Assembly (NCBI GenBank): GCA_963674785.1
Contig: OY771555.1
Span: 960,001 to 1,024,000 of the forward strand
DNA length: 64,000 nucleotides
Reading direction: 5' to 3'
Origin: Caldisericia bacterium
GTDB lineage: Bacteria > Caldisericota > Caldisericia > JAAYUI01
The translations under genes and the position numbers were made by a program. This document shows positions 1 to 64,000 of this stretch, piece after piece. Below the pieces are notes generated by a model, which saw only the letters and a list, made by a program, of their open reading frames with translations, made no database searches and was not told the origin of the DNA. Position 1 is the stretch's first letter. Every line of letters starts with the position of its first letter.

Positions 1-306
1 AGAGATAACATCGATACATCTGACATAATATGTATCACCGATGACCATCATTCCGTTTCCGATGACAGGATTTCTGTTCCATCCCCTGTTGGTTTTCAGT
101 TTCAGCTCCCAGGCGACATCATGATAGGTTTCGTAGTCCCAGGTATCAAAGGAATTTGAGGTGTGAGCGGCATTGCAGGCGTACTGTGGCCATGGTTTGG
201 GGATATTCTCTTCACCAAATATTATCTCATCATCGGCAGAAACTGGGTTTAAAAACCCGCCTATGGCAAGGAACAGAACAAGAGCAATTCTAACTAAAGA
301 TTTCAT
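1..306 (-). CDS. Secreted PQQ-like/BamB-type beta-propeller protein (partial, runs off window start)
   Basis: Not in the ORF track. AAGGAGG SD then ATG at 306. Reads MKSLVRIALVLFLAIGGFLNPVSADDE...PWPQYACNAAHTS...VAWELK...NPVIGNGMMVIG: signal peptide plus the WPQ..N..HT opening typical of PQQ-propeller proteins. Confidence 0.65.
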   Translation of the reverse strand, partial: MKSLVRIALVLFLAIGGFLNPVSADDEIIFGEENIPKPWPQYACNAAHTSNSFDTWDYETYHDVAWELKLKTNRGWNRNPVIGNGMMVIGDTYYVRCIDVIS

Positions 307-499
307 TAGCTCCTCCTTTATCATCAAATAAAGTATAACGGCAAATGATGTTCAAGTGAAGCGGACGCCTTTTTGCGGTTATGTGTTAATAGAATGATGA
401 AGTAAGAATCGATATGATTGATGTGTTAAACTTTGAATAATGACAACGAGTGCTGTAATGGAATCAAGAATGCTTATGTTTGGTGGAGGAAAGTAATAA

Positions 500-1732
500 A
501 TGAAGAACTTATTAAAATATTGGATAGGTATTATAGTGATAGGGGTTGTGATCATTTTGATCTCTACCATTTTTTTGTTGAAGCAGAGTAGAACCGAACA
601 TTTTTTGGAGTATACCAAATTAGATACTCTGACAATTGAAGGTGATATGATCAATACAAAGAGTTACCAATCAACTGGTCCATATTTGTATAGCTTATCA
701 AAAAACAATCTATATCGTTATTTTGCTGATTTGGATACTCATGAAATCTCAAAGATTGAGCTCCAATTTGATGCAGAATCTTCATATATTGAACATCAAG
801 TTATTTCAGGAGTTAATACTGTTACTGATGTCGTATTCCTAATCGGAGAATCTGAAGGTAAAAGGTATCTTACCATTGTGCGTAGAGAAGATGACGAATC
901 CCATGATTTCAAGATAATCAATACTTTCCCTGTGAGTGTTTCAAAGCTGGTGCATGTTTCAAGAAATATTGGTGGACACATAATCGGTGTTGAAGATGAT
1001 AACCAAACGATTGTGAAATATTCAGAAGATGGAAACGGGTTATTGAGAAAAAAACTTCCTACCCAATATATTTTCCCTGAGTATATCAGTCAATATTGTT
1101 TGTATGCATGTGGCACAAAAGATCTCATTTTTATCGACCCAGAAACTCTAGAGATAATGGACAAGTATCCACTTAAAAAAGAAGTAGAATTAAATAAGAT
1201 TATCCCCCCAAAATCTTTTATAGAAGATTTCATTGTTGATAATGAAATCTACGAAATAGTGCTTGAATGTCTCGAAAGAGAAACCAAAATTAGAAATGTT
1301 GAAAAACTATCATATTCCCCAAAAGCTTCAATATGGGGGCATAAAATCAAAAGTGAGAATTCAATTGATTATGGAGATGGCACGATAATTACTCTTGATG
1401 AAGGGTTTAAATATCTGAGATCACTGAACATCTTTGATGCACCTAGAGATGGGTTTAGGACATCTGATGTTTTCATAAAACAAAATAAACTGGATGTTCG
1501 TACAGAGATTGTTCTTATTTGTAGATTTAAAGGAATAAAAAATAAGTCGAGTTTTGTGAACTACCATATTGTAAAAGTTGAGCCATTTAACGATATAATC
1601 AACGATGTTTTCGAAGATAGATACAAAGCAGACAACATATATTTCATAGGCGAAAACAGCACTTACAAATCAATTCATCCGAAGCACTGGAAGTACATAA
1701 ACAAAGTGGAGACTGTTAAGTCAAAAAACTAA
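500..1732 (+). CDS. Hypothetical N-terminally membrane-anchored protein, 410 aa
   Basis: GGAGGA SD, long ORF, single N-terminal hydrophobic helix; no motif recognised. Confidence 0.75.
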   Translation: MKNLLKYWIGIIVIGVVIILISTIFLLKQSRTEHFLEYTKLDTLTIEGDMINTKSYQSTGPYLYSLSKNNLYRYFADLDTHEISKIELQFDAESSYIEHQVISGVNTVTDVVFLIGESEGKRYLTIVRREDDESHDFKIINTFPVSVSKLVHVSRNIGGHIIGVEDDNQTIVKYSEDGNGLLRKKLPTQYIFPEYISQYCLYACGTKDLIFIDPETLEIMDKYPLKKEVELNKIIPPKSFIEDFIVDNEIYEIVLECLERETKIRNVEKLSYSPKASIWGHKIKSENSIDYGDGTIITLDEGFKYLRSLNIFDAPRDGFRTSDVFIKQNKLDVRTEIVLICRFKGIKNKSSFVNYHIVKVEPFNDIINDVFEDRYKADNIYFIGENSTYKSIHPKHWKYINKVETVKSKN

Positions 1733-1768
1733 TAGATAATAGGTGCGTATCTAATTCGAATTATTATA

Positions 1769-1793
1769 CCAGAGTAGCTTGGAGCTACTCTGG
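1769..1793. terminator. Hairpin between convergent genes (probable terminator)
   Basis: CCAGAGTAGCT-TGG-AGCTACTCTGG, perfect 11-bp stem; weak U-tracts. Confidence 0.55.
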
Positions 1794-1805
1794 ATTACTT
1801 ACCCA

Positions 1806-2318
1806 CTATCCCTGGCTCATCATTCCCCAAAGCTCTAATCTAATGCCATTTGGGGTTTTAAATATTCCACGAAGCATGGGTGAACCTTCCATGTCTGGTG
1901 CTGGTTTTCTTTCAAACTCAATCTCTCTTTTTTCGAGTGCTTCAGTTACTTCCTCAATGTTTTCAACCATCAGACAGAGCTTGATAGCATTTCCCGGAGT
2001 TGCAATTTTTTCCTTGCCGTCTGCTTTATAGAAACTGAAATAGAAAAACTTGTCAGGATTTGTGACAGAACAATACCCCATGTTTCCATCAGCAACAAAG
2101 GTATCAAAGCCTAAGATGTCAGTCATAAACCCAACTTCGGCTTCGAAGTCATCAACATAATACTCGATCATGTGAGTCCAACATGGGCCAAGTTTGTAGA
2201 TGAATTCATTTTCATTTGCTGGCCACTTTGTTTGCCAATCTTCGGGTGTTTTCAGACTTGCTGCGATCTCAATTCTCTTTTTTCCAAACTCTCTACATTT
2301 TTCAATTAGTTCACTCAT
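1806..2318 (-). CDS. VOC/glyoxalase-bleomycin-resistance family protein with N-terminal extension (subgroup A)
   Basis: EYYVDDFEAEVGFMTDILG, VENIEEVTEALEKREIEF and FKTPNGIRLELW fit the VOC fold. Confidence 0.8.
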   Translation of the reverse strand: MSELIEKCREFGKKRIEIAASLKTPEDWQTKWPANENEFIYKLGPCWTHMIEYYVDDFEAEVGFMTDILGFDTFVADGNMGYCSVTNPDKFFYFSFYKADGKEKIATPGNAIKLCLMVENIEEVTEALEKREIEFERKPAPDMEGSPMLRGIFKTPNGIRLELWGMMSQG

Positions 2319-2328
2319 TATTACACTC

Positions 2329-2829
2329 CTATTCTTTCATTCCCCACAATTCAATTGGTATTTTGTTTGGTGTTTCAAGTTTGCAGACCAAAAGGGGATC
2401 ATTATTTTTTGGATAACCTTTTGGTTTATGGAAAAACTGCACTCCTCTTTCTTCAAGCTCTCTGTACTTTTTTTCAATTTCATCAATCAGGAATCCAATT
2501 GTGATCGACTCAGGTTGAGTTTGCCTCTTTATTTCTGAATCTTTCCAAAACCCAAAAAAGAAATCATTTTTTGGGTTTGATAAAACCGCATAATTCTCAC
2601 TTATTGCATTTGGGATCAAACCAAGAATATCCACAAAAAATCCAAGCTCTGCTTCAAAACTCTTTACAACATACTCAATCCAGAACGGTCTTGCGGGGTT
2701 CAGGGAAAAAGGATATTCATTTTCTGATTTCCACCAATCGATTCTATCATCGGGATTAAGCCTGTTATGAATGACAGTTTCAATTCGCTTTTTCCCGAAA
2801 TTCTCGCAGAGTTTGTTGAAATCTGACAT
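2329..2829 (-). CDS. VOC family protein (subgroup A)
   Basis: EYVVKSFEAELGFFVDILG, ELEERGVQF, ETPNKIPIELW; paralog of both neighbours. Confidence 0.8.
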   Translation of the reverse strand: MSDFNKLCENFGKKRIETVIHNRLNPDDRIDWWKSENEYPFSLNPARPFWIEYVVKSFEAELGFFVDILGLIPNAISENYAVLSNPKNDFFFGFWKDSEIKRQTQPESITIGFLIDEIEKKYRELEERGVQFFHKPKGYPKNNDPLLVCKLETPNKIPIELWGMKE

Positions 2830-2834
2830 ATGTT

Positions 2835-3344
2835 CTAATCCATTGTGGTGTCGCCCCAGATTTGGATCACGACTCCATTTGGACTGATTATTTTTCCTTG
2901 GTGGAATGTTGCTCCATCTTGAACTGGTTTGATTTCATCGATAAACTCAATACCTCGTTCAGTTAGAGTTTTTGCAACCTCTACAGGGTTTTTTACCCAA
3001 AACATCATTCTGAGTGCACCCTTTGGGGTCGCTGGAACCTTGTCATCCGATGCCCAGAAACCGAAAAAGAATTCATCCCCGGGTGACTTGAACATGATAT
3101 ACTCTTCATCAAATCCTTTAATTTGAAGCCCCATCATATCTGTAAAAAATCCAACCTCAGAAAGGAAATCCTCAACATAATACTCGAAATTTACATCCCA
3201 ACATCTTGAAAGGTCATTGCAAAACTCAATTGGAAACTTTGGAGTACTTGTAGCAAATTTCTGAAAATCCTCACTTGACTCGATCTTTTCAGCCTCTGCC
3301 CATCTTTTTTCTCCGAGTTCCCTGCATTTTTCTTTGAAGTCCAT
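2835..3344 (-). CDS. VOC family protein (subgroup A)
   Basis: EYYVEDFLSEVGFFTDMMG, LTERGIEF, ISPNGVVIQIW. Confidence 0.8.
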   Translation of the reverse strand: MDFKEKCRELGEKRWAEAEKIESSEDFQKFATSTPKFPIEFCNDLSRCWDVNFEYYVEDFLSEVGFFTDMMGLQIKGFDEEYIMFKSPGDEFFFGFWASDDKVPATPKGALRMMFWVKNPVEVAKTLTERGIEFIDEIKPVQDGATFHQGKIISPNGVVIQIWGDTTMD

Positions 3345-3355
3345 TTTGTTTTCTC

Positions 3356-4153
3356 CTATAGTTTTTCAATATTGAATTCATAAACTGGTTCATCTGGAAC
3401 TGTATCGAAAAAGATAATGTTCCCATCAGGGTCTTCCATTGTGGCACAATCGCCACCATTTTTGCCAGCCCTGAAATCTTTTTGGAATTCGTATCCTGCA
3501 GCCTTCATGTCGTCAACATTTTGTTTGACATCAGAACCTCTGAAATTAAGAACCCATTTCTTTTGCATGTTGATGTCACCATGTCTGAAGAGTGCAATGA
3601 TTCCGTTGTTGTGTTTGAGAATCGCCCAACCTTCTTCATCTGGGCTTCCGTCGATAAGGTCAAATCCCAGCCTAACATAGAAGTCAAGCGTTTCCTCGAA
3701 ATCCATACAATCAAGGCACATTTCGAATCTACCAAGTTTGAATCGTTTGTTTTCAGGTAGCTTTTTTATCCCAAATTTGATTTCAGGTTCATCAGCGGCT
3801 GTATTGAAATATATGACGTTTCCCTCGGGGTCGATTATCTCCATTGAAGGACTTCCATCGCACTCCTCAATATGCGCTTTTGTGTTTGTGATTATATCGT
3901 TTTTTTCGAGTTCTTTCTCAATATGGAATGGGTCCTTCCCTCTGAAGTGAAGAAGGTTTTTGTCAATGTGCCCCTGGAAAAGTCCCATTATGCAATTGCT
4001 GTGTTTCAGGATTGACCATCCCTGCTCAGGGTCACCACCGATTCTGTCAAATCCAAGCTGGTTGTAAAAATCAATTGACTCTTTTAGATTAGCGACATTC
4101 AGACAGATTTCGAATCTTCCAAGATTCAAATCAACATTTCTTTTTGAGTCCAT
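3356..4153 (-). CDS. Two-domain (tandem) VOC family protein
   Basis: Internal repeat LGRFE(I/M)CL...DFY..LGFD.I.G.P..GW.ILKH.N...DP(E/D)GN.I.F. Start placed at ATG 4153, just after the upstream stop. Confidence 0.8.
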   Translation of the reverse strand: MDSKRNVDLNLGRFEICLNVANLKESIDFYNQLGFDRIGGDPEQGWSILKHSNCIMGLFQGHIDKNLLHFRGKDPFHIEKELEKNDIITNTKAHIEECDGSPSMEIIDPEGNVIYFNTAADEPEIKFGIKKLPENKRFKLGRFEMCLDCMDFEETLDFYVRLGFDLIDGSPDEEGWAILKHNNGIIALFRHGDINMQKKWVLNFRGSDVKQNVDDMKAAGYEFQKDFRAGKNGGDCATMEDPDGNIIFFDTVPDEPVYEFNIEKL

Positions 4154-4157
4154 TGCT

Positions 4158-4619
4158 TTATTCTTCCCAGATTCTATTTTCTGGTCTTTCTTTTGGAACT
4201 GCATAGACCTCAACAGTGTAACCCATTGGGTCACGGACAGGGAACGCCCAATATGAATCCTGACACCATATTGGATTCGGGAAAAGTAGTTGAGCTCCTT
4301 CTTCTTTTAGTTTTTTTACAACTTCAGGGAAGACATCTGTTGGAAGTTGAATCCCCCATGAAGCCTCTTCTACCTCTCCACCCTCAAAACCTGGCAGGTC
4401 TACCCATTTCTCCCTCTTTGGAAGATTTTCCTTCTCAGTTTTGAACCACATCATGCTCATTTTGTCGGCCGTCATACCACAAAAAACATTGTCTGGCATA
4501 CCAAAATCATGTTCGCCCATTCCAATGATTTCTTTGTAGAAATGCCTGATCTCATGAACATCATTACAATATAAATATAAAACGTTGATTGATGCCTTAA
4601 TTTCATTTTTTTCTTCCAT
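4158..4619 (-). CDS. VOC family protein (subgroup B)
   Basis: INVLYLYCNDVHEIRHFYKEIIG ... VRDPMGYTVEV. Confidence 0.8.
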   Translation of the reverse strand: MEEKNEIKASINVLYLYCNDVHEIRHFYKEIIGMGEHDFGMPDNVFCGMTADKMSMMWFKTEKENLPKREKWVDLPGFEGGEVEEASWGIQLPTDVFPEVVKKLKEEGAQLLFPNPIWCQDSYWAFPVRDPMGYTVEVYAVPKERPENRIWEE

Positions 4620-4622
4620 GTG

Positions 4623-5078
4623 TTACTCCCATTCCTTTCTTTCAGGTGTTTTTTCAGGGACACAAAACACCTCAACTGTGTAACCCATTGGGTCGGAAAC
4701 TGGGTAAGACCAGTATGAATCAGATATAAATCTTGGTTTCTCAAAAACTGCTGGTGTTTTTTCAGCCATCAGTTTTCTTACGGTTTCTCGGAATAAATCC
4801 TCTGGATATTGAATTCCCCATGAAGCCTCTTCGATGCTACCAAAATCAGTTCCTGGAATATCTGCCCAGGGTTTTCTGAGGGGGAGTGAGACATATTCTG
4901 ATTTGGCCCACATCATTGTTATCCCGTCTGATGTCTGACCGCAATATAATTTTTCTGGGTCTCCAATTTTCTCATCACCGAGACCAATTATGTCTTTGTA
5001 GAAATGCCTTATAGAGTGAATATCGTTGCAATGAAGATAAAGCACGTTGATCGTGATTTTTGGTTTTTTTTCATCCAC
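4623..5078 (-). CDS. VOC family protein (subgroup B), GTG start
   Basis: INVLYLHCNDIHSIRHFYKDIIG ... VSDPMGYTVEV; close paralog of 4158..4619; AAGGGG SD. Confidence 0.8.
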   Translation of the reverse strand: MDEKKPKITINVLYLHCNDIHSIRHFYKDIIGLGDEKIGDPEKLYCGQTSDGITMMWAKSEYVSLPLRKPWADIPGTDFGSIEEASWGIQYPEDLFRETVRKLMAEKTPAVFEKPRFISDSYWSYPVSDPMGYTVEVFCVPEKTPERKEWE

Positions 5079-5104
5079 TTGTCACCCCTTTCAGACAATT
5101 TCCA

Positions 5105-5132
5105 ATTCTACGGAAAAAATTTGAAGTGACAA
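5105..5132 (-). promoter_or_regulatory. Putative sigma70 promoter of the VOC operon
   Basis: TTGTCA-16nt-TAGAAT on the minus strand upstream of the first VOC gene. Confidence 0.55.
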
Positions 5133-5168
5133 TATGTGTATATATACTTATGCTAACTATTATTATCG

Positions 5169-5801
5169 TTACTTTGATTGGTAATCACAAAATTCAACAA
5201 TCTTGCAAATATCACAATTTGGTCTTATAGGTTTACATACTTCTTGACCAAGTCTGACAAGCAGTTCATTAGAAATAATCCAGAGGTCTTTAGGGAGAAG
5301 CTCCATCAAAGCCTTCTCTGTCTGATCGGGTGTTTTTGTGTTTACCCATCCAACTCGATTTGAAATTCTATGGACGTGTGAGTCAACAGTGATTCCTGGG
5401 ATTCCGTACCCAAGGGTCAAGACCAGATTGGCTATCTTCCTGCCAATCCCTTTGAGACTTGTTAAGTCCTTCATATTATCCGGTGTTTTGCCGTTGAATC
5501 TGCTACAAATTTCTGATGCAAGGTTTACGAGTGTTTCACCTTTTGTTTTATAAAATCCTGCAGGATAAATGATTTTTGCAACATCTTCCGGGTCGGCTTC
5601 AGAAAGCTCAGAAGTGGATTTCCACTTTTCAAAAAGCCTTATTGTTGCGGGATATGTTACCTCGTCTTTTGTTCGGGCTGAAATCACTCCAGAAACCAGA
5701 ATCCTGAATGGGTCATGCTTATTGAGCCTCTGAAAATCCATGCCGTCCCGATCTTTTGCAAGGGTTAGGATTGCCTTCTCGGCATTAGTTTTTTGAGACA
5801 T
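5169..5801 (-). CDS. nth: Endonuclease III (HhH-GPD DNA glycosylase, 4Fe-4S)
   Basis: PFRILVSGVISART.D, HhH LKGIGRKIANLV, VDSHVHRI, C-terminal C-X6-C-X2-C-X5-C. Start at MSQK overlaps the selA stop. Confidence 0.93.
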   Translation of the reverse strand: MSQKTNAEKAILTLAKDRDGMDFQRLNKHDPFRILVSGVISARTKDEVTYPATIRLFEKWKSTSELSEADPEDVAKIIYPAGFYKTKGETLVNLASEICSRFNGKTPDNMKDLTSLKGIGRKIANLVLTLGYGIPGITVDSHVHRISNRVGWVNTKTPDQTEKALMELLPKDLWIISNELLVRLGQEVCKPIRPNCDICKIVEFCDYQSK

Positions 5802-7167
5802 ATAAAACAGCTTCTGCCAAATCTTCGTCTTGATGATCAAAAACTGTCCTCACGTCAAGAATTACTTTGTCATCAATGATGTGACCGATTACTGGAGTGT
5901 CTGCATTTCTTAATTTTGCAAGCATTGTTTGAGCAGAACCCTCAGGTGTGAGTTCTATTGCCCATGATTCAAAGTCGATATCTGGAAGTGAGCCTCCACC
6001 CATCTGTCCAGTGACTGGAATAACTTTTGGTGAGAACTTCTTAGTTTTAGATACTATCATTGAGTAAAGTTTATCAGCATGTAGTTTTAGTTCATCTGTT
6101 TCAATTGTTATCATTCTCATGACAGGATTTCTTTTTATGACTTCTGAGTCAGGAAGTAACCATAGTCTGAGAGTTTCTTCAATCATGCAGATGTGTGCTT
6201 TTGATAATCTATATGATCTCATGAGCGGATGTTTACCAATCCTGCTGAGATATTCCTCTCGACCGATAATGAATCCAGCTTGAGTTCCGCCAAGAAGTTT
6301 GTCCCCAGAAAAAAGCACAATGTCTGCACCTTTTTCAAGTGACTCTCTGCAGTTCGGCTCTTCTCTGAAATATTTGTGAGAGAGTGGTTTAAGAAGCCCT
6401 GAGCCAATATCATGTGCAAAAGGAGTACTATGTCTTTTTGCAAGTTCTGCTAATTCATCTTCTGCTGGGACTGATGAAAAACCCCGGATTGCATAGTTTG
6501 AGGGATGAATTTTGAGGATTAACGCGGTGTTTTCATTTATTGCTTCCTCGTAGTCTCTCAGGTGAGTTCTATTTGTTGTTCCAACCTCACGAAGGATTGC
6601 ACCTGATTGTCTCATGATATCGGGGATTCTAAATGATCCACCCAGTTCGATGAGTTCTCCTCTTGAAACAATTACTTCACGACCTTCAGCGAGAACTTTC
6701 AACATTAGAAGGACTCCTGCAGCATTGTTGTTTACAAGAACGCCAGCCTCTGCACCTGTTACGAGTTTGATTAGCTCCTTAACGTGTGAACCACGTTTGC
6801 CACGTTTTCCTGTTTCAAGGTCAAATTCGAGATTGCTGTAGTTGCAGGAGATTTGCTGGAGTCTGAGATTTTCTGCCATTGGAGCTCTTCCAAGGTTTGT
6901 GTGAAGAACAATTCCGGTTGCATTTATGATTGGTTTAAGTGAACTTTTCTTTAGGATTCCGAGATTTTTATCGAGAGCATTCAAGATTGCTTTTGGGATA
7001 TTTTCTTTTATCTTGCCAGAACCAATCTCTTTTCTGACCTCATCAATTGATTTTTTGACAAGTCTTGAAACAATTTCTGGATTGAATCTCTCAAATTCTC
7101 TTTTGAAATCCGGATCGTCAATTATTGAAGAAATCTGTGGAATTTCTTTAAAAAGCTCGTTACTCAT
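5785..7167 (-). CDS. selA: L-seryl-tRNA(Sec) selenium transferase
   Basis: INATGIVLHTNLGRAP, VNNNAA, VSRGELIELGGSFRIPDIM, EVGTTNRTH, PLP lysine FSGDKLLGGTQAG; GGAGGT SD before ATG 7167. Confidence 0.95.
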   Translation of the reverse strand: MSNELFKEIPQISSIIDDPDFKREFERFNPEIVSRLVKKSIDEVRKEIGSGKIKENIPKAILNALDKNLGILKKSSLKPIINATGIVLHTNLGRAPMAENLRLQQISCNYSNLEFDLETGKRGKRGSHVKELIKLVTGAEAGVLVNNNAAGVLLMLKVLAEGREVIVSRGELIELGGSFRIPDIMRQSGAILREVGTTNRTHLRDYEEAINENTALILKIHPSNYAIRGFSSVPAEDELAELAKRHSTPFAHDIGSGLLKPLSHKYFREEPNCRESLEKGADIVLFSGDKLLGGTQAGFIIGREEYLSRIGKHPLMRSYRLSKAHICMIEETLRLWLLPDSEVIKRNPVMRMITIETDELKLHADKLYSMIVSKTKKFSPKVIPVTGQMGGGSLPDIDFESWAIELTPEGSAQTMLAKLRNADTPVIGHIIDDKVILDVRTVFDHQDEDLAEAVLYVSKN

Positions 7168-7298
7168 AAACCCAACCTCCAATCACCTATGATATTAAAA
7201 GGATAATCATGAAATGACAAGATTTGCATTTTTAGATGACTTTTTTCTACCAACTCTCGTATAAGTTGAAAAGGAAAAACTGGAAAGGAGAAGTTGCC

Positions 7299-8591
7299 AT
7301 GAATAAGAGCCAGTCTAATGTTTTAATTTTTGTGATTGTTGGTGTACTTTTGGTTTCACTCATACCGATAGGTTTTGCAGAATCACATTCTTTTATGGTT
7401 TTGGTTGGAGAAGGTTACAATATTGTTGATACAAATCAGGTAAATTGTTATGACAACAGTGGGATAATGAATAATCCCTCAAAAAGTTCCAATTTTTATG
7501 GTCAGGATGCTCAGCATGATGGGAATCAGCCAAGATATGAGTTAATTGATGATGATATTGTGCTTGACCTTGTAACAGGTCTTATGTGGCAGCGTGATCC
7601 TGATGAAAAGATGAGTTTTGATGATGCTGTTTCTGATGCTGATGATTTTGAGCTTGGTGGTTTTGATGACTGGAGACTTCCATCTATCAAAGAATTGTAC
7701 TCACTGATTGATTTTTCGGGCTATTGTGGACGTTCTGCGTCGGAATCAAAACCTTTTATTGATACAGATTATTTTGTGTTTGAGTTTGGTGATGAGAGCA
7801 AAGGTGAAAGACACATTGATTCACAGTATTGGTCATCAACTGAATATCTTTCTACCACAATGGGAGGGAACAAAACAACATTCGGCGTTAATTTTGCTGA
7901 TGGTCGAATAAAGGGATATCCGCAATCAGCACCGCAAGGAGCACCAGGAGGGGGTCAACCAGGTGGAGGTGGAGCTAGACCTAATTCGACTTCTGCCACA
8001 AAGAAACTCAATTTTGTAATGTATGTCCGAGGCAATATAGATTATGGAATCAATGATTTCAGAGATAATGATGACAGTACTATCACTGATAGAGCAACAG
8101 GTCTCATGTGGACAAAGGATGATAGCGGAAAAGGAATGATTTGGAAAGACGCACTTGCCTGGGTTCAGAAGAAAAACAAAGAGAACTATTTAGGCCATGA
8201 TGACTGGAGGCTTCCAAATATCAAGGAGCTTCAAAGCATTGTTGACTATTCAAGATGTCCTGCTGTAACAGACAGTGCGGCTATCGACCCAGTGTTTGAC
8301 ATCACAAAAGTCGGAGATAACTACCCTTATTTCTGGTCAAGCACAACACATCTTGATGGCCCAAAAGATAAGCAAGGGTCAACTGCTTGTTACATTGCTT
8401 TTGGCGAGGCAAGAGGATATATGGGGCCGCCAAATGGCGGAGACAAAAAGCTGATGGATGTTCATGGCGCAGGTGCTCAAAGGAGTGACCCAAAGACCGG
8501 TGATCCCGATGATTATCCAGAAGGACATGGCCCTCAGGGTGATGTCATTAATATCTATAATTTTGTAAGACTCGTAAGGGATGTTGACTGA
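7299..8591 (+). CDS. Secreted DUF1566 (Lcl C-terminal) two-domain protein
   Basis: Signal peptide; two copies of D..TGLMW...DDWRLP.IKEL.S..D...(Y/F)WSST with a Gly/Pro-rich insert; AAGGAG SD. Confidence 0.88.
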   Translation: MNKSQSNVLIFVIVGVLLVSLIPIGFAESHSFMVLVGEGYNIVDTNQVNCYDNSGIMNNPSKSSNFYGQDAQHDGNQPRYELIDDDIVLDLVTGLMWQRDPDEKMSFDDAVSDADDFELGGFDDWRLPSIKELYSLIDFSGYCGRSASESKPFIDTDYFVFEFGDESKGERHIDSQYWSSTEYLSTTMGGNKTTFGVNFADGRIKGYPQSAPQGAPGGGQPGGGGARPNSTSATKKLNFVMYVRGNIDYGINDFRDNDDSTITDRATGLMWTKDDSGKGMIWKDALAWVQKKNKENYLGHDDWRLPNIKELQSIVDYSRCPAVTDSAAIDPVFDITKVGDNYPYFWSSTTHLDGPKDKQGSTACYIAFGEARGYMGPPNGGDKKLMDVHGAGAQRSDPKTGDPDDYPEGHGPQGDVINIYNFVRLVRDVD

Positions 8592-8637
8592 CTAGACCTC
8601 CAAAGCTAGCAACGATCCCCCACTTCTTTATGTTAGG

Positions 8638-8675
8638 AGTCCCTGACGCCCCCTAGTCGGGGACTTACCTTTTTT
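8638..8675 (+). terminator. Rho-independent terminator
   Basis: AGTCCCTGAC-loop-GTCGGGGACT followed by a T-run. Confidence 0.65.
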
Positions 8676-8676
8676 G

Positions 8677-8737
8677 CTACTCTTCAAAGATCTTTTCAAA
8701 ATCACTTCTATTCAATCCGCCCTATGTTGGACTTTTT
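8677..8737 (-). pseudogene. Orphan 3' end of the pyrimidine-dimer-glycosylase-like gene
   Basis: 8678-8707 is identical to 10262-10291 and the similarity extends about 30 nt further; reads KSPT*GGLNRSDFEKIFEE*. Confidence 0.7.
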
Positions 8738-8758
8738 GCGCCTTTTGATCGATAGAGA

Positions 8759-8786
8759 TTGACATAAGAGCCTCGAATCATAAAAT
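8759..8786 (+). promoter_or_regulatory. Putative sigma70 promoter
   Basis: TTGACA-16nt-TAAAAT upstream of the 8849 gene. Confidence 0.6.
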
Positions 8787-8848
8787 ATGTAGGTATTAGG
8801 TTGTCGGGTTTAAATGATTTTGTAGCTGGTTTATACAGGAGGAACATT

Positions 8849-9121
8849 ATGGGTGTGAAGTACATTGTTTTTGATTTGTCAAATGCCACATCTGATGATT
8901 ATAGATTGATCAAAAAGAGAATAGACAAATTTTATCCGGACAATATTCATCCGTTAAATACAACTTATTATGTAGCAACTGACGATTCTTGCAGAGATGT
9001 TTTTTTCAATATCGAGGAAGCATTCATGGGTGCTGATTACAAATTAATTGTTGGTGTACATGCAGGGAGTTATTCATCAGACAACTTAGATGTTGCTTCT
9101 TGGCTGAAAAAGCATAGGTAA
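8849..9121 (+). CDS. Small Cas2/VapD-like ferredoxin-fold protein, 90 aa
   Basis: AGGAGG SD; YIVFDL...DY..I...I....H.L.TTYYV.T...KLIV...WLKK pattern of stand-alone Cas2-like proteins. Confidence 0.6.
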   Translation: MGVKYIVFDLSNATSDDYRLIKKRIDKFYPDNIHPLNTTYYVATDDSCRDVFFNIEEAFMGADYKLIVGVHAGSYSSDNLDVASWLKKHR

Positions 9122-9142
9122 GCGATTTCTTTTAATAAGTGT

Positions 9143-9835
9143 CTATTTTGGGTCGATGTCTTTGACCATATCCAGCTGGACTTTTTGAATCTCCATTAAC
9201 ATTTGCCAGTTGTTTTTTATAAAGCTATCGAGTTTTTCATGTAACATTCTTATCTCAAGTTCAGCTTTCAGGTTTATTTTGTAATCGTTTACAGATCTGA
9301 TTCTATCCCTTTTTTCTTGCCTGTTTTGACTCATCATGATTATTGGAGCTTGCAGGGCTGCAATACATGAGAGAGCGAGGTTTAACAGTATAAATGGGTA
9401 TGGATCGAATCTTCCGAAAATCAAGAAAATAGAATTGCTGATAATCCACAGCAAGATGATGCTACAGAAAATTATTATGAATTTCCAGCTTCCTGCAAAT
9501 GTTGCCAACTTATCTGAAACCATGTCGGCAAAAGTTCTATTTTCGTCTATATCCTCATCAATGTTTTCTGAAATGAGACCTTTTTCCTGTATGCTTTCTA
9601 TTACATCTATGACATCTTTGTTATCACCATCGGTATGTTTTTCTAGAAGCCCCTTTATGTATTTTGCCCTATATTCATTTAGATCTTCTGCACAAATATA
9701 ATCATAATCCTCGATGTTGGGGTAATCCTTTTTTATGACATCAAGAATTTGAATGCTGACGAAAGATAGAGGGAAGAGCCTCTGCTTTGGTTTTCTTGGG
9801 TCACAATTGCATATTATATTCTTTTGTTTTTCCAT
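9143..9835 (-). CDS. DUF1003 domain membrane protein
   Basis: FAGSWKFI, FDPYPFILLNLALSCIAALQAPIIMMSQNRQ, DYKINLKAELEIRMLHEKLD. Confidence 0.92.
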   Translation of the reverse strand: MEKQKNIICNCDPRKPKQRLFPLSFVSIQILDVIKKDYPNIEDYDYICAEDLNEYRAKYIKGLLEKHTDGDNKDVIDVIESIQEKGLISENIDEDIDENRTFADMVSDKLATFAGSWKFIIIFCSIILLWIISNSIFLIFGRFDPYPFILLNLALSCIAALQAPIIMMSQNRQEKRDRIRSVNDYKINLKAELEIRMLHEKLDSFIKNNWQMLMEIQKVQLDMVKDIDPK

Positions 9836-9898
9836 TTATACCTCCATTTATGTGATCCCCTTATTGTAATTAAGAAACTAGTGCAGTAAAATTATAGT

Positions 9899-10213
9899 AT
9901 GAGTCAGTATGAAAGAGTTGTTGACATCGTAAAAGAGCTCAAAAAAGGTCTCAAGTCAAATGATTTAGATGAAAATCAGTTGGGACATCGATTGAATGAA
10001 ATTTTGCTCGAACTCGAATCGCAAGATGTGAAAGAAGATAGTCTGATGGTTTTTGTCCAGAAAATATTGAAAAATCAGTCTGATATTATTGGAAGAATAG
10101 AAAAAATTGAGAGAAGTATCAAATCCAATCGAGACTTGATAGATGAAGTCAATGAAAGAGCTGATAAATATTCTGAACTACTTCTCTCCTTATTTAAAAA
10201 GCAGAACAAATAA
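9899..10213 (+). CDS. Hypothetical coiled-coil protein, probably leaderless
   Basis: 104-aa heptad-rich ORF; TTGTAA-17-TAAAAT ends 6 nt before the ATG. Confidence 0.65.
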   Translation: MSQYERVVDIVKELKKGLKSNDLDENQLGHRLNEILLELESQDVKEDSLMVFVQKILKNQSDIIGRIEKIERSIKSNRDLIDEVNERADKYSELLLSLFKKQNK

Positions 10214-10730
10214 GATAGTGGGTTTTTGAAAGTCTCCCAAGTTTTTTCTGTTGGCTACTGTTACTCTTCAAAGATCTTTTCAAAATCACTTTAGTCAATC
10301 CTCCCCATGTAGGGCTTTTTTTGTCACCCTTCCATTTGGTGATAAGAGTTTTTCTGTATGCTTCAAATGTTGGTAGGTTTTTGTATGGTGTACAGTTGTG
10401 GAAATCATGTTCCTCAAGAACCCAATCCCCCGATTGAATTGATTTGAATCTTTCCTCTGTTTTGTGTAGTTTGCAGTTTGGGAAACGAGTTTTTCGTTCA
10501 TCACACAAAGCCTTCAAATAATCAACTGTCCAGAAGTAGTGCATTCTGCTTTTGAGAAGCCACTTTACAAGTGGATGATTAACATGCGTTGGTTTATATG
10601 GTTTATCAATCAACTCAGGATACGCTGTAGACAGAAGCTGTGCAGACTCAACAATGATTTTATTCAACCTCAAATCATCCAGGTGTTTTGCACAAATCTT
10701 TGGGTTTATGTTTGTTATAAAAAGCTGCAT
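10194..10730 (-). CDS. Pyrimidine dimer DNA glycosylase/endonuclease V-like protein (C-terminus probably frameshifted)
   Basis: CAKHLDD.RLNK.IVESAQLLSTAY, YKPTHVNHP..KW, AYR..L..KW..D...PTW. Confidence 0.72.
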   Translation of the reverse strand: MQLFITNINPKICAKHLDDLRLNKIIVESAQLLSTAYPELIDKPYKPTHVNHPLVKWLLKSRMHYFWTVDYLKALCDERKTRFPNCKLHKTEERFKSIQSGDWVLEEHDFHNCTPYKNLPTFEAYRKTLITKWKGDKKSPTWGGLTKVILKRSLKSNSSQQKKLGRLSKTHYLICSAF

Positions 10731-10735
10731 ATATT

Positions 10736-10773
10736 AAAAAAACACACCTCTTTTTCAAAAGAGGTGTGTTTTT
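10736..10773 (-). terminator. Bidirectional-type Rho-independent terminator
   Basis: AAAAACACACCTCTTTT-loop-AAAAGAGGTGTGTTTTT, directly after the 10786 stop. Confidence 0.75.
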
Positions 10774-10785
10774 AGACAGTATTTT

Positions 10786-10953
10786 TTACTTGTCCGTAAA
10801 CGGGATTATTACAGCAATGATACCTATTACGACCTTCGCAACTGCGTGCCACATTGGCTCAGAGCCTATAGCAAGCGAGGGAATAAGTGCCATTACACCC
10901 ATAATAACCAAGATGATTCCAACAATGACCAGTGATACCTTAGATAAACTCAC
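10786..10953 (-). CDS. 55-aa two-helix membrane microprotein (paralog 1, GTG start)
   Basis: SLSKVSLVIVGIILVIMGVMALIPSLAIGSEPMWHAVAKVVIGIIAVIIPFTDK; AGGGGG SD; conserved paralog next door. Confidence 0.8.
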   Translation of the reverse strand: MSLSKVSLVIVGIILVIMGVMALIPSLAIGSEPMWHAVAKVVIGIIAVIIPFTDK

Positions 10954-10984
10954 AGAATTACCCCCTTTGTCTCTTGATGTTGTA

Positions 10985-11013
10985 ATTATAGCAAGAAAGC
11001 CTGTATGTGTCAA
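10985..11013 (-). promoter_or_regulatory. Consensus sigma70 promoter
   Basis: TTGACA-17nt-TATAAT with extended TG. Confidence 0.85.
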
Positions 11014-11081
11014 ACATTGTTGTGTTTGTTACGCTTGATTTAACGCTGCTTAGCTTACAGAAAACTCTTAGATATGGACAA

Positions 11082-11249
11082 TCATTTATCGGTAAGTGGG
11101 ATTATGATCACAACAAAACCGATCATGATCTTTGCGATGGCATGCCACACTGGTTCAAAACCCAGTGCAAGTGAAGGAATTAGACCCATTATGCCCATTA
11201 TTACTAAAATGATTCCAACGATAACAAGCGTTACTTTAGGTAAACTCAT
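11082..11249 (-). CDS. 55-aa two-helix membrane microprotein (paralog 2)
   Basis: MSLPKVTLVIVGIILVIMGIMGLIPSLALGFEPVWHAIAKIMIGFVVIIIPLTDK; same length as paralog 1. Confidence 0.8.
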   Translation of the reverse strand: MSLPKVTLVIVGIILVIMGIMGLIPSLALGFEPVWHAIAKIMIGFVVIIIPLTDK

Positions 11250-11280
11250 AGAATTGCCTTCTTTATTTTTTAGTAGCTTG

Positions 11281-11309
11281 ATTATAGGTTGAAATGCGGG
11301 ATTTGTCAA
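11281..11309 (-). promoter_or_regulatory. Consensus sigma70 promoter
   Basis: TTGACA-17nt-TATAAT. Confidence 0.85.
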
Positions 11310-11352
11310 AAATTTATCAGTTAGTTATAATCGATACAAAGGGGTAACATCT

Positions 11353-12327
11353 ATGATAAAAAATATGTGGTACGCTGTTTTGGACTCAAAAGAAGTGCCA
11401 AAAGGGAAAATAGTTGGTGTCAAAAGATTGGGTCAAAAACTGGCGTTTTGGAGAAAAAATAACGGGCAGATCGCCTGTATTATTGATAAGTGCTGTCACA
11501 GAGGTGCATCGATTAGTAAAGGAAAGATTGTCTCTGAACGTGCTCAGTGCCCATTTCATGGATTTGAATATGATTCAGATGGAAGGGTGAAGGTGATCCC
11601 GGCAAATGGAAGAACAGCTCAAGTTCCAGAAAGATTTAGAGTTGATGCCTATCCTGTAAAAGAAAAATATGGATTCATCTGGGTATTTTGGGGAATACCA
11701 TCCGGTGAACTGCAGGAGATCCCATTCTTTGATGATCTGAAAGAAGGGTTTTATTATTCTCAGCTAAAAGATAAGTGGAGTGTCGATTACACAAGGTGCA
11801 TCGAAAACCAGATGGATGTAGTCCATGTTCCCTTTGTCCACTACAACACCATTGGCAAATCTGGTAAAACTGTTGTTTATGGCCCAAGGACAAAATGGGA
11901 CGATAACAAACTGACATGGTATGTCAAGAATGTTGTTGATGATTGCAAGGTTAAAGCAAAACCAGCAGATGAGATGGGGGATGAAAAAGACCTCTTTTCT
12001 TTGGAATTTGTTATGCCAAATATATGGCACAACATAATTGCTGATAAAGTCAGAGTCTTTGCTGCATTTGCTCCGATTGATGATGAAAACACAATGATCT
12101 ATCTGCGTTTCTATCAGTCATTCATGCCTATATGGGGTTTAAGGCACATAGTAGGATTTTTCGGAAGGATTTCCAGCAAAATCATCCTCAGACAAGACAA
12201 AAGAGTTGTTGTCACTCAACTACCAAAAAAAAGCTTTATGAAAATGGACGAAAAGCTCATTCCAGGTGACAGACCCATTGCCGAGTTCAGAAGAAAAAGG
12301 GATGAGATGATAAAAGAGAATGAATAG
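11353..12327 (+). CDS. Rieske non-heme iron oxygenase alpha subunit (VanA-like)
   Basis: Rieske CCHRGA...CPFHG; mononuclear Fe motif ENQMDVVHVPFVH; C-terminal LRQD. Confidence 0.9.
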   Translation: MIKNMWYAVLDSKEVPKGKIVGVKRLGQKLAFWRKNNGQIACIIDKCCHRGASISKGKIVSERAQCPFHGFEYDSDGRVKVIPANGRTAQVPERFRVDAYPVKEKYGFIWVFWGIPSGELQEIPFFDDLKEGFYYSQLKDKWSVDYTRCIENQMDVVHVPFVHYNTIGKSGKTVVYGPRTKWDDNKLTWYVKNVVDDCKVKAKPADEMGDEKDLFSLEFVMPNIWHNIIADKVRVFAAFAPIDDENTMIYLRFYQSFMPIWGLRHIVGFFGRISSKIILRQDKRVVVTQLPKKSFMKMDEKLIPGDRPIAEFRRKRDEMIKENE

Positions 12328-12449
12328 ATAATTCAAATCCTTAAAAAGGTGACAGTTAATGATATTGTGGAGGGATTGTAAATCTAGTTTGAGCAAAACT
12401 TTGTAATATTTGACTCCCAGATACTTTCTCCAGGTTCAGCGAATATTTA

Positions 12450-13382
12450 TTAGTTATTTTTTATTTTCGATATTAACTTGTCTACAAGCAATGGATCATC
12501 TGACATTAAGGCTACAATATTTGATAAGCTCAGACAAAATTCTTTGACCTGATTCTTATTGACATTATGCCATATTGGAAGAATAAGATTTTCATCACTA
12601 TCAATATTTTTTGCGAAAATTGATTCGAATTCTGCTTCTCCCCAGCCTTTGTTGTTGAGGAAATTTGGTGAAAGAACCAAAATACAATACTTGGTTTCTC
12701 TTAAGCCTTTTTCAATGCTTTTCCTTAGATTATCTCCAACTCCAAGCGAGAAGTCATCGTACCATACTGGGCAAAACCTCTGGGTTAGTTTTAATGCTAA
12801 ATCGCTTACCAAGACCTCTTTGTCACGAGAGTCGTGAGATATAAAAGCAAGCGGACTTCGATCTTTTGTTGTTGCATCCAAGTAGTTTTTGTCTCTGATA
12901 ACTGGGTATAAACCTGCCTTTTGGCCTAATTCTAAAAGAAAGTCTCTTTTGTTTTTTTCAATATATTTCTCAACATAGATGAACACTCTTTTGTTAAATT
13001 GGGTATCAGATAGTTTTTGATGATCACCAAATCCTTGATGGCCAGAAAGTACATCAAAACCACCATCGGGAGAGTTTAATTCCAGAGGCTTTTCTAGTCC
13101 AATCCCCTCTACTCTAATCTTTTTTCTTCTAGAAATATCATCTTTTCCCAAATCACATTTTTGCACATAATCTGTTTTGTATATTAGGTCGATGTACTCA
13201 GCATAGTGTGGGGTTTCGGGTATATATGACTTAACTAGTCTTGTATTATTATTTATATCGAAACACACTTTTAAAATTGCTGAGGGCAAAGGATTTTTGT
13301 TGTTGTCATTGAAGTTGAGTATTAATCCTTGGGTAAAAAAATTGCTTAAATCTCTTTCAAACAAATCTTTAACAGTATTCAT
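12450..13382 (-). CDS. Protein with unknown N-terminal domain and C-terminal TIR domain
   Basis: AFISHDSRDK, VWYDDFSLGVGDNL..SIEKGL, VLSPNFL...W..AE (catalytic Glu position), ILPIWHNV. Confidence 0.88.
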   Translation of the reverse strand: MNTVKDLFERDLSNFFTQGLILNFNDNNKNPLPSAILKVCFDINNNTRLVKSYIPETPHYAEYIDLIYKTDYVQKCDLGKDDISRRKKIRVEGIGLEKPLELNSPDGGFDVLSGHQGFGDHQKLSDTQFNKRVFIYVEKYIEKNKRDFLLELGQKAGLYPVIRDKNYLDATTKDRSPLAFISHDSRDKEVLVSDLALKLTQRFCPVWYDDFSLGVGDNLRKSIEKGLRETKYCILVLSPNFLNNKGWGEAEFESIFAKNIDSDENLILPIWHNVNKNQVKEFCLSLSNIVALMSDDPLLVDKLISKIKNN

Positions 13383-13405
13383 GCTCCTCCAATATCAATC
13401 AAGTA

Positions 13406-14743
13406 TTACTCCCTAATCTTCCCCAGAAGTTTTGGAATATCTTGATATTCTTCCACCCACAAAACATTCAAACCCAGCTCATTAAAGTCCTGGGTTTCGA
13501 GGTTTTTGGAAATCTCAAAGACCTCTCCTGAAATGTCCGCGGAGTTTTTGTCTTTCATGATGAGATAATGTTTCTTTTCGTGGTTGATGTTTTTCCTGTT
13601 TGAAACATCAAGAAGTCTTCTGAGGTTTGGGTCTGTCAGACTGAGACCAAGGAAAAGACAGGTGTTTTGGCTGTATTTGATGAGCTGAATGATGTTTGAC
13701 CAGCTATAAACATCCATTGTTTTGTTGTGATATGAGTCCTCGGAAAAAACAAGTTCTGTATCTTCTGGAATCTCACCTGTTCGAGGAAGGTACCCGTGAA
13801 CATGATAGATAGGGAGTTCATTCGGGTTGAAACGTACTCCATCATTGTAGATTGGTTTGAAATCAACCCTCAATTTTTGAAGCTCCTCCTCAATTAAGCC
13901 ATCAAAATTGAAAGTGATTATTGAATCAAGTGAACAACCGTTTCTCCTGCTTGGTTTTGAGAGCATCGCAATCTCTCTGATGAGGTCACATGTGCCGTTA
14001 CCACCCTTATATAGTGCAGCTCGAAGCTCCTCATTGAAAAAACTACCGAAATGGTTTTTAAGACTTTTGCCAAGGATGATTGGGGATTGGTTGTAATAGC
14101 TCAGGAAATCAGAGGCTTTTATTGGATTTTCTATGTTTAGGGCAAGTTGAGAGATCATCCGGTCGAGAAGGTCTTCTATCAGGTTGTTCCAGGTGGGAAT
14201 TCCTGCGCTAACAGAAACCCCAGCTCCACATACAAGCGACAAAGCACCATCATGGAAGGCATCTTGAAGATTTTCAATATATAGGTCATTGATGTTGTCT
14301 GGTCTTTTGATGAGTATTTCAGGTGGTGGACTTGCTTGTTCTCCACTTTCGAGTTTGCTTGCAAATTTGGCGAATGTTTCAAGCTGTTTATCAAAGTTTT
14401 CAGATAGGTCGATATAGACATTTGAAAACATCATCGGTGGAATCTCTGACATATCGATTTTATCAAACGTCAGAACATAAAGCTTCCTTGAATCAAATGT
14501 TCCGCCGAAATAATTGAGATATGTCAACCATACCTCTTTTGTGTTCATGTGCATTGTCTCGGCACTCAGAACAAGAAGCACCATCTCTGCTTTTTCATAA
14601 ACATCAAGAATCTCAGATGGTGTTTCCTCGTCTGGGTTTACATCAGAGACCTTAAAAACAGTATGCCCAAAGGCCTGGAGTTTTTCGGCTACTTGGTCAA
14701 CCCTGGCTTCGTCCTTGTGACCGTATTCAATGAATATATTCAT
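13406..14743 (-). CDS. TIR-like (N-terminal) / SIR2-family (C-terminal) fusion protein
   Basis: N-terminal NIFIEYGHKD...LLVLS...IPP....YIDLS (TIR-like). C-terminal GAGVSVSAGIPTW, ITFNFD, YHVHGYLP, CLFLGLSLTDPNLRRLL (SIR2_2). Confidence 0.85.
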   Translation of the reverse strand: MNIFIEYGHKDEARVDQVAEKLQAFGHTVFKVSDVNPDEETPSEILDVYEKAEMVLLVLSAETMHMNTKEVWLTYLNYFGGTFDSRKLYVLTFDKIDMSEIPPMMFSNVYIDLSENFDKQLETFAKFASKLESGEQASPPPEILIKRPDNINDLYIENLQDAFHDGALSLVCGAGVSVSAGIPTWNNLIEDLLDRMISQLALNIENPIKASDFLSYYNQSPIILGKSLKNHFGSFFNEELRAALYKGGNGTCDLIREIAMLSKPSRRNGCSLDSIITFNFDGLIEEELQKLRVDFKPIYNDGVRFNPNELPIYHVHGYLPRTGEIPEDTELVFSEDSYHNKTMDVYSWSNIIQLIKYSQNTCLFLGLSLTDPNLRRLLDVSNRKNINHEKKHYLIMKDKNSADISGEVFEISKNLETQDFNELGLNVLWVEEYQDIPKLLGKIRE

Positions 14744-14749
14744 GTATTC

Positions 14750-14778
14750 ATTTTAGTCACTTGAACATACAATCGCAA
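14750..14778 (-). promoter_or_regulatory. Putative leaderless promoter of the TIR-SIR2/TIR operon
   Basis: TTGCGA-17nt-TAAAAT-6nt-ATG, overlapping the end of the GNAT gene. Confidence 0.6.
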
Positions 14779-15608
14779 ATGTCAGCGATTGGTTTATATC
14801 CAATTTTTTGGTAGATGCTATTTGATGTGGGGTTTGCAAGGTCTGTAAAGAGTGTACAGAATTTTTTCCCACTTTTTAAGATTTCTTTTGATAGTTCTGA
14901 GACAACCGCTGTTGCGTAACCTTTTCCTCTTTCATCAGGCGGAGTATAAACTGATGCGACACATTCGCTGTTTGGTGTTGGTCTTGTCCTTGCTGCCATT
15001 GAGACCGGTTTATCCTTTTCCCAGAGATAAAAGAAACCTGACTTTATCTTGTCTTCAAGGTGATTTGAATCATCGGGAGTATTGTTACTATTTTCTCCAA
15101 AGCAATCGATCATGAATTTCTTTGTCCAATCAAGACACAGGTCAAAGTCATCCATGGTTGCGACACGAAAATTCCCTTCTGGATAATCACGTTTTGCAAC
15201 CTCTGTGAGTTTGAATATTCTCATACTCATGACAATTTTTAATTTTCTGCCAGTTTTTTCACAGTAGTTTTTTGCAAAAGTTTCTGCAATATTTTTTTCT
15301 GCAATCACTCCTGGGACATACCAGTTTGAGTTTCCGATATTTTTTGTGAGTGTTTCAACTGCTTCTAATGAATTATTTCCACATGCAATGATCTGGATTT
15401 TAAATGGTGGAGTCATCATAACAACAAGCTCAATTCCTGAACTTGAAGATACTGTTGCCAGTAAAGGTTTTGTTCCGTAGTAGTTGGGATCAGCTTTAAG
15501 AAGTTCTGCAATTCCAAGCATCAAGCCGTTTTCCGCTTCACTTGCAAGAAGGATTTCTCTAGTAGTATCTAAAAAATTATTTATATTATTGTATTCTTTA
15601 TACTCCAT
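14757..15608 (-). CDS. GNAT family N-acetyltransferase
   Basis: VYTPPDERGKGYA acetyl-CoA motif; LFTDLANPTSNSIYQKIGY. Confidence 0.9.
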   Translation of the reverse strand: MEYKEYNNINNFLDTTREILLASEAENGLMLGIAELLKADPNYYGTKPLLATVSSSSGIELVVMMTPPFKIQIIACGNNSLEAVETLTKNIGNSNWYVPGVIAEKNIAETFAKNYCEKTGRKLKIVMSMRIFKLTEVAKRDYPEGNFRVATMDDFDLCLDWTKKFMIDCFGENSNNTPDDSNHLEDKIKSGFFYLWEKDKPVSMAARTRPTPNSECVASVYTPPDERGKGYATAVVSELSKEILKSGKKFCTLFTDLANPTSNSIYQKIGYKPIADICDCMFK

Positions 15609-15611
15609 GTT

Positions 15612-16565
15612 TTATTCCACCTTTTCTACATTGTCTGCCGGGAATAAGTCTGGGGTAGACAGATATCTCTCACCTGTATCATACATGAAACAAACTATTG
15701 TTTTTCCAACAAATTCTGGTCTTTCTGAAATCTGTCCCGCAACCCAAACAGATGCTCCTGATGTTGGCCCAACAAGAATACCCTCTTTTCTTGCAATTAA
15801 TCTTGCTGTTTCAAAGGCGACATCATTTTCTACAAGGATGATTTCATCAAGATTTTGTCTTGATCTTTTGAAGTTGTCTGTAATAAATCCTGGGCCAATA
15901 CCGATAAGTTTGTGAGGAGCTTGAGCTCCACCTGAATAGACTGGACTTGCTGCAGGCTCAAAACCAATGATTTTTATGTTTGGGTTTTTGCTTTTGAGAA
16001 ATCTTGATAGACCATCAAATGTCCCGCTTGTTCCAAGACCAATTATTGCAACATCGATGTTGCCGTTAGTTTGTTCCCAAATCTCTGGTCCTGTTGTTGT
16101 TTCGTGTGCTTTTCCGTTGTTTTGGTTTCCGTGTTGATTGAGGAAAAATGTCGTATTTGGATTTTTATCACAATACTTTATAGCTCTTTCTCTTGCACCT
16201 TTTGTGTGTTCAGCAGCGGGGGTAAGCATTACTTTTGCGCCATATGCACAAAGGATTTGCTGCCTCTCGACACTGCAAAGCTCACTCATGAAGATACGAG
16301 TTTTATAATCTAGCATCGCTCCCAAGCTTGCAATCGCAATTGCAGTATTACCACTGCTTGCCTCAACAACCTCTGTTTCTGAGGTTATTTTGCCCTCAGC
16401 CATCACTGTTTTTATCATTGATCTGACAGCTCTATCCTTTACTGATGTTGGATTGCAGCGTTCCATTTTAGCAAGGATTCTTGCTTTAGGATCAACAAAA
16501 ACTTTTGTCAGTTCAAAAAGTGGAGTATTTCCAATCAAGTCACATGCATCAGTAATGATATTCAT
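15612..16565 (-). CDS. cysK: Cysteine synthase (O-acetylserine sulfhydrylase family)
   Basis: IGNTPL, NPTSVKDR (PLP Lys), EASSGNTA, HETTTGPEIW, GTSGT, GIGPGF, DTGERYLST. Confidence 0.9.
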   Translation of the reverse strand: MNIITDACDLIGNTPLFELTKVFVDPKARILAKMERCNPTSVKDRAVRSMIKTVMAEGKITSETEVVEASSGNTAIAIASLGAMLDYKTRIFMSELCSVERQQILCAYGAKVMLTPAAEHTKGARERAIKYCDKNPNTTFFLNQHGNQNNGKAHETTTGPEIWEQTNGNIDVAIIGLGTSGTFDGLSRFLKSKNPNIKIIGFEPAASPVYSGGAQAPHKLIGIGPGFITDNFKRSRQNLDEIILVENDVAFETARLIARKEGILVGPTSGASVWVAGQISERPEFVGKTIVCFMYDTGERYLSTPDLFPADNVEKVE

Positions 16566-16679
16566 AAAGCTCTCCTTATTTTTTTGTAATTGGGAGAAGA
16601 GTCTAATGATAAAATGTCAAAATGCAAGCGGAATGGGCTGGTTTACAAATTCATATATTTTTATATACTTCTTCCTGGT

Positions 16680-19600
16680 ATGGAATCCTCTGACAATTTG
16701 ATAAAACTAGCTTTTTCAATGCAATCAAACAAGGGCGTTTATGCTCTCCTTCTTGGTTCTGGGATTTCAATTTCGGCAGGTATCCCAACAGGTTGGGGAG
16801 TTGTTTGCGACCTTATAAATAAACTCGCAAGACTGCATGGTGAAAACCCTGGCGAGAAGTGTTGGGAATGGTACGAAAAAAAGTTTGATAAACCAGCAGA
16901 CTATTCAGATCTCCTTGATTTCCTGGCAGATACTCCCACCCAAAGGGCGAAACTTCTAACATCATATTTTGAGCCAAATGATGAAGAAAAAAAGTCAGGT
17001 AAAAAACTTCCAACACCTGCACATAAGGCGATTGCAAAGCTAATTGAACAGAAGTTTGTGAAGGTCATTATTACAACAAATTTCGATAGACTTCTTGAAA
17101 AAGCACTTTCTGATTTGAATATCAATCCAAGAGTTGTTTCGTCTTCAGATGATATTGAAGGTCTACCATCTCTTGTTCATATGGAAAGACCACTAATAAT
17201 CAAAGTAAACGGTGATTATCTTGATTCAAGAATAAAAAATACTCCAGAGGAGCTTGAAAACTATACTTCTGAAATGAACCAACTTTTGACTGAGATTTTT
17301 TCAGAGTATGGATTGATAATATCTGGTTGGTCAGCAAGATATGATTCAGCCTTAATTGAGTGTTATGAGCAGGCTAAAAACACTGATTTTATAACGTGTT
17401 GGATAGATCCATTTGATTTATCAGAGCCAGCTTTGAAGCTTTTGTCATTGAGAAATGGAAGATTTATCAAAGAAAAAGCAGATATCTTTTTCCCAGAACT
17501 TGCAAAAAAGTTACGCTGCATTTATGAAAGATCAGATAAACTAGATGTTCCGAACAACCTTCCTGAGGGTCTTTCATCTTTTATTGGAAGAGAAAAAGAG
17601 ATTTCTGAAATCCTTGAGCTTGAAAAAAAACATAGGATGATAACTCTTGTTGGACCTGCAGGGGTTGGTAAAACAAGATTGGCAATTGAGATCGCAAAAA
17701 GACTTTCAAGCTCAAGCTATTCTAAAATATGGTTTATCAATCTTTCACTCGTTTCTGAAAAAATCCAAGTATATCAAATAATCTTTGAGGCATTGGGTAT
17801 TCGATTAGATTATACTGAGTCTTCTATTGATGCTATCATCAATGCAATAAAAAACACAAAGTGTTTGATAATTTTCGATAACTGTGAACAGGTAATAAAC
17901 ATTGTCTCACAGATTGCAAAAAAGCTTTTAAATGAAACAAAACAGCTAAAGATAATTGCAACAAGCAGGGAGACTCTAAACATTGAGATCGAAGCTAGGT
18001 GGTACACTCCTGTTATGGAATTCCCAGAACGATCTGATGAGGAATTCTCAAAAATTCTTGAATACTCAAGTATAAAGCTATTTTATGAACGAGCAAAAAC
18101 TGTATCATCAGATTTTGTCTTAGATGAAAACAATATCCGAAGTGTTGTCAATATTTGTATCAAACTTGATGGCTTACCGCTTGCAATCGAACTTGCATCA
18201 GCAAGAACAAAAGTTCTTTCTGTAAAACAAATTGAGAAAAAACTTGCAAGAAGATTCAAGCTATTAACAAAAAGTTTTAGTAGAGTCCCGGATAGACAAA
18301 AAACTCTTAAAGGTGCAATCGATTGGAGTTTTGATTTGTTATCTGATGATGAAAAAAAACTTCTTACTAGAGTATCTGTTTTTACTGGAGGATTTTCTCT
18401 GGAATCATCAGTTGCTGTTTTTACGGGAAGAATTTATAAGGGTGATACTGGGACAGATAAATATTTTGAATTTGATGAATTTGAAGTACTTGATCTGATA
18501 CAGCAATTAGTATCAAAATCTTTGATCATTTCAAAAAAATCAGTTGATGGGAATATCAGGTATAGCCTTCTCGAATCAATAAAGAAATATGGAATGGAAA
18601 AGCTAGAAACCTTTGGTGAAATGGTCTTGATCCATGACAGGCATTCCCGATGGTTTGATTTTTGGATAAACTCACACACAGAGAAACTCAGAACCAGTGA
18701 ACAATTCCTTTGGCAAAAGAAGATTGAATTTGAAAATGAAAACATCTTAGCGGCTCTGGATTACTTGTATGAGACAAAACGATTGACTAGATGTGCAAGG
18801 ATAATAAGTGGAGTTTCAATTTTCTGGGATTTGGTGTATTACAATGAACTTGGATACACTTGGACAAAAAAGGTTATTGAAACAGATCTTATTGATGATG
18901 ATGGACTTCTTGGTTTGATGTATAATTGTAATGGGGCTTTTTTGTTCAACTTAGGAAGGGACAATGAGGCAATTAGTTCTCATGAAAAAGCATTAAAGCT
19001 ATTTGAAAAAACAGGAAATAAGGAAAGAATTTCGATGGTTTCACAAAATCTTGCACTTTCCTATAAAAAAGTTGGAAAGATTTCAAAATGCGTTCCTTTG
19101 TTAGAAAAAGCAATAAAGGCAAGTATTGATGCAGAAAATGATTATTTCTTAGCTGTAAACAGAATGAATCTTGGCGATGTATATTTTTTCCAAGGTGACT
19201 TTGAGAAATCAATGGAACAATTTGAAAAGTCTATATCGATTTTTAGGAAGCTTTCAGATCAAAGAATGATTTTAATGGTTCAGAATAATTTTGCATCTGC
19301 ATACTATAACCTTCTAAATCTACCGAAGATGAAAGAAGTTCTTGATGAGATGTACCCGCTTGCTAAGTCAATCAGTTATACTGAATATGTTGATGTTTTG
19401 AGGCTGTTGTGTGATTATTATCTCATATTGGGAGAGTATGATAAAGCAACGAATCAATATAAACTGATGGAAAAGCTGAGAAAAGAAAATCCAACACAAT
19501 ACATTATCGAGCCGATCGAATATTCTTACTCTGCAATAATGATGGAAAAGGGTAATTTCGATGATGCATATGAAATATATGTAAATGCTGGACTTTTTGA

Positions 19601-20120
19601 TATGACAAAAGATTTCAGTATCAAAGAACTAATGCTGATGCTCTATTATTCAATTTCTATGAAGGATAAAAAGTTAATAGGTGAAATTATTGAAAAAATA
19701 TCAACCGATAAGAAAATAATCCCATCAAAACTAGATTTAATAAGGTTTGTTGGTTACAAAGCGACCTTTAATTATCTAGATGGAAAACTGTCTGAAGCGC
19801 TAGTTACCCTAAAAAAAGTAATCTTTGACTTTTATAAAATTGAGGCATATTTTGATCTTATCAAAATACTCGAGATGACGTCAATTGTTTTTTGTGAATT
19901 GGGTGATTTTTCGGTTTCTGCAATGATTCTTGGAAAAATGAAACAATTAAGATCTTTTTTCGGAACCCCACTTTCTCCAGCGAGGAAACCAGATATTGAA
20001 AAGTTAAAAGCTGATTTGAACCATGAAATCGGAGATGATTTTGAAAAAATGATGGTCAAAGGTTCAAAGCTTACGACTGAGGAAATAATTAAAGTTGTAG
20101 GTTGTGATTTAGTGAACTGA
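16680..20120 (+). CDS. SIR2-STAND NTPase (NB-ARC-like)-TPR protein, paralog 1 (NLR/Avs-like)
   Basis: SIR2 GSGISISAGIPTGW, ITTNFD; NLP..LSSFIGRE; Walker A GPAGVGKT; Walker B LIIFDNCE; LDGLPLAIELA; winged helix; C-terminal TPRs. Start at ATG 16680 by alignment to the paralog. Confidence 0.88.
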   Translation: MESSDNLIKLAFSMQSNKGVYALLLGSGISISAGIPTGWGVVCDLINKLARLHGENPGEKCWEWYEKKFDKPADYSDLLDFLADTPTQRAKLLTSYFEPNDEEKKSGKKLPTPAHKAIAKLIEQKFVKVIITTNFDRLLEKALSDLNINPRVVSSSDDIEGLPSLVHMERPLIIKVNGDYLDSRIKNTPEELENYTSEMNQLLTEIFSEYGLIISGWSARYDSALIECYEQAKNTDFITCWIDPFDLSEPALKLLSLRNGRFIKEKADIFFPELAKKLRCIYERSDKLDVPNNLPEGLSSFIGREKEISEILELEKKHRMITLVGPAGVGKTRLAIEIAKRLSSSSYSKIWFINLSLVSEKIQVYQIIFEALGIRLDYTESSIDAIINAIKNTKCLIIFDNCEQVINIVSQIAKKLLNETKQLKIIATSRETLNIEIEARWYTPVMEFPERSDEEFSKILEYSSIKLFYERAKTVSSDFVLDENNIRSVVNICIKLDGLPLAIELASARTKVLSVKQIEKKLARRFKLLTKSFSRVPDRQKTLKGAIDWSFDLLSDDEKKLLTRVSVFTGGFSLESSVAVFTGRIYKGDTGTDKYFEFDEFEVLDLIQQLVSKSLIISKKSVDGNIRYSLLESIKKYGMEKLETFGEMVLIHDRHSRWFDFWINSHTEKLRTSEQFLWQKKIEFENENILAALDYLYETKRLTRCARIISGVSIFWDLVYYNELGYTWTKKVIETDLIDDDGLLGLMYNCNGAFLFNLGRDNEAISSHEKALKLFEKTGNKERISMVSQNLALSYKKVGKISKCVPLLEKAIKASIDAENDYFLAVNRMNLGDVYFFQGDFEKSMEQFEKSISIFRKLSDQRMILMVQNNFASAYYNLLNLPKMKEVLDEMYPLAKSISYTEYVDVLRLLCDYYLILGEYDKATNQYKLMEKLRKENPTQYIIEPIEYSYSAIMMEKGNFDDAYEIYVNAGLFDMTKDFSIKELMLMLYYSISMKDKKLIGEIIEKISTDKKIIPSKLDLIRFVGYKATFNYLDGKLSEALVTLKKVIFDFYKIEAYFDLIKILEMTSIVFCELGDFSVSAMILGKMKQLRSFFGTPLSPARKPDIEKLKADLNHEIGDDFEKMMVKGSKLTTEEIIKVVGCDLVN
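16701..17300 (+). repeat. 600-bp near-identical direct repeat of 20196..20795 (SIR2-coding region)
   Basis: 200 codons with identical amino acids; only synonymous differences seen by eye. Confidence 0.9.
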
Positions 20121-20174
20121 TAAAAAACCAAGTCAGTTTACTTTTTTCTACATTTTCATATACTCTCACCTAGT

Positions 20175-23100
20175 ATGGAAGTCTCTGATAATACTATAAA
20201 ACTAGCATTTTCTATGCAATCGAATAAGGGTGTGTATGCTCTTCTGCTTGGTTCAGGAATATCAATATCAGCAGGCATCCCAACAGGTTGGGGAGTTGTT
20301 TGTGACCTTATAAATAAACTCGCAAGGCTGCATGGTGAAAACCCTGGCGAGAAATGCTGGGAATGGTACGAAAAAAAGTTTGACAAACCCGCAGACTATT
20401 CAGACCTCCTTGATTTCTTGGCAGATACTCCCACCCAAAGAGCAAAACTACTGACTTCATACTTTGAGCCAAATGATGAAGAAAAAAAGTCAGGCAAAAA
20501 ACTTCCAACACCTGCACACAAGGCGATTGCAAAACTTATTGAGCAGAAGTTTGTGAAGGTCATTATTACAACAAATTTCGATAGGCTTCTTGAAAAAGCA
20601 CTTTCTGATTTAAATATCAATCCAAGAGTTGTTTCGTCTTCAGATGATATTGAAGGTCTGCCATCTCTTGTTCATATGGAAAGACCACTAATAATCAAAG
20701 TAAACGGTGATTATCTTGATTCAAGAATAAAAAATACTCCAGAGGAGCTTGAAAACTATACTTCTGAAATGAACCAACTTTTGACTGAGATTTTTTTAAA
20801 GTATGGGTTGATACTCTCTGGATGGTCAGGCAAATATGATACTGCACTCATTGAGTGTTATAAAAATGGTATCAATAAAGAGTTTTCAACCTATTGGGTT
20901 GACCCTGGTGGATTATCAGACTCTGCAAGTGAACTTTTGTCTTTGAGGGATGGAAAGTTTGTAAAAGCAACATCAGATGAGTTTTTCTCTGATCTTGAAC
21001 ATAAGCTCATGAATAATGAGGTTCAAGAGACAAAAGAGACCTATGAGGTTCGAAATAATCTACCTGAAGACCTTTCATCATTCATTGGACGAAAAAAAGA
21101 GATTGATGAGATTAAATCTATTCTTGAAGATAAAAGACTGATCACAATCCTTGGTATCGGTGGTTCTGGAAAAACAAGACTTGTAATTGAGGCCGCAAAA
21201 AGAAACACTGATAAATTCACAGATGGTATCTGTTTTGTTAGTCTTTCTGATATTTCTGAAAAAATCCAGTTGGTTCAATCTATTTCTACATTTTTGAATG
21301 TTCAAGGTGACTCCGAAAAATCTCCGACTGAATTGATAATTGATCATATTTCAGATAAAAAAATGCTTTTAATCCTTGATAGTTGTGAGCTTGTTTCATC
21401 TTCGCTTGCAAAGATTTCAGAAAGGTTTTTGGAGAATTGCCCAAACTTGAGAATTATTGCTACAACAACTGAATCACTCGAGATCAAAGGTGAAGAGGTT
21501 TGGAGAATTCCATCACTTGTAGTTCCACAATCGAATTCAATTAAACTTGATGATTTTGAAAAATTTTCAGCAGTAAAATTATTTGTTGAAAGAGCAAGAT
21601 CTGTTGCAACTGATTTTACCCTTTCAGAAGAAAATTCGGACGCAGTTTGTGATATTGTGAGAAGACTCGATGGTTTACCGCTAGCAATTGAACTTGCTGC
21701 TGCAAGGGTGAAGGTTCTTTCACCAGACCAGATAAACCAAAAATTGAATAAAAGATTTAAGCTTTTGACAAAGGGTTCAAGAGATGCAACCGATAGACAG
21801 AAAACCCTTCGGAAAACAATTGATTGGAGTTATGATCTCCTCTCTTCTGATGAGAGAACATTGCTCAATAGGATGTCAGTTTTTTCTGAAGGATTCACAT
21901 TAGAGTCTTCAACCGCTATTGCCACAGGTGACTTTGAGTTCAAGTTAGATGACAAAGTACTCGCTGATTCAATTTCTGAAGATGCTGAAACTTTTGATGA
22001 TGATTTTTGTGAATTTGATGAGTTTGAAATCCTTGACCTTATTGATGGGCTTCACTCAAAATCACTTATTGTTACAAATAAAACTGCTAAAGGTGAAACA
22101 AGATATTATCTCCTAAACACGATAAGAGAATATGCAAAAGAAAAGCTTGTTGAGTCAGGCGAGTATGAATTTATAAGAAAAAGATACCTTAGGTGGTTCG
22201 CCACATGGGTAAACACCAATAGAAATAATCTGAGAGGTAAAGACCAAGCACTTTGGTTAGCAAGGTTTGAGTCAGAAAATAAAAATGTTCTTTCTGCAAT
22301 TGATTTTGCCTTCGAGTCAAATCAAGATGGATACTTGATAATCCTGACTTCCTCGATGTGCATTTTTTGGAATGTTATGGGTTATCATAGATTGGGTTTG
22401 GAAAAGACAAAGCAGGCGATTGAAAGAATCAATATCAAATCAAAAACAGCGGGTTCGCTTTGTTTGAATTCAGGTGTGTTTGCACATTGGCTTGGCGATT
22501 TTGATGAGGCTATCAGGGTTACAAATAAATCAATTGGAATACTTGAAGAAATTGATGCTCAGGATTCATTACTTTTTTCCTATCAGAATTTGGCAATCTA
22601 TTATCAGGGGAATGGAAATATAGATAAGAGCTTTGAGTTATATGAAAAAACAATAAAGCTCAGCACAGAATTGAAACAATACCATATGCTTGCGACAAGT
22701 CAGATGAATCTTGGTTTGAGTTATTTTGATGTTGGAAGATATGATGATGCCTTGAGAGAATTGAAGACCTCTCTTGCTTCATTTGAAAAGATCTCCGACT
22801 ATAGGATGATTTGTTGGACAAATAGATTAATATCATCGATCCATATTGACAGATTGAATCTCAAAGAAGCTGAAAGGTTTATTTCCGAGGCTATGAAATA
22901 TGGTGGAAAGTCTGGGGTTAACCTCGAGATAATTCTAACTTTGAGGAAAAAGGCTCAGTTTAATGTTCTGATTGGGAAATATGATGAAGCGATTGAATGC
23001 AATAATAAAATAAAACAGCTTTCAAAAAAACAGCTTCAAGATCTTGGAATGGATTATTATTATGATAGCTCAATCGAGATTTACATGTCGATGAATGATA

Positions 23101-23666
23101 TGGAAAAAACAAAGTATTATTTAGAAAAACTTGGTCATCTGAAAGAAGATGAAAAGTTTGGTTACAGAGAAAATGATATTAGCATATTGCTTACACTTGC
23201 CAAATATTACATTTTCAATCGAGAGCTAAATAACGCAAAACTTATTTTCGATAAAATTGATGAAAGAAAAAAAGTTCTTACAAAATCGTCTTTCATAAAT
23301 AGATATATGTTATATAAGGGGATGTATCTCCATTTGAAAAATGATTTTATGGAATCGACAGAATGCCTGCTAGGTGTTTTAAAAAACCATATGGAGTCGA
23401 AATCCATGTTACAGGTAATTGTTTCGCTGGAATTTCTATCCATGAGCTTTGGAAATATGAAGAAATATAAGGAAGCATCGCTTATTATCGGCAAAGCAAT
23501 TCAATTGAGAAATAAGTTTGGTGTCCCAAATGACCCCCTTATTAAACCTTACATTGATGAAATTATTGCCAACTTAAGCGAGTTTTCCGGAGCAACTTTT
23601 GAAAAATATGGAGATCGCGGAGCAAACATGTCCCTTGATGAGATTATCGAGTTTATATCTCAATAA
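20175..23666 (+). CDS. SIR2-STAND NTPase-TPR protein, paralog 2
   Basis: Same SIR2 domain; Walker A GIGGSGKT; Walker B LLILDSCE; LDGLPLAIELAAAR; diverged TPR region. Confidence 0.9.
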   Translation: MEVSDNTIKLAFSMQSNKGVYALLLGSGISISAGIPTGWGVVCDLINKLARLHGENPGEKCWEWYEKKFDKPADYSDLLDFLADTPTQRAKLLTSYFEPNDEEKKSGKKLPTPAHKAIAKLIEQKFVKVIITTNFDRLLEKALSDLNINPRVVSSSDDIEGLPSLVHMERPLIIKVNGDYLDSRIKNTPEELENYTSEMNQLLTEIFLKYGLILSGWSGKYDTALIECYKNGINKEFSTYWVDPGGLSDSASELLSLRDGKFVKATSDEFFSDLEHKLMNNEVQETKETYEVRNNLPEDLSSFIGRKKEIDEIKSILEDKRLITILGIGGSGKTRLVIEAAKRNTDKFTDGICFVSLSDISEKIQLVQSISTFLNVQGDSEKSPTELIIDHISDKKMLLILDSCELVSSSLAKISERFLENCPNLRIIATTTESLEIKGEEVWRIPSLVVPQSNSIKLDDFEKFSAVKLFVERARSVATDFTLSEENSDAVCDIVRRLDGLPLAIELAAARVKVLSPDQINQKLNKRFKLLTKGSRDATDRQKTLRKTIDWSYDLLSSDERTLLNRMSVFSEGFTLESSTAIATGDFEFKLDDKVLADSISEDAETFDDDFCEFDEFEILDLIDGLHSKSLIVTNKTAKGETRYYLLNTIREYAKEKLVESGEYEFIRKRYLRWFATWVNTNRNNLRGKDQALWLARFESENKNVLSAIDFAFESNQDGYLIILTSSMCIFWNVMGYHRLGLEKTKQAIERINIKSKTAGSLCLNSGVFAHWLGDFDEAIRVTNKSIGILEEIDAQDSLLFSYQNLAIYYQGNGNIDKSFELYEKTIKLSTELKQYHMLATSQMNLGLSYFDVGRYDDALRELKTSLASFEKISDYRMICWTNRLISSIHIDRLNLKEAERFISEAMKYGGKSGVNLEIILTLRKKAQFNVLIGKYDEAIECNNKIKQLSKKQLQDLGMDYYYDSSIEIYMSMNDMEKTKYYLEKLGHLKEDEKFGYRENDISILLTLAKYYIFNRELNNAKLIFDKIDERKKVLTKSSFINRYMLYKGMYLHLKNDFMESTECLLGVLKNHMESKSMLQVIVSLEFLSMSFGNMKKYKEASLIIGKAIQLRNKFGVPNDPLIKPYIDEIIANLSEFSGATFEKYGDRGANMSLDEIIEFISQ

Positions 23667-24556
23667 TTGATTCTGGAAATCTTTTTAAATCTGACCTGTG
23701 ATATTACAACTCCTGAAAGAACAACAACAATTCCAACCATATTAAAAATTGTCAGTTTTTCACCAAGCACTATGAATGCCGCAATTGCAGTAAAAATCGG
23801 GATTGTATTTGTGAAAAGGTTTGCGGTTGACATCCCAAGTTCCTGGATTGCAGAAATGAAGAAGATATAGGCAAGTGATGAGCCGAGAACCGCCAGTAGA
23901 AGAAATGGCATGATGGTACCTGAAACAAATCCAATTTTAAGAATATGTCTCAGATCAGTTACCAGGAATAGTGGAATGAACATTATTGAACCGATAAGAT
24001 TCTGCCAGAAGAGGATTGAAAAAACATTGTATCGATCCTTGAGTTTATATATGAGTACGGTGTAGATAATTGCTGAAAGAATAGCCAAGAATAAAAGAAA
24101 AACACCAAATGGGTGTGCTGAAAATGAAAGATCATTCTTCATGACTACCATCAAAACCCCGAAAAATGAGATTATCATTCCCAAAACAAAAAATCTTGTG
24201 AGTTTTTCTTTGAAGAAAATATGTCCCGCAATTGGCGTAAAAAGCGGAATCATTGCGATGATTACTGCTGTGACAGTTGTGGAGACATACATCAATCCGT
24301 AGTTTTCGCAGATGAAATATAAAAATGGTTGGAAGAGTGACAAAAGCACGAACTGCCAAAAATCTTCTTTTCGAATCTTTTGCAGTTGTTTTAGAAACAG
24401 ATTGAATATAAACATGAAAAAAACTGAAATGATGAGTCTTACAGTTATGATTGTGATCGGATTGTAGAACTCAAGAATCTGTTTTGTCCAAATAAAGGTG
24501 AGTCCCCAGAAAACCATTGCCAGAGAAAGATTTATGTATACAAGAGCTTTTTTCAT
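23660..24556 (-). CDS. DMT/EamA family transporter
   Basis: About 10 TM helices, FWG..F, P.FT....FFKE, PIFT...FIVLGE. Confidence 0.9.
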   Translation of the reverse strand: MKKALVYINLSLAMVFWGLTFIWTKQILEFYNPITIITVRLIISVFFMFIFNLFLKQLQKIRKEDFWQFVLLSLFQPFLYFICENYGLMYVSTTVTAVIIAMIPLFTPIAGHIFFKEKLTRFFVLGMIISFFGVLMVVMKNDLSFSAHPFGVFLLFLAILSAIIYTVLIYKLKDRYNVFSILFWQNLIGSIMFIPLFLVTDLRHILKIGFVSGTIMPFLLLAVLGSSLAYIFFISAIQELGMSTANLFTNTIPIFTAIAAFIVLGEKLTIFNMVGIVVVLSGVVISQVRFKKISRINY

Positions 24557-24572
24557 GTTTTATTACTTGTGA

Positions 24573-24950
24573 CTATTGTTTTGTCTTGAGGTTCTCGATT
24601 ACCTTTAGGGCTTCCTCTTTTGATGAAACTACATGAACTATCTCTTTTCGAAATGTTCCAACGAGTTTCATACCTGATTTTTGAAGCAGACTTTTTACAA
24701 TTGAAATTGACGCAAGCCATGAGCCATGAAGTGAACTTGAGAGTTTGCTGTATTTTATTGCAGGACCCGATTTTGGAAAAAGCTCGGTTACGTCAGAGAT
24801 AAACCAGCATTTCTTCCCAATACTGGAAACATTGACCCTGATCTTCTCAAAAACTTCAACAGCGTCTTTATCGGTGTCCATATTCCCGACAAGTTTTGCA
24901 AGCAGGATGTTCTCCTGCTCATCGTATTCAAAATTTACGTCTACTGGCAT
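24573..24950 (-). CDS. Small STAS/SEC14 (SpoIIAA-like) fold protein
   Basis: NILLAKLVG..., W.ISD, C-terminal SSKEEALKVI. GGAGGT SD and its own TTGACA-16-TAGAAT promoter. Confidence 0.55.
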   Translation of the reverse strand: MPVDVNFEYDEQENILLAKLVGNMDTDKDAVEVFEKIRVNVSSIGKKCWFISDVTELFPKSGPAIKYSKLSSSLHGSWLASISIVKSLLQKSGMKLVGTFRKEIVHVVSSKEEALKVIENLKTKQ

Positions 24951-24995
24951 ATAACCTCCGCCATCATTCTAAATTGCGATAGTAGTATGTCAAAC

Positions 24996-25370
24996 CTATG
25001 AATTGCCTTTTTCAGAATGTTTCTTTACGATTTCCATTGCTGACTCTAGGTCGAATGCAGTGTAGAAATTGACTCTTCTGTAATATCTCAAAAGGTTTAT
25101 TCCAGTCTTTCTGATAACATCCTGAAGAATAAAGACTGTCCCGTGTCTTTTTGCGTCCAAACCCATCATCCCTTTTGCAAAATACTGAACCAAAGTAATG
25201 CTTTCTATCATAAAATCTGAAATATCAGAAATTATCCAGAACTTTTTGTCAAACTCTGAATCGATTTTTTTGAATTCCGCAACAAGCTCATCTATCTGAA
25301 CTCTCGTATTCAAATGCCCTATAGGCTTAACAAAAACTGTATTAATATCGGGGAAGTATCTTTTTTCCAT
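24996..25370 (-). CDS. Small STAS/SEC14-like protein, paralog of 24573..24950
   Basis: NTVFVKPIG, KKFWIISDIS, K.G..L, C-terminal LESAMEIV. Start uncertain (25370 vs 25397). Confidence 0.55.
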   Translation of the reverse strand: MEKRYFPDINTVFVKPIGHLNTRVQIDELVAEFKKIDSEFDKKFWIISDISDFMIESITLVQYFAKGMMGLDAKRHGTVFILQDVIRKTGINLLRYYRRVNFYTAFDLESAMEIVKKHSEKGNS

Positions 25371-25481
25371 TGTTAACACCATAACTATGCGGAGCAAGAT
25401 GTTATAGCATTTGCGTACACTGACAATACCAGTAATTGTTAAGAAATCTTCTGTTTAATTATGTTTGTTATCAGTTTTTGC

Positions 25482-26285
25482 CTAAAGTCCACTTTCATCA
25501 GCAAGGGTTAGATCGACTGCACCGATTGCAGTTATCAAGAAACTGAAGACGAAGAGGATGTGTATTACCCCAAATTCACCCATGTTTCCAAACAATCTTG
25601 CCCAGACAATGTAATTGAATAGGAACATCGTCAGGCTTCCGATAGCGATCAGAAGGAACGGTCTTCCAATTCTTCCACCAGCAAAAACCATCGTGCATCT
25701 GAGAGCAGATGCAAACACAAAAAGCGTCAAAGTCGGATATATTATTTGGATTATTAGATTCAAGGTTGTGAGATTCTCAGACTTATTTACAAAGAAGATT
25801 ATAATTGTGATTATAAGAACAGCCAAAAGCGAAAGAAGAAACCACTTTCTTTGTGAGTTTCGGAGTGTAATATCAAGGCTCTTTGGAAATGCGAAAAGTG
25901 CCCACGCAACAAGGATTCCACCGATAAGATAGAGAACCGATGCCTGAATCAAAGAGCTAGCAAGCTCATGATGAAGGACAAAAACGCGAACGAAGAATTC
26001 ATATCCATATCCAAATGCGATTGCCCATATACCAAAACCAATCATTATGACGTAGCTTTTTACGGTCTGAAGGATTCTGCCAAAAAAACCTTGATAAAGA
26101 AGTATTCCGCCAGCAACAAAGGCAGACAAAAACTTGAGAACGCCAATCCAATGTAACCCAAGTAGCTTGAAAACACCCATTGATGGTGTGGTAACAGGGG
26201 TTCCACCTTTGTGAGTAAGAAGCAATATAGATACTAGTATTGAAAGAAAAACTGCGGAAATAACACTGATTTTTGTCTTGTCCAT
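25482..26285 (-). CDS. Polytopic (7-8 TM) membrane protein, sensor-domain-like
   Basis: Hydrophobic helices; shares AG.ILLYQGF.G.IL.TV and ALRCTMVFA.GRIGRPFL.IAIG with the neighbour. Confidence 0.75.
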   Translation of the reverse strand: MDKTKISVISAVFLSILVSILLLTHKGGTPVTTPSMGVFKLLGLHWIGVLKFLSAFVAGGILLYQGFFGRILQTVKSYVIMIGFGIWAIAFGYGYEFFVRVFVLHHELASSLIQASVLYLIGGILVAWALFAFPKSLDITLRNSQRKWFLLSLLAVLIITIIIFFVNKSENLTTLNLIIQIIYPTLTLFVFASALRCTMVFAGGRIGRPFLLIAIGSLTMFLFNYIVWARLFGNMGEFGVIHILFVFSFLITAIGAVDLTLADESGL

Positions 26286-26302
26286 TTCCATCTTTCCTTT
26301 TA

Positions 26303-27103
26303 TCACCCGTTTATCGAGTCTGAGAGTGTCATATCAAATGCTCCAAGAGCGGTGATAAGAAAACAGAATACCCATAGTGTATGAATTGGATGGAATGCAT
26401 TGATTCTTGGTGTAAACGGAAGCCATGTGTAATAGACATTGGTAAAGATTGCCAAACCACCGATGGCGATGAATAAAAATGGTCTACCGATTCGACCTTC
26501 TGCAAAAACCATTGTGCATCTTAGAGCGCCAATGAATATCGAAAGAGTCAAGACAGCGTACAATATTTGAGATATAATACTAAGAGGGTCTGGAGATTTG
26601 ATCGATAATCTGATCATAAAAGCAATAGTCAGAATTGTCGTTACACCTACTGCAGTAAAAAACCATGGTCTCTGAGTTGCTTTCAATCGAGCTTCAAGTC
26701 TTGCTGGGAAGTCAAACAGTGCCCAAACTACAAGAACAGCTCCAACAACAAAAAATGCAGTGTATGCCCCAAATGCAACCGTATCTAGCTTCAGAAATGC
26801 TCTCTGATACACCTCGAATGCAAAACCGATTGCGATACTCAATACTCCAAAACCGATAACCTTTACGGTTGGTCTTACAGTTGAAAGGATGTTACCGACA
26901 AATCCTTGATAAAGCAGTATGAGTCCTGCAAAAAGTGGAGTAATGACCTTTGCAAGCTCAACCCAGAGTGCCCAGGAAACCTGACCATCAGCTACTCTGT
27001 TTTCCCAAACAATTTTCACAGCGCCAACTTCGAATATCGATAATATCAAAAATATAAGACAGATAGCAACGATAACCAACAAACTGATTCGAATCTTATC
27101 CAT
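26303..27103 (-). CDS. Polytopic (7-8 TM) membrane protein, paralog of 25482..26285
   Basis: AGGAG SD; same shared motifs. Confidence 0.78.
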   Translation of the reverse strand: MDKIRISLLVIVAICLIFLILSIFEVGAVKIVWENRVADGQVSWALWVELAKVITPLFAGLILLYQGFVGNILSTVRPTVKVIGFGVLSIAIGFAFEVYQRAFLKLDTVAFGAYTAFFVVGAVLVVWALFDFPARLEARLKATQRPWFFTAVGVTTILTIAFMIRLSIKSPDPLSIISQILYAVLTLSIFIGALRCTMVFAEGRIGRPFLFIAIGGLAIFTNVYYTWLPFTPRINAFHPIHTLWVFCFLITALGAFDMTLSDSING

Positions 27104-27293
27104 GATGGATACTCCTAACTGATATTTTGTTTGAAAAAATCAAGCTTTTTTCTCGTCAATCACTGGTAAAAATAATACAAAAAAATAATCAAAAAAGCAA
27201 GTGATTTTTTTTATTTTCAGATATTGTTTTTTAAAAGAGGGTGACAATCAGAAAAACTTGCTGATTGTATGTTTTGCTTGTAAAATGCATCTG

Positions 27294-30248
27294 ATGAAGA
27301 AAGTAATGGTTTTAGCATTGTCAGTTATGTTGTTGTTTTTAGGATCAGGAGTAAGTGGATTCGAATATGCGAATTTTGTTTCAAAACCCACAAGATTCCG
27401 TGTAAAAGTGAATTCTTCTTTAGCTGTAGGAAGAATCTCTTTTGATGCATGGAATAATCCTGAGATGCCACAGCTTCAAAGGATGCCAAGGATCAAAGTT
27501 GGTTTTGCACCGATTGTTAATGGAACTGAGGTATGGGGAACCAATCTTTCGAGACTTCTTACGAATGATGGTTTTTCTGAATACATCGCAAGAAACTATC
27601 CAAACTTGAAAACGATAGAATTTGGGGAACAGTACGAACAGTTTATGGGTGGGGAGCTTATCACCACTTCAAAGATGTATAATGCTATTACAAATACCGG
27701 TATGTCGAAATCTACTGCAGAACAGCTTGCATTTGAAGCGATTGAAAATGAAGTTGATTGGACGATCCCTGGTACAGAGGATAATTTTGAAAAGATTGAT
27801 GTTTATCCTGGTTACGAAAACAGGGTAAACCTTGGTGATATTTTTGGTTCTGAGCTCGACAGAAAGAATGGTCGAGCTCTGACTGCAATTTCCCAGGGAT
27901 TTATTCCAGATTATGGTGTCGCTGAGGAACCTTTGGATTTTACAATATGCAATCCGTATACTTCAATCCCTGTGGTGTACGCTGAAGATCAGTACATGGA
28001 TTTCTTTTTTAGACCGATTGGAACAATTTTTGAACAAGATGGTGGAACTGTTGTAACAAAACCAAGTACTGAAACAGCTTGTTTTGTAAAGTTCAAGTAT
28101 CACGATACAACAGTTAGAAATATCCCATACACAAAATCAGATGATGGAATTGATGAGGCAGAGATTGATTTGAATGTCAGATATACTGGTGAATACAGGT
28201 TTGATTTTGCAATTGACCCTCCTCAGATTGGTGGTCAGGCAAATCTTCCACTAATTACTACAGGTATTGGTGAGGCTTCAATGTTTGATGGAGAAGGTAC
28301 GCAACACCTTGTGCAAAGCTTTCCATCACTTCGAAAGTTCTACGGTTGGCTTCCCCATACAGACCCCGGATATATCAACCAGAGGCTGTTGATTACTCCT
28401 GCGGTAAGAAAAAAATGTTTCTATGAATCGCGTCTTTGGGAGCTTTCCCATTTCAGGATTTTTTATCCTGTAGCAAGATTTGAGGATGACCTTCAAATTG
28501 TAACCGAAGAATCTGTGGATGTCTCTCCGATGTTTTTTGAAGAGATATCAATGGGCGAAATTGGATATTTCAAATTTACGAATCTTCCTTGGCTTGAGGG
28601 TGATGAAAATACTCACTATATCTACTCAGTTGATAGACCAATGAGGATTGTTGCCGTATATGAGCCGGGTGATCTTACGCCACGTGGAAAAGATGTGAGG
28701 GTTGAGTCGACCAGAATCACTCTTAACTGGGCTGTCACAACTGAAATGAAAAAGCTTGCAGAAATCAAAAAGAGGGAATGGGGAGAGAATTGGTGGGAGA
28801 AATATTTCCCGACCTTTTACACCATTAAGGTGGTTGGAGAAAATGGCTACAACAAGACATTCAAAAAAATCAACCCACTCACAGATACTTTAGTTATCGA
28901 AGAACTTGAACCAGGTAGTGAGTATTCATGGGAACTAGAAACTTGGGTTTCTGATGATAATGGATCATCTTCCCTGATGAATACTTGGACTTCTGAAAAA
29001 ATCAGAACAATTCCTCTTCCTAAACTTGTTGGTCATTGTGCAAAGGCTGATGCGATAAAACTTGAAACAGAGGTTAATGATGAAGGTTTTGAGGTTTGGA
29101 AGATAACCACCCCAATGAAGTATAAGCTTGGCTCAGCAGAACTTCAGCCGATGAGTTTTGAAGCTCGTCCAAGCGCAAGAATGTCACCTGTGAGATTGAA
29201 TCAACTTGATATGGTTGATGTCAGTTCTGAGGTCTCAGGTTCTACAAACTTGATTGCTAGAGTAAAGATTATCGATTTCACAGATAGTTTTGAAAAAAAT
29301 GACGAGGGTGAAAACATCATCCATGTTTTCTTCAGACCGCTTCGTGTGCAGGTGAAAGGGGTTGCGGTAGACGAGGTCTTCAAGCCTATTGGTGCTGAGG
29401 TAGGTGGTCAACTTAACCAATGGTGGCCTGCTGCAGATGGTTTGCTTACTGAATCTCCTAACAGGATGGTGACAGCTCCATTGATGTTTAAGGGAAAAAA
29501 GATGTGGAGCTTTAAAGAGTGGAAATGGAATGGGAAGATTCATGCCACAAAAGCCCCTTTTAAAGATCATATTAATGGAACAAGCGTCATTATGGTCAAA
29601 GGTTTCGGTTGTCAGGATGACCCTGAAAATCCTGTTGAGCTTACGATGTATGCTGTCTATGAAGAAGTTGAAGTTGATTGCTTCAACATTTCTGTTGATT
29701 TTTCTGTAAGATGGAATCTTGTTGATGTGAACTACAAAATTCCGATTTCTCCAAAGGGAGATTGCCCTGGAGACGAAAAAAAATTCATGACCGGCACCAA
29801 AGTTTCGATTGGACCGGTTCCAAATGTGATTGAAGTTGATGATCTTGAGTATAAATTTGTCGGATGGATCGTTGGTGACCAGACCTATACCGGTTTATCA
29901 ACGCTATCGCTTACAATGGATTCAGATAAAAGAGTGCTTGCAAACTACCAACCTTCAGACAGTAGATTTGAACTGAAATTCTATGCGATACTCGGAAGCA
30001 GAAATGTTAAACTCGATACGAAGATATTCCCTGATCCTGATCGTGAAGGCTACTATAAGGCAGGTGAGACTGTAGAGATTGGACCAGTTCCGATGTCTTT
30101 AAACAATGGTGAATACGTGTTTTCAGGTTGGTCTGTTGACGGAGCAGTTCAGGCTCCATCTGAAAAGCATAACATGTACAGCATCGTGATGGATGGAAAT
30201 CATAGAGTAGCGGCAGTGTACGAGTTGGCCCAGAAGAACCGGCGTTAA
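27294..30248 (+). CDS. Large secreted/surface protein with FN3-like and InlB-B/Listeria-Bacteroides-type repeats
   Basis: Signal peptide MKKVMVLALSV...; LEPGSEY (FN3); repeated Y.F.GW....MD....V.A.Y; TTGCTG-17-TAAAAT 7 nt before the ATG. Confidence 0.75.
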   Translation: MKKVMVLALSVMLLFLGSGVSGFEYANFVSKPTRFRVKVNSSLAVGRISFDAWNNPEMPQLQRMPRIKVGFAPIVNGTEVWGTNLSRLLTNDGFSEYIARNYPNLKTIEFGEQYEQFMGGELITTSKMYNAITNTGMSKSTAEQLAFEAIENEVDWTIPGTEDNFEKIDVYPGYENRVNLGDIFGSELDRKNGRALTAISQGFIPDYGVAEEPLDFTICNPYTSIPVVYAEDQYMDFFFRPIGTIFEQDGGTVVTKPSTETACFVKFKYHDTTVRNIPYTKSDDGIDEAEIDLNVRYTGEYRFDFAIDPPQIGGQANLPLITTGIGEASMFDGEGTQHLVQSFPSLRKFYGWLPHTDPGYINQRLLITPAVRKKCFYESRLWELSHFRIFYPVARFEDDLQIVTEESVDVSPMFFEEISMGEIGYFKFTNLPWLEGDENTHYIYSVDRPMRIVAVYEPGDLTPRGKDVRVESTRITLNWAVTTEMKKLAEIKKREWGENWWEKYFPTFYTIKVVGENGYNKTFKKINPLTDTLVIEELEPGSEYSWELETWVSDDNGSSSLMNTWTSEKIRTIPLPKLVGHCAKADAIKLETEVNDEGFEVWKITTPMKYKLGSAELQPMSFEARPSARMSPVRLNQLDMVDVSSEVSGSTNLIARVKIIDFTDSFEKNDEGENIIHVFFRPLRVQVKGVAVDEVFKPIGAEVGGQLNQWWPAADGLLTESPNRMVTAPLMFKGKKMWSFKEWKWNGKIHATKAPFKDHINGTSVIMVKGFGCQDDPENPVELTMYAVYEEVEVDCFNISVDFSVRWNLVDVNYKIPISPKGDCPGDEKKFMTGTKVSIGPVPNVIEVDDLEYKFVGWIVGDQTYTGLSTLSLTMDSDKRVLANYQPSDSRFELKFYAILGSRNVKLDTKIFPDPDREGYYKAGETVEIGPVPMSLNNGEYVFSGWSVDGAVQAPSEKHNMYSIVMDGNHRVAAVYELAQKNRR

Positions 30249-32212
30249 TTGATCTGAGTTGATTTTAAGTCGTATCTTGTGTTTTCGACAAATCTAGGCT
30301 TGAGATCACTTTTTTCTCCACCTTTGTCGTGCATAAACTCTGAATATGACTTTTTGTTTTTTACACTTGGGATGAGTTCATCTGGCCTGTAGAACTGTTG
30401 CATGTAGGCTTCAAGTAGGTCAATTGTTACCTTGGGGCTATTGAAGAAAATCCAACTTGGCTCAGAAAGATTTTTGCTTATGAATTCCTTCTCCCAGACT
30501 GGGATTGCAGGATCAAGGTATATGAGGTATTTTTCAAAATATCCAAGAAGATCATCCATCAAAGTGTTGATCTCAATGAATGTGTAGTTTCTCACTTTCC
30601 AAGGGATGAGTGGGATTGGGTTGTATCTGAGAAACTGAAGTAGACAGACATAACTTGTGAAAAACGATAACCCCTTGTGTTCGGAGCTGCCAATGTGATA
30701 TTTGATCATGAATCTTGCTTGATACTCGAGTTTCTTCCATATCCCATGAACATATTGTTGTGCTGTTGAAAGTTTTGAGTATCTGAAATGTGAGAAGCAG
30801 GCAACAAGGAAAAATAGGGCAACAGATATTTTTTGATGGAATTGGTGTTCAGATGTCGAGAGGGAATGGATCTGCTCGATAAGGATATCAATGAGGCTGT
30901 GGCATCTCTTAACGATTGGTTCATCTTCTCCAGTGTCTTGCAAGTAAAATTGGAGTTTATCAATCCTTCCAATACAGATTCTTATTATTGATGAGTAGGC
31001 GATCAACTTAAGATTTATATTTTTGTCTTCATTCAGATTGATTTTGAGGAAATGAAGCGATTTGTCCATTCTGTCCTGAATCCACTCAATTATTGAAATG
31101 TCATTCAGAACATTCCCGATAAATAGTGTATTGTTTATGTTTTCATGGTTTCTTAAAAGGGTTGTGTAAATCATTCTGAAGGATGAGGAGATAAAGTCAT
31201 AATCAATTGTCGCAATTGATTTGATGAGAAGTACCTCAAGAACTCTGTATCCATGTAGAACTTCCCACTCATGCTCTCTGTTGTCTGCGACAATATCCCA
31301 GTTGTCTGATTGTTTCAGAAGATTGTTGCAGGAATGGATCAAATCGTGTAGAAGTTGTCTTATTATCTCGATGTTCTTGTCGTTTTTTTCAAGGGTAGTG
31401 GGATGATAAACAGCTATCTTGCATGCAGCCTCGATTGCTTTAATCATACCGGTTCTGTCGGTCACATTGAGGTCTCTTAGATAGTGGTTCATATCTTGTG
31501 AAAAAAATATTATTCTGTCATTTGTTTGTCTGAATTCCTTGAGAAGTTTCTCAGAAAGAAGAGTTTTTTCTCTCTTTGTTTTTGGTGCAACTATCTCATC
31601 ATCTATGTTTGTCCAAATATTGCAGATTGATTTTCTAAGAACTGGATAATGGGTTGGGTACTTCAAAAGATTGTCAAAAGTTGCATCTCGCAATTTGCTT
31701 GAGAGTTTTTCGCCCTCAAGAAGAAGAATTCCTTGTTTGTAGATGTAGAAAATCATGATCAGTGAAACGGCAAATAAAGTAGCAGAAAAAACTCCTGAGA
31801 TTTGTAGCGAGTTAATAATTAACTTCATCCCAAGTGTGATAAGACCAATTAAACCAAGTGAGATTACATGTGCCACAAACGTTGCCGATGTTTTTATGAA
31901 AGACACAAATACTTTTGAATTTCCTGAGATCACAAGACTTGTAGAAATCCCAACAATGAAAGTGATTATAAAAAAAGTACTTGGTATTGTTGGATTGATT
32001 CTATCAATTATCCCGAGCATTGATTGGCTGTGGAGGAGAGTGGTTATCATAGAAAGCGAAAAAACAATTGTCAAAAAGAATAGGAAATGGTGAAGGATAA
32101 TGCTGCTTGAATTTGTTTGAGGATCCCAAAGTCTCTTTTTGTAAAGGGCAATAGCTAGTCCAACAGCGATTATCGCTAGAAAAACTGTAATAAAGATTGC
32201 CCAAGGGTTCAT
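30245..32212 (-). CDS. Hypothetical protein with 5 N-terminal TM helices and a large helical soluble domain
   Basis: Long ORF; TTGCAA-16-TACACT lies 7 nt before ATG 32212. Confidence 0.72.
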   Translation of the reverse strand: MNPWAIFITVFLAIIAVGLAIALYKKRLWDPQTNSSSIILHHFLFFLTIVFSLSMITTLLHSQSMLGIIDRINPTIPSTFFIITFIVGISTSLVISGNSKVFVSFIKTSATFVAHVISLGLIGLITLGMKLIINSLQISGVFSATLFAVSLIMIFYIYKQGILLLEGEKLSSKLRDATFDNLLKYPTHYPVLRKSICNIWTNIDDEIVAPKTKREKTLLSEKLLKEFRQTNDRIIFFSQDMNHYLRDLNVTDRTGMIKAIEAACKIAVYHPTTLEKNDKNIEIIRQLLHDLIHSCNNLLKQSDNWDIVADNREHEWEVLHGYRVLEVLLIKSIATIDYDFISSSFRMIYTTLLRNHENINNTLFIGNVLNDISIIEWIQDRMDKSLHFLKINLNEDKNINLKLIAYSSIIRICIGRIDKLQFYLQDTGEDEPIVKRCHSLIDILIEQIHSLSTSEHQFHQKISVALFFLVACFSHFRYSKLSTAQQYVHGIWKKLEYQARFMIKYHIGSSEHKGLSFFTSYVCLLQFLRYNPIPLIPWKVRNYTFIEINTLMDDLLGYFEKYLIYLDPAIPVWEKEFISKNLSEPSWIFFNSPKVTIDLLEAYMQQFYRPDELIPSVKNKKSYSEFMHDKGGEKSDLKPRFVENTRYDLKSTQIN

Positions 32213-32330
32213 GTGTATAAGTGTACCAATTTGTAAAGGAATTGCAAGCAATTGGAACAAATAAATATCTCCAATTTATGAAGGTTTTACTATGTTGAAT
32301 ATAGGGATTTCTGGTGCTAGAATCGAGGTG

Positions 32331-32933
32331 ATGAATAATGTGAAAAAAAGTGTTTTTTTGTGGGTAATTGCTCTTCTTCTGATAATAAGTTCCTATATGA
32401 CAACAGCGTTTTTTATTGGCACTTGGCCTTTTGAAAAACAAGTGGAAACAAATATCACAGATGAGACTATTGAATTTCTCGATGGGTTGGGCGAAGAGAA
32501 CTACAAAATTTCAAATGGTGGAAGGCTTATTTTTGAGGATTTTTCCATTGTTTATCCAGAAGGATGGATAATGATGGACGTTGGCGTGGAAGGCTCAGTG
32601 GTAGGGGTTGACTCACTAGATCCGAACACAAGTGTTTCTGTTTCAAAAATTGATTTTGGTGAATCAAATATTGATGACATCGCGTATCTTCTTGGTGAAA
32701 GAATTGATACTTGGTACAAAACTGCTGAGAGTAAAGATGTTCTCTTTTTAGAGAAAAATTGTACTCTTTTTTCGGGAATAATTGAAAAGATTGATAAGAG
32801 TGAGGGTATGTTGGTGCTGGCAGTTCCATCAGGTGATGTGTATTTTCTTTTGACGGGAGTATTTGAGATGGAGAAAAAAAGTCAAGAAAAGATAGAAAGT
32901 ATCTTTGAAACATTCCGTTTAAGTGACTCGTAA
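32331..32933 (+). CDS. Exported/membrane-anchored protein, possibly PsbP/DcrB-like fold
   Basis: N-terminal TM; FSIVYPEGW and C-terminal IFETFRL; stop overlaps the WYL start (TAATG). Confidence 0.6.
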   Translation: MNNVKKSVFLWVIALLLIISSYMTTAFFIGTWPFEKQVETNITDETIEFLDGLGEENYKISNGGRLIFEDFSIVYPEGWIMMDVGVEGSVVGVDSLDPNTSVSVSKIDFGESNIDDIAYLLGERIDTWYKTAESKDVLFLEKNCTLFSGIIEKIDKSEGMLVLAVPSGDVYFLLTGVFEMEKKSQEKIESIFETFRLSDS

Positions 32934-33871
32934 TGCTTCAGATAATCAGGCTACTTCAACTAATAAATGAGTTAAACAAGAATGATTTTGTCTCGTCAAA
33001 AGACTTAGCCTCAAAACTTGAGACATCAAGAAGAACAGTTATGAGAGACATCCAGGTTTTAAAAGATGCAGGATGCAGTATCAAATCTGATCGAAACGGA
33101 TATTTTCTGGAGAGCAAGGAAAAGTCTCAATTTTCGCTTTCTCTTTCTGGAGAAGAGAAGTTTACAATAATTGCCGGTTTACAAATGCTTTATGACACAA
33201 AGGACCCTTCACTCCAGATAATCTCAGCAAGACTTGTTGAAAAGCTTTTTGGTGGGGATTTTATGAGTGATTTTTTAAAGACCCCCAGTCTATTGAAAGA
33301 AAGCACAATTGAGCCAAATACATCGAAGATTGTTAGAAGGATAAGAGCAGCAGTTGATAACAGAAAGGTTATAAAATTTAGGTATTTAAAACCAGGGGAG
33401 ATATCAAAACCAAAACTACGCAAGGCCAATCCTTTAGCGGTTTTCTTTCGGAGACATGCGTATTATATGATTGCGTTTTGTCATAAAAGAAATCAGATTC
33501 GAATGTTTAGGGTAAGCAGGATTTGTGACCTTATAATGACAAGAGAAACATTCAAATCGACAGACTTCAACCTCAATGATTTTTTAGAGCCAGCATTTGA
33601 ACTAAACCCAAGCGGTCAGATTTCAGAAGTTGAGCTTAGATTCACGCCAAAGGTCGCACCTTTTATTGGTGAACTTATTTGGCATCCAAGCCAGAGAATA
33701 TCGAAAAACTCTGATGGCTCAGTAACCCTTATGATGAAGGTTGCGATAAATGAGGAACTAGCGAGGTGGGTGCTTAGTTATGGTTCTGAATGTACAATTG
33801 TTAGTCCAGTTTTATTGATAGATATAGTGAAGAATCATTTATACTCTCTAAAACAGTATTATAATATATAA
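32933..33871 (+). CDS. HTH-WYL-WCX transcriptional regulator (YafY/PafC family)
   Basis: wHTH LASKLETSRRTVMRDI..L; WYL domain R.ANP......YYMIAFC..R...RMFRVSRI; WCX WHPSQ...WVLSYG. Confidence 0.92.
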   Translation: MLQIIRLLQLINELNKNDFVSSKDLASKLETSRRTVMRDIQVLKDAGCSIKSDRNGYFLESKEKSQFSLSLSGEEKFTIIAGLQMLYDTKDPSLQIISARLVEKLFGGDFMSDFLKTPSLLKESTIEPNTSKIVRRIRAAVDNRKVIKFRYLKPGEISKPKLRKANPLAVFFRRHAYYMIAFCHKRNQIRMFRVSRICDLIMTRETFKSTDFNLNDFLEPAFELNPSGQISEVELRFTPKVAPFIGELIWHPSQRISKNSDGSVTLMMKVAINEELARWVLSYGSECTIVSPVLLIDIVKNHLYSLKQYYNI

Positions 33872-34195
33872 GTAGATATATAAATCTAGTTATAGACATT
33901 ATACAATATACTTGGACTGATTAATATCTGAATATTTACATATAGATAGTATACAAATAAATAATTGATATAAGACTATTTATAGAGTCTATTAATTATA
34001 AAAATATACTTAGCAGTATAATATAATAGAAAAAATAATATATCATATCTATAGAATATTTTTATGATATATAATATATAAATATATATTATTACATATT
34101 TTTATCAACATAATAGACTGAAAAGAAATGATAAATAATGAAGAGATATCTATAAATAGATTATCTATATAAATATATTCCAAAATATAACTAGC
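33872..34195. other. Extremely AT-rich non-coding tract
   Basis: Manual count about 16% GC over 33901-34200, rich in TA steps; no ORF in the track. Confidence 0.8.
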
Positions 34196-34254
34196 TTGAC
34201 AAAATAAGCTTTTCATGGTATTTACTTCTGATGTGTATTTAAATTTGGTATAGT
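34196..34254 (+). promoter_or_regulatory. Candidate tandem sigma70 promoters for the 34340 gene
   Basis: TTGACA-17-TATTTA and TTCTGA-17-TATAGT, both with extended TG. Confidence 0.45.
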
Positions 34255-34339
34255 GCTGGGATTTCTATGAGATTCAGTTTTGCGCTGAACCATTTGGATT
34301 TAAAAAACGTATAGTTAAATAGTAATGAGGAGGCATGAG

Positions 34340-36811
34340 ATGAAAAAAATTGCAGTCCTTTTGTTAGTTTTAGTATTGATAATACCAACTGTCCTTATTA
34401 ATGCTTCATCGCCAATCTGTGAAACACCAGATTTTGAAAAGTTTGAAGGAAATCCAATTCTTCAACCAACAAAACCAGGTGTTGATGGGAAAAAATACTT
34501 TGATGCATCAGCGGTCACTGACCCATGCGTTGTGTATGCCGATGGCCAGTATCACATGTTCTATACTGGGTGGTATACCTGGCTAAATGGCGAGGGAAGC
34601 CAGGGATATATCGGATACGCAATCTCAGCAGATGGTAAAAACTTCCAGAAAATTGAGGGCAGTGCCGGTGGAGTAGAGGCACCTGGTGCAGTTCTTGGCC
34701 CAGGAGATAACACTGAGTTTGATGGAAAATCTGTGTTTGCCCCATCCGTTGTTTACCAAAATGGAATCTTTTGGATGTTCTATGTTGGTGAAGACATGGA
34801 TGGCAATACATCAATCGGTCTTGCAAGAGCCAGTGGAAACAGCAATCCGGTGTATTGGCAAAAGCTTGGTCAAACAATGAAACCAACGTTGGAAAGCTCT
34901 TTTGATGGCTACCAGATCGGTTCATGTACTGTAATCTATGATGAAAAATGGAAGATGTGGTATGCGGGTCAGTCAAAAACTGATTCAAGATGGAGAATAG
35001 GATATGCCTATACACCAGAGGCGGTACCAACAACCTGGACAAAATCAAACGGTAACAAGACCCAGGGTGCAGTTCTTGACATAGGTTCAAAAGTAACAGA
35101 TTTCGATAGCCTCTGTGTAAGAAACCCATCGGTTGTCAAGCAGGGAAACTGTTACTACATGGCATATGATACCTCGATGAGGAATGAAAAATCTTCCCAG
35201 ATTGGTTTAGCGGTTTCTGAAAATGGAATCGATTGGGAAAAAAGAGGGATTGTGCTTGACATGGGTACAGTTGGAGAGTTTGATGCCCTTATCGTTGCAA
35301 CCCCATGTTTGATTAAGACAGGGTTGGTTTTCAAACTCTATTATTGCAACTTCTCCGATATGAACTCTGGAATAGGACTTGCGACGACTGGCGATATGCC
35401 AACAAACATCGGCTCAGGAATCTTCAAAGCTGATTGCAAACTTGGTGATGGTTTTGATTTCTCAAGAGGAAACAAAACAACAGATCCAACTCAAGCTGAC
35501 CTGATCTTTGATTGTGGATATGGAACACCGAGGATGTGTGGAAGATTCATAAAAATGGATACAGACTTTGCCGATGCAGAGTGTGTTCCACATGAAGGAT
35601 ACCCAGCGATAAGCTCTATTAAAGAGAATTGCACAGAAATCAAAGCTGGCGAAACATACGCATTTAAGACAATAAATGATGAAAACTATGCGATTGCAAA
35701 AATCACCAACCTTTGGCAAGACCCACTTGACCCAACACATTGGGAAATTACGATCAAATGGAAATATCAGGCAAACGGCTCAAACTGCTTTATCGCTGGA
35801 TCAAATGATCCTCCAAGCAGACCATATAATGTGTACTGTCAAGCGGGAGATATGAACGTAAAGATCACCTGGACGTGTGCATTTGCAGCACCAGATAAAG
35901 AGATTAGATACTATGTCTATAGAGCCGATGAAGAGGGCGAGGCAAAAAATGCCACAATGCCAATTCATGACTTCCCAGTCTCTGAGTGCCAGTTTTCTGA
36001 CTATGGTCTCGAAAATGGAAAAACATACTATTACATCGTAAGAACTGTTGACCAGTATGGAAACCTTTCAGAGGCTTCTGGCGAATGCTTCTGTACACCA
36101 CAGGCAGTTCACCCTCCATCATTCCCAATGCCGCCATCACCTGGAATTGAAGGTGCTGGAACAGCGGACAATCCATTTATTGTTGAAGAGAACCCATACA
36201 CATTTGACTGGTGTGGATTCCCACCACAGTCGATGGTCATCATTCAGGGAGTGCAGTATATTGCAGACGGTTCAGGTTGTATTCATGTTAGTCTTGAACT
36301 GAAAGACGGACTCAATGCAATTGATTACACTGTTATCACACCAACAGGTGAGGTCTTTAATGATACTGTTTACTTTGAGATTAAGGATACCTCTATTCAT
36401 GTTGAGATGCGAATAGGATCAAAGGTTATCAAGAAGAATGATGAAGAAATTCTCGTTGATGCAGCTCCATATCTAGATGATAAAGTTTGGAGAACAATGG
36501 TTCCAATTAGGCATATCACTGAGGTTCTTGGTGCCCATGTCGAGTGGGATGGAACACAGAGAAAAGTAACTGTGACCACATATTGTGGAACAGAGATACT
36601 CAATAAAATGGAAATGTGGATTGATAAAAAGACGTATCTTATTAATGGTCAGCCAGGAGTCATGGACGTTGCGCCGATTATTCATCCGACTCTTAATAGG
36701 ACATATGTGCCATTTAGGTTTGTTGCCGAGGTTATGGGGGCATCAGTTGACTGGATACAGGATACTCAGACTGTTGTTTATGACTACACCCCGCCATCCA
36801 ACTGCCCATAA
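34340..36811 (+). CDS. Surface protein: 5-bladed beta-propeller (GH43/32/130-like), FN3, copper-amine-oxidase N-terminal-like domain
   Basis: Signal peptide; GNPIL; five FD...V..P.V....Y.M.Y.G...IG.A repeats; D.GLENGKTYYY.V; RTMVPIR..EVLGA.VEW and RTYVPFRFVAE. Confidence 0.82.
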   Translation: MKKIAVLLLVLVLIIPTVLINASSPICETPDFEKFEGNPILQPTKPGVDGKKYFDASAVTDPCVVYADGQYHMFYTGWYTWLNGEGSQGYIGYAISADGKNFQKIEGSAGGVEAPGAVLGPGDNTEFDGKSVFAPSVVYQNGIFWMFYVGEDMDGNTSIGLARASGNSNPVYWQKLGQTMKPTLESSFDGYQIGSCTVIYDEKWKMWYAGQSKTDSRWRIGYAYTPEAVPTTWTKSNGNKTQGAVLDIGSKVTDFDSLCVRNPSVVKQGNCYYMAYDTSMRNEKSSQIGLAVSENGIDWEKRGIVLDMGTVGEFDALIVATPCLIKTGLVFKLYYCNFSDMNSGIGLATTGDMPTNIGSGIFKADCKLGDGFDFSRGNKTTDPTQADLIFDCGYGTPRMCGRFIKMDTDFADAECVPHEGYPAISSIKENCTEIKAGETYAFKTINDENYAIAKITNLWQDPLDPTHWEITIKWKYQANGSNCFIAGSNDPPSRPYNVYCQAGDMNVKITWTCAFAAPDKEIRYYVYRADEEGEAKNATMPIHDFPVSECQFSDYGLENGKTYYYIVRTVDQYGNLSEASGECFCTPQAVHPPSFPMPPSPGIEGAGTADNPFIVEENPYTFDWCGFPPQSMVIIQGVQYIADGSGCIHVSLELKDGLNAIDYTVITPTGEVFNDTVYFEIKDTSIHVEMRIGSKVIKKNDEEILVDAAPYLDDKVWRTMVPIRHITEVLGAHVEWDGTQRKVTVTTYCGTEILNKMEMWIDKKTYLINGQPGVMDVAPIIHPTLNRTYVPFRFVAEVMGASVDWIQDTQTVVYDYTPPSNCP

Positions 36812-36837
36812 TTTTGATTAAATAAAATGAGAGATGG

Positions 36838-36870
36838 ATAGCCCCCAGATTTTACCGGGGGCTATTTTTA
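36838..36870 (+). terminator. Rho-independent terminator
   Basis: ATAGCCCCC-loop-GGGGGCTAT plus T-run. Confidence 0.75.
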
Positions 36871-36951
36871 TTTGGTGGGTAATGATTTTGTTATTGTTTT
36901 ACTGATTTGTAACCCGTTTACATATAAGGTGTCAAAACATTACAGGTAAAG

Positions 36952-37158
36952 ATGATGGGTGAAAATATATATCATGAATTAAAATCTGTTTTGAAGCTAC
37001 ACAAACCACCGGTTGACCTGAAGCGTAGCCTTATTTCCAAATGGAAAAAAAAGGATCTTGAGCAGAGGGTTGCAAAGGTTTTGGCGGGTGGAGTCGCTTG
37101 GTTTGTGTGTGCATCAACCCTTGCGTCTTTGCTCTTAAGGAGATCCAATGGAGCTTGA
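36952..37158 (+). CDS. Small hypothetical protein with C-terminal TM helix leading the fab operon
   Basis: 68 aa, overlaps the fabZ start. Confidence 0.55.
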   Translation: MMGENIYHELKSVLKLHKPPVDLKRSLISKWKKKDLEQRVAKVLAGGVAWFVCASTLASLLLRRSNGA

Positions 37159-37585
37159 TTCAGTAGCTATAAAGAAGATATTGCCGCATAGGTATCCATT
37201 CCAGATGATCGACAAGATTCTTTCTGTGGAACCTGGAGTGAGTGCTGTGGGTATAAAAGCTGTGACAAGTACAGAGCCACATTTCCAAGGGCACTTTCCA
37301 GATTTGCCCGTGATGCCAGGAGTTTTGATTGTTGAGGCTATGGCTCAAACAGGAGCAATCTGTGGTTTGCTAATGCCAGAGTATAAGGGTGCAATTACCT
37401 TCTTTGGTGGAATCGAAAACATGAAGTTTAAGCATCCTGTTGTACCAGGCGATGTCATGAGAATTGAGATGAACGTTCTTAAGATGAAGATGGGTATCTT
37501 TAAGTTCAGCGCAACAGCAACAGTTGATGGAAAAGAAGTGGCATCAGGTGTTATGAATGCCGCACTTAGAAAGGTTGAAAAGTAA
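37148..37585 (+). CDS. fabZ: 3-hydroxyacyl-ACP dehydratase
   Basis: LPHRYPF, FQGHFP..PVMPGVLIVEAMAQ. Confidence 0.96.
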   Translation: MELDSVAIKKILPHRYPFQMIDKILSVEPGVSAVGIKAVTSTEPHFQGHFPDLPVMPGVLIVEAMAQTGAICGLLMPEYKGAITFFGGIENMKFKHPVVPGDVMRIEMNVLKMKMGIFKFSATATVDGKEVASGVMNAALRKVEK

Positions 37586-38572
37586 ATGCCAAGAGCAGGA
37601 ATTTTGAGTCTTTCAAGTTATACCCCTGAGAAAGTTTTGACAAACCATGATCTTGAAAAGATGGTTGATACCACCGATGAATGGATCGTAACAAGAACTG
37701 GAATCAAACAGAGACATATTGTTGCAGATGGTCAGGCAACATCTGATATCTCAGTGCTTGCTGCAAAAAAAGCACTCGACAAAATCGGACTTACACCTGA
37801 GGATATTGATTGTTATATCCTTGCAACAGCAACTCCGGATATGCTCTTTCCATCCACTGCCTGTCTTGTGACCGCCAAACTCGGAATCGATAAGATTGAC
37901 GGTCCTCCTGCAATGGATATTGCTGCTGGATGCACAGGTTTTGTATATGGATTGCAGATTGCAAAATCGTTTGTTGAATCAGGTACGTACAAAAAAGTCA
38001 TGGTCATCGGTGCAGAGGCACTCTCTCGAATTCTTGACTGGCAGGATAGAAATACCTGTGTTCTGTTTGGTGATGGGGCTGGATGTGCTGTTGTCGGAGA
38101 GGTTGAGTCTGGTGGAATCCTTGACACATATCTTGGGTCATGGGGAGCCGGTGGACTTCACCTTACACTTCCTGCTGGCGGGTCACTTAATCCTGCATCG
38201 GCAGAGACTGTTGAAAAAAGAATGCACTATGTTCATATGGATGGCTCAGATGTATTCAAGTTTGCTGTTCGAGCAATGGGAATCGGATGCAAAAAAGTCT
38301 TGGAAAGAACAGGACTAACTTCTGATGATATTGATTGGTTTGTTCCACATCAGGCAAACATCAGAATCATCGAATCTGCCTCAAAGAGACTTGGTATTCC
38401 AATGGAAAGAGTATTGATTAGTCTTGATAAGATTGGAAATACATCAGCAGCGTCCGTTCCAATGACGATTGATTACGCAATGGCTGAAAACAAAATCAAG
38501 AAGGGAGATAGGCTCTTGATGGTGGCATTTGGTGCAGGACTTACTTGGGGAGCCTCAGTAGTAGAATGGTAG
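37586..38572 (+). CDS. fabH: Beta-ketoacyl-ACP synthase III
   Basis: WIVTRTGI, AGCTGF, LFGDGAG, PHQANIRI, GNTSAAS, FGAGLTWG. Confidence 0.96.
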   Translation: MPRAGILSLSSYTPEKVLTNHDLEKMVDTTDEWIVTRTGIKQRHIVADGQATSDISVLAAKKALDKIGLTPEDIDCYILATATPDMLFPSTACLVTAKLGIDKIDGPPAMDIAAGCTGFVYGLQIAKSFVESGTYKKVMVIGAEALSRILDWQDRNTCVLFGDGAGCAVVGEVESGGILDTYLGSWGAGGLHLTLPAGGSLNPASAETVEKRMHYVHMDGSDVFKFAVRAMGIGCKKVLERTGLTSDDIDWFVPHQANIRIIESASKRLGIPMERVLISLDKIGNTSAASVPMTIDYAMAENKIKKGDRLLMVAFGAGLTWGASVVEW

Positions 38573-39318
38573 ATAAACCACTTACCGGAAAAGTTGCTCT
38601 TGTAACAGGAGCATCGAGAGGAATTGGCAGAGATATTGCTCTTAAGCTTGCTGAGGATGGTGCGTCTGTCGTAGTCAACTATCCTTTCAGCGGAGAACTT
38701 GAGAACGCAAAAGAAACAAAAAAAATGATCGAAGAGGTAGGAGCAAAAGCAATCCTCGTTGAAGCTGATGTCTCTACTCTTGAGTCATGTGAGGAAATGG
38801 TCAACGAGGTTGTTGGACAGTTCGGGTCTCTTGATATCCTCGTTAATAATGCTGGAATCACAATTGATAAACTCATCCTTAGAATGAAAGAAGACGACTG
38901 GAAAAAAGTTATCGACGTAAATCTTTCCGGTTGTTTTAATTGCACAAAAGCCTCCCTTAAGGCTCTGATGAAGAGCAGAGGCAGAATTATTAATATTTCA
39001 TCTGTTATTGGTATCATGGGTAATCCTGGGCAAGCAAACTATGCAGCATCAAAGGCCGGAATTATTGCACTTTCAAAATCCGTTGCCAAAGAGATGGGTA
39101 GCAGAGGAATCACCTGCAATGCAATTGCACCTGGATTTATTGAAACTCCAATGACTGATACCTTGACAGAAGAGGTAAGAAATGATTATCTATCTAGGAT
39201 TCCGCTTAAGCGTTTCGGAACTTCTAGTGATATAGCAAATGCCGTAGCTTTCCTTGCAGGGCCATCCGGAGGCTACATCAGTGGTTCAGTAATTACAATC
39301 GATGGCGGACTAACCTAA
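38566..39318 (+). CDS. fabG: 3-oxoacyl-ACP reductase
   Basis: TGASRGIG, NNAGIT.D, GNPGQANYAASKAG, APGFIET. Confidence 0.95.
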   Translation: MVDKPLTGKVALVTGASRGIGRDIALKLAEDGASVVVNYPFSGELENAKETKKMIEEVGAKAILVEADVSTLESCEEMVNEVVGQFGSLDILVNNAGITIDKLILRMKEDDWKKVIDVNLSGCFNCTKASLKALMKSRGRIINISSVIGIMGNPGQANYAASKAGIIALSKSVAKEMGSRGITCNAIAPGFIETPMTDTLTEEVRNDYLSRIPLKRFGTSSDIANAVAFLAGPSGGYISGSVITIDGGLT

Positions 39319-39338
39319 TAATAAGGAGAATTGGTAAA

Positions 39339-39581
39339 ATGACAGACAATGAAATTTTAGATCAGATGAAAGAAATTATCGCAGACAAACTTGGTGTTGA
39401 TGCAGGAAAAGTCTCACCAGAGTCAAGATTCATGGAAGACCTTGGAGCAGATTCACTCGGTTTGGTTGATGTAACAATGGAGCTTGAAGACAAGTTTGAT
39501 GTGACGATTCCAGATGAGGATCTTCCAAAAATCACAACAGTCCAGGCTGCAATTGACTACGTCAAAGAGAAAATCGCATAA
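39339..39581 (+). CDS. acpP: Acyl carrier protein
   Basis: DLGADSL phosphopantetheine site. Confidence 0.96.
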   Translation: MTDNEILDQMKEIIADKLGVDAGKVSPESRFMEDLGADSLGLVDVTMELEDKFDVTIPDEDLPKITTVQAAIDYVKEKIA

Positions 39582-39595
39582 GAGAAGATATCATC

Positions 39596-40828
39596 ATGAA
39601 AAGAATTGTCGTAACCGGGATTGGAGTGCTTTCTCCAATAGGAATCGGTAAGGACGAATTTTGGAATTCATTGACAACTGGCAAATCTGGCGTTGCTTTA
39701 CTTGAGGGATTTGATACTGATGATCTTAAGGTGAAGATTGGTGCCCAGGTAAAAAACTTCGACCCGAAAGATTACATCGATTCGAAGGAAATCCCAAAGA
39801 TTGACCCAGTAACTCAGTTTGCTCTTGCAGCCTCTGACTTGGCTGTTGCGGATGCAAATTTGAAATGGGATGAAATCGATAGGGATCGCGTTGGAACTCT
39901 GATTTCAACCGGAATTGGTGGCCTGCAGACCATCGAGAAAAATATTATTGCAATGGATAAAAAGGGTGCGAGAAGGGTTTCCCCCTACTTTATCCCAATG
40001 ATGATTGGTAATATGCCAAGTGCTCAGGTTGCAATAAGATATCATCTCAGAGGGCCATCCTCAAATGTCGTCACGGCTTGCGCAACATCCAATTATGCAA
40101 TTGGTGAGGCTGCCGAGATCATCAGAAGAGGCGATGCCGATATGATGTTTGCTGGTGGTGCCGAGGCTTCACTCATTCCGCTTGGAATTGCCGGATTTGC
40201 AAACATGAGAGCATTGTCAACAAGAAATGACGAACCTGAAAAAGCATCGAGACCATTTGACAAAGACCGCGATGGTTTTGTGATGGGTGAAGGTGGAGTT
40301 GTTCTTGTTCTTGAAGATTATGAGCTTGCAAAAAAACGCGGCGCAACTATCTATTGCGAGATCAAATCGGTTGGTTATTCAACCGATGCGTATCACATTA
40401 CTGCACCTGACCCAGATGGGTGGGGAGCAAAAAAATGTATGAACATTGCAATGGATAAAGCTGGCATCACAACTGCAGATGTCGATTACATCAATGCACA
40501 CGGAACTTCCACTCCGCTTAATGATAAAGGTGAGGCGATCGCGATTTCTGATGTTTTTGCATCAAGGATTAATGATGTTGCTGTTAATTCCACCAAGTCA
40601 ATGGTTGGACATCTTCTTGGGGCTGCTGGTGCTGTTGAGGCAGCAGCTGTTGCTCTACAGATCAAAAATGAGACTTTGCACCCATCGCTGAACTTTGTTG
40701 AGGGCGAAGAAGGCTTCAATCTTAATATTGTCACCAAAACCGAATCCAGAAAAATCAGAAATGCACTTTCTAATTCATTTGGATTTGGCGGACATAACTG
40801 TTGTTTGGCATTCGGAAAGGTTGACTGA
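39596..40828 (+). CDS. fabF: Beta-ketoacyl-ACP synthase II
   Basis: TACAT, RPFDKDRDGFVMGEG, NAHGTST, GHLLGAAG, NSFGFGG. Confidence 0.96.
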   Translation: MKRIVVTGIGVLSPIGIGKDEFWNSLTTGKSGVALLEGFDTDDLKVKIGAQVKNFDPKDYIDSKEIPKIDPVTQFALAASDLAVADANLKWDEIDRDRVGTLISTGIGGLQTIEKNIIAMDKKGARRVSPYFIPMMIGNMPSAQVAIRYHLRGPSSNVVTACATSNYAIGEAAEIIRRGDADMMFAGGAEASLIPLGIAGFANMRALSTRNDEPEKASRPFDKDRDGFVMGEGGVVLVLEDYELAKKRGATIYCEIKSVGYSTDAYHITAPDPDGWGAKKCMNIAMDKAGITTADVDYINAHGTSTPLNDKGEAIAISDVFASRINDVAVNSTKSMVGHLLGAAGAVEAAAVALQIKNETLHPSLNFVEGEEGFNLNIVTKTESRKIRNALSNSFGFGGHNCCLAFGKVD

Positions 40829-41652
40829 TGAGCTCAGAAAAAACTGCGGATAAACCTGAAATGGTAAAATGCAAGGCTTGTGGAAAACTTACTGATCCAC
40901 AAACCTATAAAGAGAACCTTTATGTTTGTCCAAAGTGTGGCAACCATGGCAGGATGCCTGTTCGTGAAAGAATCGACCTGATGACTGATGAAGGTGGATT
41001 CGAAGAACTTTGGGGTGATTTGGTTTCGAAAGACCTGATTGGTTTTTCCGATGCAATGCCTTACTCCGAAAGGATAGAAAAGTATCGTGCTAAGACTGGT
41101 GAAAACGATGCACTTGTTACAGGAAGAGCAAAGATTCATGGAATCGATGTTGCTCTTGGAGTAATGAATTTCGATTTCATTGGCGGTTCGATGGGTGTTG
41201 TTGTTGGTGAAAAAGTTCTCAGACTTGCCGAATATGCAAAAGATGAGAAGGTTCCAATGATAATTCTTTCACAGTCGGGTGGAGCAAGAATGCAGGAATC
41301 AGTATTTGCCCTGATGCAGCTTGCTCGACTTTCAGGAGCTATCAAGAGATTCCAGGACGATGGTGGTCTCTTCATCTCTGCAATTGCCCATCCATGTACA
41401 GGTGGTGTTTCTGCCTCGTTTGCAATGCAGGGTGATTTAATTGTTTCTGAGAGTGGTGCATTGATAGGTTTTGCGGGACCTCGTGTAATTGAGCAGACGA
41501 TTAAACAAAAACTCCCAAAAAATTTCCAAAAAGCTGAATTCCTTCTGGAAAAGGGCTTCGTTGACAAGGTTGTGGATAGAAAAAATCTGAAGTGGATGCT
41601 TGGGAAGCTTCTTTCCTTGTATAAGGGTATTCCCCTCAAGGAGGAAAACTGA
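40828..41652 (+). CDS. accD: Acetyl-CoA carboxylase carboxyltransferase beta subunit
   Basis: Zn finger CKAC...CPKC; GGSMG; SGGARMQE; IGFAGPRVIEQT. Confidence 0.95.
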   Translation: MSSEKTADKPEMVKCKACGKLTDPQTYKENLYVCPKCGNHGRMPVRERIDLMTDEGGFEELWGDLVSKDLIGFSDAMPYSERIEKYRAKTGENDALVTGRAKIHGIDVALGVMNFDFIGGSMGVVVGEKVLRLAEYAKDEKVPMIILSQSGGARMQESVFALMQLARLSGAIKRFQDDGGLFISAIAHPCTGGVSASFAMQGDLIVSESGALIGFAGPRVIEQTIKQKLPKNFQKAEFLLEKGFVDKVVDRKNLKWMLGKLLSLYKGIPLKEEN

Positions 41653-42599
41653 TGATCTACTTAGACTTTGAGAAACCAATCGTTGAGCTTGAAGCAAAGC
41701 TAGAGGATTTTAGAAAACAAGCCATAAGCCGTTCAATGGACTTAAGCAGTTCCATAGCGACAGTTAGGGAAGAGATCGAATCAAAGCTTAAGGATATTTA
41801 CAGTAAACTTACCCCATATCAGATAGTTCAGGTCGCAAGACATGTTTCCAGACCAAAGCTCATTGACCATGTCAGATTCCTTACCCCGGATTACATTACT
41901 ATTCATGGTGATAGAAGATTTGGTGATGATAAAGCAATGTGGACATCAGTTGGTTCACTTGATGGTCAAACAGTATTTATTATTGGTCAGAGCCGTGGCA
42001 GAAATGCCAAGGAAAACCTCGAAAATAATTTCGGTATGGCATCCCCTGAAGGTTACAGGAAAGCTATGCGTGTGATGGAGCTTGCAGATAAATATAATGC
42101 TCCAATCATAACTATGCTTGATACTCCAGGCGCCTATCCTGGAATTGGTGCCGAGGAACGTGGACAAGCCGAGGCAATTGCAGTAAATATTCGAGATATG
42201 TTCGGTATCAATGTCCCAATAGTAACTGTTGTAATTGGTGAAGGTGGCTCTGGTGGAGCACTCGGAATTGGTGTTGGAGACAAGGTTCTCATGATGCAGA
42301 ATTCCATGTATTCTGTCATTTCACCAGAAGGTTGTGCATCAATTCTCTTCAGAGATGGAATGAGATTTAGAGAAACATCTGAAATGTTGAAGCTTACTGC
42401 AAAAGACCTCATTGGTCTTGGTCTCATTGATGAGATTATTGAAGAGCCAATAGGTGGTGCTCATAGGTCACCTGTTGCCGCGATGCAGTTTGTGAAAAAT
42501 GCAATAACAAAAAGCTTTAAAGAGCTTTCAGAGATTTCTGAACCGATTGCGGAATATAGATATAATAAGTACAAAAACCTTCCACCAAAACTAGATTAG
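41652..42599 (+). CDS. accA: Acetyl-CoA carboxylase carboxyltransferase alpha subunit
   Basis: LDFEKPI, HGDR.FGDD, PEGYRKA, DTPGAYPG..AEERGQ, GEGGSGGAL. Confidence 0.95.
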   Translation: MIYLDFEKPIVELEAKLEDFRKQAISRSMDLSSSIATVREEIESKLKDIYSKLTPYQIVQVARHVSRPKLIDHVRFLTPDYITIHGDRRFGDDKAMWTSVGSLDGQTVFIIGQSRGRNAKENLENNFGMASPEGYRKAMRVMELADKYNAPIITMLDTPGAYPGIGAEERGQAEAIAVNIRDMFGINVPIVTVVIGEGGSGGALGIGVGDKVLMMQNSMYSVISPEGCASILFRDGMRFRETSEMLKLTAKDLIGLGLIDEIIEEPIGGAHRSPVAAMQFVKNAITKSFKELSEISEPIAEYRYNKYKNLPPKLD

Positions 42600-42620
42600 T
42601 ATTTTGTTGATTCAGACTTC

Positions 42621-42653
42621 AACCGGCAAACCTTTTGGTTTGCCGGTTTTTTT
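42621..42653 (+). terminator. Rho-independent terminator of the fab/acc operon
   Basis: AACCGGCAAACC-TTTT-GGTTTGCCGGTT plus T-run. Confidence 0.88.
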
Positions 42654-43169
42654 ATTATCTTTTATTAGGGTAATATTTGTGTATAGATTAGATATTACGG
42701 TGTATTATTTTAGAATGAACGATAATGAATTAAACTCTTTATCCATCAAATTATAATATTTTATTACTAAACATCCTATTAATGACTGTTTGTAGTATTA
42801 CTGTAAGAAATACACTATAAATGGGCTTTTATTTGCAATCAAATAAATGACAGTTATAAACTCAATCCTAATCAAAACAAATGTATAGTATTATTAGGAG
42901 TATTATTATCACAATTAGTAAGATATACTTCAGTAAACATTTTAATTATATATAAAGTATAGAATCTATACAGTGTGAAATGTGGACACGCTATGTGTGT
43001 TCGCCTATGTATGCCCTTATAATTCTGAATATTTTTGTGTCAAGATTTAAGAGATTCCCTTTAGATGGGAACTAGTTTCACAACAAAGAAATATTGATTA
43101 ACACGATATTTCTTGCAAAATGTGAATTTTAGACATGAGCTGATTCTACACAAATTTTTGGAAAAGGGC

Positions 43170-43198
43170 TTGACAATTATGTTAATGCTTGTTAGAAT
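43170..43198 (+). promoter_or_regulatory. sigma70 promoter upstream of the NtrC-type regulator
   Basis: TTGACA-17nt-TAGAAT with extended TG. Confidence 0.75.
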
Positions 43199-43241
43199 TC
43201 GGTCGATATGGACTATAAAAAACCTAACCTGGTAGGGGTGC

Positions 43242-44645
43242 ATGGTAGCAAAGAAGCGAACAGTACTTATAGCAGATGACGAAGAGGGAATAAGAGACCT
43301 TCTCGGCGAGATCTGTGAGGATGAAGGCTGGCGCGTTATTCTTGCCTCCGATGGTAAGGAAGCGTTGGCAACGGCCAAAAAGGAACATCCCGATGCCGTT
43401 GTAATGGATGTCAGGATGCCTGAAATGGACGGCATTACAACATTTGCGAAAATGAAGGCAGCGGGGATAGATGTTCCTGTTATCTTAATGACAGCATATG
43501 GCTCGTCCGATGTTGCAATTGAGGCAATGAAGCAGGGTGCATACGACTATATCACCAAGCCTTTTGATATAGAGGAGATGAGGCTCCAGATCAGAAAAGC
43601 CCTCAAGCTTCGAGAGCTTACAACAGAAGTCTTTACTCTTAAAACAGGACTTACCGCAAGCTACAGACTTGAAGAGCTAATTGGAAGTTCATCTGCGATG
43701 CAGCAGGTATACAAATCAATAGGAAGGATCGCTGCATCTGATGCAACAGTTCTGATTCGAGGTGAATCGGGAACTGGTAAAGAAGTTGTTGCAAGAGCGA
43801 TCTTTATGAATTCCGATAGACGTGATAAGCCGTTTGTTGCTATCAACTGTGCCGCAATCCCAGAGGGTCTTCTTGAATCAGAGCTTTTTGGTCATGAAAA
43901 GGGAGCATTCACAGATGCTGTTTCTCAACACAAAGGAAAGTTTGAGCAAGCCGCTGATGGCACAATTTTCCTTGATGAAATTGGAGATATGGCTCTTTCT
44001 CTTCAATCAAAGGTGTTAAGGGTGCTGCAGGATAAATCCTTTGAGCGCGTTGGTGGCAAACAGATGTTAACATCTGAGGCAAGGGTGCTTGCTGCAACCA
44101 ACCAAGACCTCGAGATGCTTGTCAAAAATAAACAATTCAGGGAAGACCTTTATTATAGATTAAACGTAATGACTATTACTCTTCCACCGCTTCGTGAGCG
44201 TAAGGATGACCTTGAGGATTTGATTGACCATTTCGTCAAAAAATATTGTAAAAAATACGATAAGGTTATTGCGGGTATTTCACCACAGGCGATTAAAATG
44301 CTCAAGAGTTACGACTGGCCAGGAAATGTCAGGGAACTTGAAAACGCTGTTGCAAGGGCTGTTATTATTGCAAACTCTCCGCTTATACTTCCCGAATATT
44401 TACCTCATACAATCGTTAGCTATAAAGCAAGAGACCCGATGTTTGAAAGAAAAGGGGAACTCCCAAAGCTTCATGATGCAGTTGGAGAACTTGAGGCGGG
44501 ACTCATAAGAAGAGCTTTAAAAGAGACAAAAGGAAATAGAACAAAGGCCGCGCAAATGCTTGGTATTCCAAGGCGTTCTTTGTATACGAAGATACAAGAA
44601 TATAGCATTGATTTGAAGGAGCTTGAACCAGGACATGAGATTTAA
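43242..44645 (+). CDS. Sigma54-dependent response regulator (REC-AAA+-Fis HTH; NtrC/AtoC family)
   Basis: REC ADDE, DVRMP, KPF; GESGTGKE; ESELFGHEKGAFTDA; FLDEIG; FREDLYYRL; WPGNVREL; GNRTKAAQMLGI. Confidence 0.95.
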   Translation: MVAKKRTVLIADDEEGIRDLLGEICEDEGWRVILASDGKEALATAKKEHPDAVVMDVRMPEMDGITTFAKMKAAGIDVPVILMTAYGSSDVAIEAMKQGAYDYITKPFDIEEMRLQIRKALKLRELTTEVFTLKTGLTASYRLEELIGSSSAMQQVYKSIGRIAASDATVLIRGESGTGKEVVARAIFMNSDRRDKPFVAINCAAIPEGLLESELFGHEKGAFTDAVSQHKGKFEQAADGTIFLDEIGDMALSLQSKVLRVLQDKSFERVGGKQMLTSEARVLAATNQDLEMLVKNKQFREDLYYRLNVMTITLPPLRERKDDLEDLIDHFVKKYCKKYDKVIAGISPQAIKMLKSYDWPGNVRELENAVARAVIIANSPLILPEYLPHTIVSYKARDPMFERKGELPKLHDAVGELEAGLIRRALKETKGNRTKAAQMLGIPRRSLYTKIQEYSIDLKELEPGHEI

Positions 44646-44682
44646 TGTAGTTTCAAGCGATAATAAAGAGCAATTAAGATTT

Positions 44683-44699
44683 GCGACACGGGGTGTCGC
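44683..44699. promoter_or_regulatory. Perfect inverted repeat upstream of the giant surface gene (operator or RNA stem)
   Basis: GCGACAC-GGG-GTGTCGC, just upstream of the AAAGGAG SD. Confidence 0.45.
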
Positions 44700-44721
44700 T
44701 ATTATGAAAGGAGCAAGTAAC

Positions 44722-47700
44722 ATGAAACGCTTACTTGTAATCGTTCTTGTTTTTTGTTTGATAGTGCCAATGGTTATGGTGCAGAATACAAATGCTGATG
44801 TAAAGAGCATTAAAGTTATTCCATACCCAAAAAAAGCAGGTAAAATGGCCTCCTATCATATCTCGTTTAATGTCAACAGAGAGCTTGAGGCTAACAAAGA
44901 CAGTATAACGGTAACTCTTCCACAGGAAACATTGGTTCCAGAATTTGTTTCCTCATCGGTTATCTCTGTTAATCCTCAAAAACTCATTGGTGCTGACTAC
45001 AAACTCACCTATGAAACAGGAGATATTGACTTTACCGATCCACTTCGCGAAGGAGATATGATTCGTGCATCATACACATACGAGGCAAGTCCAGACTATA
45101 CGATGATGCCAATTCAGTCAAATGTTAAGTTTTTTGATAGAACATTTGATTACCTCAGGCTAAGCACTGACCCAAGCGACCCCAGAAGCAATAATGGACA
45201 GTTTGATCCAGGTGAATGGGTGTATGAAGACAGAGACAGTGATGGTCGTATCTCACCAGGTGATAGAAGATTGATGGTCATCCACGGTGTTTTGGGTGGA
45301 GACTCAACTGTTGATCCTTTCACTCTTGGAAGTGATGCAAAACAGAATTCAATCGTTGCACCAGGTGACCTCGACTGCAACAATTGTACAGGTGGCGGTG
45401 TTGGTGTTCCGACTCCTTTGAATCCACTTGTGCCTCTTTCACTCGTAAGACTCGTCATGCTCGATGTTAATCATGATGGAATCTACAATGAAGGTGACTA
45501 TCTTCTTGATGACAGAGACATGTCAGATACTGTCACTCAGAACGACCTCATGATTACAGGTATCGTACATTATCCACCAAACTCAATTGTTTCATTCAAT
45601 GATCCAGACTATAGAGACAGAATGGAGAATCTTGAGGGTGGTATGGTGACTGTACCTCCACTTCAGATTTATTCATTTGACCAGACAACAAATACTACAC
45701 CAGCTTATGTGTGGAGACATGCAGATGACGGTCCAACCATTGGAAAATATGATCCAGGCGAGGCAATCTATCGTGACGGTTATGATGCTACACTCCCATT
45801 CCCACCAGGACCAGATCCAACAGGTGGTCCATCAACATATAGTGTTGATGCTGGTGATACTCGTGCAACATCAATCACAGTGATTCAAAGTGGAATCACT
45901 TTCTTCTATCCCGCAGGTTCTGTTGTTGATCAGACTGATAAAGATGTTGGCACAAGGCTTATCAGTTTCCAGACAGCAACTGGTGAAGAAGAGGGATTCC
46001 TTGATGTAAACCAGAGCCAGGGAGTTGGATACTTTGACCCAGGCGAACCAATCTACAGAAATAACAATGGTAGAGCTGGATTCCTGTACGATGTTGCAAC
46101 CGGTGGTGTACAGATAAATGCTATGCCACAGCCAGGCGATGTCAGACTTTCTGCATATGCAATCTCTGCTTATGCTCAGGGTTCTGTTGTGCAAACCACA
46201 CATGCTGACAATGGCAATCAGCTTGTTGACTTCAATAAAGCTCCAACACAGACACCAGAGCTTATGGTTGTCGATATTGAAGGACAAACAGATTTCTTCC
46301 CGGTTCCTCAGAGATTCCCAATGGAAATGACAAGCAATACCCTTTTCGCTGGATATGCAGGTGGACAGTTTACACCAGCATACGACGGCTCCTCAAATGC
46401 AACATCTCCAAACCCAACCCAGATCACGAATAAGTATTACTATAACAGATCAAGAGGCTCTTCAACCTCGGATGATAATTATGTTTTTGGTTCATGGCTC
46501 TATAGAGACAATGACCAGTCGGGTTCAGTTACAGTAAATGACACAAGACTCACCGAGGTAAATATTGCAGTTGGTCAGCAGCATGTCATTTACTCAGCAG
46601 GATCAACTGTAAAAGATGGTGAGCTCGATGTAAGATCGATTAGCACTCCTCAGGGACCACTTATGCTTGCAGAACCTGCCCTTTGTAATACTGGAACAGG
46701 TATTGATGGTATGGCAGTTGACGCTTCAAATAACCCTGCACCAGTTTTTGCAGAACAATATTTTGAAATCAAACACACTGAAAATATTGCAGTAAACAAT
46801 AAATTTGATCCAGGCGAATTCCTCTATCTTGATTTGACTCCAGCAAGTGGTGGTGTGATTGGCGATGGTGTTGTCGATGGTTCAATAAATGGTCCTGGAG
46901 CATCTGGTCCAGTTCTAGATCAGTCAGACTGTAGACTTGTACCTGTTGGTGTTACTTCATTTGGTAACAAACCAATCAGCACAAACTTCCCACTTATCGG
47001 TTCAACTCTTACAAAAGGTTGGGCAAGGATTGAAAATAAGGTTATCGTTCCATACGCAACAGCAGGAACAACTACCGCAAAACTTGATAAAACGGATGTA
47101 AAAATCCTCCCAACACTTGAGCCTCCAATGCCACCATCATATTTGAGTGCAAGTACCCTTACAATCCCAGGTGGAAATACTCCACTTTCAGGTTCAGGTG
47201 AATGGTGGATAAAAGTTACAGCAATCAATGAATATGGCGAAGGTGAGTTCTCAGAATCAATCAAGATCAACTTTGTATCTGGACAAGCTCAAAATGCTGT
47301 GAAGATTGACTGGACTCCAGTCCCATATGCAAAATCATACAAAATCTACAAATCCAGAAATGAAACATACTTCCCACATTCAGCACTTCTTGCTGAGGTG
47401 AAAGCTCCGATAACAGAGTACATTGATAGAGGAACAACAATTACCGAGGGAACACTTCCATACCCATACAAAGCGTCATTTGTGACACTATGGAGATCAA
47501 GAAGTGGTGTTGAAAGTGAACTTGTTGAATTCAAGTGTGCTGATTATGAAATCAATCTTGATACTGGTATGATCTCATTTAGAAGAGATCTTAAACCATA
47601 TGAGATCGTGCTTGCCAACTACAAATATGCTGAAGACAAGTCTCAGACAAGTGTAAGTGGTGATCCATGTGATACTGTTGGACATCAGGATGAAAATGTT

Positions 47701-50511
47701 TATATCGATGTTCAGCATGGAACAGGAAAACTCCTCCATGCACCAGCAGTTGACCCAACAATCGATCCACTTCATTATTGCTTCAGATTATGGAGAGCAC
47801 CAACCATTGATCCAAATAACCCATATCTCCTAAGACCAGGCGTCGATTACACAATTGATTATGAAACTGGTGAAATTAAATTCTCCTCACACGTTATTAC
47901 TGAGGGTGATATAATCACTGTTGATTATGATTCTTACGAAGAGGTCATGGGTGAATCACTTGTTGAAGCTGTTTCAACAGGTGTCAACACTGCAAGATGT
48001 CAGGCTCCAGTTCTTCCAGAAAGCTATACAATCAGTAAAGCTGTTGCCCTTACATCTTCACCACAGATCAAAATCACAAGTGGTGCAAATGGTCACCAGT
48101 TGATATTTACAACCCCAGTTGACATTTTTGTTGATCCAGATAACGACCAGTCAACACCAGATGTTGTAATGACTCTCAACAGGCCTGGAAGACAGTTTAA
48201 CACATATGACAAGGGTGCTGTCAGAAACCCACAGGTAGCAGGAAGCTATCAGCTCTGGGTTTCAACTTCACAGGAACAGACCCCAATCCTTTCTGAGCCA
48301 TACGAGATAACTGCAGATACCACAAGCGAGAACATGAAACTCAAGGTCATCTCACCACAGGTTCCAGAACAGGCAGATACTGACCCAGCATGTGATTGCA
48401 AAGAAGCAGCCGGAACATCAGGACAGGTCATGTCACTTGCAGTACAGTTGACCGATGGCTCAAATGGTATCCAGGGCGTTTACGTAAGATTTGCGATTGA
48501 AGATACCGTTAGCCCACCATCAACATTCAGCTCAGCAGACCTTGTCCAGACAAACGATCAGGGTCTTGCATCAGTTGTTCTTAATATGTCTGCAACACCA
48601 GGTGTCACCAGAGTGAAAGTTTACCTGCAGGATGACCCATCAATCTGTAGATGTGTTGAAATAAACACTGGTCCTCCAGTCGAAGTTTCTTCAATTGTTT
48701 TGACACCAGGACCAACACTTGCTCTTTCACCTGGAACAATGCAGCAGTTCACAGCAAAAGCCTTCAAGGCAAATGGTGCGCAGATAACGGGTGTAGAATT
48801 TACTTGGGCAGCCGATTGTGGAACCATCTCTCAGGCTGGTGTCTACACAGCACCACTTGATGCTGGTGGAACATGCCATGTTTATGCAAGAGCACATGGT
48901 GTCGAAGGACAGACAACAGTTTCGATTGTTTCAAGACCATCAAGAATCACTGTAACCCCACCATCAGCAATTGTTGCAACAGGTTCACAGAAACAGTTCA
49001 CAGCCCAGGCGTATGATGACATGGGTAACCCGATGAACATTCCAATAACCTGGACAATTGAACCAGCTGGACTTGGTTCTTTTGCATCAGATGGAACATT
49101 CACAGCAGGAAATATCTCAGGAACTGGAACAGTCAAGGCATGTTCAGCAGGTGTTTGTGGAACAGCAACTGTAACCGTACAGTCAACCGGAAATATCAGC
49201 TCTCTTGTTGTTAGCCCAGATAAGGCAACGATGAAGATAGGTCAGACTCAGCAGTTTACAGCAAAAGTTCTTGATACTAACGGATTTGAAATAACCGGTG
49301 CAAATGTCACATGGACAGTTAACCCATCAACCATGGGAACAATCAGTTCAAATGGACTCTTCATCGCTTCAAGCCCAGGTACTGCAATCATTATCGCACA
49401 GTCTGGTGCTGTTACTGGAATGGCGATTGTAAATGTTGTTGAGATTGCAAGGATTGAGCTCAACCCAACCGGAACTGTCACTGTGCCAACAGGAAAAACA
49501 CAGACCTTCACAGCGGTTGCCTACAATACCGCTGGTGCTGCAATTCCTGGAATGGATTTCACATGGACATTGAGTCCAACAAGTGTCGGAGTACTATCGC
49601 CTTCTGGTTCAACCGCAATCTTCACAGCAACTGGAATGACTGGTCAATCGGGTGTTGTGATGGTACAGGCCGCGGGACTTTCTGCAACGACACAGGTTGT
49701 TATTGGTGCTCTGGACACAACAAAACCAACTGTAACCGCATCAGCTGATTCTGGAATCAAAAATGGTGAGACAACTCTCGCAGGAACTGGTCAGATCAAG
49801 GTAGCAGTCTCTGATCCTGAAGGAATCGCCTCTGTTACAGTTAATGGTATACCAGCAACTCCAGATGGAACAGGCAATTGGGTTGCAACAGTTAATGTAA
49901 ACAACGGTCAGAACCAGTTTGTTGTTAAGGCAATTGACAACAATGGCAATGAAACCACTGAAACAATCACAGCTTATGGTTCTAGTATGAAGGAGATGAT
50001 ATTAAATATTGATACAACTCAACCGTATGGAACATTGATTTTAAACGGTGTGCCAACAACTGTTGGTCTTACCTCTGTTCCAGAAATTGGATACGGAACA
50101 GGAAGCACATTTGTTGGACTTCGAGACCTTGGAGAACAGCTTTTCGGGGGTACAGTGGATTATGAGGCTGCAACTAAGAAGATTACAATTACGATTCCAA
50201 GATCAAATGGTGACAAAGATATTCTGGTTACCGTAGTCGGTCAAAAGGACTTCAGAATAACAACCTATAAGGCAAACGGAACCCAGGAAGTCAAAGATTA
50301 TACTCTCACATATGCTCCGTATATTGGCTCATCAGCGACACAATCAAAATCGTACAATTATGATAGAACACTTGTCCCAATGAGAGAGCTTGTACAGGCT
50401 GTTGTAAATAGTCAAACATCCGGAACAAACCTTCCAGTTCCTGGCGCGACTGAGAATTCCGTTGATTTCAATTCAACAACCAGAGACGCAACTTTCCGCT
50501 TCCTCCCATAA
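44722..50511 (+). CDS. Giant (about 1929 aa) S-layer-like/adhesin protein with acidic repeats, FN3, Ig-like (Big_2) repeats and a divergent copper-amine-oxidase-N-like C-terminus
   Basis: Signal peptide after AAAGGAG; repeated FDPGE..Y.D...GD.RL; four V.P.....G..QQFTA repeats; TFVGLR and RTLVPMREL at the C-terminus; codon use dominated by ACA/CCA/GCA/TCA. Confidence 0.82.
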   Translation: MKRLLVIVLVFCLIVPMVMVQNTNADVKSIKVIPYPKKAGKMASYHISFNVNRELEANKDSITVTLPQETLVPEFVSSSVISVNPQKLIGADYKLTYETGDIDFTDPLREGDMIRASYTYEASPDYTMMPIQSNVKFFDRTFDYLRLSTDPSDPRSNNGQFDPGEWVYEDRDSDGRISPGDRRLMVIHGVLGGDSTVDPFTLGSDAKQNSIVAPGDLDCNNCTGGGVGVPTPLNPLVPLSLVRLVMLDVNHDGIYNEGDYLLDDRDMSDTVTQNDLMITGIVHYPPNSIVSFNDPDYRDRMENLEGGMVTVPPLQIYSFDQTTNTTPAYVWRHADDGPTIGKYDPGEAIYRDGYDATLPFPPGPDPTGGPSTYSVDAGDTRATSITVIQSGITFFYPAGSVVDQTDKDVGTRLISFQTATGEEEGFLDVNQSQGVGYFDPGEPIYRNNNGRAGFLYDVATGGVQINAMPQPGDVRLSAYAISAYAQGSVVQTTHADNGNQLVDFNKAPTQTPELMVVDIEGQTDFFPVPQRFPMEMTSNTLFAGYAGGQFTPAYDGSSNATSPNPTQITNKYYYNRSRGSSTSDDNYVFGSWLYRDNDQSGSVTVNDTRLTEVNIAVGQQHVIYSAGSTVKDGELDVRSISTPQGPLMLAEPALCNTGTGIDGMAVDASNNPAPVFAEQYFEIKHTENIAVNNKFDPGEFLYLDLTPASGGVIGDGVVDGSINGPGASGPVLDQSDCRLVPVGVTSFGNKPISTNFPLIGSTLTKGWARIENKVIVPYATAGTTTAKLDKTDVKILPTLEPPMPPSYLSASTLTIPGGNTPLSGSGEWWIKVTAINEYGEGEFSESIKINFVSGQAQNAVKIDWTPVPYAKSYKIYKSRNETYFPHSALLAEVKAPITEYIDRGTTITEGTLPYPYKASFVTLWRSRSGVESELVEFKCADYEINLDTGMISFRRDLKPYEIVLANYKYAEDKSQTSVSGDPCDTVGHQDENVYIDVQHGTGKLLHAPAVDPTIDPLHYCFRLWRAPTIDPNNPYLLRPGVDYTIDYETGEIKFSSHVITEGDIITVDYDSYEEVMGESLVEAVSTGVNTARCQAPVLPESYTISKAVALTSSPQIKITSGANGHQLIFTTPVDIFVDPDNDQSTPDVVMTLNRPGRQFNTYDKGAVRNPQVAGSYQLWVSTSQEQTPILSEPYEITADTTSENMKLKVISPQVPEQADTDPACDCKEAAGTSGQVMSLAVQLTDGSNGIQGVYVRFAIEDTVSPPSTFSSADLVQTNDQGLASVVLNMSATPGVTRVKVYLQDDPSICRCVEINTGPPVEVSSIVLTPGPTLALSPGTMQQFTAKAFKANGAQITGVEFTWAADCGTISQAGVYTAPLDAGGTCHVYARAHGVEGQTTVSIVSRPSRITVTPPSAIVATGSQKQFTAQAYDDMGNPMNIPITWTIEPAGLGSFASDGTFTAGNISGTGTVKACSAGVCGTATVTVQSTGNISSLVVSPDKATMKIGQTQQFTAKVLDTNGFEITGANVTWTVNPSTMGTISSNGLFIASSPGTAIIIAQSGAVTGMAIVNVVEIARIELNPTGTVTVPTGKTQTFTAVAYNTAGAAIPGMDFTWTLSPTSVGVLSPSGSTAIFTATGMTGQSGVVMVQAAGLSATTQVVIGALDTTKPTVTASADSGIKNGETTLAGTGQIKVAVSDPEGIASVTVNGIPATPDGTGNWVATVNVNNGQNQFVVKAIDNNGNETTETITAYGSSMKEMILNIDTTQPYGTLILNGVPTTVGLTSVPEIGYGTGSTFVGLRDLGEQLFGGTVDYEAATKKITITIPRSNGDKDILVTVVGQKDFRITTYKANGTQEVKDYTLTYAPYIGSSATQSKSYNYDRTLVPMRELVQAVVNSQTSGTNLPVPGATENSVDFNSTTRDATFRFLP

Positions 50512-50545
50512 TTCACTATTTACGAAGCTTTCAGTTCTTTGAATA

Positions 50546-50575
50546 TAAACCCCCGGCATTATTGCCGGGGGTTTA
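50546..50575. terminator. Bidirectional terminator
   Basis: TAAACCCCCGGCA-TTAT-TGCCGGGGGTTTA between convergent genes. Confidence 0.85.
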
Positions 50576-50685
50576 ATAATTTCTGGGGTTTTATGTGTGA
50601 CCAAGGAAATAGCGGTAATAGGGTCTCGATACACACTCAAGTGCTTGTTAAAAATTGAGTTCTTTTAAGTAAAGAAGAAAACTAA

Positions 50686-51954
50686 CTAAAAAACTGGTTC
50701 TTGATTTGAAAGCTTTGCAATCTGGGTGATTACATCCTTCAAGATTTTTTCATAAAACTCTGAATCAGGTTTTGTTTCTTCCCTGTTCCAGATGATTGGT
50801 TCACCAACGTTGACTGTGACTTTTGATTTTCTTGGTAGTTTTGCGCCAACTGGAAGCACGTCGTGACCACCTATTATCCCTGCAGGGATGAGTGCAGCCC
50901 CAGTTTTGTGAGCAAATTGGATGGCACCAGTATGATATTTACCGGTAAGTTTGGAAGTCTTTGATCTTGTGCCTTCTGGGAAGATTGTCAGAAGCATGTT
51001 TTGTTTTAAGGCTGAATAGACAGCTCTGACCATCTCTTTCCCAACTCCGCCACGTTTGACAGGGATTGCACCATAACCCTTCACACATGACCTTATAACG
51101 GGGATTTTGAAAAGCTCTTCTTTTGCAATATAACTGCCCATTCGAGGCAAAGCCAAACCGACAAAGAAAACATCAAGTAATGACGTGTGGTTTGCAACAA
51201 CAATTGCAGGACCAGTTGCCGGGATATTCCCTTTACCAAATATTTCAATTTTGAAAAGCCATTTGGCAAGGTTTCTTGCGACAAAGTGTGAGAATCTCCA
51301 CCATTTTGAGATGTGTACAGTTCTTAGATATTCTACTGCAAGCTCCAATATTTGATTCTTGACCTGACCAATTGAGAGGTTAGTTGAGTCTATAACCACC
51401 GCATCATCTGATGGTTTAAGAGGTGCAATCTCTCTTTTGCTGTCGCGTTCATCTCGTTTGATGAGTGCTGCAAGAATTTCTTCCTCTGAAAGTCTTCCCT
51501 TTTCGTCAATAAATCTTCTGTGAGCACGTACTTTCGGGTCGGCAGTAAGGAATATTTTCACGTGTGAATTTGGTAATACTACTGTTCCAATATCGCGACC
51601 GGCAACCACAATTGAATCATTTATCGCAAGCTCTTTTATCGTTTTGTTGACCCACTCTCTTAATATGGGTTGTTTTGATAATACTGAGGCTCTCTCGCCA
51701 CATTCGGTTTTATTGAGTTTTTTTGTGACATCGATTCCATCGAGAAAGAACTTTTCCCCTCGAAGCTCAAAGTTTATTTTGGACAGAAGCTTTCCCAGAT
51801 TCAGGTCTTTTCCGAGTGAGTGATATGCAACCACTCTATAAAGTCTTCCCGAGTCAAGAAACTTTACCTTGAGTTTCCTTGCAATCATCCTTCCTATGGT
51901 TGTTTTACCAGAGGCAACAGGTCCATCGATTGCAATTATGATGTGTCTTATCAT
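50686..51954 (-). CDS. cmk: Cytidylate kinase fused to 1-acyl-sn-glycerol-3-phosphate acyltransferase (Cmk-PlsC)
   Basis: N-terminal IAIDGPVASGKTT, LDSG.LYR, GRDIGTVV, RD.RD..R..APL. C-terminal NHTSLLD (HX4D), AKEELF, FPEGTRS. Confidence 0.92.
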   Translation of the reverse strand: MIRHIIIAIDGPVASGKTTIGRMIARKLKVKFLDSGRLYRVVAYHSLGKDLNLGKLLSKINFELRGEKFFLDGIDVTKKLNKTECGERASVLSKQPILREWVNKTIKELAINDSIVVAGRDIGTVVLPNSHVKIFLTADPKVRAHRRFIDEKGRLSEEEILAALIKRDERDSKREIAPLKPSDDAVVIDSTNLSIGQVKNQILELAVEYLRTVHISKWWRFSHFVARNLAKWLFKIEIFGKGNIPATGPAIVVANHTSLLDVFFVGLALPRMGSYIAKEELFKIPVIRSCVKGYGAIPVKRGGVGKEMVRAVYSALKQNMLLTIFPEGTRSKTSKLTGKYHTGAIQFAHKTGAALIPAGIIGGHDVLPVGAKLPRKSKVTVNVGEPIIWNREETKPDSEFYEKILKDVITQIAKLSNQEPVF

Positions 51955-52886
51955 TTGGTGATAATTGTTCCTGCAGTTCCAGCAAGTGCTTTGTTTATAT
52001 GGTTTGGGTCAGTGATTATTGCTTTTGTTCCGCCATTGCTCAGGAAATGGATACAGGCTTCGATTTTTGGAAGCATGGAGCCTTTTGCAAAATGACCCTC
52101 TTCCATGTATTTTTTTAGTTCAGATACTGTGACATTTTTCAGAGTTACTTGATCAGGTTTACCAAAGTTCAGACAAACATTTGGAACAGCAGTTGAGATC
52201 AAAAGGATGTCAGCAGAAAGCTCTCCTGCAAGTACGGATGATGCCCTGTCTTTATCTATGACCGCTTCAACCCCCTCGAGTCCTTCTGCAGTTTTTTTAA
52301 CTGGGATTCCACCACCGCCACATGCAATGACAAGTGTGCCTGAAGAAACCAATTGCTTAATTATGTCTTTCTCGATAATCGACTGAGGCCAAGGGGAGGC
52401 GACAACTCTTCTCCATCCTCTTCCCGCATCTTCGACAACCTTCCAGCCGAGTTTGAGTTCACGGTCTTTTGCGGTTTTTTCATCCATGAAACTACCGATT
52501 GGCTTGCTTGGGTCAGCAAATCCTGGGTCTTTTGATGAAACCTCTACCTGTGTGACAATTGAGCAAACTGGAAGTTTGACCCCTCGTTTATCAAGTTCTT
52601 CTGAAAGTGCCTGCTGAAGCTGGTAGCCGATTCCGCCCTGTGTTTCTGCAACTGCGTAATCAAGTACTGTCTCGGGCACTTCAGACTTGGAGAGCTCTGA
52701 CCTTCTCATAATTTGACCAACCTGTGGGCCATTTCCATGAGTGACAACGAGTTTATACCCAGATGCTGCTAGTGCAGAGAGGTGAAAAGAAGTCTCCCAG
52801 ACGGCAGCCCTTTGATTCTCAACCGACATTGGTGATCCTGGTAATAACAATGAATTTCCGCCAACGGCAATTACAATGGTTTCCAT
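51951..52886 (-). CDS. arcC: Carbamate kinase
   Basis: AVGGNSL, THGNGPQVG, KPIG.F, EDAGRGWRRVVASP, GGGGIPV, EAVIDKD, GSMLPK. Confidence 0.95.
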   Translation of the reverse strand: METIVIAVGGNSLLLPGSPMSVENQRAAVWETSFHLSALAASGYKLVVTHGNGPQVGQIMRRSELSKSEVPETVLDYAVAETQGGIGYQLQQALSEELDKRGVKLPVCSIVTQVEVSSKDPGFADPSKPIGSFMDEKTAKDRELKLGWKVVEDAGRGWRRVVASPWPQSIIEKDIIKQLVSSGTLVIACGGGGIPVKKTAEGLEGVEAVIDKDRASSVLAGELSADILLISTAVPNVCLNFGKPDQVTLKNVTVSELKKYMEEGHFAKGSMLPKIEACIHFLSNGGTKAIITDPNHINKALAGTAGTIITK

Positions 52887-53062
52887 CTATCCGATTCTAA
52901 TGACAGATAAGCCCTTCTCAAGGAAAAAATGATGACCCTTTTTTCAATTTGGATGATTTGAGAAAATGCAATGCAAATGCTATTGAATTGAAACATCTAA
53001 AAGATACAATACCCGTGAAATCTAAAGAATTGGAACTAATTTACACCTTAAGGAGGTTTTCG

Positions 53063-53941
53063 GTGGATAAAGAATATACTGTAAAAAGAGGATTGGCTGA
53101 CATGCTCAAGGGTGGAGTTATTATGGATGTTGTAACTCCAGACCAGGCAAAGATCGCAGAAGACGCAGGTGCAGTTGCAGTCATGGCACTTGAGAGAGTT
53201 CCAGCAGACATCAGAAAAGATGGAGGAGTTGCAAGAATGTCAGACCCTGATATGGTGCTTTCCATCATGGAGTCAGTAAGCATCCCCGTCATGGCAAAAT
53301 GTCGTATTGGTCACACACTTGAAGCTAGAATCCTTGAACAGATTGGAATCGATTACATCGATGAATCCGAGGTTTTAACCCCTGCTGATGAAGAATATCA
53401 TGTTGACAAATGGGCATACAAAGTTCCATTTGTTTGTGGATGCAGAAACCTTGGAGAAGCACTCCGAAGAATTGGTGAGGGTGCTGCAATGATCCGAACC
53501 AAGGGTGAAGCAGGAACTGGAAATGTTGTTGAGGCTGTCCGTCACCAGAGAAAAGTCATGCGTGACATCAGAAGAGTGCAGTCAGCAGATGATGATGAGC
53601 TTGTAACAATTGCAAAAGAAATTGGTGCCCCTGTTGAGCTTCTTCGAATCGTCAAAAAAGAGGGAAGACTTCCGGTTGTAAACTTTGCAGCAGGCGGAGT
53701 CGCAACTCCAGCTGATGCAGCTCTCATGATGCATCTAGGTTCAGATGGTGTCTTTGTAGGTTCAGGAATCTTCAAGTCTGGTGATCCTGCAAAAAGAGCA
53801 AAAGCGATTGTAAAAGCAGTTGCCCACTGGCAAGAACCAGAGGTGCTTGTTGAAGTATCAAAAAATCTTGGCGAGGCAATGGTAGGAATCAACATCTCAA
53901 CTCTTCCCGATGAAGAAAAAATGGCGGGTAGAGGTTGGTAA
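53063..53941 (+). CDS. pdxS: Pyridoxal 5'-phosphate synthase lyase subunit (GTG start)
   Basis: [45 protein letters not shown]; AAGGAGG SD. Confidence 0.96.
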
Positions 53942-54498
53942 AAGTCGGTATCTTTGCCTTGCAGGGTGATGTTTCTGAACATGCAAATATGGTCAAACGT
54001 CTTGGTTATGAGGTGGTGTATGTCAGAAATCCTGAGGACATGAATTCAGTTGAAAGATTCATTATCCCGGGTGGAGAGTCAACCGTTTTTGCAAAGCTTT
54101 CAGCTCAAAATGGGCTTGATGCAGAAATCATAAATCGAGTAAAAAGTGGGATGCCGGTTTTTGGAACATGTGCCGGCATGATACTTTTATCAAGTGGAGT
54201 TGAGCAGTATCCAAACCAGCCAACCTGGAATCTCATGAATATCAAAGTCAGAAGAAATGCCTATGGAAGACAACTTCAATCTGAGATCACAGATATTCAA
54301 GTTGAGGATATTGGTGTGATGAGTGTGGCATTTATTAGGGCGCCAATAATTACTGAAGCCGGGGAAAATGTGAAAATACTTGCTTATGATGATAAAAGCA
54401 ATATTATTTTAGCAAGGGAAAAAAATATCCTTGCTGGAGCGTTTCACCCAGAGATAACTGGTGATACTAGACTCCACGAATATTTCATGAAGATGTAA
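53935..54498 (+). CDS. pdxT: PLP synthase glutaminase subunit
   Basis: ALQG, PGGEST, GTCAGMI, RNAYGRQ, FIRAP, FHPE. Confidence 0.96.
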
Positions 54499-54515
54499 GG
54501 TTTGAAAGGAATGAT

Positions 54516-55280
54516 ATGTCAGGACATAGTAAGTGGCACAATATTCAAGCAAAGAAGTCAGTAACTGATGCAAAGCGCGGAAAGATTTTTACAAAACTCG
54601 CAAGAGAGATAATTGTTGCAGCAAAAGAGGGTGGTGGTGACCCTACAAGCAACTTCAGACTAAGAGCAGCACTAGATAAAGCAAATGCTGCATCAATGCC
54701 AAAGGCAAATATTCAAAAAGCAATCAAGCGTGGTACTGGCGAAATTGAAGGCGCATCATATGATGATGTTTTATATGAAGGATATGGCCCAGGTGGAACT
54801 GCAGTAATCATTGAGGGTTCAACTGACAATCGTAATCGTACTGTTGCTGAACTCAAAAAAATCTTCACAAAAAATGATGGCTCAATGGGCGAGCAAGGCT
54901 GTGTTTCATGGAATTTCACAAAACGTGGAGAGCTTCAAGTGACATCTGAGGGAAAAGACCTCGATGAACTCTTCATGGTTGCAGCAGATGCTGGTGCGGA
55001 AGATGTAATCGATGAAGAGGAGTACTTCCTTGTTGTCACACCCCCAGACAAGCTTCATGCAGTATCTGAGGTTGTCAAAGAAAATGGGTATGAAATCAAG
55101 TCAGCAGAACTTGTCTATACTCCAAATAGCACAGTCAAAGTTGAAGGAAAAGACGCTGAAAAGGTACTCAAACTTCAAGATGCACTCGACGACCATGATG
55201 ATGTTGCAAATGTTTATTCCAATTTCGAGATGACCGAAGAGGAAATGGAACGTATTGCGAACATCCCTCCAATGATGTAG
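54516..55280 (+). CDS. yebC: YebC/PmpR family protein
   Basis: MSGHSKW.NI, YEGYGPGG, TDNRNRT, DDV.NVY.N. Confidence 0.95.
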   Translation: MSGHSKWHNIQAKKSVTDAKRGKIFTKLAREIIVAAKEGGGDPTSNFRLRAALDKANAASMPKANIQKAIKRGTGEIEGASYDDVLYEGYGPGGTAVIIEGSTDNRNRTVAELKKIFTKNDGSMGEQGCVSWNFTKRGELQVTSEGKDLDELFMVAADAGAEDVIDEEEYFLVVTPPDKLHAVSEVVKENGYEIKSAELVYTPNSTVKVEGKDAEKVLKLQDALDDHDDVANVYSNFEMTEEEMERIANIPPMM

Positions 55281-55286
55281 AGGGGC

Positions 55287-55757
55287 ATGAGAGTACTAGC
55301 ATTCGACCCTGGTATTGCTAGGGTCGGATATGCAATAGTTGATGGTGACTGTGACTCTCAGGAGATGGTTGAATGTGGTCTCATTGAAACTGAGGCAAAA
55401 ACACCATTCCCCGAGAGGTTATGCCGGATTCATCAAGATGCTCTTGATATTGCAGATGAGTTTTCGCCAGACCTTGTTGCTGTTGAGAAGCTCTTTTTTT
55501 CAAAAAACACAAAAACAGCCATGGATGTTGCGCACGCCCGAGGTGTGCTGCTCATGGTTTCTTATCACAGAAATATCCCCATCTTTGAGTATTCACCTGC
55601 TGAAATAAAAGTTGCTGTTACAGGCTCAGGTTCCGCCGATAAATATCAAGTCGGTGAGATGGTCAAGATGCTCCTAAAACTCCAAGCGGTGCCAAAACCT
55701 GATGATGTTGCTGATGCGGTTGCGTTGGGGTTGTGTCATTTGTTTAGCGTGAAGTAG
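55287..55757 (+). CDS. ruvC: Holliday junction resolvase
   Basis: DPG...GY, VE.LFF.KN, ARGV, EY.P.EIK.AVTG.G.A.K, PKPDD.ADA. Confidence 0.95.
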   Translation: MRVLAFDPGIARVGYAIVDGDCDSQEMVECGLIETEAKTPFPERLCRIHQDALDIADEFSPDLVAVEKLFFSKNTKTAMDVAHARGVLLMVSYHRNIPIFEYSPAEIKVAVTGSGSADKYQVGEMVKMLLKLQAVPKPDDVADAVALGLCHLFSVK

Positions 55758-55790
55758 ACTCCAATCTACGATTCCCCTGCTTCCCCCCAG

Positions 55791-55938
55791 ATTCTCCTGC
55801 GAAAGCAGGAGTCCAGGGTTACTTTTGAATCCTGAATCTTTTTATTTGACAATTTTTGATGAGAGAGGGGCTATCTCATCAGGCAAAAATAAAGGAGCAT
55901 TTCTTTGCCCTGGATTCCGTGTCAAGCACGGAATGACG
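55791..55938. repeat. Inverted pair of CGTC-type REP-like palindromes
   Basis: ATTCTCCTGC-GAAA-GCAGGAGTCCAG (55791-55816) and CTGGATTCCGTG-TCAAG-CACGGAATGACG (55910-55938). Confidence 0.7.
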
Positions 55939-55947
55939 AGGGACAGG

Positions 55948-56013
55948 CCGAAGCCTGACGATGTTGCAGATGTGGTTGCATTGGGGTTGTGTCATTTGTT
56001 TTCAGTTAGATAA
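55948..56013 (+). pseudogene. Duplicate of the last 21 codons plus stop of ruvC
   Basis: PKPDDVADVVALGLCHLFSVR* vs PKPDDVADAVALGLCHLFSVK*. Confidence 0.85.
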
Positions 56014-56131
56014 CACTTCTTTATTCCAAACTGTGATTATTCCTAGTTCCATTTTGTGGGATTTCGGAAGAATGTCACCGACTCCGATCAGGGATACAAG
56101 TTTTTGATCTGGAATCTAGGATTTAGTATTC

Positions 56132-56164
56132 AAAAGGGTGGCAAATCAATGCCACCCTTTTTTT
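56132..56164 (+). terminator. Rho-independent terminator
   Basis: AAAAGGGTGGCA-loop-TGCCACCCTTTT plus T-run. Confidence 0.8.
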
Positions 56165-56184
56165 GATTTCATTTTTCGAGTAAA

Positions 56185-57405
56185 ATGAAGATGGGAATGA
56201 AGATAATTGTAAGCATAATAATTGCCGTGTTAACTCTCTCTGGTGGTTCATATGAGACAGGTGAGATATCTCAGTGGAGCAATCCAAATGCAACCATTTA
56301 TCAAAACAATTGCATAGACTATAAAACAGAGATAAATATTTCAGAATTTGAGGTACTTTGGTCGAAGAAAACTGTTTCCGAGAAACAGAATAGGCTTGTC
56401 AGTAACATTGTCTCAGATGGTGCAAACATATTCTTCAACCAACATGGTAACATTTATTGTGTCAATATCTCTTCGGGTGAATCAGAATGGGTAGCATCAT
56501 ATGGAAAACCAAATTACGATCATTCAATCCGTTTTCCAAAGATGTTTTGTTACGATGAAGCTATATTTTATATAGATGGATATAATGACTTATACAAAAT
56601 ATCAAAAGAAGATGGTTCTCTAATATGGAGTGTTCTTTGCGAGGACTTTGATAATCTCTATAATTTTGGCACTCTGGCAGTTTATGAGAACTATGTCATC
56701 TGTAATGTAGATTATGGTATGATTTGTATCGATAATGATTCTGGAAAAATAAAGTGGAGAAATACAAAAACTGGTAGCTCTTATGGGATTCCGGTTATCT
56801 ATGAAAATAAGGTCATATTTGCAGGCCTATTCTTTCTAGATTGGCTTTCTTTGTCCTCGGGTAAGATTCTCGAAAGTTATGATTTGGATAATGATCCAAG
56901 TTTTACAAATATATCAAAATCACAGCCAAGGATTGGTATTTCAGAGGTCATAATCGATGATAGGTGCGGTTTTCAAATATATGATGCATCTAAGATGAAA
57001 CACATCAATTCAGTAGTTATTGTAGAAGAATGTGATTTCTATGGAAGAGTGCATGTTGCAACAAATGGAGAACATAATGTTTTCTTTAACCCTTTGCTAG
57101 CATGCTACAGTAATGATGGAGAAGTCTTGTGGTCATTTGCTTCTGAAAAAGAATATAAAACTCTTCCATGGACTAACCCTATCATCATTGATGAGAGTGT
57201 GTATATCCTGAAATCCAAACTAATTGATTATAACTTAGGCACATACAAACATAAGCTGTACAAAATCAACCTTCAAACTGGAAATTGGTCTGAGAAGATC
57301 TTGTTTCAAGAGGATATCGGTAGTGTCTCATCGGTTATCTTCTCCTCCGGCAAGTTCTTTGTTGTTGTAGATAATACAATCTACTGTATTGGAGAACCAA
57401 AATAA
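56185..57405 (+). CDS. Secreted PQQ-like beta-propeller protein
   Basis: Signal peptide; repeated C......G...W motifs; ends IYCIG. True start may be 56191 or 56197. Confidence 0.78.
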   Translation: MKMGMKIIVSIIIAVLTLSGGSYETGEISQWSNPNATIYQNNCIDYKTEINISEFEVLWSKKTVSEKQNRLVSNIVSDGANIFFNQHGNIYCVNISSGESEWVASYGKPNYDHSIRFPKMFCYDEAIFYIDGYNDLYKISKEDGSLIWSVLCEDFDNLYNFGTLAVYENYVICNVDYGMICIDNDSGKIKWRNTKTGSSYGIPVIYENKVIFAGLFFLDWLSLSSGKILESYDLDNDPSFTNISKSQPRIGISEVIIDDRCGFQIYDASKMKHINSVVIVEECDFYGRVHVATNGEHNVFFNPLLACYSNDGEVLWSFASEKEYKTLPWTNPIIIDESVYILKSKLIDYNLGTYKHKLYKINLQTGNWSEKILFQEDIGSVSSVIFSSGKFFVVVDNTIYCIGEPK

Positions 57406-57463
57406 TTATTTCTGATCCATCTTAACTTGCAAAAATTCTTATGTATAATCTACATCATAGCTC

Positions 57464-58741
57464 ATGAAAAAATCATTTTTCCTAATTGATTGCGATTCGT
57501 TCTACGCATCGTGTGAAAAGGTCTTCAGACCAGACATAAAGGACAAACCTGTGGTTGTCCTTAGTAATAATGATGGATTTATAGTTGCAGCAGACAGAAA
57601 AGCAAAAGCCCTTGGAATCAAGACGATTTCTGATCCATACTTCAAGATGGAACCAATCATCAAAAAATTTGGGATTGAGGTTTTTTCTGCAAATTTTGAG
57701 CTTTATGGAGACATGTCAGAACGTGTCATGAAAATACTTGCCAGGTTTTCCCCAGAGATTGAAATATATTCAATCGATGAAGCATTTTTGCTGATGAATC
57801 ATGGCGAAGAACGACTTACAAACATTGGCAGAAAAATCAAAGAATTGGTTTGGAAAAGTGTCGGTATCCCAGTTTCTGTTGGAATTGGCCCAACAAAGAC
57901 GCTTGCAAAAATAGCAAGCAGGTTGGCTAAAAAAAACCCTGGACTTGGTGGAGTTTTTGACATTGGTGAACAAGAGGATATGGATGCATTCCTTAGAAAA
58001 ATCAAGGTTGAAGATATCTGGGGAGTCGGAAGAGCGCACTCAAAGCTTCTTTATGAATGCGGAATAAACACCGCTTATGACTTGAAAAGATTGTCATATA
58101 ATGTTGCAAAAAAACAGATGACAATTGTCGGACTCAAGACCGTAAAAGAGCTTGGAGGAATCCCTTGTTTTGCACTTTCTGACACCCCTCCTCACCAAAA
58201 AAGCATTATGCGCTCAAGGTCTTTTGGTCACCTTGTTGAGACTCTGCCAGCGCTTACCGAGGCTGTCGCATCATATACAACAAGGGCATGTGAAAAACTT
58301 AGAGAGCAACATTCTCTCGCTTGGGTGGTGCACGTTTTCATTGCCACCCACCCACACAAAAAAGAACCACAGTACTCTGGCAAAGAAAGCTTCAAACTCT
58401 CAATGCCAACAGCAGACACCCCAACAATCATCAAAGCAGCCCTTTCTTGTCTTAAAAAAATCTATAGACCAAGATATCGATACCTCAGATGTGGAGTGGT
58501 TCTCACAAATCTGATTCCAGAACATGATGACCCAGGACACCTCTTTAAAACTCCATTCCCAAGTTCCCAGAACAAGGATTTGATGGTTGCAGTTGATAAG
58601 ATAAACAGATACATGGGTACAGATTTTGCGAGGTTTGGCTCAGTTGGGATTGAGAACAAACCCTGGAAAATGAGACAAGCCAGAAGAAGCCAGAGATACT
58701 CAACTCGCTGGGAAGAAATCCCAACAGTTTATGCAAAATAA
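57464..58741 (+). CDS. umuC: Y-family DNA polymerase V catalytic subunit
   Basis: DCDSFYASCE, VVVLSNNDG, YSIDEAF, GIGPTKTLAK, IWGVG, SRSFG, C-terminal W.MR...S..Y.T.W (DUF4113). Confidence 0.93.
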   Translation: MKKSFFLIDCDSFYASCEKVFRPDIKDKPVVVLSNNDGFIVAADRKAKALGIKTISDPYFKMEPIIKKFGIEVFSANFELYGDMSERVMKILARFSPEIEIYSIDEAFLLMNHGEERLTNIGRKIKELVWKSVGIPVSVGIGPTKTLAKIASRLAKKNPGLGGVFDIGEQEDMDAFLRKIKVEDIWGVGRAHSKLLYECGINTAYDLKRLSYNVAKKQMTIVGLKTVKELGGIPCFALSDTPPHQKSIMRSRSFGHLVETLPALTEAVASYTTRACEKLREQHSLAWVVHVFIATHPHKKEPQYSGKESFKLSMPTADTPTIIKAALSCLKKIYRPRYRYLRCGVVLTNLIPEHDDPGHLFKTPFPSSQNKDLMVAVDKINRYMGTDFARFGSVGIENKPWKMRQARRSQRYSTRWEEIPTVYAK

Positions 58742-58762
58742 AAAATCTGTATAATTGATGAT

Positions 58763-59203
58763 ATGACCGAGAAGGAAACAAAAGTCACAAACATTTTTGG
58801 TTTTGAGAAAAAGAAAACCGTTGATCTTCCTTATTATGTTGAGGGGGTAAGGGCTGGTTTTCTTTTCCCAGCCGATGATTTTTCTGAATATAAACTTGAC
58901 CTGAATGAGTATCTAATAAAACATCCATCAGCAACTTTTTTTGTAAAGGTTGAGGGTGAATCAATGGTTGATGCTGGAATCCACACCGGTGATATTCTGA
59001 TTGTTGATCGTTCAATTACACCTGTTGATGGAAAAATTGTGATTGCCGCAGTTGATGGGGAGTTTGTTGTTAAAAGATTGAAACACATTGAAGGAAAACC
59101 CTTCCTTATCTCTGAAAATCCAGATTATAAACCAATCGAGATGGAAGAGGGGATGGAGCTTACAATTTGGGGTGTCGTTAAAAACGTGATTCACGAATTC
59201 TAA
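58763..59203 (+). CDS. umuD: UmuD-type S24 autopeptidase
   Basis: V.AGF..PA cleavage site, LDLN.YLI.HP.ATFF, GESM (Ser), VKRL (Lys), IWGVV. Confidence 0.92.
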   Translation: MTEKETKVTNIFGFEKKKTVDLPYYVEGVRAGFLFPADDFSEYKLDLNEYLIKHPSATFFVKVEGESMVDAGIHTGDILIVDRSITPVDGKIVIAAVDGEFVVKRLKHIEGKPFLISENPDYKPIEMEEGMELTIWGVVKNVIHEF

Positions 59204-59283
59204 ACATCAGAGACCATTTTCTTTGATATTTAACGGATTTCGAAATAGAATGAAGGATAAGCCTGAAAGCAGAGGGGGATGTT

Positions 59284-60555
59284 ATGGATTTCAAAAAGGT
59301 CGCTATTTTTGCGTTGAGTTTTGTTATGGTGTTTGGGGTTTTGTATGTTAACCATTCTAACAAGGTATCGGCTGAAGCATCCATTTTCTATGAGATGTGG
59401 ATTGAAGAAAATGAGCTTGAAGTGAGTGAATCAACATTATTATACATATATATTCAATATCTCCCAGATACCGAAGAAGAAATGGAAGTCGAGTGTTACA
59501 TCAAAGAACCGTTTTATGCTAAACTCGAGCTTATTAAAGATTTAAAATGGGTATCGGATGATGGTGCTAAACGTATACAACAAGAGTACAAAATCACAGG
59601 AATGAGCCCCGGGAAAACCGAGCTTATTGTAAATGTTACTGGTGCACAACCACACAAAATGCCAATAACTATTGGACAAATTAAAAAAGTTTCAAAAATC
59701 ACCCTGTCCCCGGAAAGCCCAACTATTTTTGTGGGTGAGGAACTCCAGTTAGAAGCAAAAGCATATGATGAAGAAGGAAATGTGATTCCAAATACTCCGA
59801 TGAAGTGGGAGAATCTTGATCCCGAAATAGCTGAGCTCACTCCAGATGGACTGCTTAGAGCGTTTGAATCCGGGGCATGTAAAATTAAGGCATCACATGG
59901 ATCAGTTGAATCAGAAACAATAGTGACAATTGTCAAAGAGATTCAACCAGCAAAAATCTCTATAAGCACAGACCTGATAGCGTTTCCAGCAGCCAGAAAA
60001 GGCGAAAAGGTAAGCACTTCTAGTGAGATCAAAAACATCGGTGATGAGACTGCCAATGCGGAAATAAAATGCGATGAAGAATGGTTAACTTTTGTGCCTG
60101 AAAAAATCAGTCTCGAACCACAAGAATCAACAATCATTACGTTTACTGCAAACACTGAAAATCTTGAAGCAAACTCGATGGAAAGCGCAAAAATTACATT
60201 TACACTTGGTAATGGAGACGAAACCGTTATTGATGCGATAATTAAGGTTGATCCCAGCTGCTCAATTATTGTCGAACCCGAAGTAATCGATTTTGGAAAA
60301 ATCTCTAAGGGTGGAGAAATCAGCAAAATTCTCAAAATAACACTTCCCGAGGGAACTCACATCTGGATAAGACCAGTCGAATCATGGATTGACATTTCAA
60401 AAATCGAAGGTTCTGAGAATGAATTCATGGTCATGATTGATACATCCAAACTTCCAGATGATATGGAAACATTTGTAGGGTCGTTAAACATCATCCCAAC
60501 CGATATTCTTTGTGATATTGTCAGCGTGAAAGTGATAGGAGAGTTTGGGGATTAA
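59284..60555 (+). CDS. Secreted protein with Ig-like (Big_2) and BACON-like domains
   Basis: Signal peptide; ITLSPE...VGE.LQL.A.AYD..GN; EEWLT..P; DFGKI...SWI. Confidence 0.75.
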   Translation: MDFKKVAIFALSFVMVFGVLYVNHSNKVSAEASIFYEMWIEENELEVSESTLLYIYIQYLPDTEEEMEVECYIKEPFYAKLELIKDLKWVSDDGAKRIQQEYKITGMSPGKTELIVNVTGAQPHKMPITIGQIKKVSKITLSPESPTIFVGEELQLEAKAYDEEGNVIPNTPMKWENLDPEIAELTPDGLLRAFESGACKIKASHGSVESETIVTIVKEIQPAKISISTDLIAFPAARKGEKVSTSSEIKNIGDETANAEIKCDEEWLTFVPEKISLEPQESTIITFTANTENLEANSMESAKITFTLGNGDETVIDAIIKVDPSCSIIVEPEVIDFGKISKGGEISKILKITLPEGTHIWIRPVESWIDISKIEGSENEFMVMIDTSKLPDDMETFVGSLNIIPTDILCDIVSVKVIGEFGD

Positions 60556-60610
60556 AAAAAGGGTGAGAGAGTCTTTAGCTTTTAAAGACAGAAAGCATTC
60601 AGAATCATAA

Positions 60611-60642
60611 CAAAACCCCCGCCATTTCTGGCGGGGGTTTTG
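60611..60642. terminator. Bidirectional terminator
   Basis: CAAAACCCCCGCCA-TTTC-TGGCGGGGGTTTTG. Confidence 0.88.
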
Positions 60643-60665
60643 ATTATCTGATTAAGCCCTAAATC

Positions 60666-61820
60666 TTAGAGCACGTCTTTTGCAATATTTGATGCAATGA
60701 CAACTCTCTGAATCTGGTTTGTTCCTTCATATATCTGTGTGATTTTTGCATCACGCATCATTTTTTCAACTGGATATTCCTTCATGTAACCATATCCACC
60801 AAAGATCTGGACAGCATCAGTTGTGACTCTCATTGCAAGGTCAGTGCAGTAGCATTTTGCCATGGATGATTCTTTGCTGTATTTTTTCACTCCACCATCA
60901 ATCATTCTGGCAGTGGAGTAAACAAGAGCTCTTCCTGCCTCGATATCTTTTGCCATGTCGGCAAGCATGAATGCGATTGCCTGGTTATCAAAGATTGGTT
61001 TACCAAACTGGACTCTTTCTTTTGAGTACTTGAGTGCTTCTTCATATGCACCCTGGGCAATTCCAAGTCCCTGTGCTGCAATTCCTGGTCTTGATTTGTC
61101 AAGTGTGCGAAGAGCTGCGTGGATTCCCTGTCCTTCTTTTCCAAGACGGTTTTCAACTGGAACTTTGCAGTCCTGGAAGACGAGTTCTGATGTGACGGAT
61201 GATCTGATACCCATCTTGTTTTCGTCTTTTCCATAACCAAATCCTGGTGTTCCCTTTTCAACAACGAGTGCAACAAGCCCTCTTGTGCCTTTTGATTTGT
61301 CGGTCTGTGCGATTACGGTTGTGATGTCTGCGACCCTTCCGTTTGTGATGAACTGTTTTGTTCCATTAAGGGTGTAGTATTTTCCGTCGTCAGAAAGCAC
61401 TGCTGTTGTCTCAATGTTTGAAGCATCTGAACCTGCATTTGCCTCGGTGAGTGCGAAAGCTGTGAGGTATTCACCAGATGCGGCTTTGGTGAGGAAACGC
61501 TTTTTCTGCTCTTCATTACCCATGATTACGATTGGGAATGAACCAAGTGCGTTTACTGCGTATGAAACAGCAACGCCACCGTCGATTCTTGCAAGCTCTT
61601 CGATGATTGTGCAAAGTTCAAGAACGCCGAGACCAAGCCCATCATATTCCTCTGGAATATATGTTCTCATGAGGTCTGCTCTTGCCATTTCGGCAATGAT
61701 ATCTTTTGGGAATTCTCCCTTTTCGTCGAGTTCACCTCTTACTGGTTTGATTCTCTCTTCGGCAATCTTTCTGGCAAGTTCTTTTACCTGTTTCTGCTGG
61801 TCTGTTAAGAAATAATCCAT
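60666..61820 (-). CDS. Acyl-CoA dehydrogenase (butyryl-CoA dehydrogenase-like)
   Basis: FALTEANAGSD, LNGTKQFITNG, KMGIRSS, QIFGGYGY, RDAKITQIYEGTNQIQR; AGGAGG SD before ATG 61820. Confidence 0.94.
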   Translation of the reverse strand: MDYFLTDQQKQVKELARKIAEERIKPVRGELDEKGEFPKDIIAEMARADLMRTYIPEEYDGLGLGVLELCTIIEELARIDGGVAVSYAVNALGSFPIVIMGNEEQKKRFLTKAASGEYLTAFALTEANAGSDASNIETTAVLSDDGKYYTLNGTKQFITNGRVADITTVIAQTDKSKGTRGLVALVVEKGTPGFGYGKDENKMGIRSSVTSELVFQDCKVPVENRLGKEGQGIHAALRTLDKSRPGIAAQGLGIAQGAYEEALKYSKERVQFGKPIFDNQAIAFMLADMAKDIEAGRALVYSTARMIDGGVKKYSKESSMAKCYCTDLAMRVTTDAVQIFGGYGYMKEYPVEKMMRDAKITQIYEGTNQIQRVVIASNIAKDVL

Positions 61821-61918
61821 GTTCTTCTTCCTCCTTGTCAAGTACTTTCGACAACTGTATCCTTAAGATGTTACAGTGTCTGGAACAAATTTTGAATAAA
61901 GAAACTATGGAGTATATC

Positions 61919-63436
61919 ATGAAGAAAAATTCAATAATCGGTATTTTGGCTGTTGCAATAGTAATCGTACTAGTTTTAATCTTTGTTTTTGTAGATTGTG
62001 ATGGTGGTGAGAAGGTGCGAAACGTGGATATTCCAGAAGTTATTCCAGATGAAAAAGTAGTTGATAATTCAAATAACGGCACCTCAGAGGCTGTCACAAA
62101 GGATGCTGAGCTAGGCACACCTGACACAATCCCAGCAGAAGATGAAGTAACAGGCAATGGTTCATCCTCCTCTGCCTACACCATGACCGATTCAATGGAA
62201 GAGCCACCATTCCCAGAGGCAACCCCTGCAACTGAATGGAGAATGTTCAGACGTACCCCTGATAACATGGGTCTGGTCTCATCTGACATAAAGCTCCCAC
62301 TTGGAAAAGAGTGGAATGAGGGTGACAATCCAGAATACAGACAGGTTTCTTTTGGTGCTCCCGCTGCAAACTATATCTATGGTTCACCTGCCATTGTAAA
62401 TGGTCATATATTTTTTGGCGTGAAGCTTGGGTATGTTCAGGCACACACATTTAAAACAGGTGGATATCAGTGGAGAAATACAGAAACAATCAAGGGCAGT
62501 GTTACAACCTCAATTGCGGCTGATGATAAAAATATATATTTTGGAACAGCAGGCACAGGAAAGATGATGTGTTTTGACCAGAAAGGTAAACTTGATGTTG
62601 ATGAAGAAGGGAATGAAATCCTTATTGATGTAAAGGTTTGGGAATTTCAGACTGGCCAAAACATCAGCGTTCCACCAGGAACAACAGATGAAAGATATAA
62701 AAACCCAGTCATCATGAGCAGCCCAAAAATCCTTGATGGAAAGCTCTATTTTGGTGCATTTGATGGCAAGATGTACTGCCTCAACACAAAAGATGGCAGC
62801 AAGGTCTGGGAATATCAGACCTCATCAAAGGTCTATGCATCTCCGGCTATTGCTGCTGGAAGGCTCTACTTTACAAACTACGATGGAAATGTTTTCTGTC
62901 TTGATGCTGCTTCAGGTAAACTCATCTGGAAAACTGCGCTTCCAAAAAACACAGTCGCATCTCCAGTTGTTTTTGGACCACGTGTCTGGATTGGTTGCAA
63001 AAACGCAAAGATGTACTGCCTGAAGGCATATGATGGTGAGATTCTTTGGGACTATCAAGCACTAGACTCTGATTTTGGAATTGAGGCATGCCCTGCAATC
63101 GACAAAGACAACATCTACTTTGGCGACAGCTCAGGTCACTTCCAGGCTCTAAACCGTATCACAGGTGAAGAGGTCTGGCAGGTGAAGGTTTCAGACAACG
63201 CCGATGCCCCTGCTGTCAACAGCTCCCCGATTATCACAGACGACAAGATTTTTGTTGGTGCACACGACAAACATCTCTATGTGCTTGATAAAAAGACAGG
63301 TGAAACCCTTGACCAGTTCCTGACCCAGGGAAGCATACTCGCATCCCCCGTCATCATCGGTCGCGAGGTGCTTGCACCAAGCTATGATGCGTATGTTTAT
63401 ATTCTCAGAGAGAGAGGGTCAGCTAAGCCGGAGTAA
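61919..63436 (+). CDS. Membrane-anchored PQQ-like (BamB-type) beta-propeller protein
   Basis: N-terminal TM, acidic linker, W.MF, repeated SP......YFG..DG..YCL....G...W. Confidence 0.88.
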   Translation: MKKNSIIGILAVAIVIVLVLIFVFVDCDGGEKVRNVDIPEVIPDEKVVDNSNNGTSEAVTKDAELGTPDTIPAEDEVTGNGSSSSAYTMTDSMEEPPFPEATPATEWRMFRRTPDNMGLVSSDIKLPLGKEWNEGDNPEYRQVSFGAPAANYIYGSPAIVNGHIFFGVKLGYVQAHTFKTGGYQWRNTETIKGSVTTSIAADDKNIYFGTAGTGKMMCFDQKGKLDVDEEGNEILIDVKVWEFQTGQNISVPPGTTDERYKNPVIMSSPKILDGKLYFGAFDGKMYCLNTKDGSKVWEYQTSSKVYASPAIAAGRLYFTNYDGNVFCLDAASGKLIWKTALPKNTVASPVVFGPRVWIGCKNAKMYCLKAYDGEILWDYQALDSDFGIEACPAIDKDNIYFGDSSGHFQALNRITGEEVWQVKVSDNADAPAVNSSPIITDDKIFVGAHDKHLYVLDKKTGETLDQFLTQGSILASPVIIGREVLAPSYDAYVYILRERGSAKPE

Positions 63437-63442
63437 TCCTTC

Positions 63443-63504
63443 CGTCATGCCCGACTTGATCGGGCATCTCCTCACCGTCATCCCGGGCTTGACCCGGGTT
63501 CCAG
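63443..63504 (+). repeat. Two tandem CGTC-type REP-like palindromes
   Basis: CGTCATGCCCGA-CTTGA-TCGGGCATCT and CGTCATCCCGGG-CTTGA-CCCGGGTTCCAG. Confidence 0.75.
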
Positions 63505-64000
63505 GGTTTCTTTTGACTCATCACTCCCATCATCAATTGATGGGAGTTTTTTAAGACATACATCTATTAGGGCTAGCATTCTGAAAAATAAATAATTCTC
63601 TGTATCTTTATCTTTTATTGGTTTTACAGACTTTTTGCCTGCATCAAAATGTCTGATTTCATAATTATTACCAACATAAGTTAGGAACTTAAATTCTTTA
63701 TTTATATCATCAAATTCAAGGTCTGTTGAGATTTCATTAACAAGCCCTTCGGCAGAACTTTTCTTATCTAAATCTGGATTGTAAAGAGTTTTTATTCTTT
63801 CAAACACGCTCCAGATTTTCTCTAAAGCTGTTTTTCGGTCACCATTCCAAAACTTATTTTTTGCTTCAATGATTCTATCATTCAACCTTTGATCTTCAGT
63901 GTTTGGCTGAATTGAAGTCAACAATTCATTATTCATGCTGATATCTAGAATATCTGATAAATTGAGTGTTTTTGATGCACTGCATGAGTCGTCAATGAAT
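63478..64000 (-). CDS. AbiJ-like C-terminal domain protein (partial; frame open to window end)
   Basis: ALEKIW..FERIKT, LT..GNNYEIRH, YLF.R. No stop in frame between 63936 and 64000, so the gene probably starts outside the window. Confidence 0.6.
   Translation of the reverse strand, partial: FIDDSCSASKTLNLSDILDISMNNELLTSIQPNTEDQRLNDRIIEAKNKFWNGDRKTALEKIWSVFERIKTLYNPDLDKKSSAEGLVNEISTDLEFDDINKEFKFLTYVGNNYEIRHFDAGKKSVKPIKDKDTENYLFFRMLALIDVCLKKLPSIDDGSDESKETLEPGSSPG
63523..63552 (+). terminator. Probable terminator of the 61919 gene, inside the tail of the convergent ORF
   Basis: ACTCCCATCA-TCAAT-TGATGGGAGT plus T-run. Confidence 0.6.

What the first reader, a model, noticed from the sequence alone, without database searches (positions are those of the whole stretch)
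12450..23666. Candidate undescribed NLR-like immune relay: two SIR2-STAND-TPR sensors, a TIR-SIR2 fusion and an X-TIR protein
Seen: within 11 kb, four genes carry five TIR/SIR2 domains that form a chain of shared domain types: [SIR2-STAND-TPR]x2, [TIR-SIR2], [X-TIR]. The STAND SIR2s read KVNG, the fusion SIR2 reads HVHG with a degenerate TIR, and the last TIR is canonical. Known: STAND-TPR proteins (Avs) sense phage proteins and oligomerise an N-terminal effector; SIR2 and TIR are NADase or signalling effectors in Thoeris, DSR and Avs. The STAND here resembles the AfsR/LuxR-regulator type (NLP..LSSFIGR, DNCE, LDGLPLAIELA) but carries SIR2 instead of a DNA-binding domain. Inference: sensors recruit the fusion through SIR2-SIR2 contacts and the X-TIR through TIR-TIR contacts, like a sensor-adaptor-effector inflammasome. 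Caveat: the two halves are divergent and separated by GNAT and cysK.
Basis: partly seen in the sequence, partly recalled or inferred. Interest (0 to 1): 0.85.

Follow-up and report, generated by a model that had tools for sequence, protein, structure and literature searches.

The report
Two separate NAD-based phage-defence modules
The five TIR and SIR2 domains are really there, but they look like two unrelated anti-phage modules sitting in one variable hotspot (a Thoeris-like TIR-SIR2 plus TIR gene pair, and two Avs5-like SIR2-STAND-TPR sensors), not one four-gene immune relay.

Summary
Observation confirmed. Four genes in 11.2 kb carry every TIR_2 match (2 of 2) and every SIR2_2 match (3 of 3) of this 2.23-Mb genome, probably Caldisericia.

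The four-gene relay reading is not supported.
- None of 80 genome loci holding a TIR-SIR2 relative has a SIR2-STAND relative within 10 kb.
- None of 80 metagenome loci with the STAND-type SIR2 has an X-TIR or a true TIR-SIR2.
- A same-genus relative keeps one SIR2-STAND at the same site with neither TIR gene found in its genome.

Left module: the TIR-SIR2 protein has a ThsA-type SIR2 but no SLOG domain, and its TIR lacks the family's conserved Glu. X-TIR is a ThsB/AbTIR-like TIR with that Glu. Cassettes of TIR-SIR2 plus ThsB-type genes recur in 4 of 54 well-flanked loci, two of them with full-length PADLOC ThsB matches. I read it as a SLOG-less Thoeris variant (about 50%); the rival is two independent single-gene systems.

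Right module: two paralogues built like Avs5 on an AfsR-type STAND. Their SPARSA-like SIR2 has Asn at the catalytic His position. The first 200 SIR2 codons differ by 36 synonymous changes and none that alter the protein.

Both are new variants of known kinds; moderate interest.

The parts
12450..13382 (-). X-TIR: a conserved alpha/beta N-terminal domain of about 170 aa plus a C-terminal TIR with catalytic-type Glu E251. It resembles ThsB and AbTIR.
   Evidence: Pfam TIR_2 3.9e-15. PADLOC PDC-S66 1.7e-42 and ThsB1 1.4e-25, over the TIR only. PDB phmmer hits 7uxr, AbTIR 7uwg/8g83, PdTIR and TcpB at 1e-24 to 7e-20. The family alignment has E251 invariant. The model has mean pLDDT 82.
13406..14743 (-). 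TIR-SIR2 fusion: an N-terminal TIR lacking the family's conserved Glu, then a ThsA-type SIR2 (GAGVS, FNFD, YHVHG intact). No SLOG domain. It lies 23 nt upstream of X-TIR on the same strand.
   Evidence: Pfam. PADLOC ThsA1 4.2e-25, SIR2 part only. PDB phmmer hits ThsA chains. Foldseek's best hits are the ThsA structures 8bto, 7uxt, 6lhx and 8wc0. Glu column: 67 of 70 have E, the window protein does not.
14757..15608 (-). GNAT acetyltransferase. An intervening gene, not part of either module.
   Evidence: Pfam FR47 and Acetyltransf_1. No PADLOC hit. A 46% homologue sits in the same hotspot of relative G001 without any TIR genes. No match in 80 TIR-SIR2 loci.
15612..16565 (-). cysK-like cysteine synthase. 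An intervening housekeeping-type gene.
   Evidence: PALP 8e-61. TIGR01139 cysK scores 311 bits, below its cut-off of 351. It is the only copy in the genome at E<=1e-5. No PADLOC hit.
16680..20120 (+). STAND-A: SIR2 (SPARSA/PDC-S65-like, KVNG) - NB-ARC - TPR. Probable start ATG 16680; the ORF opens at TTG 16590.
   Evidence: Pfam SIR2_2, NB-ARC and TPR. PDC-S65 1.2e-122 over the SIR2 only. Start inferred.
20175..23666 (+). STAND-B: paralogue of STAND-A (48% identity) and orthologue of the single SIR2-STAND of relative G003.
   Evidence: Synteny with G003. By segment, B is closer to the G003 protein than A is in 9 of the 10 segments after the shared head, and equal in the other.
16641..17300 (+). 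Repeated head, first copy (second copy at 20136-20795): a promoter-like element plus the first 207 SIR2 codons. Protein-identical over 200 codons, with 36 synonymous codon differences.

Best explanation
The 11 kb is a variable defence hotspot lying between a conserved Lcl_C-domain gene (7236-8591) and an EamA transporter gene (23660-24556). It holds two independent NAD-targeting anti-phage modules.

Module 1 (12450-14743, minus strand) is a two-gene operon that works like Thoeris. X-TIR senses infection through its N-terminal domain, and its catalytically competent TIR turns on the neighbouring TIR-SIR2. The signal is either a cyclic ADP-ribose-type product or direct TIR-TIR assembly on the fusion's catalytically dead TIR. 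The fusion's ThsA-type SIR2 then depletes NAD+ and aborts the infection.

Module 2 (16680-23666, plus strand) is two paralogous single-protein sensors that work like Avs5. Their diverged TPR ends each bind a different phage protein, the AfsR-type STAND ATPase oligomerises, and the SIR2 heads are brought together.

Shown: domain content, family relations, lack of co-occurrence of the two modules, synteny.
Inferred: every biochemical step, the coupling within module 1, and the NADase activity of the Asn-bearing SIR2.
For: Independence of the two modules:
- 0 of 80 loci in one direction and 0 of 80 in the other show co-occurrence.
- G003 has one SIR2-STAND at the syntenic site, and neither TIR gene was found in its 94%-complete genome.
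- G001 has a GNAT gene plus a 157-aa SIR2 remnant there.
- The intervening cysK-like gene is the genome's only copy.

Module 1:
- The SIR2 is closest to ThsA by sequence (7uxt 6e-10) and by fold (8bto 2.4e-10).
- The X-TIR TIR is closest to AbTIR, 7uxr and TcpB and hits a PADLOC ThsB1 model.
- The two genes are 23 nt apart on one strand.
- Neither gene was found in 30 relatives, and X-TIR-type TIR was found in only 1 of 92 other genomes of the phylum. This fits joint acquisition.
- Cassettes of TIR-SIR2 plus separate TIR genes recur in distant taxa, set among metabolic genes: L037 (Halomonas, 22-nt gap), L015 (Autumnicola, three TIR genes), L021 (Duganella), L076.
- The neighbours in L015 and L021 match the PADLOC ThsB model PDLC00424 over its full length (3e-110 and 9e-125). 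Those in L037 and L015 match PDC-S66 over its full length.
- The window fusion has lost the TIR Glu and sits on a branch of 1.83 against a median of 0.26.

Module 2:
- The architecture is SIR2 + NB-ARC + TPR.
- Avs5 is a Sir2-STAND whose Sir2 hydrolyses NAD+ upon phage-protein sensing through its C-terminal repeats (PMC12931631, passages).
- Walker A (GxxGxGKT) and the hhhhD Walker B motif are present in both proteins.
Against: Coupling within module 1:
- 50 of the 54 TIR-SIR2 loci with at least 3 kb on both sides have no separate TIR gene. No neighbour is conserved across the 80 loci. The family therefore normally works alone.
- The four fusions with TIR neighbours keep their own Glu and are scattered over the tree.
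- X-TIR relatives also occur alone. G008 has a DUF1883-TIR beside a type I R-M system, and PDC-S66 is listed by PADLOC as a single-gene candidate.
- There is no SLOG domain, the known receptor for the Thoeris signal.

Module 2:
- The residue aligned with the catalytic His186 of GsSir2 is Asn. H186A abolishes NADase activity there (PMC10781750).
- No PADLOC Avs model matched at E<=0.01.
- No experiment exists for any of the four proteins.
Confidence: 0.6

Rival explanations
1. Four independent single-gene abortive-infection systems that merely share a hotspot. X-TIR acts alone as a sensor-plus-TIR NADase. TIR-SIR2 acts alone, as it does in most genomes. Each STAND acts alone.
For: - TIR-SIR2 has no separate TIR neighbour in 50 of 54 well-flanked loci and no conserved neighbour at all.
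- Single-protein TIR systems protect E. coli (TIR-V, VI and IX; PMC11350192, passages).
- The relative of X-TIR in G008 stands without any SIR2 gene.
- PDC-S66 is a single-gene candidate in PADLOC.
Against: - The window fusion lacks the TIR Glu that 67 of 70 relatives keep. If the TIR is needed for self-activation, this copy should depend on another TIR.
- The gap is 23 nt on the same strand.
- Full-length ThsB-model proteins lie next to TIR-SIR2 in L015 and L021, with no canonical ThsA in those loci.
Confidence: 0.3
2. One reading: one four-gene relay. The STAND sensors recruit TIR-SIR2 through SIR2-SIR2 contacts, and TIR-SIR2 recruits X-TIR through TIR-TIR contacts.
For: Physical proximity. 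All TIR and SIR2 domains of the genome lie in 11 kb. The shared domain types form a chain on paper.
Against: - No co-occurrence in 160 loci searched from both sides.
- G003 keeps a STAND without either TIR gene.
- The two SIR2 domains belong to different subfamilies, SPARSA-like versus ThsA-like.
- The halves are divergently transcribed and separated by the genome's only cysK-like gene and a GNAT gene.
Confidence: 0.04
3. The STAND pair is not immune. These are AfsR/MalT-like signalling ATPases whose SIR2 head, lacking the catalytic His, is a regulatory or NAD-binding domain.
For: - The best solved relative of the STAND-TPR part is the regulator AfsR.
- The same chassis carries HTH, cyclase and kinase heads.
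- Asn stands at the His186 position.
Against: - The SIR2 head is the PDC-S65 / SPARSA defence type (1e-122).
- N and H alternate among close relatives (N 43, H 34, S 2 of 80 loci), so Asn is a tolerated state of an otherwise fully conserved pocket.
- The site is a hypervariable hotspot with presence, absence and a remnant among genus-mates.
- The paralogues have sharply diverged sensor ends.
Confidence: 0.05

Closest known systems
Type I Thoeris (ThsA SIR2-SLOG plus ThsB TIR)
   Same: A ThsA-type SIR2 by sequence and fold. An adjacent, co-directional TIR protein with a variable N-terminal domain that hits ThsB models. Elsewhere, TIR-SIR2 is followed by one to three diverse ThsB-type genes, as Thoeris loci are.
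   Different: There is no SLOG (STALD) signal-binding domain: the protein ends about 40 aa after the SIR2. In its place, at the other end, is a TIR domain, here without the conserved Glu. Most family members have no ThsB partner.
Avs5 / AVAST type 5 (Sir2-STAND)
   Same: N-terminal SIR2, central STAND NTPase and C-terminal TPR-like repeat sensor in one protein (PMC12931631).
   Different: The STAND is of the NB-ARC/AfsR type. The SIR2 is SPARSA/PDC-S65-like with Asn at the catalytic His position. No PADLOC Avs model and no listed PDB Avs5 chain matched. It is present as a tandem pair with protein-identical SIR2 heads.
PADLOC candidates PDC-S65 and PDC-S66 (untested; guilt-by-embedding; bioRxiv 10.1101/2024.01.29.577857)
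   Same: The STAND SIR2 heads match PDC-S65 at 1e-122. The X-TIR TIR matches PDC-S66 at 1.7e-42.
   Different: Only the SIR2 half of the PDC-S65 model (11-296 of 592) and only the TIR part of the PDC-S66 model (151-265 of 282) are matched. The rest of each window protein is something else. The definitions sit in supplementary tables that I could not see.
SPARSA Sir2-APAZ (GsSir2, PDB 8jkz)
   Same: It is the closest solved SIR2 to the STAND heads (3e-15). N142 of TTNFD is conserved.
   Different: There is no APAZ domain and no Argonaute. His186 is replaced by Asn.
AbTIR / TcpB / PdTIR family of bacterial TIR proteins
   Same: These are the closest solved TIR domains to X-TIR (1e-24 to 7e-20), with the same plan: an N-terminal domain followed by a C-terminal TIR.
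   Different: The N-terminal domain of X-TIR is a predicted alpha/beta domain shared by a family of about 285 aa. It is not the coiled coil seen in the full PDC-S66 members L037 and L015.

Membership tests
Type I Thoeris | ThsA-type SIR2 NADase domain with the Asn and His catalytic pair | tested here: met
   PADLOC ThsA1 4.2e-25. phmmer hits ThsA chains. Foldseek's best hits are ThsA structures. N279 and H316 are invariant in 70 relatives.
Type I Thoeris | SLOG (STALD) signal-binding domain C-terminal to the SIR2 in ThsA | tested here: not met
   The matches cover only model positions 105-275 of 478 and ThsA residues up to about 298. The protein ends at residue 445, right after the SIR2.
Type I Thoeris | Adjacent ThsB: a TIR protein with the catalytic Glu | tested here: met
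   X-TIR lies 23 nt downstream. ThsB1 PDLC00417 matches at 1.4e-25, TIR part only. E251 is invariant.
Type I Thoeris | ThsB-made cyclic ADP-ribose isomer activates ThsA | not testable with these tools
   This needs biochemistry.
Avs5 (AVAST type 5) | Architecture of SIR2 - STAND NTPase - C-terminal repeats in one protein | tested here: met
   SIR2_2, NB-ARC and TPR_12 are present in both proteins.
Avs5 (AVAST type 5) | Sequence membership in the Avs5 family | tested here: inconclusive
   No PADLOC Avs model matched at E<=0.01. No Avs5 chain appears among the 34 phmmer matches or the best 60 of 246 profile matches in the PDB. I did not verify that Avs5 models and chains are in those libraries.
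Avs5 (AVAST type 5) | SIR2 with the canonical catalytic His | tested here: not met
   N177 (STAND-B numbering) aligns with GsSir2 H186. It is invariant in 18 SIR2-STAND homologues.
PDC-S66 (PADLOC candidate) | Full-length match to the 282-position model | tested here: not met
   X-TIR matches positions 151-265 only. True members (the neighbours in L037 and L015) match 1-280.
PDC-S65 (PADLOC candidate) | Full-length match to the 592-position model | tested here: not met
   Only positions 11-296 (the SIR2 half) are matched. The remainder of the window proteins is NB-ARC-TPR.
SARP/AfsR regulators | N-terminal SARP/BTAD DNA-binding domain on the STAND-TPR | tested here: not met
   The STAND-TPR part resembles AfsR (5e-32), but the N-terminus is SIR2 and no Trans_reg_C or BTAD match was found.

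The most novel reading that the evidence does not exclude
TIR-SIR2 is a SLOG-less Thoeris effector in which a TIR domain, catalytically dead in this genome, has become the receiver. The partner TIR protein switches on the SIR2 NADase in one of two ways: by loading its cyclic ADP-ribose-type product into the dead TIR's NAD pocket, or by nucleating a mixed TIR filament. That would be a new way of receiving a TIR signal in bacteria. It would also explain a family of more than 1,700 protein clusters spread over most bacterial phyla and some archaea, for which my searches found no experiment.

A second, smaller point concerns the two STAND paralogues. They keep protein-identical SIR2 heads (36 synonymous changes, 0 replacement changes), which may mean the heads co-assemble into one mixed effector platform fed by two different sensors.
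Probability: 0.2. Interest if true: 0.7.

Novelty: new variant of a known kind. Interest (0 to 1): 0.45.

Why it matters
The four-gene 'inflammasome-like relay' would have been a new kind of bacterial immunity, and the comparative data speak against it. What remains is still useful.

1. TIR-SIR2 is a large, widely transferred family: 1,742 clusters with E<=0.001 among 8,000 scored candidates, and 241 confirmed stretches in 185,579 species genomes. Full-text searches for 'TIR-SIR2' and 'SIR2-TIR' returned no paper. Its occasional pairing with bona fide ThsB-type genes gives a direct test of how a SIR2 NADase can be controlled without a SLOG domain.

2. The STAND pair shows that the Avs5 plan has been built independently on an AfsR-type STAND with a SPARSA-type SIR2.

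3. The 'catalytic' His of that SIR2 subfamily alternates freely with Asn in nature. That questions how general the Asn-His dyad is.

Tried and rejected
- **Complex prediction** on full-length TIR-SIR2 plus X-TIR, each with its alignment, gave no verdict: score 0.00 against a mark of 0.32, and the controls were not run. I count it neither for nor against binding.
- **ESM Atlas** on the X domain (residues 1-175) gave no usable hit.
- **VIA-align wide search** of the X-TIR model returned only TIR-domain matches (model range 174-310).
- **Viral contigs** gave 13 loci. Only one has a full TIR-SIR2 and none has an X-TIR, so they added nothing on pairing.
- **The promoter and terminator scan** is at chance level (43 promoter-like sites against 41.1 expected, 10 terminator-like against 7.3). 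I use it only for the shared element upstream of both STAND genes.
- **A link between loss of the fused TIR's Glu and presence of a separate TIR gene** was considered and rejected. The four other fusions with TIR neighbours keep Glu. The two others without Glu (L039 Q, L042 H) showed no separate TIR gene in the ORF clustering.
- **cysK and GNAT as members of the system** were considered and rejected. There are no PADLOC hits, GNAT matches 0 of 80 TIR-SIR2 loci, a cysK-like gene lies near only 1 of 80 (L015), and this cysK is the genome's only copy.
- **The careful tree search** did not finish and my script also failed on an overlapping group label. The tree quoted is the quick one, and the window's long branch makes its placement unsure.
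- **Rows dropped.** The 70-row alignment and tree hold the window protein plus 69 of the 80 loci, namely those whose ORF was 400-520 aa. Only the best 80 of 241 genome stretches, and 80 of at least 490 metagenome stretches, were available to me.
- **Selection bias.** The metagenome loci were partly picked by the pattern K[VL]NGDYLD, which inflates the Asn count.
- **Papers.**
  - Passages seen through 'find': PMC12931631, PMC10781750, bioRxiv 10.1101/2024.01.29.577857, PMC11350192.
  - 10.1101/2025.01.08.631726 had no relevant passage.
  - PMC11897194 was seen only as a search listing with the start of its abstract.
  - That AbTIR-family TIRs make cyclic ADP-ribose isomers, and that the SLOG domain of ThsA binds the signal, is recalled knowledge and was not read here.

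Full report
**What is there**

Six co-linear genes fill window 12450-23666. On the minus strand, in order of transcription:
- cysK-like, 16565 to 15612;
- GNAT, 15608 to 14757;
- TIR-SIR2, 14743 to 13406;
- X-TIR, 13382 to 12450.

The gaps between them are 3, 13 and 23 nt.

On the plus strand, divergently transcribed, are STAND-A (ORF from 16590, probable start 16680, to 20120) and STAND-B (20175 to 23666).

- TIR_2 in X-TIR at residues 180-275;
- TIR_2 (3-122) plus SIR2_2 (274-402) in the fusion;
- SIR2_2 plus NB-ARC plus TPR in both STAND proteins.

A whole-genome scan shows that these are the only TIR_2 matches (2 of 2) and the only SIR2_2 matches (3 of 3) in the 2,233,174-base genome. The clustering is real. 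The closest named homologues of the STAND proteins come from Caldisericia MAGs, so the organism is probably a member of that group.

**Test of the four-gene relay**

I tested it from both sides.

*From the TIR-SIR2 side.* A profile of 23 family members found 241 confirmed stretches in one-genome-per-species contigs, and I could hold the best 80 with up to 10 kb of flank. tblastn with the window proteins gave no SIR2-STAND relative in any of the 80. Two loci had unrelated STAND or TPR pieces. There was no GNAT match, and a cysK-like gene lay in one locus. Clustering all neighbouring ORFs within 5 kb found no family conserved across the loci. The largest cluster was a gene of about 200 aa downstream in 8 loci, mostly Clostridia plus one Methanobrevibacter MAG.

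*From the STAND side.* A profile of 18 SIR2-STAND proteins retrieved 80 metagenome loci carrying this SIR2 type, 10 of them with the STAND. None has X-TIR. The three TIR-SIR2 'hits' are matches of about 25% identity to other SIR2 genes.

*Among 30 relatives.* TIR-SIR2 was found in 0, X-TIR-type TIR in 1 (G008), and a full SIR2-STAND in 1 (G003). Across the phylum, X-TIR-type TIR was found in 1 of 92 other genomes.

*Synteny.*
- In G003 the single SIR2-STAND (50% identical to B, 44% to A) sits between the EamA gene and the homologue of window gene 7236-8591. A kinase-STAND-TPR gene lies beside it, and neither TIR gene was found in that genome.
- In G001 the same interval holds a 302-aa gene, a GNAT homologue and a 157-aa remnant of the SIR2 head.

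The interval between the Lcl_C-domain gene and EamA is therefore a hypervariable hotspot, and the two halves come and go separately.

The two SIR2 types are also different subfamilies. The fusion's SIR2 is ThsA-like. The STANDs' SIR2 is SPARSA/PDC-S65-like. I therefore reject the relay (about 4%).

**The left pair**

TIR-SIR2 belongs to a large and uniform family.
- 1,742 clusters had E<=0.001 among the 8,000 candidates scored. Members are about 440-450 aa long and about 40% identical to the window protein.
- They come from Pseudomonadota, Bacteroidota, Bacillota, Myxococcota, Planctomycetota and others, and from Methanospirillum and Methanobrevibacter.

The SIR2 motifs (GAGVS, FNFD, YHVHG) are invariant and present in the window protein. 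By sequence and by predicted fold, the SIR2 is nearest to ThsA of Thoeris, followed by KomC, SIR2/HerA and DSR2, all of them defence NADases.

There is no SLOG domain, because the protein ends just after the SIR2.

The N-terminal TIR of the family keeps the conserved Glu in 67 of 70 aligned proteins. The window protein does not. It also departs from the family's conserved N-terminal strand motif and sits on a branch of 1.83 against a median of 0.26.

X-TIR has a TIR closest to 7uxr, AbTIR, PdTIR and TcpB, with an invariant Glu at E251. It also has a conserved alpha/beta N-terminal domain shared by a family of about 285 aa, including one homologue that is 69% identical over its full length. PADLOC's PDC-S66 and ThsB1 models match its TIR part only.

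**Are the two left genes a unit?**

*For:*
- The gap is 23 nt on one strand.
- Neither gene was found in the 30 relatives searched, and X-TIR-type TIR was found in only 1 of 92 other genomes of the phylum.
- The fused TIR is dead.
- The arrangement recurs in distant taxa. L037 (Halomonas) has a full-length PDC-S66 protein 22 nt upstream of TIR-SIR2, between panE-like and SDR genes. L015 (Autumnicola) has TIR-SIR2 followed by three TIR genes, among peptidase, PALP and aminotransferase genes. L021 (Duganella) has a TIR gene just downstream. L076 has one 2 kb downstream.
- The neighbours in L015 and L021 match PADLOC's ThsB model PDLC00424 end to end (3e-110 and 9e-125), with no canonical ThsA in those loci.

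This is the Thoeris pattern: one SIR2 effector with one or more diverse TIR sensors.

*Against:*
- Only 4 of 54 well-flanked loci show it.
- The four are scattered on the tree, and all keep their own Glu.
- X-TIR-like proteins also occur alone.

I put the coupled, Thoeris-like reading at about one half and the independent single-gene reading at about one third.

**The right pair**

The STAND-TPR part is AfsR-like: a family profile hits AfsR at 5e-32. In other proteins the same chassis carries adenylate cyclase, LuxR, SARP, XRE, kinase or TIR heads.

About 30 clusters among the best 120 hits share the SIR2-STAND plan. The plan is that of Avs5, whose Sir2 hydrolyses NAD+ after its C-terminal repeats sense a phage protein (PMC12931631). 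However, no Avs model or chain matched. I therefore say it works like Avs5 without filing it as a member.

One caveat concerns the catalytic His. The residue aligned with GsSir2 His186 is Asn, and the H186A mutant of GsSir2 lacks NADase activity (PMC10781750). In the wider SIR2 subfamily this position reads N in 43, H in 34 and S in 2 of 80 loci, with no motif found in 1. Those counts are biased by the search pattern. Among the genome's relatives, N, H and C all occur. Asn therefore looks like a tolerated state rather than decay.

**An unexplained detail**

STAND-A and STAND-B are 48% identical overall. Codons 8-207 of the SIR2 head, however, encode the same 200 residues with 36 synonymous codon differences and no replacement: dS 0.33, dN 0 over 465 non-synonymous sites. 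The G003 orthologue differs from both at 47 of those 200 residues (dN 0.167).

Downstream of the head, B is closer to the G003 protein than A is in nine of the ten 100-column segments and equal in the tenth. The head was therefore homogenised between the paralogues after the split from G003. Since then it has accepted only silent changes.

I see three possible causes and cannot separate them:
- strong constraint on the head;
- selection for identical heads, for example for co-assembly;
- selection on the DNA against recombination between the tandem copies.

**Verdict**

The locus is a defence hotspot with two modules that are new variants of known kinds: a SLOG-less Thoeris-like pair and Avs5-like sensors on an AfsR-type STAND. 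None of the four proteins, and by my searches no member of the TIR-SIR2 family, has been tested ('TIR-SIR2' and 'SIR2-TIR': 0 papers each; 'PDC-S65': 0 papers). PDC entries are untested candidates according to their authors.

Noticed in passing
window 16701-17300 and 20196-20795: The first 200 aligned SIR2 codons of STAND-A and STAND-B are protein-identical but differ at 36 codons, all synonymously (dS 0.33, dN 0). The same stretch differs at 47 of 200 residues from the orthologue in relative G003.
   Followed up: partly
L100-L179 (metagenome loci); L090-L095 (relatives): In the PDC-S65/SPARSA-like SIR2 subfamily, the position of the catalytic His (GsSir2 H186) alternates between N (43 loci), H (34) and S (2), with C in one relative. 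The surrounding motif K-x-[NHSC]-G-D-Y stays fixed. The counts are biased by the search pattern.
   Followed up: partly
L180 14187-17753 (relative G003): A protein kinase-STAND-TPR protein (1188 aa) lies two genes from the SIR2-STAND in G003, with the Lcl_C-domain gene between them. Different heads on STAND-TPR sensors sit close together in one hotspot.
   Followed up: no
L203 1845-2318 (relative G001): A 157-aa ORF whose matched stretch (53 residues) is 68% identical to the start of the SIR2 head. It appears to be a remnant of a SIR2-STAND gene at the same hotspot, next to a GNAT homologue.
   Followed up: partly
L057, L063, L065, L069, L074, L077 and two more loci: In a sub-clade of mostly Clostridia loci plus one Methanobrevibacter MAG, TIR-SIR2 is followed by a conserved gene of 98-226 aa with unknown function (8 of 80 loci). 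It could be a partner or an antitoxin-like gene.
   Followed up: no
L015 5502-10311 (Autumnicola edwardsiae): TIR-SIR2 is followed by three TIR genes: a full-length ThsB PDLC00424 type, a full-length PDC-S66 type, and a 110-aa TIR that runs into an overlapping 362-aa ORF (possibly a frameshifted fusion). This is the most Thoeris-like of the loci.
   Followed up: partly
L181 274-9315 (relative G008): A DUF1883-TIR protein lies at the end of a type I restriction-modification cluster (HsdR, HsdM, HsdS), with a DUF5131 gene in between. This fits the 'embedded gene' origin of the PADLOC PDC candidates.
   Followed up: no
G000:C1:1478143-1478817: A third, weak NB-ARC match (20.5 bits, below the cut-off) in a 1236-aa open frame elsewhere in the genome. 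It may be another STAND protein.
   Followed up: no

Follow-up and report, generated by a model that had tools for sequence, protein, structure and literature searches.

Architecture of the locus and its relatives

Within the window, the 64,000-nucleotide stretch of DNA analyzed here, two adjacent genes, A and B, encode STAND proteins, predicted to be NLR-like anti-phage sensors, and are probably transcribed from separate promoters.

16642..16669, + strand: promoter-like element TTTACA-16-TATACT, 10 of 12 matches, ending 10 nt 5' of the ATG of gene A
16680..20120, + strand: gene A, open reading frame with the ATG set at 16680, 1146 aa; predicted SIR2 head, NB-ARC NTPase, and TPR sensor
20137..20164, + strand: promoter-like element TTTACT-16-TATACT, 9 of 12 matches, within the 54-nt spacer and ending 10 nt 5' of the ATG of gene B
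20175..23666, + strand: gene B, open reading frame with Pfam matches, 1163 aa; predicted architecture as in A

In each protein, a SIR2 NADase head would sit at the N terminus, followed by the NB-ARC NTPase as the switch and by a TPR sensor. The Pfam domains SIR2_2, NB-ARC, and TPR_12 are found in both, with NB-ARC scoring 41.0 and 40.2 bits where 23.5 would suffice. NB-ARC-type (Apaf-1/R-protein) STAND NTPases are defined by a GxxxxGK[TS] P-loop, an hhhhD Walker B, a GLPL motif, and a Pfam NB-ARC match above threshold, all of which are found in A and B: the P-loops GPAGVGKT and GIGGSGKT, the Walker B motifs LIIFD and LLILD, and the stretch LDGLPLAIELA are visible in the translations. Apaf-1 and 6mfv are among the fold matches, and the AlphaFold2 model of A (mean pLDDT 92) is matched in Foldseek by a STAND-TPR protein, EfAvs5, and SPARSA. 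Defence-type SIR2 NADases with a SPARSA-like head are marked by a SIR2 Rossmann fold, the conserved Asn/Asp of the TTNFD strand, and a catalytic His. The fold is predicted in this model with a pLDDT mostly above 90, and residues N134, D136, and H115 are invariant across 74 sequences, H115 being at most a candidate for the counterpart of H186 of SPARSA.

The initial annotation had pointed out a matching upstream element on each gene, and alignment of the two upstream regions confirms the pair, located 10 nt 5' of each ATG; in the whole scan, promoter-like sites are not above shuffles (26 found, 28.4 expected). No Shine-Dalgarno sequence is visible ahead of the ATG of A. Gene B is the positional orthologue of the single gene of the congener G003, as indicated by the downstream synteny (L015, EamA, and two small genes), and A lies inside a stretch of about 11.5 kb that is absent from the congener's locus.

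The predicted architecture is shared with Avs5 (AVAST type 5), since EfAvs5 (PDB 9jap, 9nc9; PMC11897194) likewise has an N-terminal SIR2 domain, a central STAND NTPase, and a C-terminal sensor. By analogy, A and B are expected to act like Avs5, with trigger-induced oligomerization switching on NAD+ hydrolysis. The Foldseek matches to EfAvs5 (E 2e-11 and 2e-10) come with 11-13% identity and low TM-scores (0.18-0.26) and, in contrast to Avs5, the NTPase of A and B has a GLPL motif and belongs to the NB-ARC/Apaf-1 type, the sensor is made of TPRs, and the head comes from another SIR2 subfamily. Membership of Avs5 by sequence was rejected, given that no Avs profile is among the PADLOC hits at E <= 0.001, which are PDC-S65, Aga_SIR2, pAgo, SIR2, IetA, and mad8.

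The nearest solved relative of the head by sequence is the SIR2-APAZ protein of SPARSA (PDB 8in8, 8jkz, 8y80; PMC11452484), with residues 23-263 aligning to 22-277 at E 1.6e-13; by fold, the head superimposes on 8y80_E with an rmsd of 4.7 over 320 columns and 20% identity, and the Aga_SIR2 models of PADLOC also match it. Unlike SPARSA, A and B have no APAZ or Argonaute partner and carry the head on the same chain as a STAND NTPase. The PADLOC candidate PDC-S65, which comprises single SIR2 proteins of about 590 aa, matches the head with 408-411 bits at profile positions 15-296 of 592. Full membership was rejected here too, with the C-terminal half replaced by NB-ARC and TPR parts.

A shared tract within the SIR2 heads

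Codon-by-codon comparison from both ATGs shows that A and B specify an identical 200-residue sequence at codons 8-207, where 36 codons differ synonymously and none non-synonymously. The limits of the tract are set by the nearest replacements (codons 3 and 7 on one side, 208/209, right after LLTEIF, on the other), so that the absence of non-synonymous differences is partly by construction. Every differing codon differs by one silent base, giving 25 transitions and 11 transversions, and the Nei-Gojobori estimates over the 200 codons are S=134.5, N=465.5, pS=0.268, dS=0.33, and dN=0. These counts agree with what had been noted from the letters alone, namely 200 common residues with about 36 synonymous changes, 14 of them in the first 27 codons and none in the last 45 or so. 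The silent divergence falls into three strata.

16701..16781, + strand: A codons 8-34, region of the predicted NAD-binding loop; pS 0.65 to B, from 14 silent differences
16782..17165, + strand: A codons 35-162, putative stratum of an earlier conversion; pS 0.26 to B, from 22 silent differences, with 0 replacements
17166..17301, + strand: A codons 163-207, putative youngest stratum; no differences, pS 0, in a run of 136 nt identical to B that reaches the first base of codon 208
20196..20795, + strand: B codons 8-207, with the counterpart strata 20196-20276, 20277-20660, and 20661-20795

In 100,000 weighted permutations, the probability of a longest difference-free run of at least 45 codons is 0.0015, that of at least 14 differences within the first 27 codons is 6e-5, and that of 0 differences in the last 45 codons is 2e-5. 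Codon usage shows no direction at the 36 sites (20 vs 14, p=0.6).

Past codon 207 the identity between A and B falls abruptly, as the initial annotation had stated, to 49% (208-290), 48% (NB-ARC), 44%, and finally 26% in the TPRs. The same annotation had described the identical tract as the SIR2 domains, which has to be corrected: the tract covers the front part of the fold only and, in the AlphaFold2 model, ends within the helix 197-209, in the middle of a Rossmann fold that runs to about residue 263.

17301..17540, + strand: A codons 208-287, predicted last third of the SIR2 fold and linker helix; 49% identical to B
20796..21035, + strand: B codons 208-287; 57-58% identical to P0003/P0004, against 49% to A

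Between A and B, codons 208-278 have a dS of 0.93 and a dN of 0.31. Because the break sits inside a helix, while the fold continues with three further strands in a part only 49% identical and with the family-invariant residues G211, G216, W217, S218, D222, and L225, the edge in the model looks like the end of a recombination tract and not like a module border; on this reading, the ends of conversion tracts need not follow domain borders.

The relationship with orthologues points in the same direction. Over residues 8-207, A and B are 100% identical to each other and 76-78% identical to P0003/P0004, whereas over residues 208-1146 the identity of B to P0003/P0004 (57/55/52/38%) exceeds its identity to A (49/48/44/26%). 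When residues 291-1146 are placed in a maximum-likelihood tree, B groups with these two proteins, (B,(P0003,P0004)), with support of 100/99 and A outside, and an AU test, run after the identities had been seen, rejects an A+B clade (p=0.015). Silent sites of codons 35-207 are saturated with respect to the G003 orthologue (pS 0.78-0.99). Thus paralogues closer than orthologues inside the tract, the reverse in the flanks, sharp edges, and conflicting trees, which define concerted evolution by interlocus gene conversion, are all found here. Gene conversion between A and B is therefore well supported, since the phylogeny outside the tract contradicts the identity within it and the silent strata are significant, and the patchy conversion proposed initially holds. 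The pair is a real, unusual instance of domain-restricted concerted evolution. The first stratum has to be taken out of the homogenized tract, as its pS between A and B (0.65) is like the distance to the orthologue (0.66 and 0.51). Codons 8-34 are a predicted hyperconserved NAD loop without recent homogenization, and they are identical at the protein level because this loop hardly changes in any relative; in P0003/P0004 as well it is almost constant.

A chimeric or mis-phased repeat produced by assembly or polishing is extremely improbable. Short-read contigs do break within the repeat, so neither head is spanned by one contig and it is the assembly that phases the variants at codons 107-162, which leaves the counts unaffected. 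Where they cover the region, however, contigs from public runs match the assembly: the X1 and X2 contigs show 0 other letters over 16400-16997 and 17272-20492 and contain both head variants, a 3221-nt contig links the A body to the B head, and the X3 contig, from a second study, bridges the B junction and departs from the assembly at 2 letters over 20398-21148. In a 334-nt X2 record, the three deviating letters are exactly the copy A variants at codons 137, 146, and 162. Moreover, errors or mis-phasing would not give silent-only differences, and a phase swap keeps the count.

Selection on the shared tract and competing explanations

The silent-only pattern is an outlier with respect to both the family and the same-genome paralogues. 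In 38 family pairs with a pS of 0.1-0.5 over the same 200 codons, which are mutually related, not independent, and drawn from other phyla, omega ranges from 0.070 to 0.199, the non-synonymous share is at least 0.28, and no pair is free of replacements; at comparable silent divergence, 12-29 replacements separate the homologues. For codons 35-162 alone, 0 of 35 family pairs are replacement-free and omega is 0.073-0.28. Nine further in-frame pairs of paralogues from this genome have non-synonymous shares of 0.27-0.66. Taking the lowest family shares, simple arithmetic gives 0.72^36 = 7e-6 for the 200 codons and 0.74^22 = 1.3e-3 for codons 35-162. As 14 of the 36 silent changes sit in the near-invariant loop, the core anomaly is confined to the 22:0 of codons 35-162, with a p of about 1e-3 relative to the family pair under the tightest constraint, which is not astronomically small. 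Elsewhere the protein sequence of the same piece changes roughly 3-10 times faster, and here it does not change at all over a silent divergence of about 0.3. This points to unusually strict purifying selection on the shared piece, and the strong selection first suggested for it far exceeds the family norm as well as that of the same-genome pairs.

The explanation that fits best, and which is considered moderately probable, involves a resident gene B and an older paralogue A that would have undergone repeated partial conversion, followed by strict constraint on the shared piece. After the B lineage had split from the congener gene, non-reciprocal homologous recombination would have homogenized roughly codons 35-207 in at least two episodes, an older one that now has a pS of 0.26 and a younger one covering codons 163-207, which are still nucleotide-identical. 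The tracts would stop where similarity collapses, inside the SIR2-fold helix. Only silent changes would have survived the time since the older episode, with an omega below about 0.02-0.04, which would place the shared piece under much stricter selection than its counterparts in other genomes and than the other paralogue pairs of this one.

Some alternatives do without this history or without the constraint. An old duplication after which extreme purifying selection would have held the head uniformly fixed, as in histones, while the rest diverged is very improbable. Birth-and-death evolution under strong selection does yield replacement-free paralogues that differ at silent sites, as in histones and ubiquitin, and codons 8-34 do fit it. 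Those proteins, however, are near-invariant across species, whereas the head of A and B is 76-78% identical to the congener gene, itself the closest relative of the B body, and about 50% identical across the family; P0003 and P0004, which are near-orthologues, have heads as divergent as their sensors (92% identity in both), so the expectation that orthologues would be equally invariant fails. The pS of 0.26 and 0 within codons 35-207, against saturation to the orthologue, the significant strata, and a family omega of 0.07-0.2 also argue against it. Chance combined with moderately strong constraint, with omega near or slightly below the family minimum and 22-36 silent changes by luck, is improbable. 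It draws on the p of about 1e-3 that remains once the loop is removed, in a window picked by eye, and on the family pair L017/L020, which has 10:0 in codons 8-34, but none of the 38 family pairs or the 9 same-genome pairs approaches the pattern, and against the median family share codons 35-162 alone give a p of about 8e-5. If the conversion were instead young and silent change accelerated, because selection breaks up a 600-bp direct repeat that could delete the A body, the silent divergence would make it look too old and the lack of replacements would be no surprise. The repeats are indeed direct and 3.5 kb apart, the changes present are harmless to the protein, and large populations could in principle select a modifier that lowers the deletion rate. 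Nevertheless, this scenario is quite improbable, as the 22 differences in codons 35-162 are spaced no more evenly than expected by chance (mean gap 5.7, variance 19.7), a perfect 136-nt run persists, and other tandem paralogue pairs sharing modules in the same genome have ordinary replacement shares (6:3, 4:3, and 12.8:25.2).

With repeated conversion under strict constraint as the preferred account, the strictness would reflect that one protein piece must work in two different bodies, perhaps in mixed SIR2 assemblies. By analogy with Avs5 and SPARSA, the sensor would bind a phage protein, the NTPase would oligomerize, and the SIR2 heads would assemble and destroy NAD+. A need for mutual compatibility, the idea put forward in the initial annotation, is conceivable but doubtful. 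Under it, the heads of A and B would either come together, through mixed SIR2 oligomers or cross-seeding, or share a binding partner, and selection would remove any replacement arising in one copy. This idea is in line with a constraint specific to the pair, given that family pairs and same-genome paralogues tolerate replacements and the P0003 and P0004 heads differ by 8%, and with the nearest solved SIR2 heads, which require oligomerization for their activity and contact each other over large SIR2-SIR2 interfaces (PMC11452484; PMC11897194). On the other hand, an interface cannot account for all 200 invariant residues, which include the helical small domain, the most variable part of the family. 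The last third of the fold is just 49% identical between A and B, and the interface residues N244/N245, H249, and R296-Q297 reported for SPARSA (PMC11452484) lie on the C-terminal side of its fold. With NB-ARC parts 48% identical, co-oligomerization through the NOD is doubtful, and a partner gene is not evident in the locus. Within the conversion account, mutual compatibility might explain the strictness; it does not compete with conversion. Rather unlikely is the more specific idea of an NLR pair or network, in which the heads of both sensors would enter the same SIR2 assembly and an activated sensor would recruit the heads of the other and so amplify the signal, or at least escape poisoning by them; gene conversion would then reset compatibility, and silent drift would be a clock of enforced identity.

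Concerted evolution in other paralogues

A comparable case is that of mtrA-1 and mtrA-2 of methanogens, adjacent paralogues in which one domain has been homogenized by gene conversion (PMC4632066; survey in PMC6053082). There too, one part is converted while the other differs, and the paralogues are closer than the orthologues in the converted part. In contrast, A and B are immune sensors and not metabolic subunits, their tract ends inside a fold and not at a domain border, and the converted part has gained many silent and no replacement changes, a feature that the abstracts of PMC4632066 and PMC6053082 do not describe.

Yeast histone and fungal ribosomal-protein paralogues that lack replacements but differ at silent sites have reportedly been read as the result of strong selection in a co-adapted assembly, together with gene conversion.

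In the openly accessible articles searched, supplements aside, no account was found of anti-phage STAND paralogues undergoing gene conversion or concerted evolution, and the name PDC-S65 did not occur. Bacterial NLR-like sensors are usually regarded as single genes that form complete systems and swap their effector heads freely, and this pair shares part of a head by repeated gene conversion, kept without amino-acid change. If mutual compatibility is true, it would be the first hint of bacterial STAND receptors cooperating through mixed effector assemblies, like plant and animal NLRs; if the shared piece simply has to serve two bodies, conversion would still couple the evolution of immune paralogues. 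Proteins of the PDC-S65 type are found across bacteria and archaea with about 40-55% identity and show mosaic recombination, and one MAG has two copies with a nucleotide-identical head (L029/L030).

The gene pair and its surroundings

Genes A and B lie on the plus strand, separated by a spacer of 54 nt, and both encode a SIR2_2 head, an NB-ARC NTPase and TPR repeats according to Pfam. No other copies of the head were found in the source genome (2.23 Mb, one contig).

Features of the region around genes A and B (window coordinates)
About 8600-20174 (about 11.5 kb): Rieske protein, TIR genes, GNAT, a putative CysK-like 317-aa ORF (read from the translation) and gene A
Within 12450-14743, minus strand: TIR protein, 310 aa, with a C-terminal TIR domain; PADLOC PDC-S66, ThsB-like
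Within 12450-14743, minus strand: TIR + SIR2 protein, 445 aa, with a ThsA-like SIR2
16642-16682: promoter-like region upstream of gene A, with 10 nt between its -10-like hexamer and the ATG
16680-20120, plus strand: gene A, 1146 aa
20137-20177: promoter-like region upstream of gene B, with 10 nt between its -10-like hexamer and the ATG
20175-23666, plus strand: gene B, 1163 aa

In PADLOC, the first ~285 residues of both proteins score 408 and 411 bits against candidate PDC-S65, of which they cover the N-terminal half. The heads also match the SIR2 of Argonaute-associated systems; none of the Avs models matches A or B. An alignment of 74 sequences was used to build an AlphaFold2 model of A, which is confident (mean pLDDT 92, pTM 0.77). 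Its nearest solved folds are the STAND-TPR protein 6mfv, the SIR2-STAND proteins EfAvs5 and AVAST5 (9jap, 9nc9), DSR2, Apaf-1 and the plant resistosomes. For the head, the nearest solved fold is the SIR2-APAZ protein of SPARSA (8y80), which is also its nearest solved relative by sequence (E 1.6e-13).

The paired promoter-like elements described in the initial annotation were found again upstream of both genes, with identical geometry. No Shine-Dalgarno sequence precedes either ATG which, together with a -10-like hexamer only 10 nt away, suggests that the mRNAs of A and B could be near-leaderless. Promoter-like sites in the whole scan showed no enrichment over shuffles. Upstream of the gene B orthologue in the congener genome G003 the sequence is not the same: there, a TTGCAA-17-TATAAT lies some 90 nt ahead of the first codons that are conserved.

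The two TIR genes at 12450-14743, 2 kb upstream, are further NADase-type defence genes, and their presence beside A and B marks the region as a predicted small defence island. In G003 (locus L015), the Lcl_C-domain gene, equivalent to window 8013-8592, is directly followed by the gene B orthologue, so that the ~11.5 kb that separate the two in the window, gene A included, have no counterpart there (L015 4819-4914 is the corresponding interval); either this stretch is a variable insert or G003 has lost it. The G003 locus also encodes, two genes before the orthologue (L015 60-3455), a protein exceeding 1132 aa that combines a protein kinase domain with TPR repeats. Its AAA_16 P-loop match is weak, at 25.6 bits under the 32.6-bit cut-off, and the protein may represent a further sensor of the STAND type that carries a different head.

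Gene conversion in the front part of the head

The earlier count of silent changes proved exact: codons 8-207 encode the same protein in A and B, and 36 codons differ by one silent base each (S=134.5, N=465.5, dS=0.33, dN=0). These differences are spread unevenly: codons 8-34 hold 14 of them and codons 35-162 the other 22, leaving codons 163-207 with none, a distribution not explained by chance. Replacements resume at codon 208, and codons 208-278 show a dS of 0.93 and a dN of 0.31.

Over residues 8-207, identity is 100% between A and B and 76-78% to P0003 and P0004, near-orthologue proteins from relatives. In the segments that follow the head, B shares 57/55/52/38% with P0003/P0004, more than the 49/48/44/26% that it shares with A. 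A tree built from residues 291-1146 groups B with P0003/P0004 (support 100/99) and leaves A outside, and an AU test rejects a forced A+B clade with p=0.015, for a group named after the identities had been seen. Gene B is also the positional orthologue, since the G003 gene is flanked by the counterparts of the window's Lcl_C-domain gene and EamA transporter. Over codons 35-207, silent sites are saturated against the G003 gene (pS 0.78-0.99), compared with 0.26 and 0 between A and B. This contrast, together with the conflict between identity and tree, bears out the proposed gene conversion for codons ~35-207, which, judging from the sequences, were homogenised between the two genes.

The patchy conversion proposed initially does not extend to codons 8-34, where the silent divergence between A and B (0.65) is as large as that to the orthologue (0.66 and 0.51). 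This stretch is the NAD loop GSGxSxxAGIPTGW, which has hardly changed in P0003/P0004 either, and its identity at the protein level needs no recent conversion. The G003 orthologue could not polarise the 36 silent differences, because silent sites are saturated: 8 sites carry the codon of A, 9 that of B, and 7 neither.

The common part is not the complete SIR2 domain, as had been claimed, but about the first 70% of its fold. The break at 207/208 falls inside helix 197-209 of the model of A, and is followed by three further Rossmann-fold strands (211-215, 239-242, 261-263) and the linker helix 267-287; the family-invariant residues G211, G216, W217, S218, D222 and L225 of the 74-sequence alignment also lie past it. 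The edge of the tract resembles a point where usable homology runs out more than it does a functional border.

Mosaicism is widespread in the family, and its breakpoints vary from pair to pair. Codon 207 is not a breakpoint fixed across the family, given that mosaic pairs change over at about codons 55, 72, 213 and 244. In heads from gut and other metagenomes (L081/L086, L091/L092/L040, L078/L036 and L049/L017), silent divergence changes abruptly and several-fold at individual positions, around codons 55, 72 and 213, which indicates that recombination within the SIR2 head is frequent across the family. A further case of within-genome homogenisation is found in one Hydrogenedentota MAG, where two PDC-S65-type genes on different contigs (L029 4995-6722 and L030 2797-4119, the latter cut short at 440 aa) are nucleotide-identical over their first ~244 codons and diverge afterwards.

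Silent-only divergence in comparison with other pairs

The reference set comprised 73 distinct homologous coding sequences, after leaving out three CDS with internal stops, nine exact duplicates and matches not spanning query residues 12-255 in one piece, and all pairs with a pS of 0.1-0.5 over the same columns were compared. None of the 38 family pairs, which are not independent, lacks replacements; their omega is 0.070-0.199 (median 0.113) and their non-synonymous share at least 0.28. The same holds for codons 35-162, where 0 of 35 pairs, again not independent, are free of replacements (omega 0.073-0.28). Under the family shares, 36:0 has p ~7e-6 by arithmetic; the fairer measure, 22:0 in codons 35-162, gives ~1e-3 with the lowest share and 8e-5 with the median. 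By our own arithmetic, the upper 95% bound of omega for A and B is ~0.02 over the whole tract and 0.03-0.04 over codons 35-162.

In the same genome, nine other in-frame paralogue pairs with 85-99% DNA identity have non-synonymous shares of 0.27-0.66, arguing that silent-only divergence is not an organism-wide property; five of 14 repeat pairs had been dropped because their best frame contained stops, and the A/B pair itself falls below the 85% filter. Neither does it seem to be a property of the head in this clade. Orthologues are not equally invariant here: between P0003 and P0004, 8% of the residues in the head differ, the same proportion as in the sensors. The strong purifying selection proposed for the tract is supported by the comparisons with the family pairs and with the other pairs of the genome.

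No direction in codon usage was found at the 36 silent sites. The search for closer relatives with DNA (32 loci on genome contigs, 63 on metagenome contigs, 61 genomes of relatives and all 84 genomes of the class) returned none above 71% identity, and that for proteins (630-2006 aa and 157-503 aa) none above 72%.

Possible causes and precedents

These comparisons show that the front part of the head was converted repeatedly between non-sister paralogues, with only silent drift afterwards. The strictness would arise because one piece has to work in two different bodies, possibly in mixed assemblies too. By analogy with relatives, the TPR sensors of A and B would each recognise a different phage product, and the NB-ARC module would then oligomerise, bringing the SIR2 heads together to hydrolyse NAD+. 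NADase activity depends on SIR2-SIR2 contacts in both SPARSA (PMC11452484) and EfAvs5 (PMC11897194). Nested within this explanation is a need for mutual compatibility between the heads of A and B, which is conceivable but doubtful.

The other explanations fare worse. Chance is improbable as the source of a tract free of replacements, given the shares of the family pairs. Selection for silent divergence itself, protecting the tandem repeat, is slightly less probable still: even spacing of the silent changes was not seen, and those in codons 35-162 are spaced like random events. A history without conversion could account for the identity only against the tree that places A outside B and P0003/P0004, and is very improbable. 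An assembly artefact is hardly credible, since the contigs of public runs agree with the assembly. The two variants of the head both occur among them, one contig joins the body of A to the head of B, and the junction of B is bridged by a contig from a second study; in runs X3 and X4 the contigs cover small parts of the window only.

Replacement-free paralogues with silent divergence are known among histones and ribosomal proteins. Domain-restricted conversion between tandem prokaryotic paralogues has already been described for mtrA-1/mtrA-2 (PMC4632066), and a survey is available (PMC6053082). The literature search found no comparable case for anti-phage STAND genes. The A/B case is real, statistically unusual and cheaply testable, with an interesting putative cause.

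Partial homogenisation of a shared module recurs in this genome. Outside the window, at G000:C1:1134602-1141861 and 1665502-1674333 (L110 and L111), tandem pairs of large surface proteins of 1200-1460 aa with beta-propeller and Ig-like domains share a Cu_amine_oxidN1 module of 500-720 nt with 98.6-98.8% DNA identity and differ in the remainder. These modules, counted among the nine comparison pairs, have ordinary replacement shares (6:3 and 4:3).
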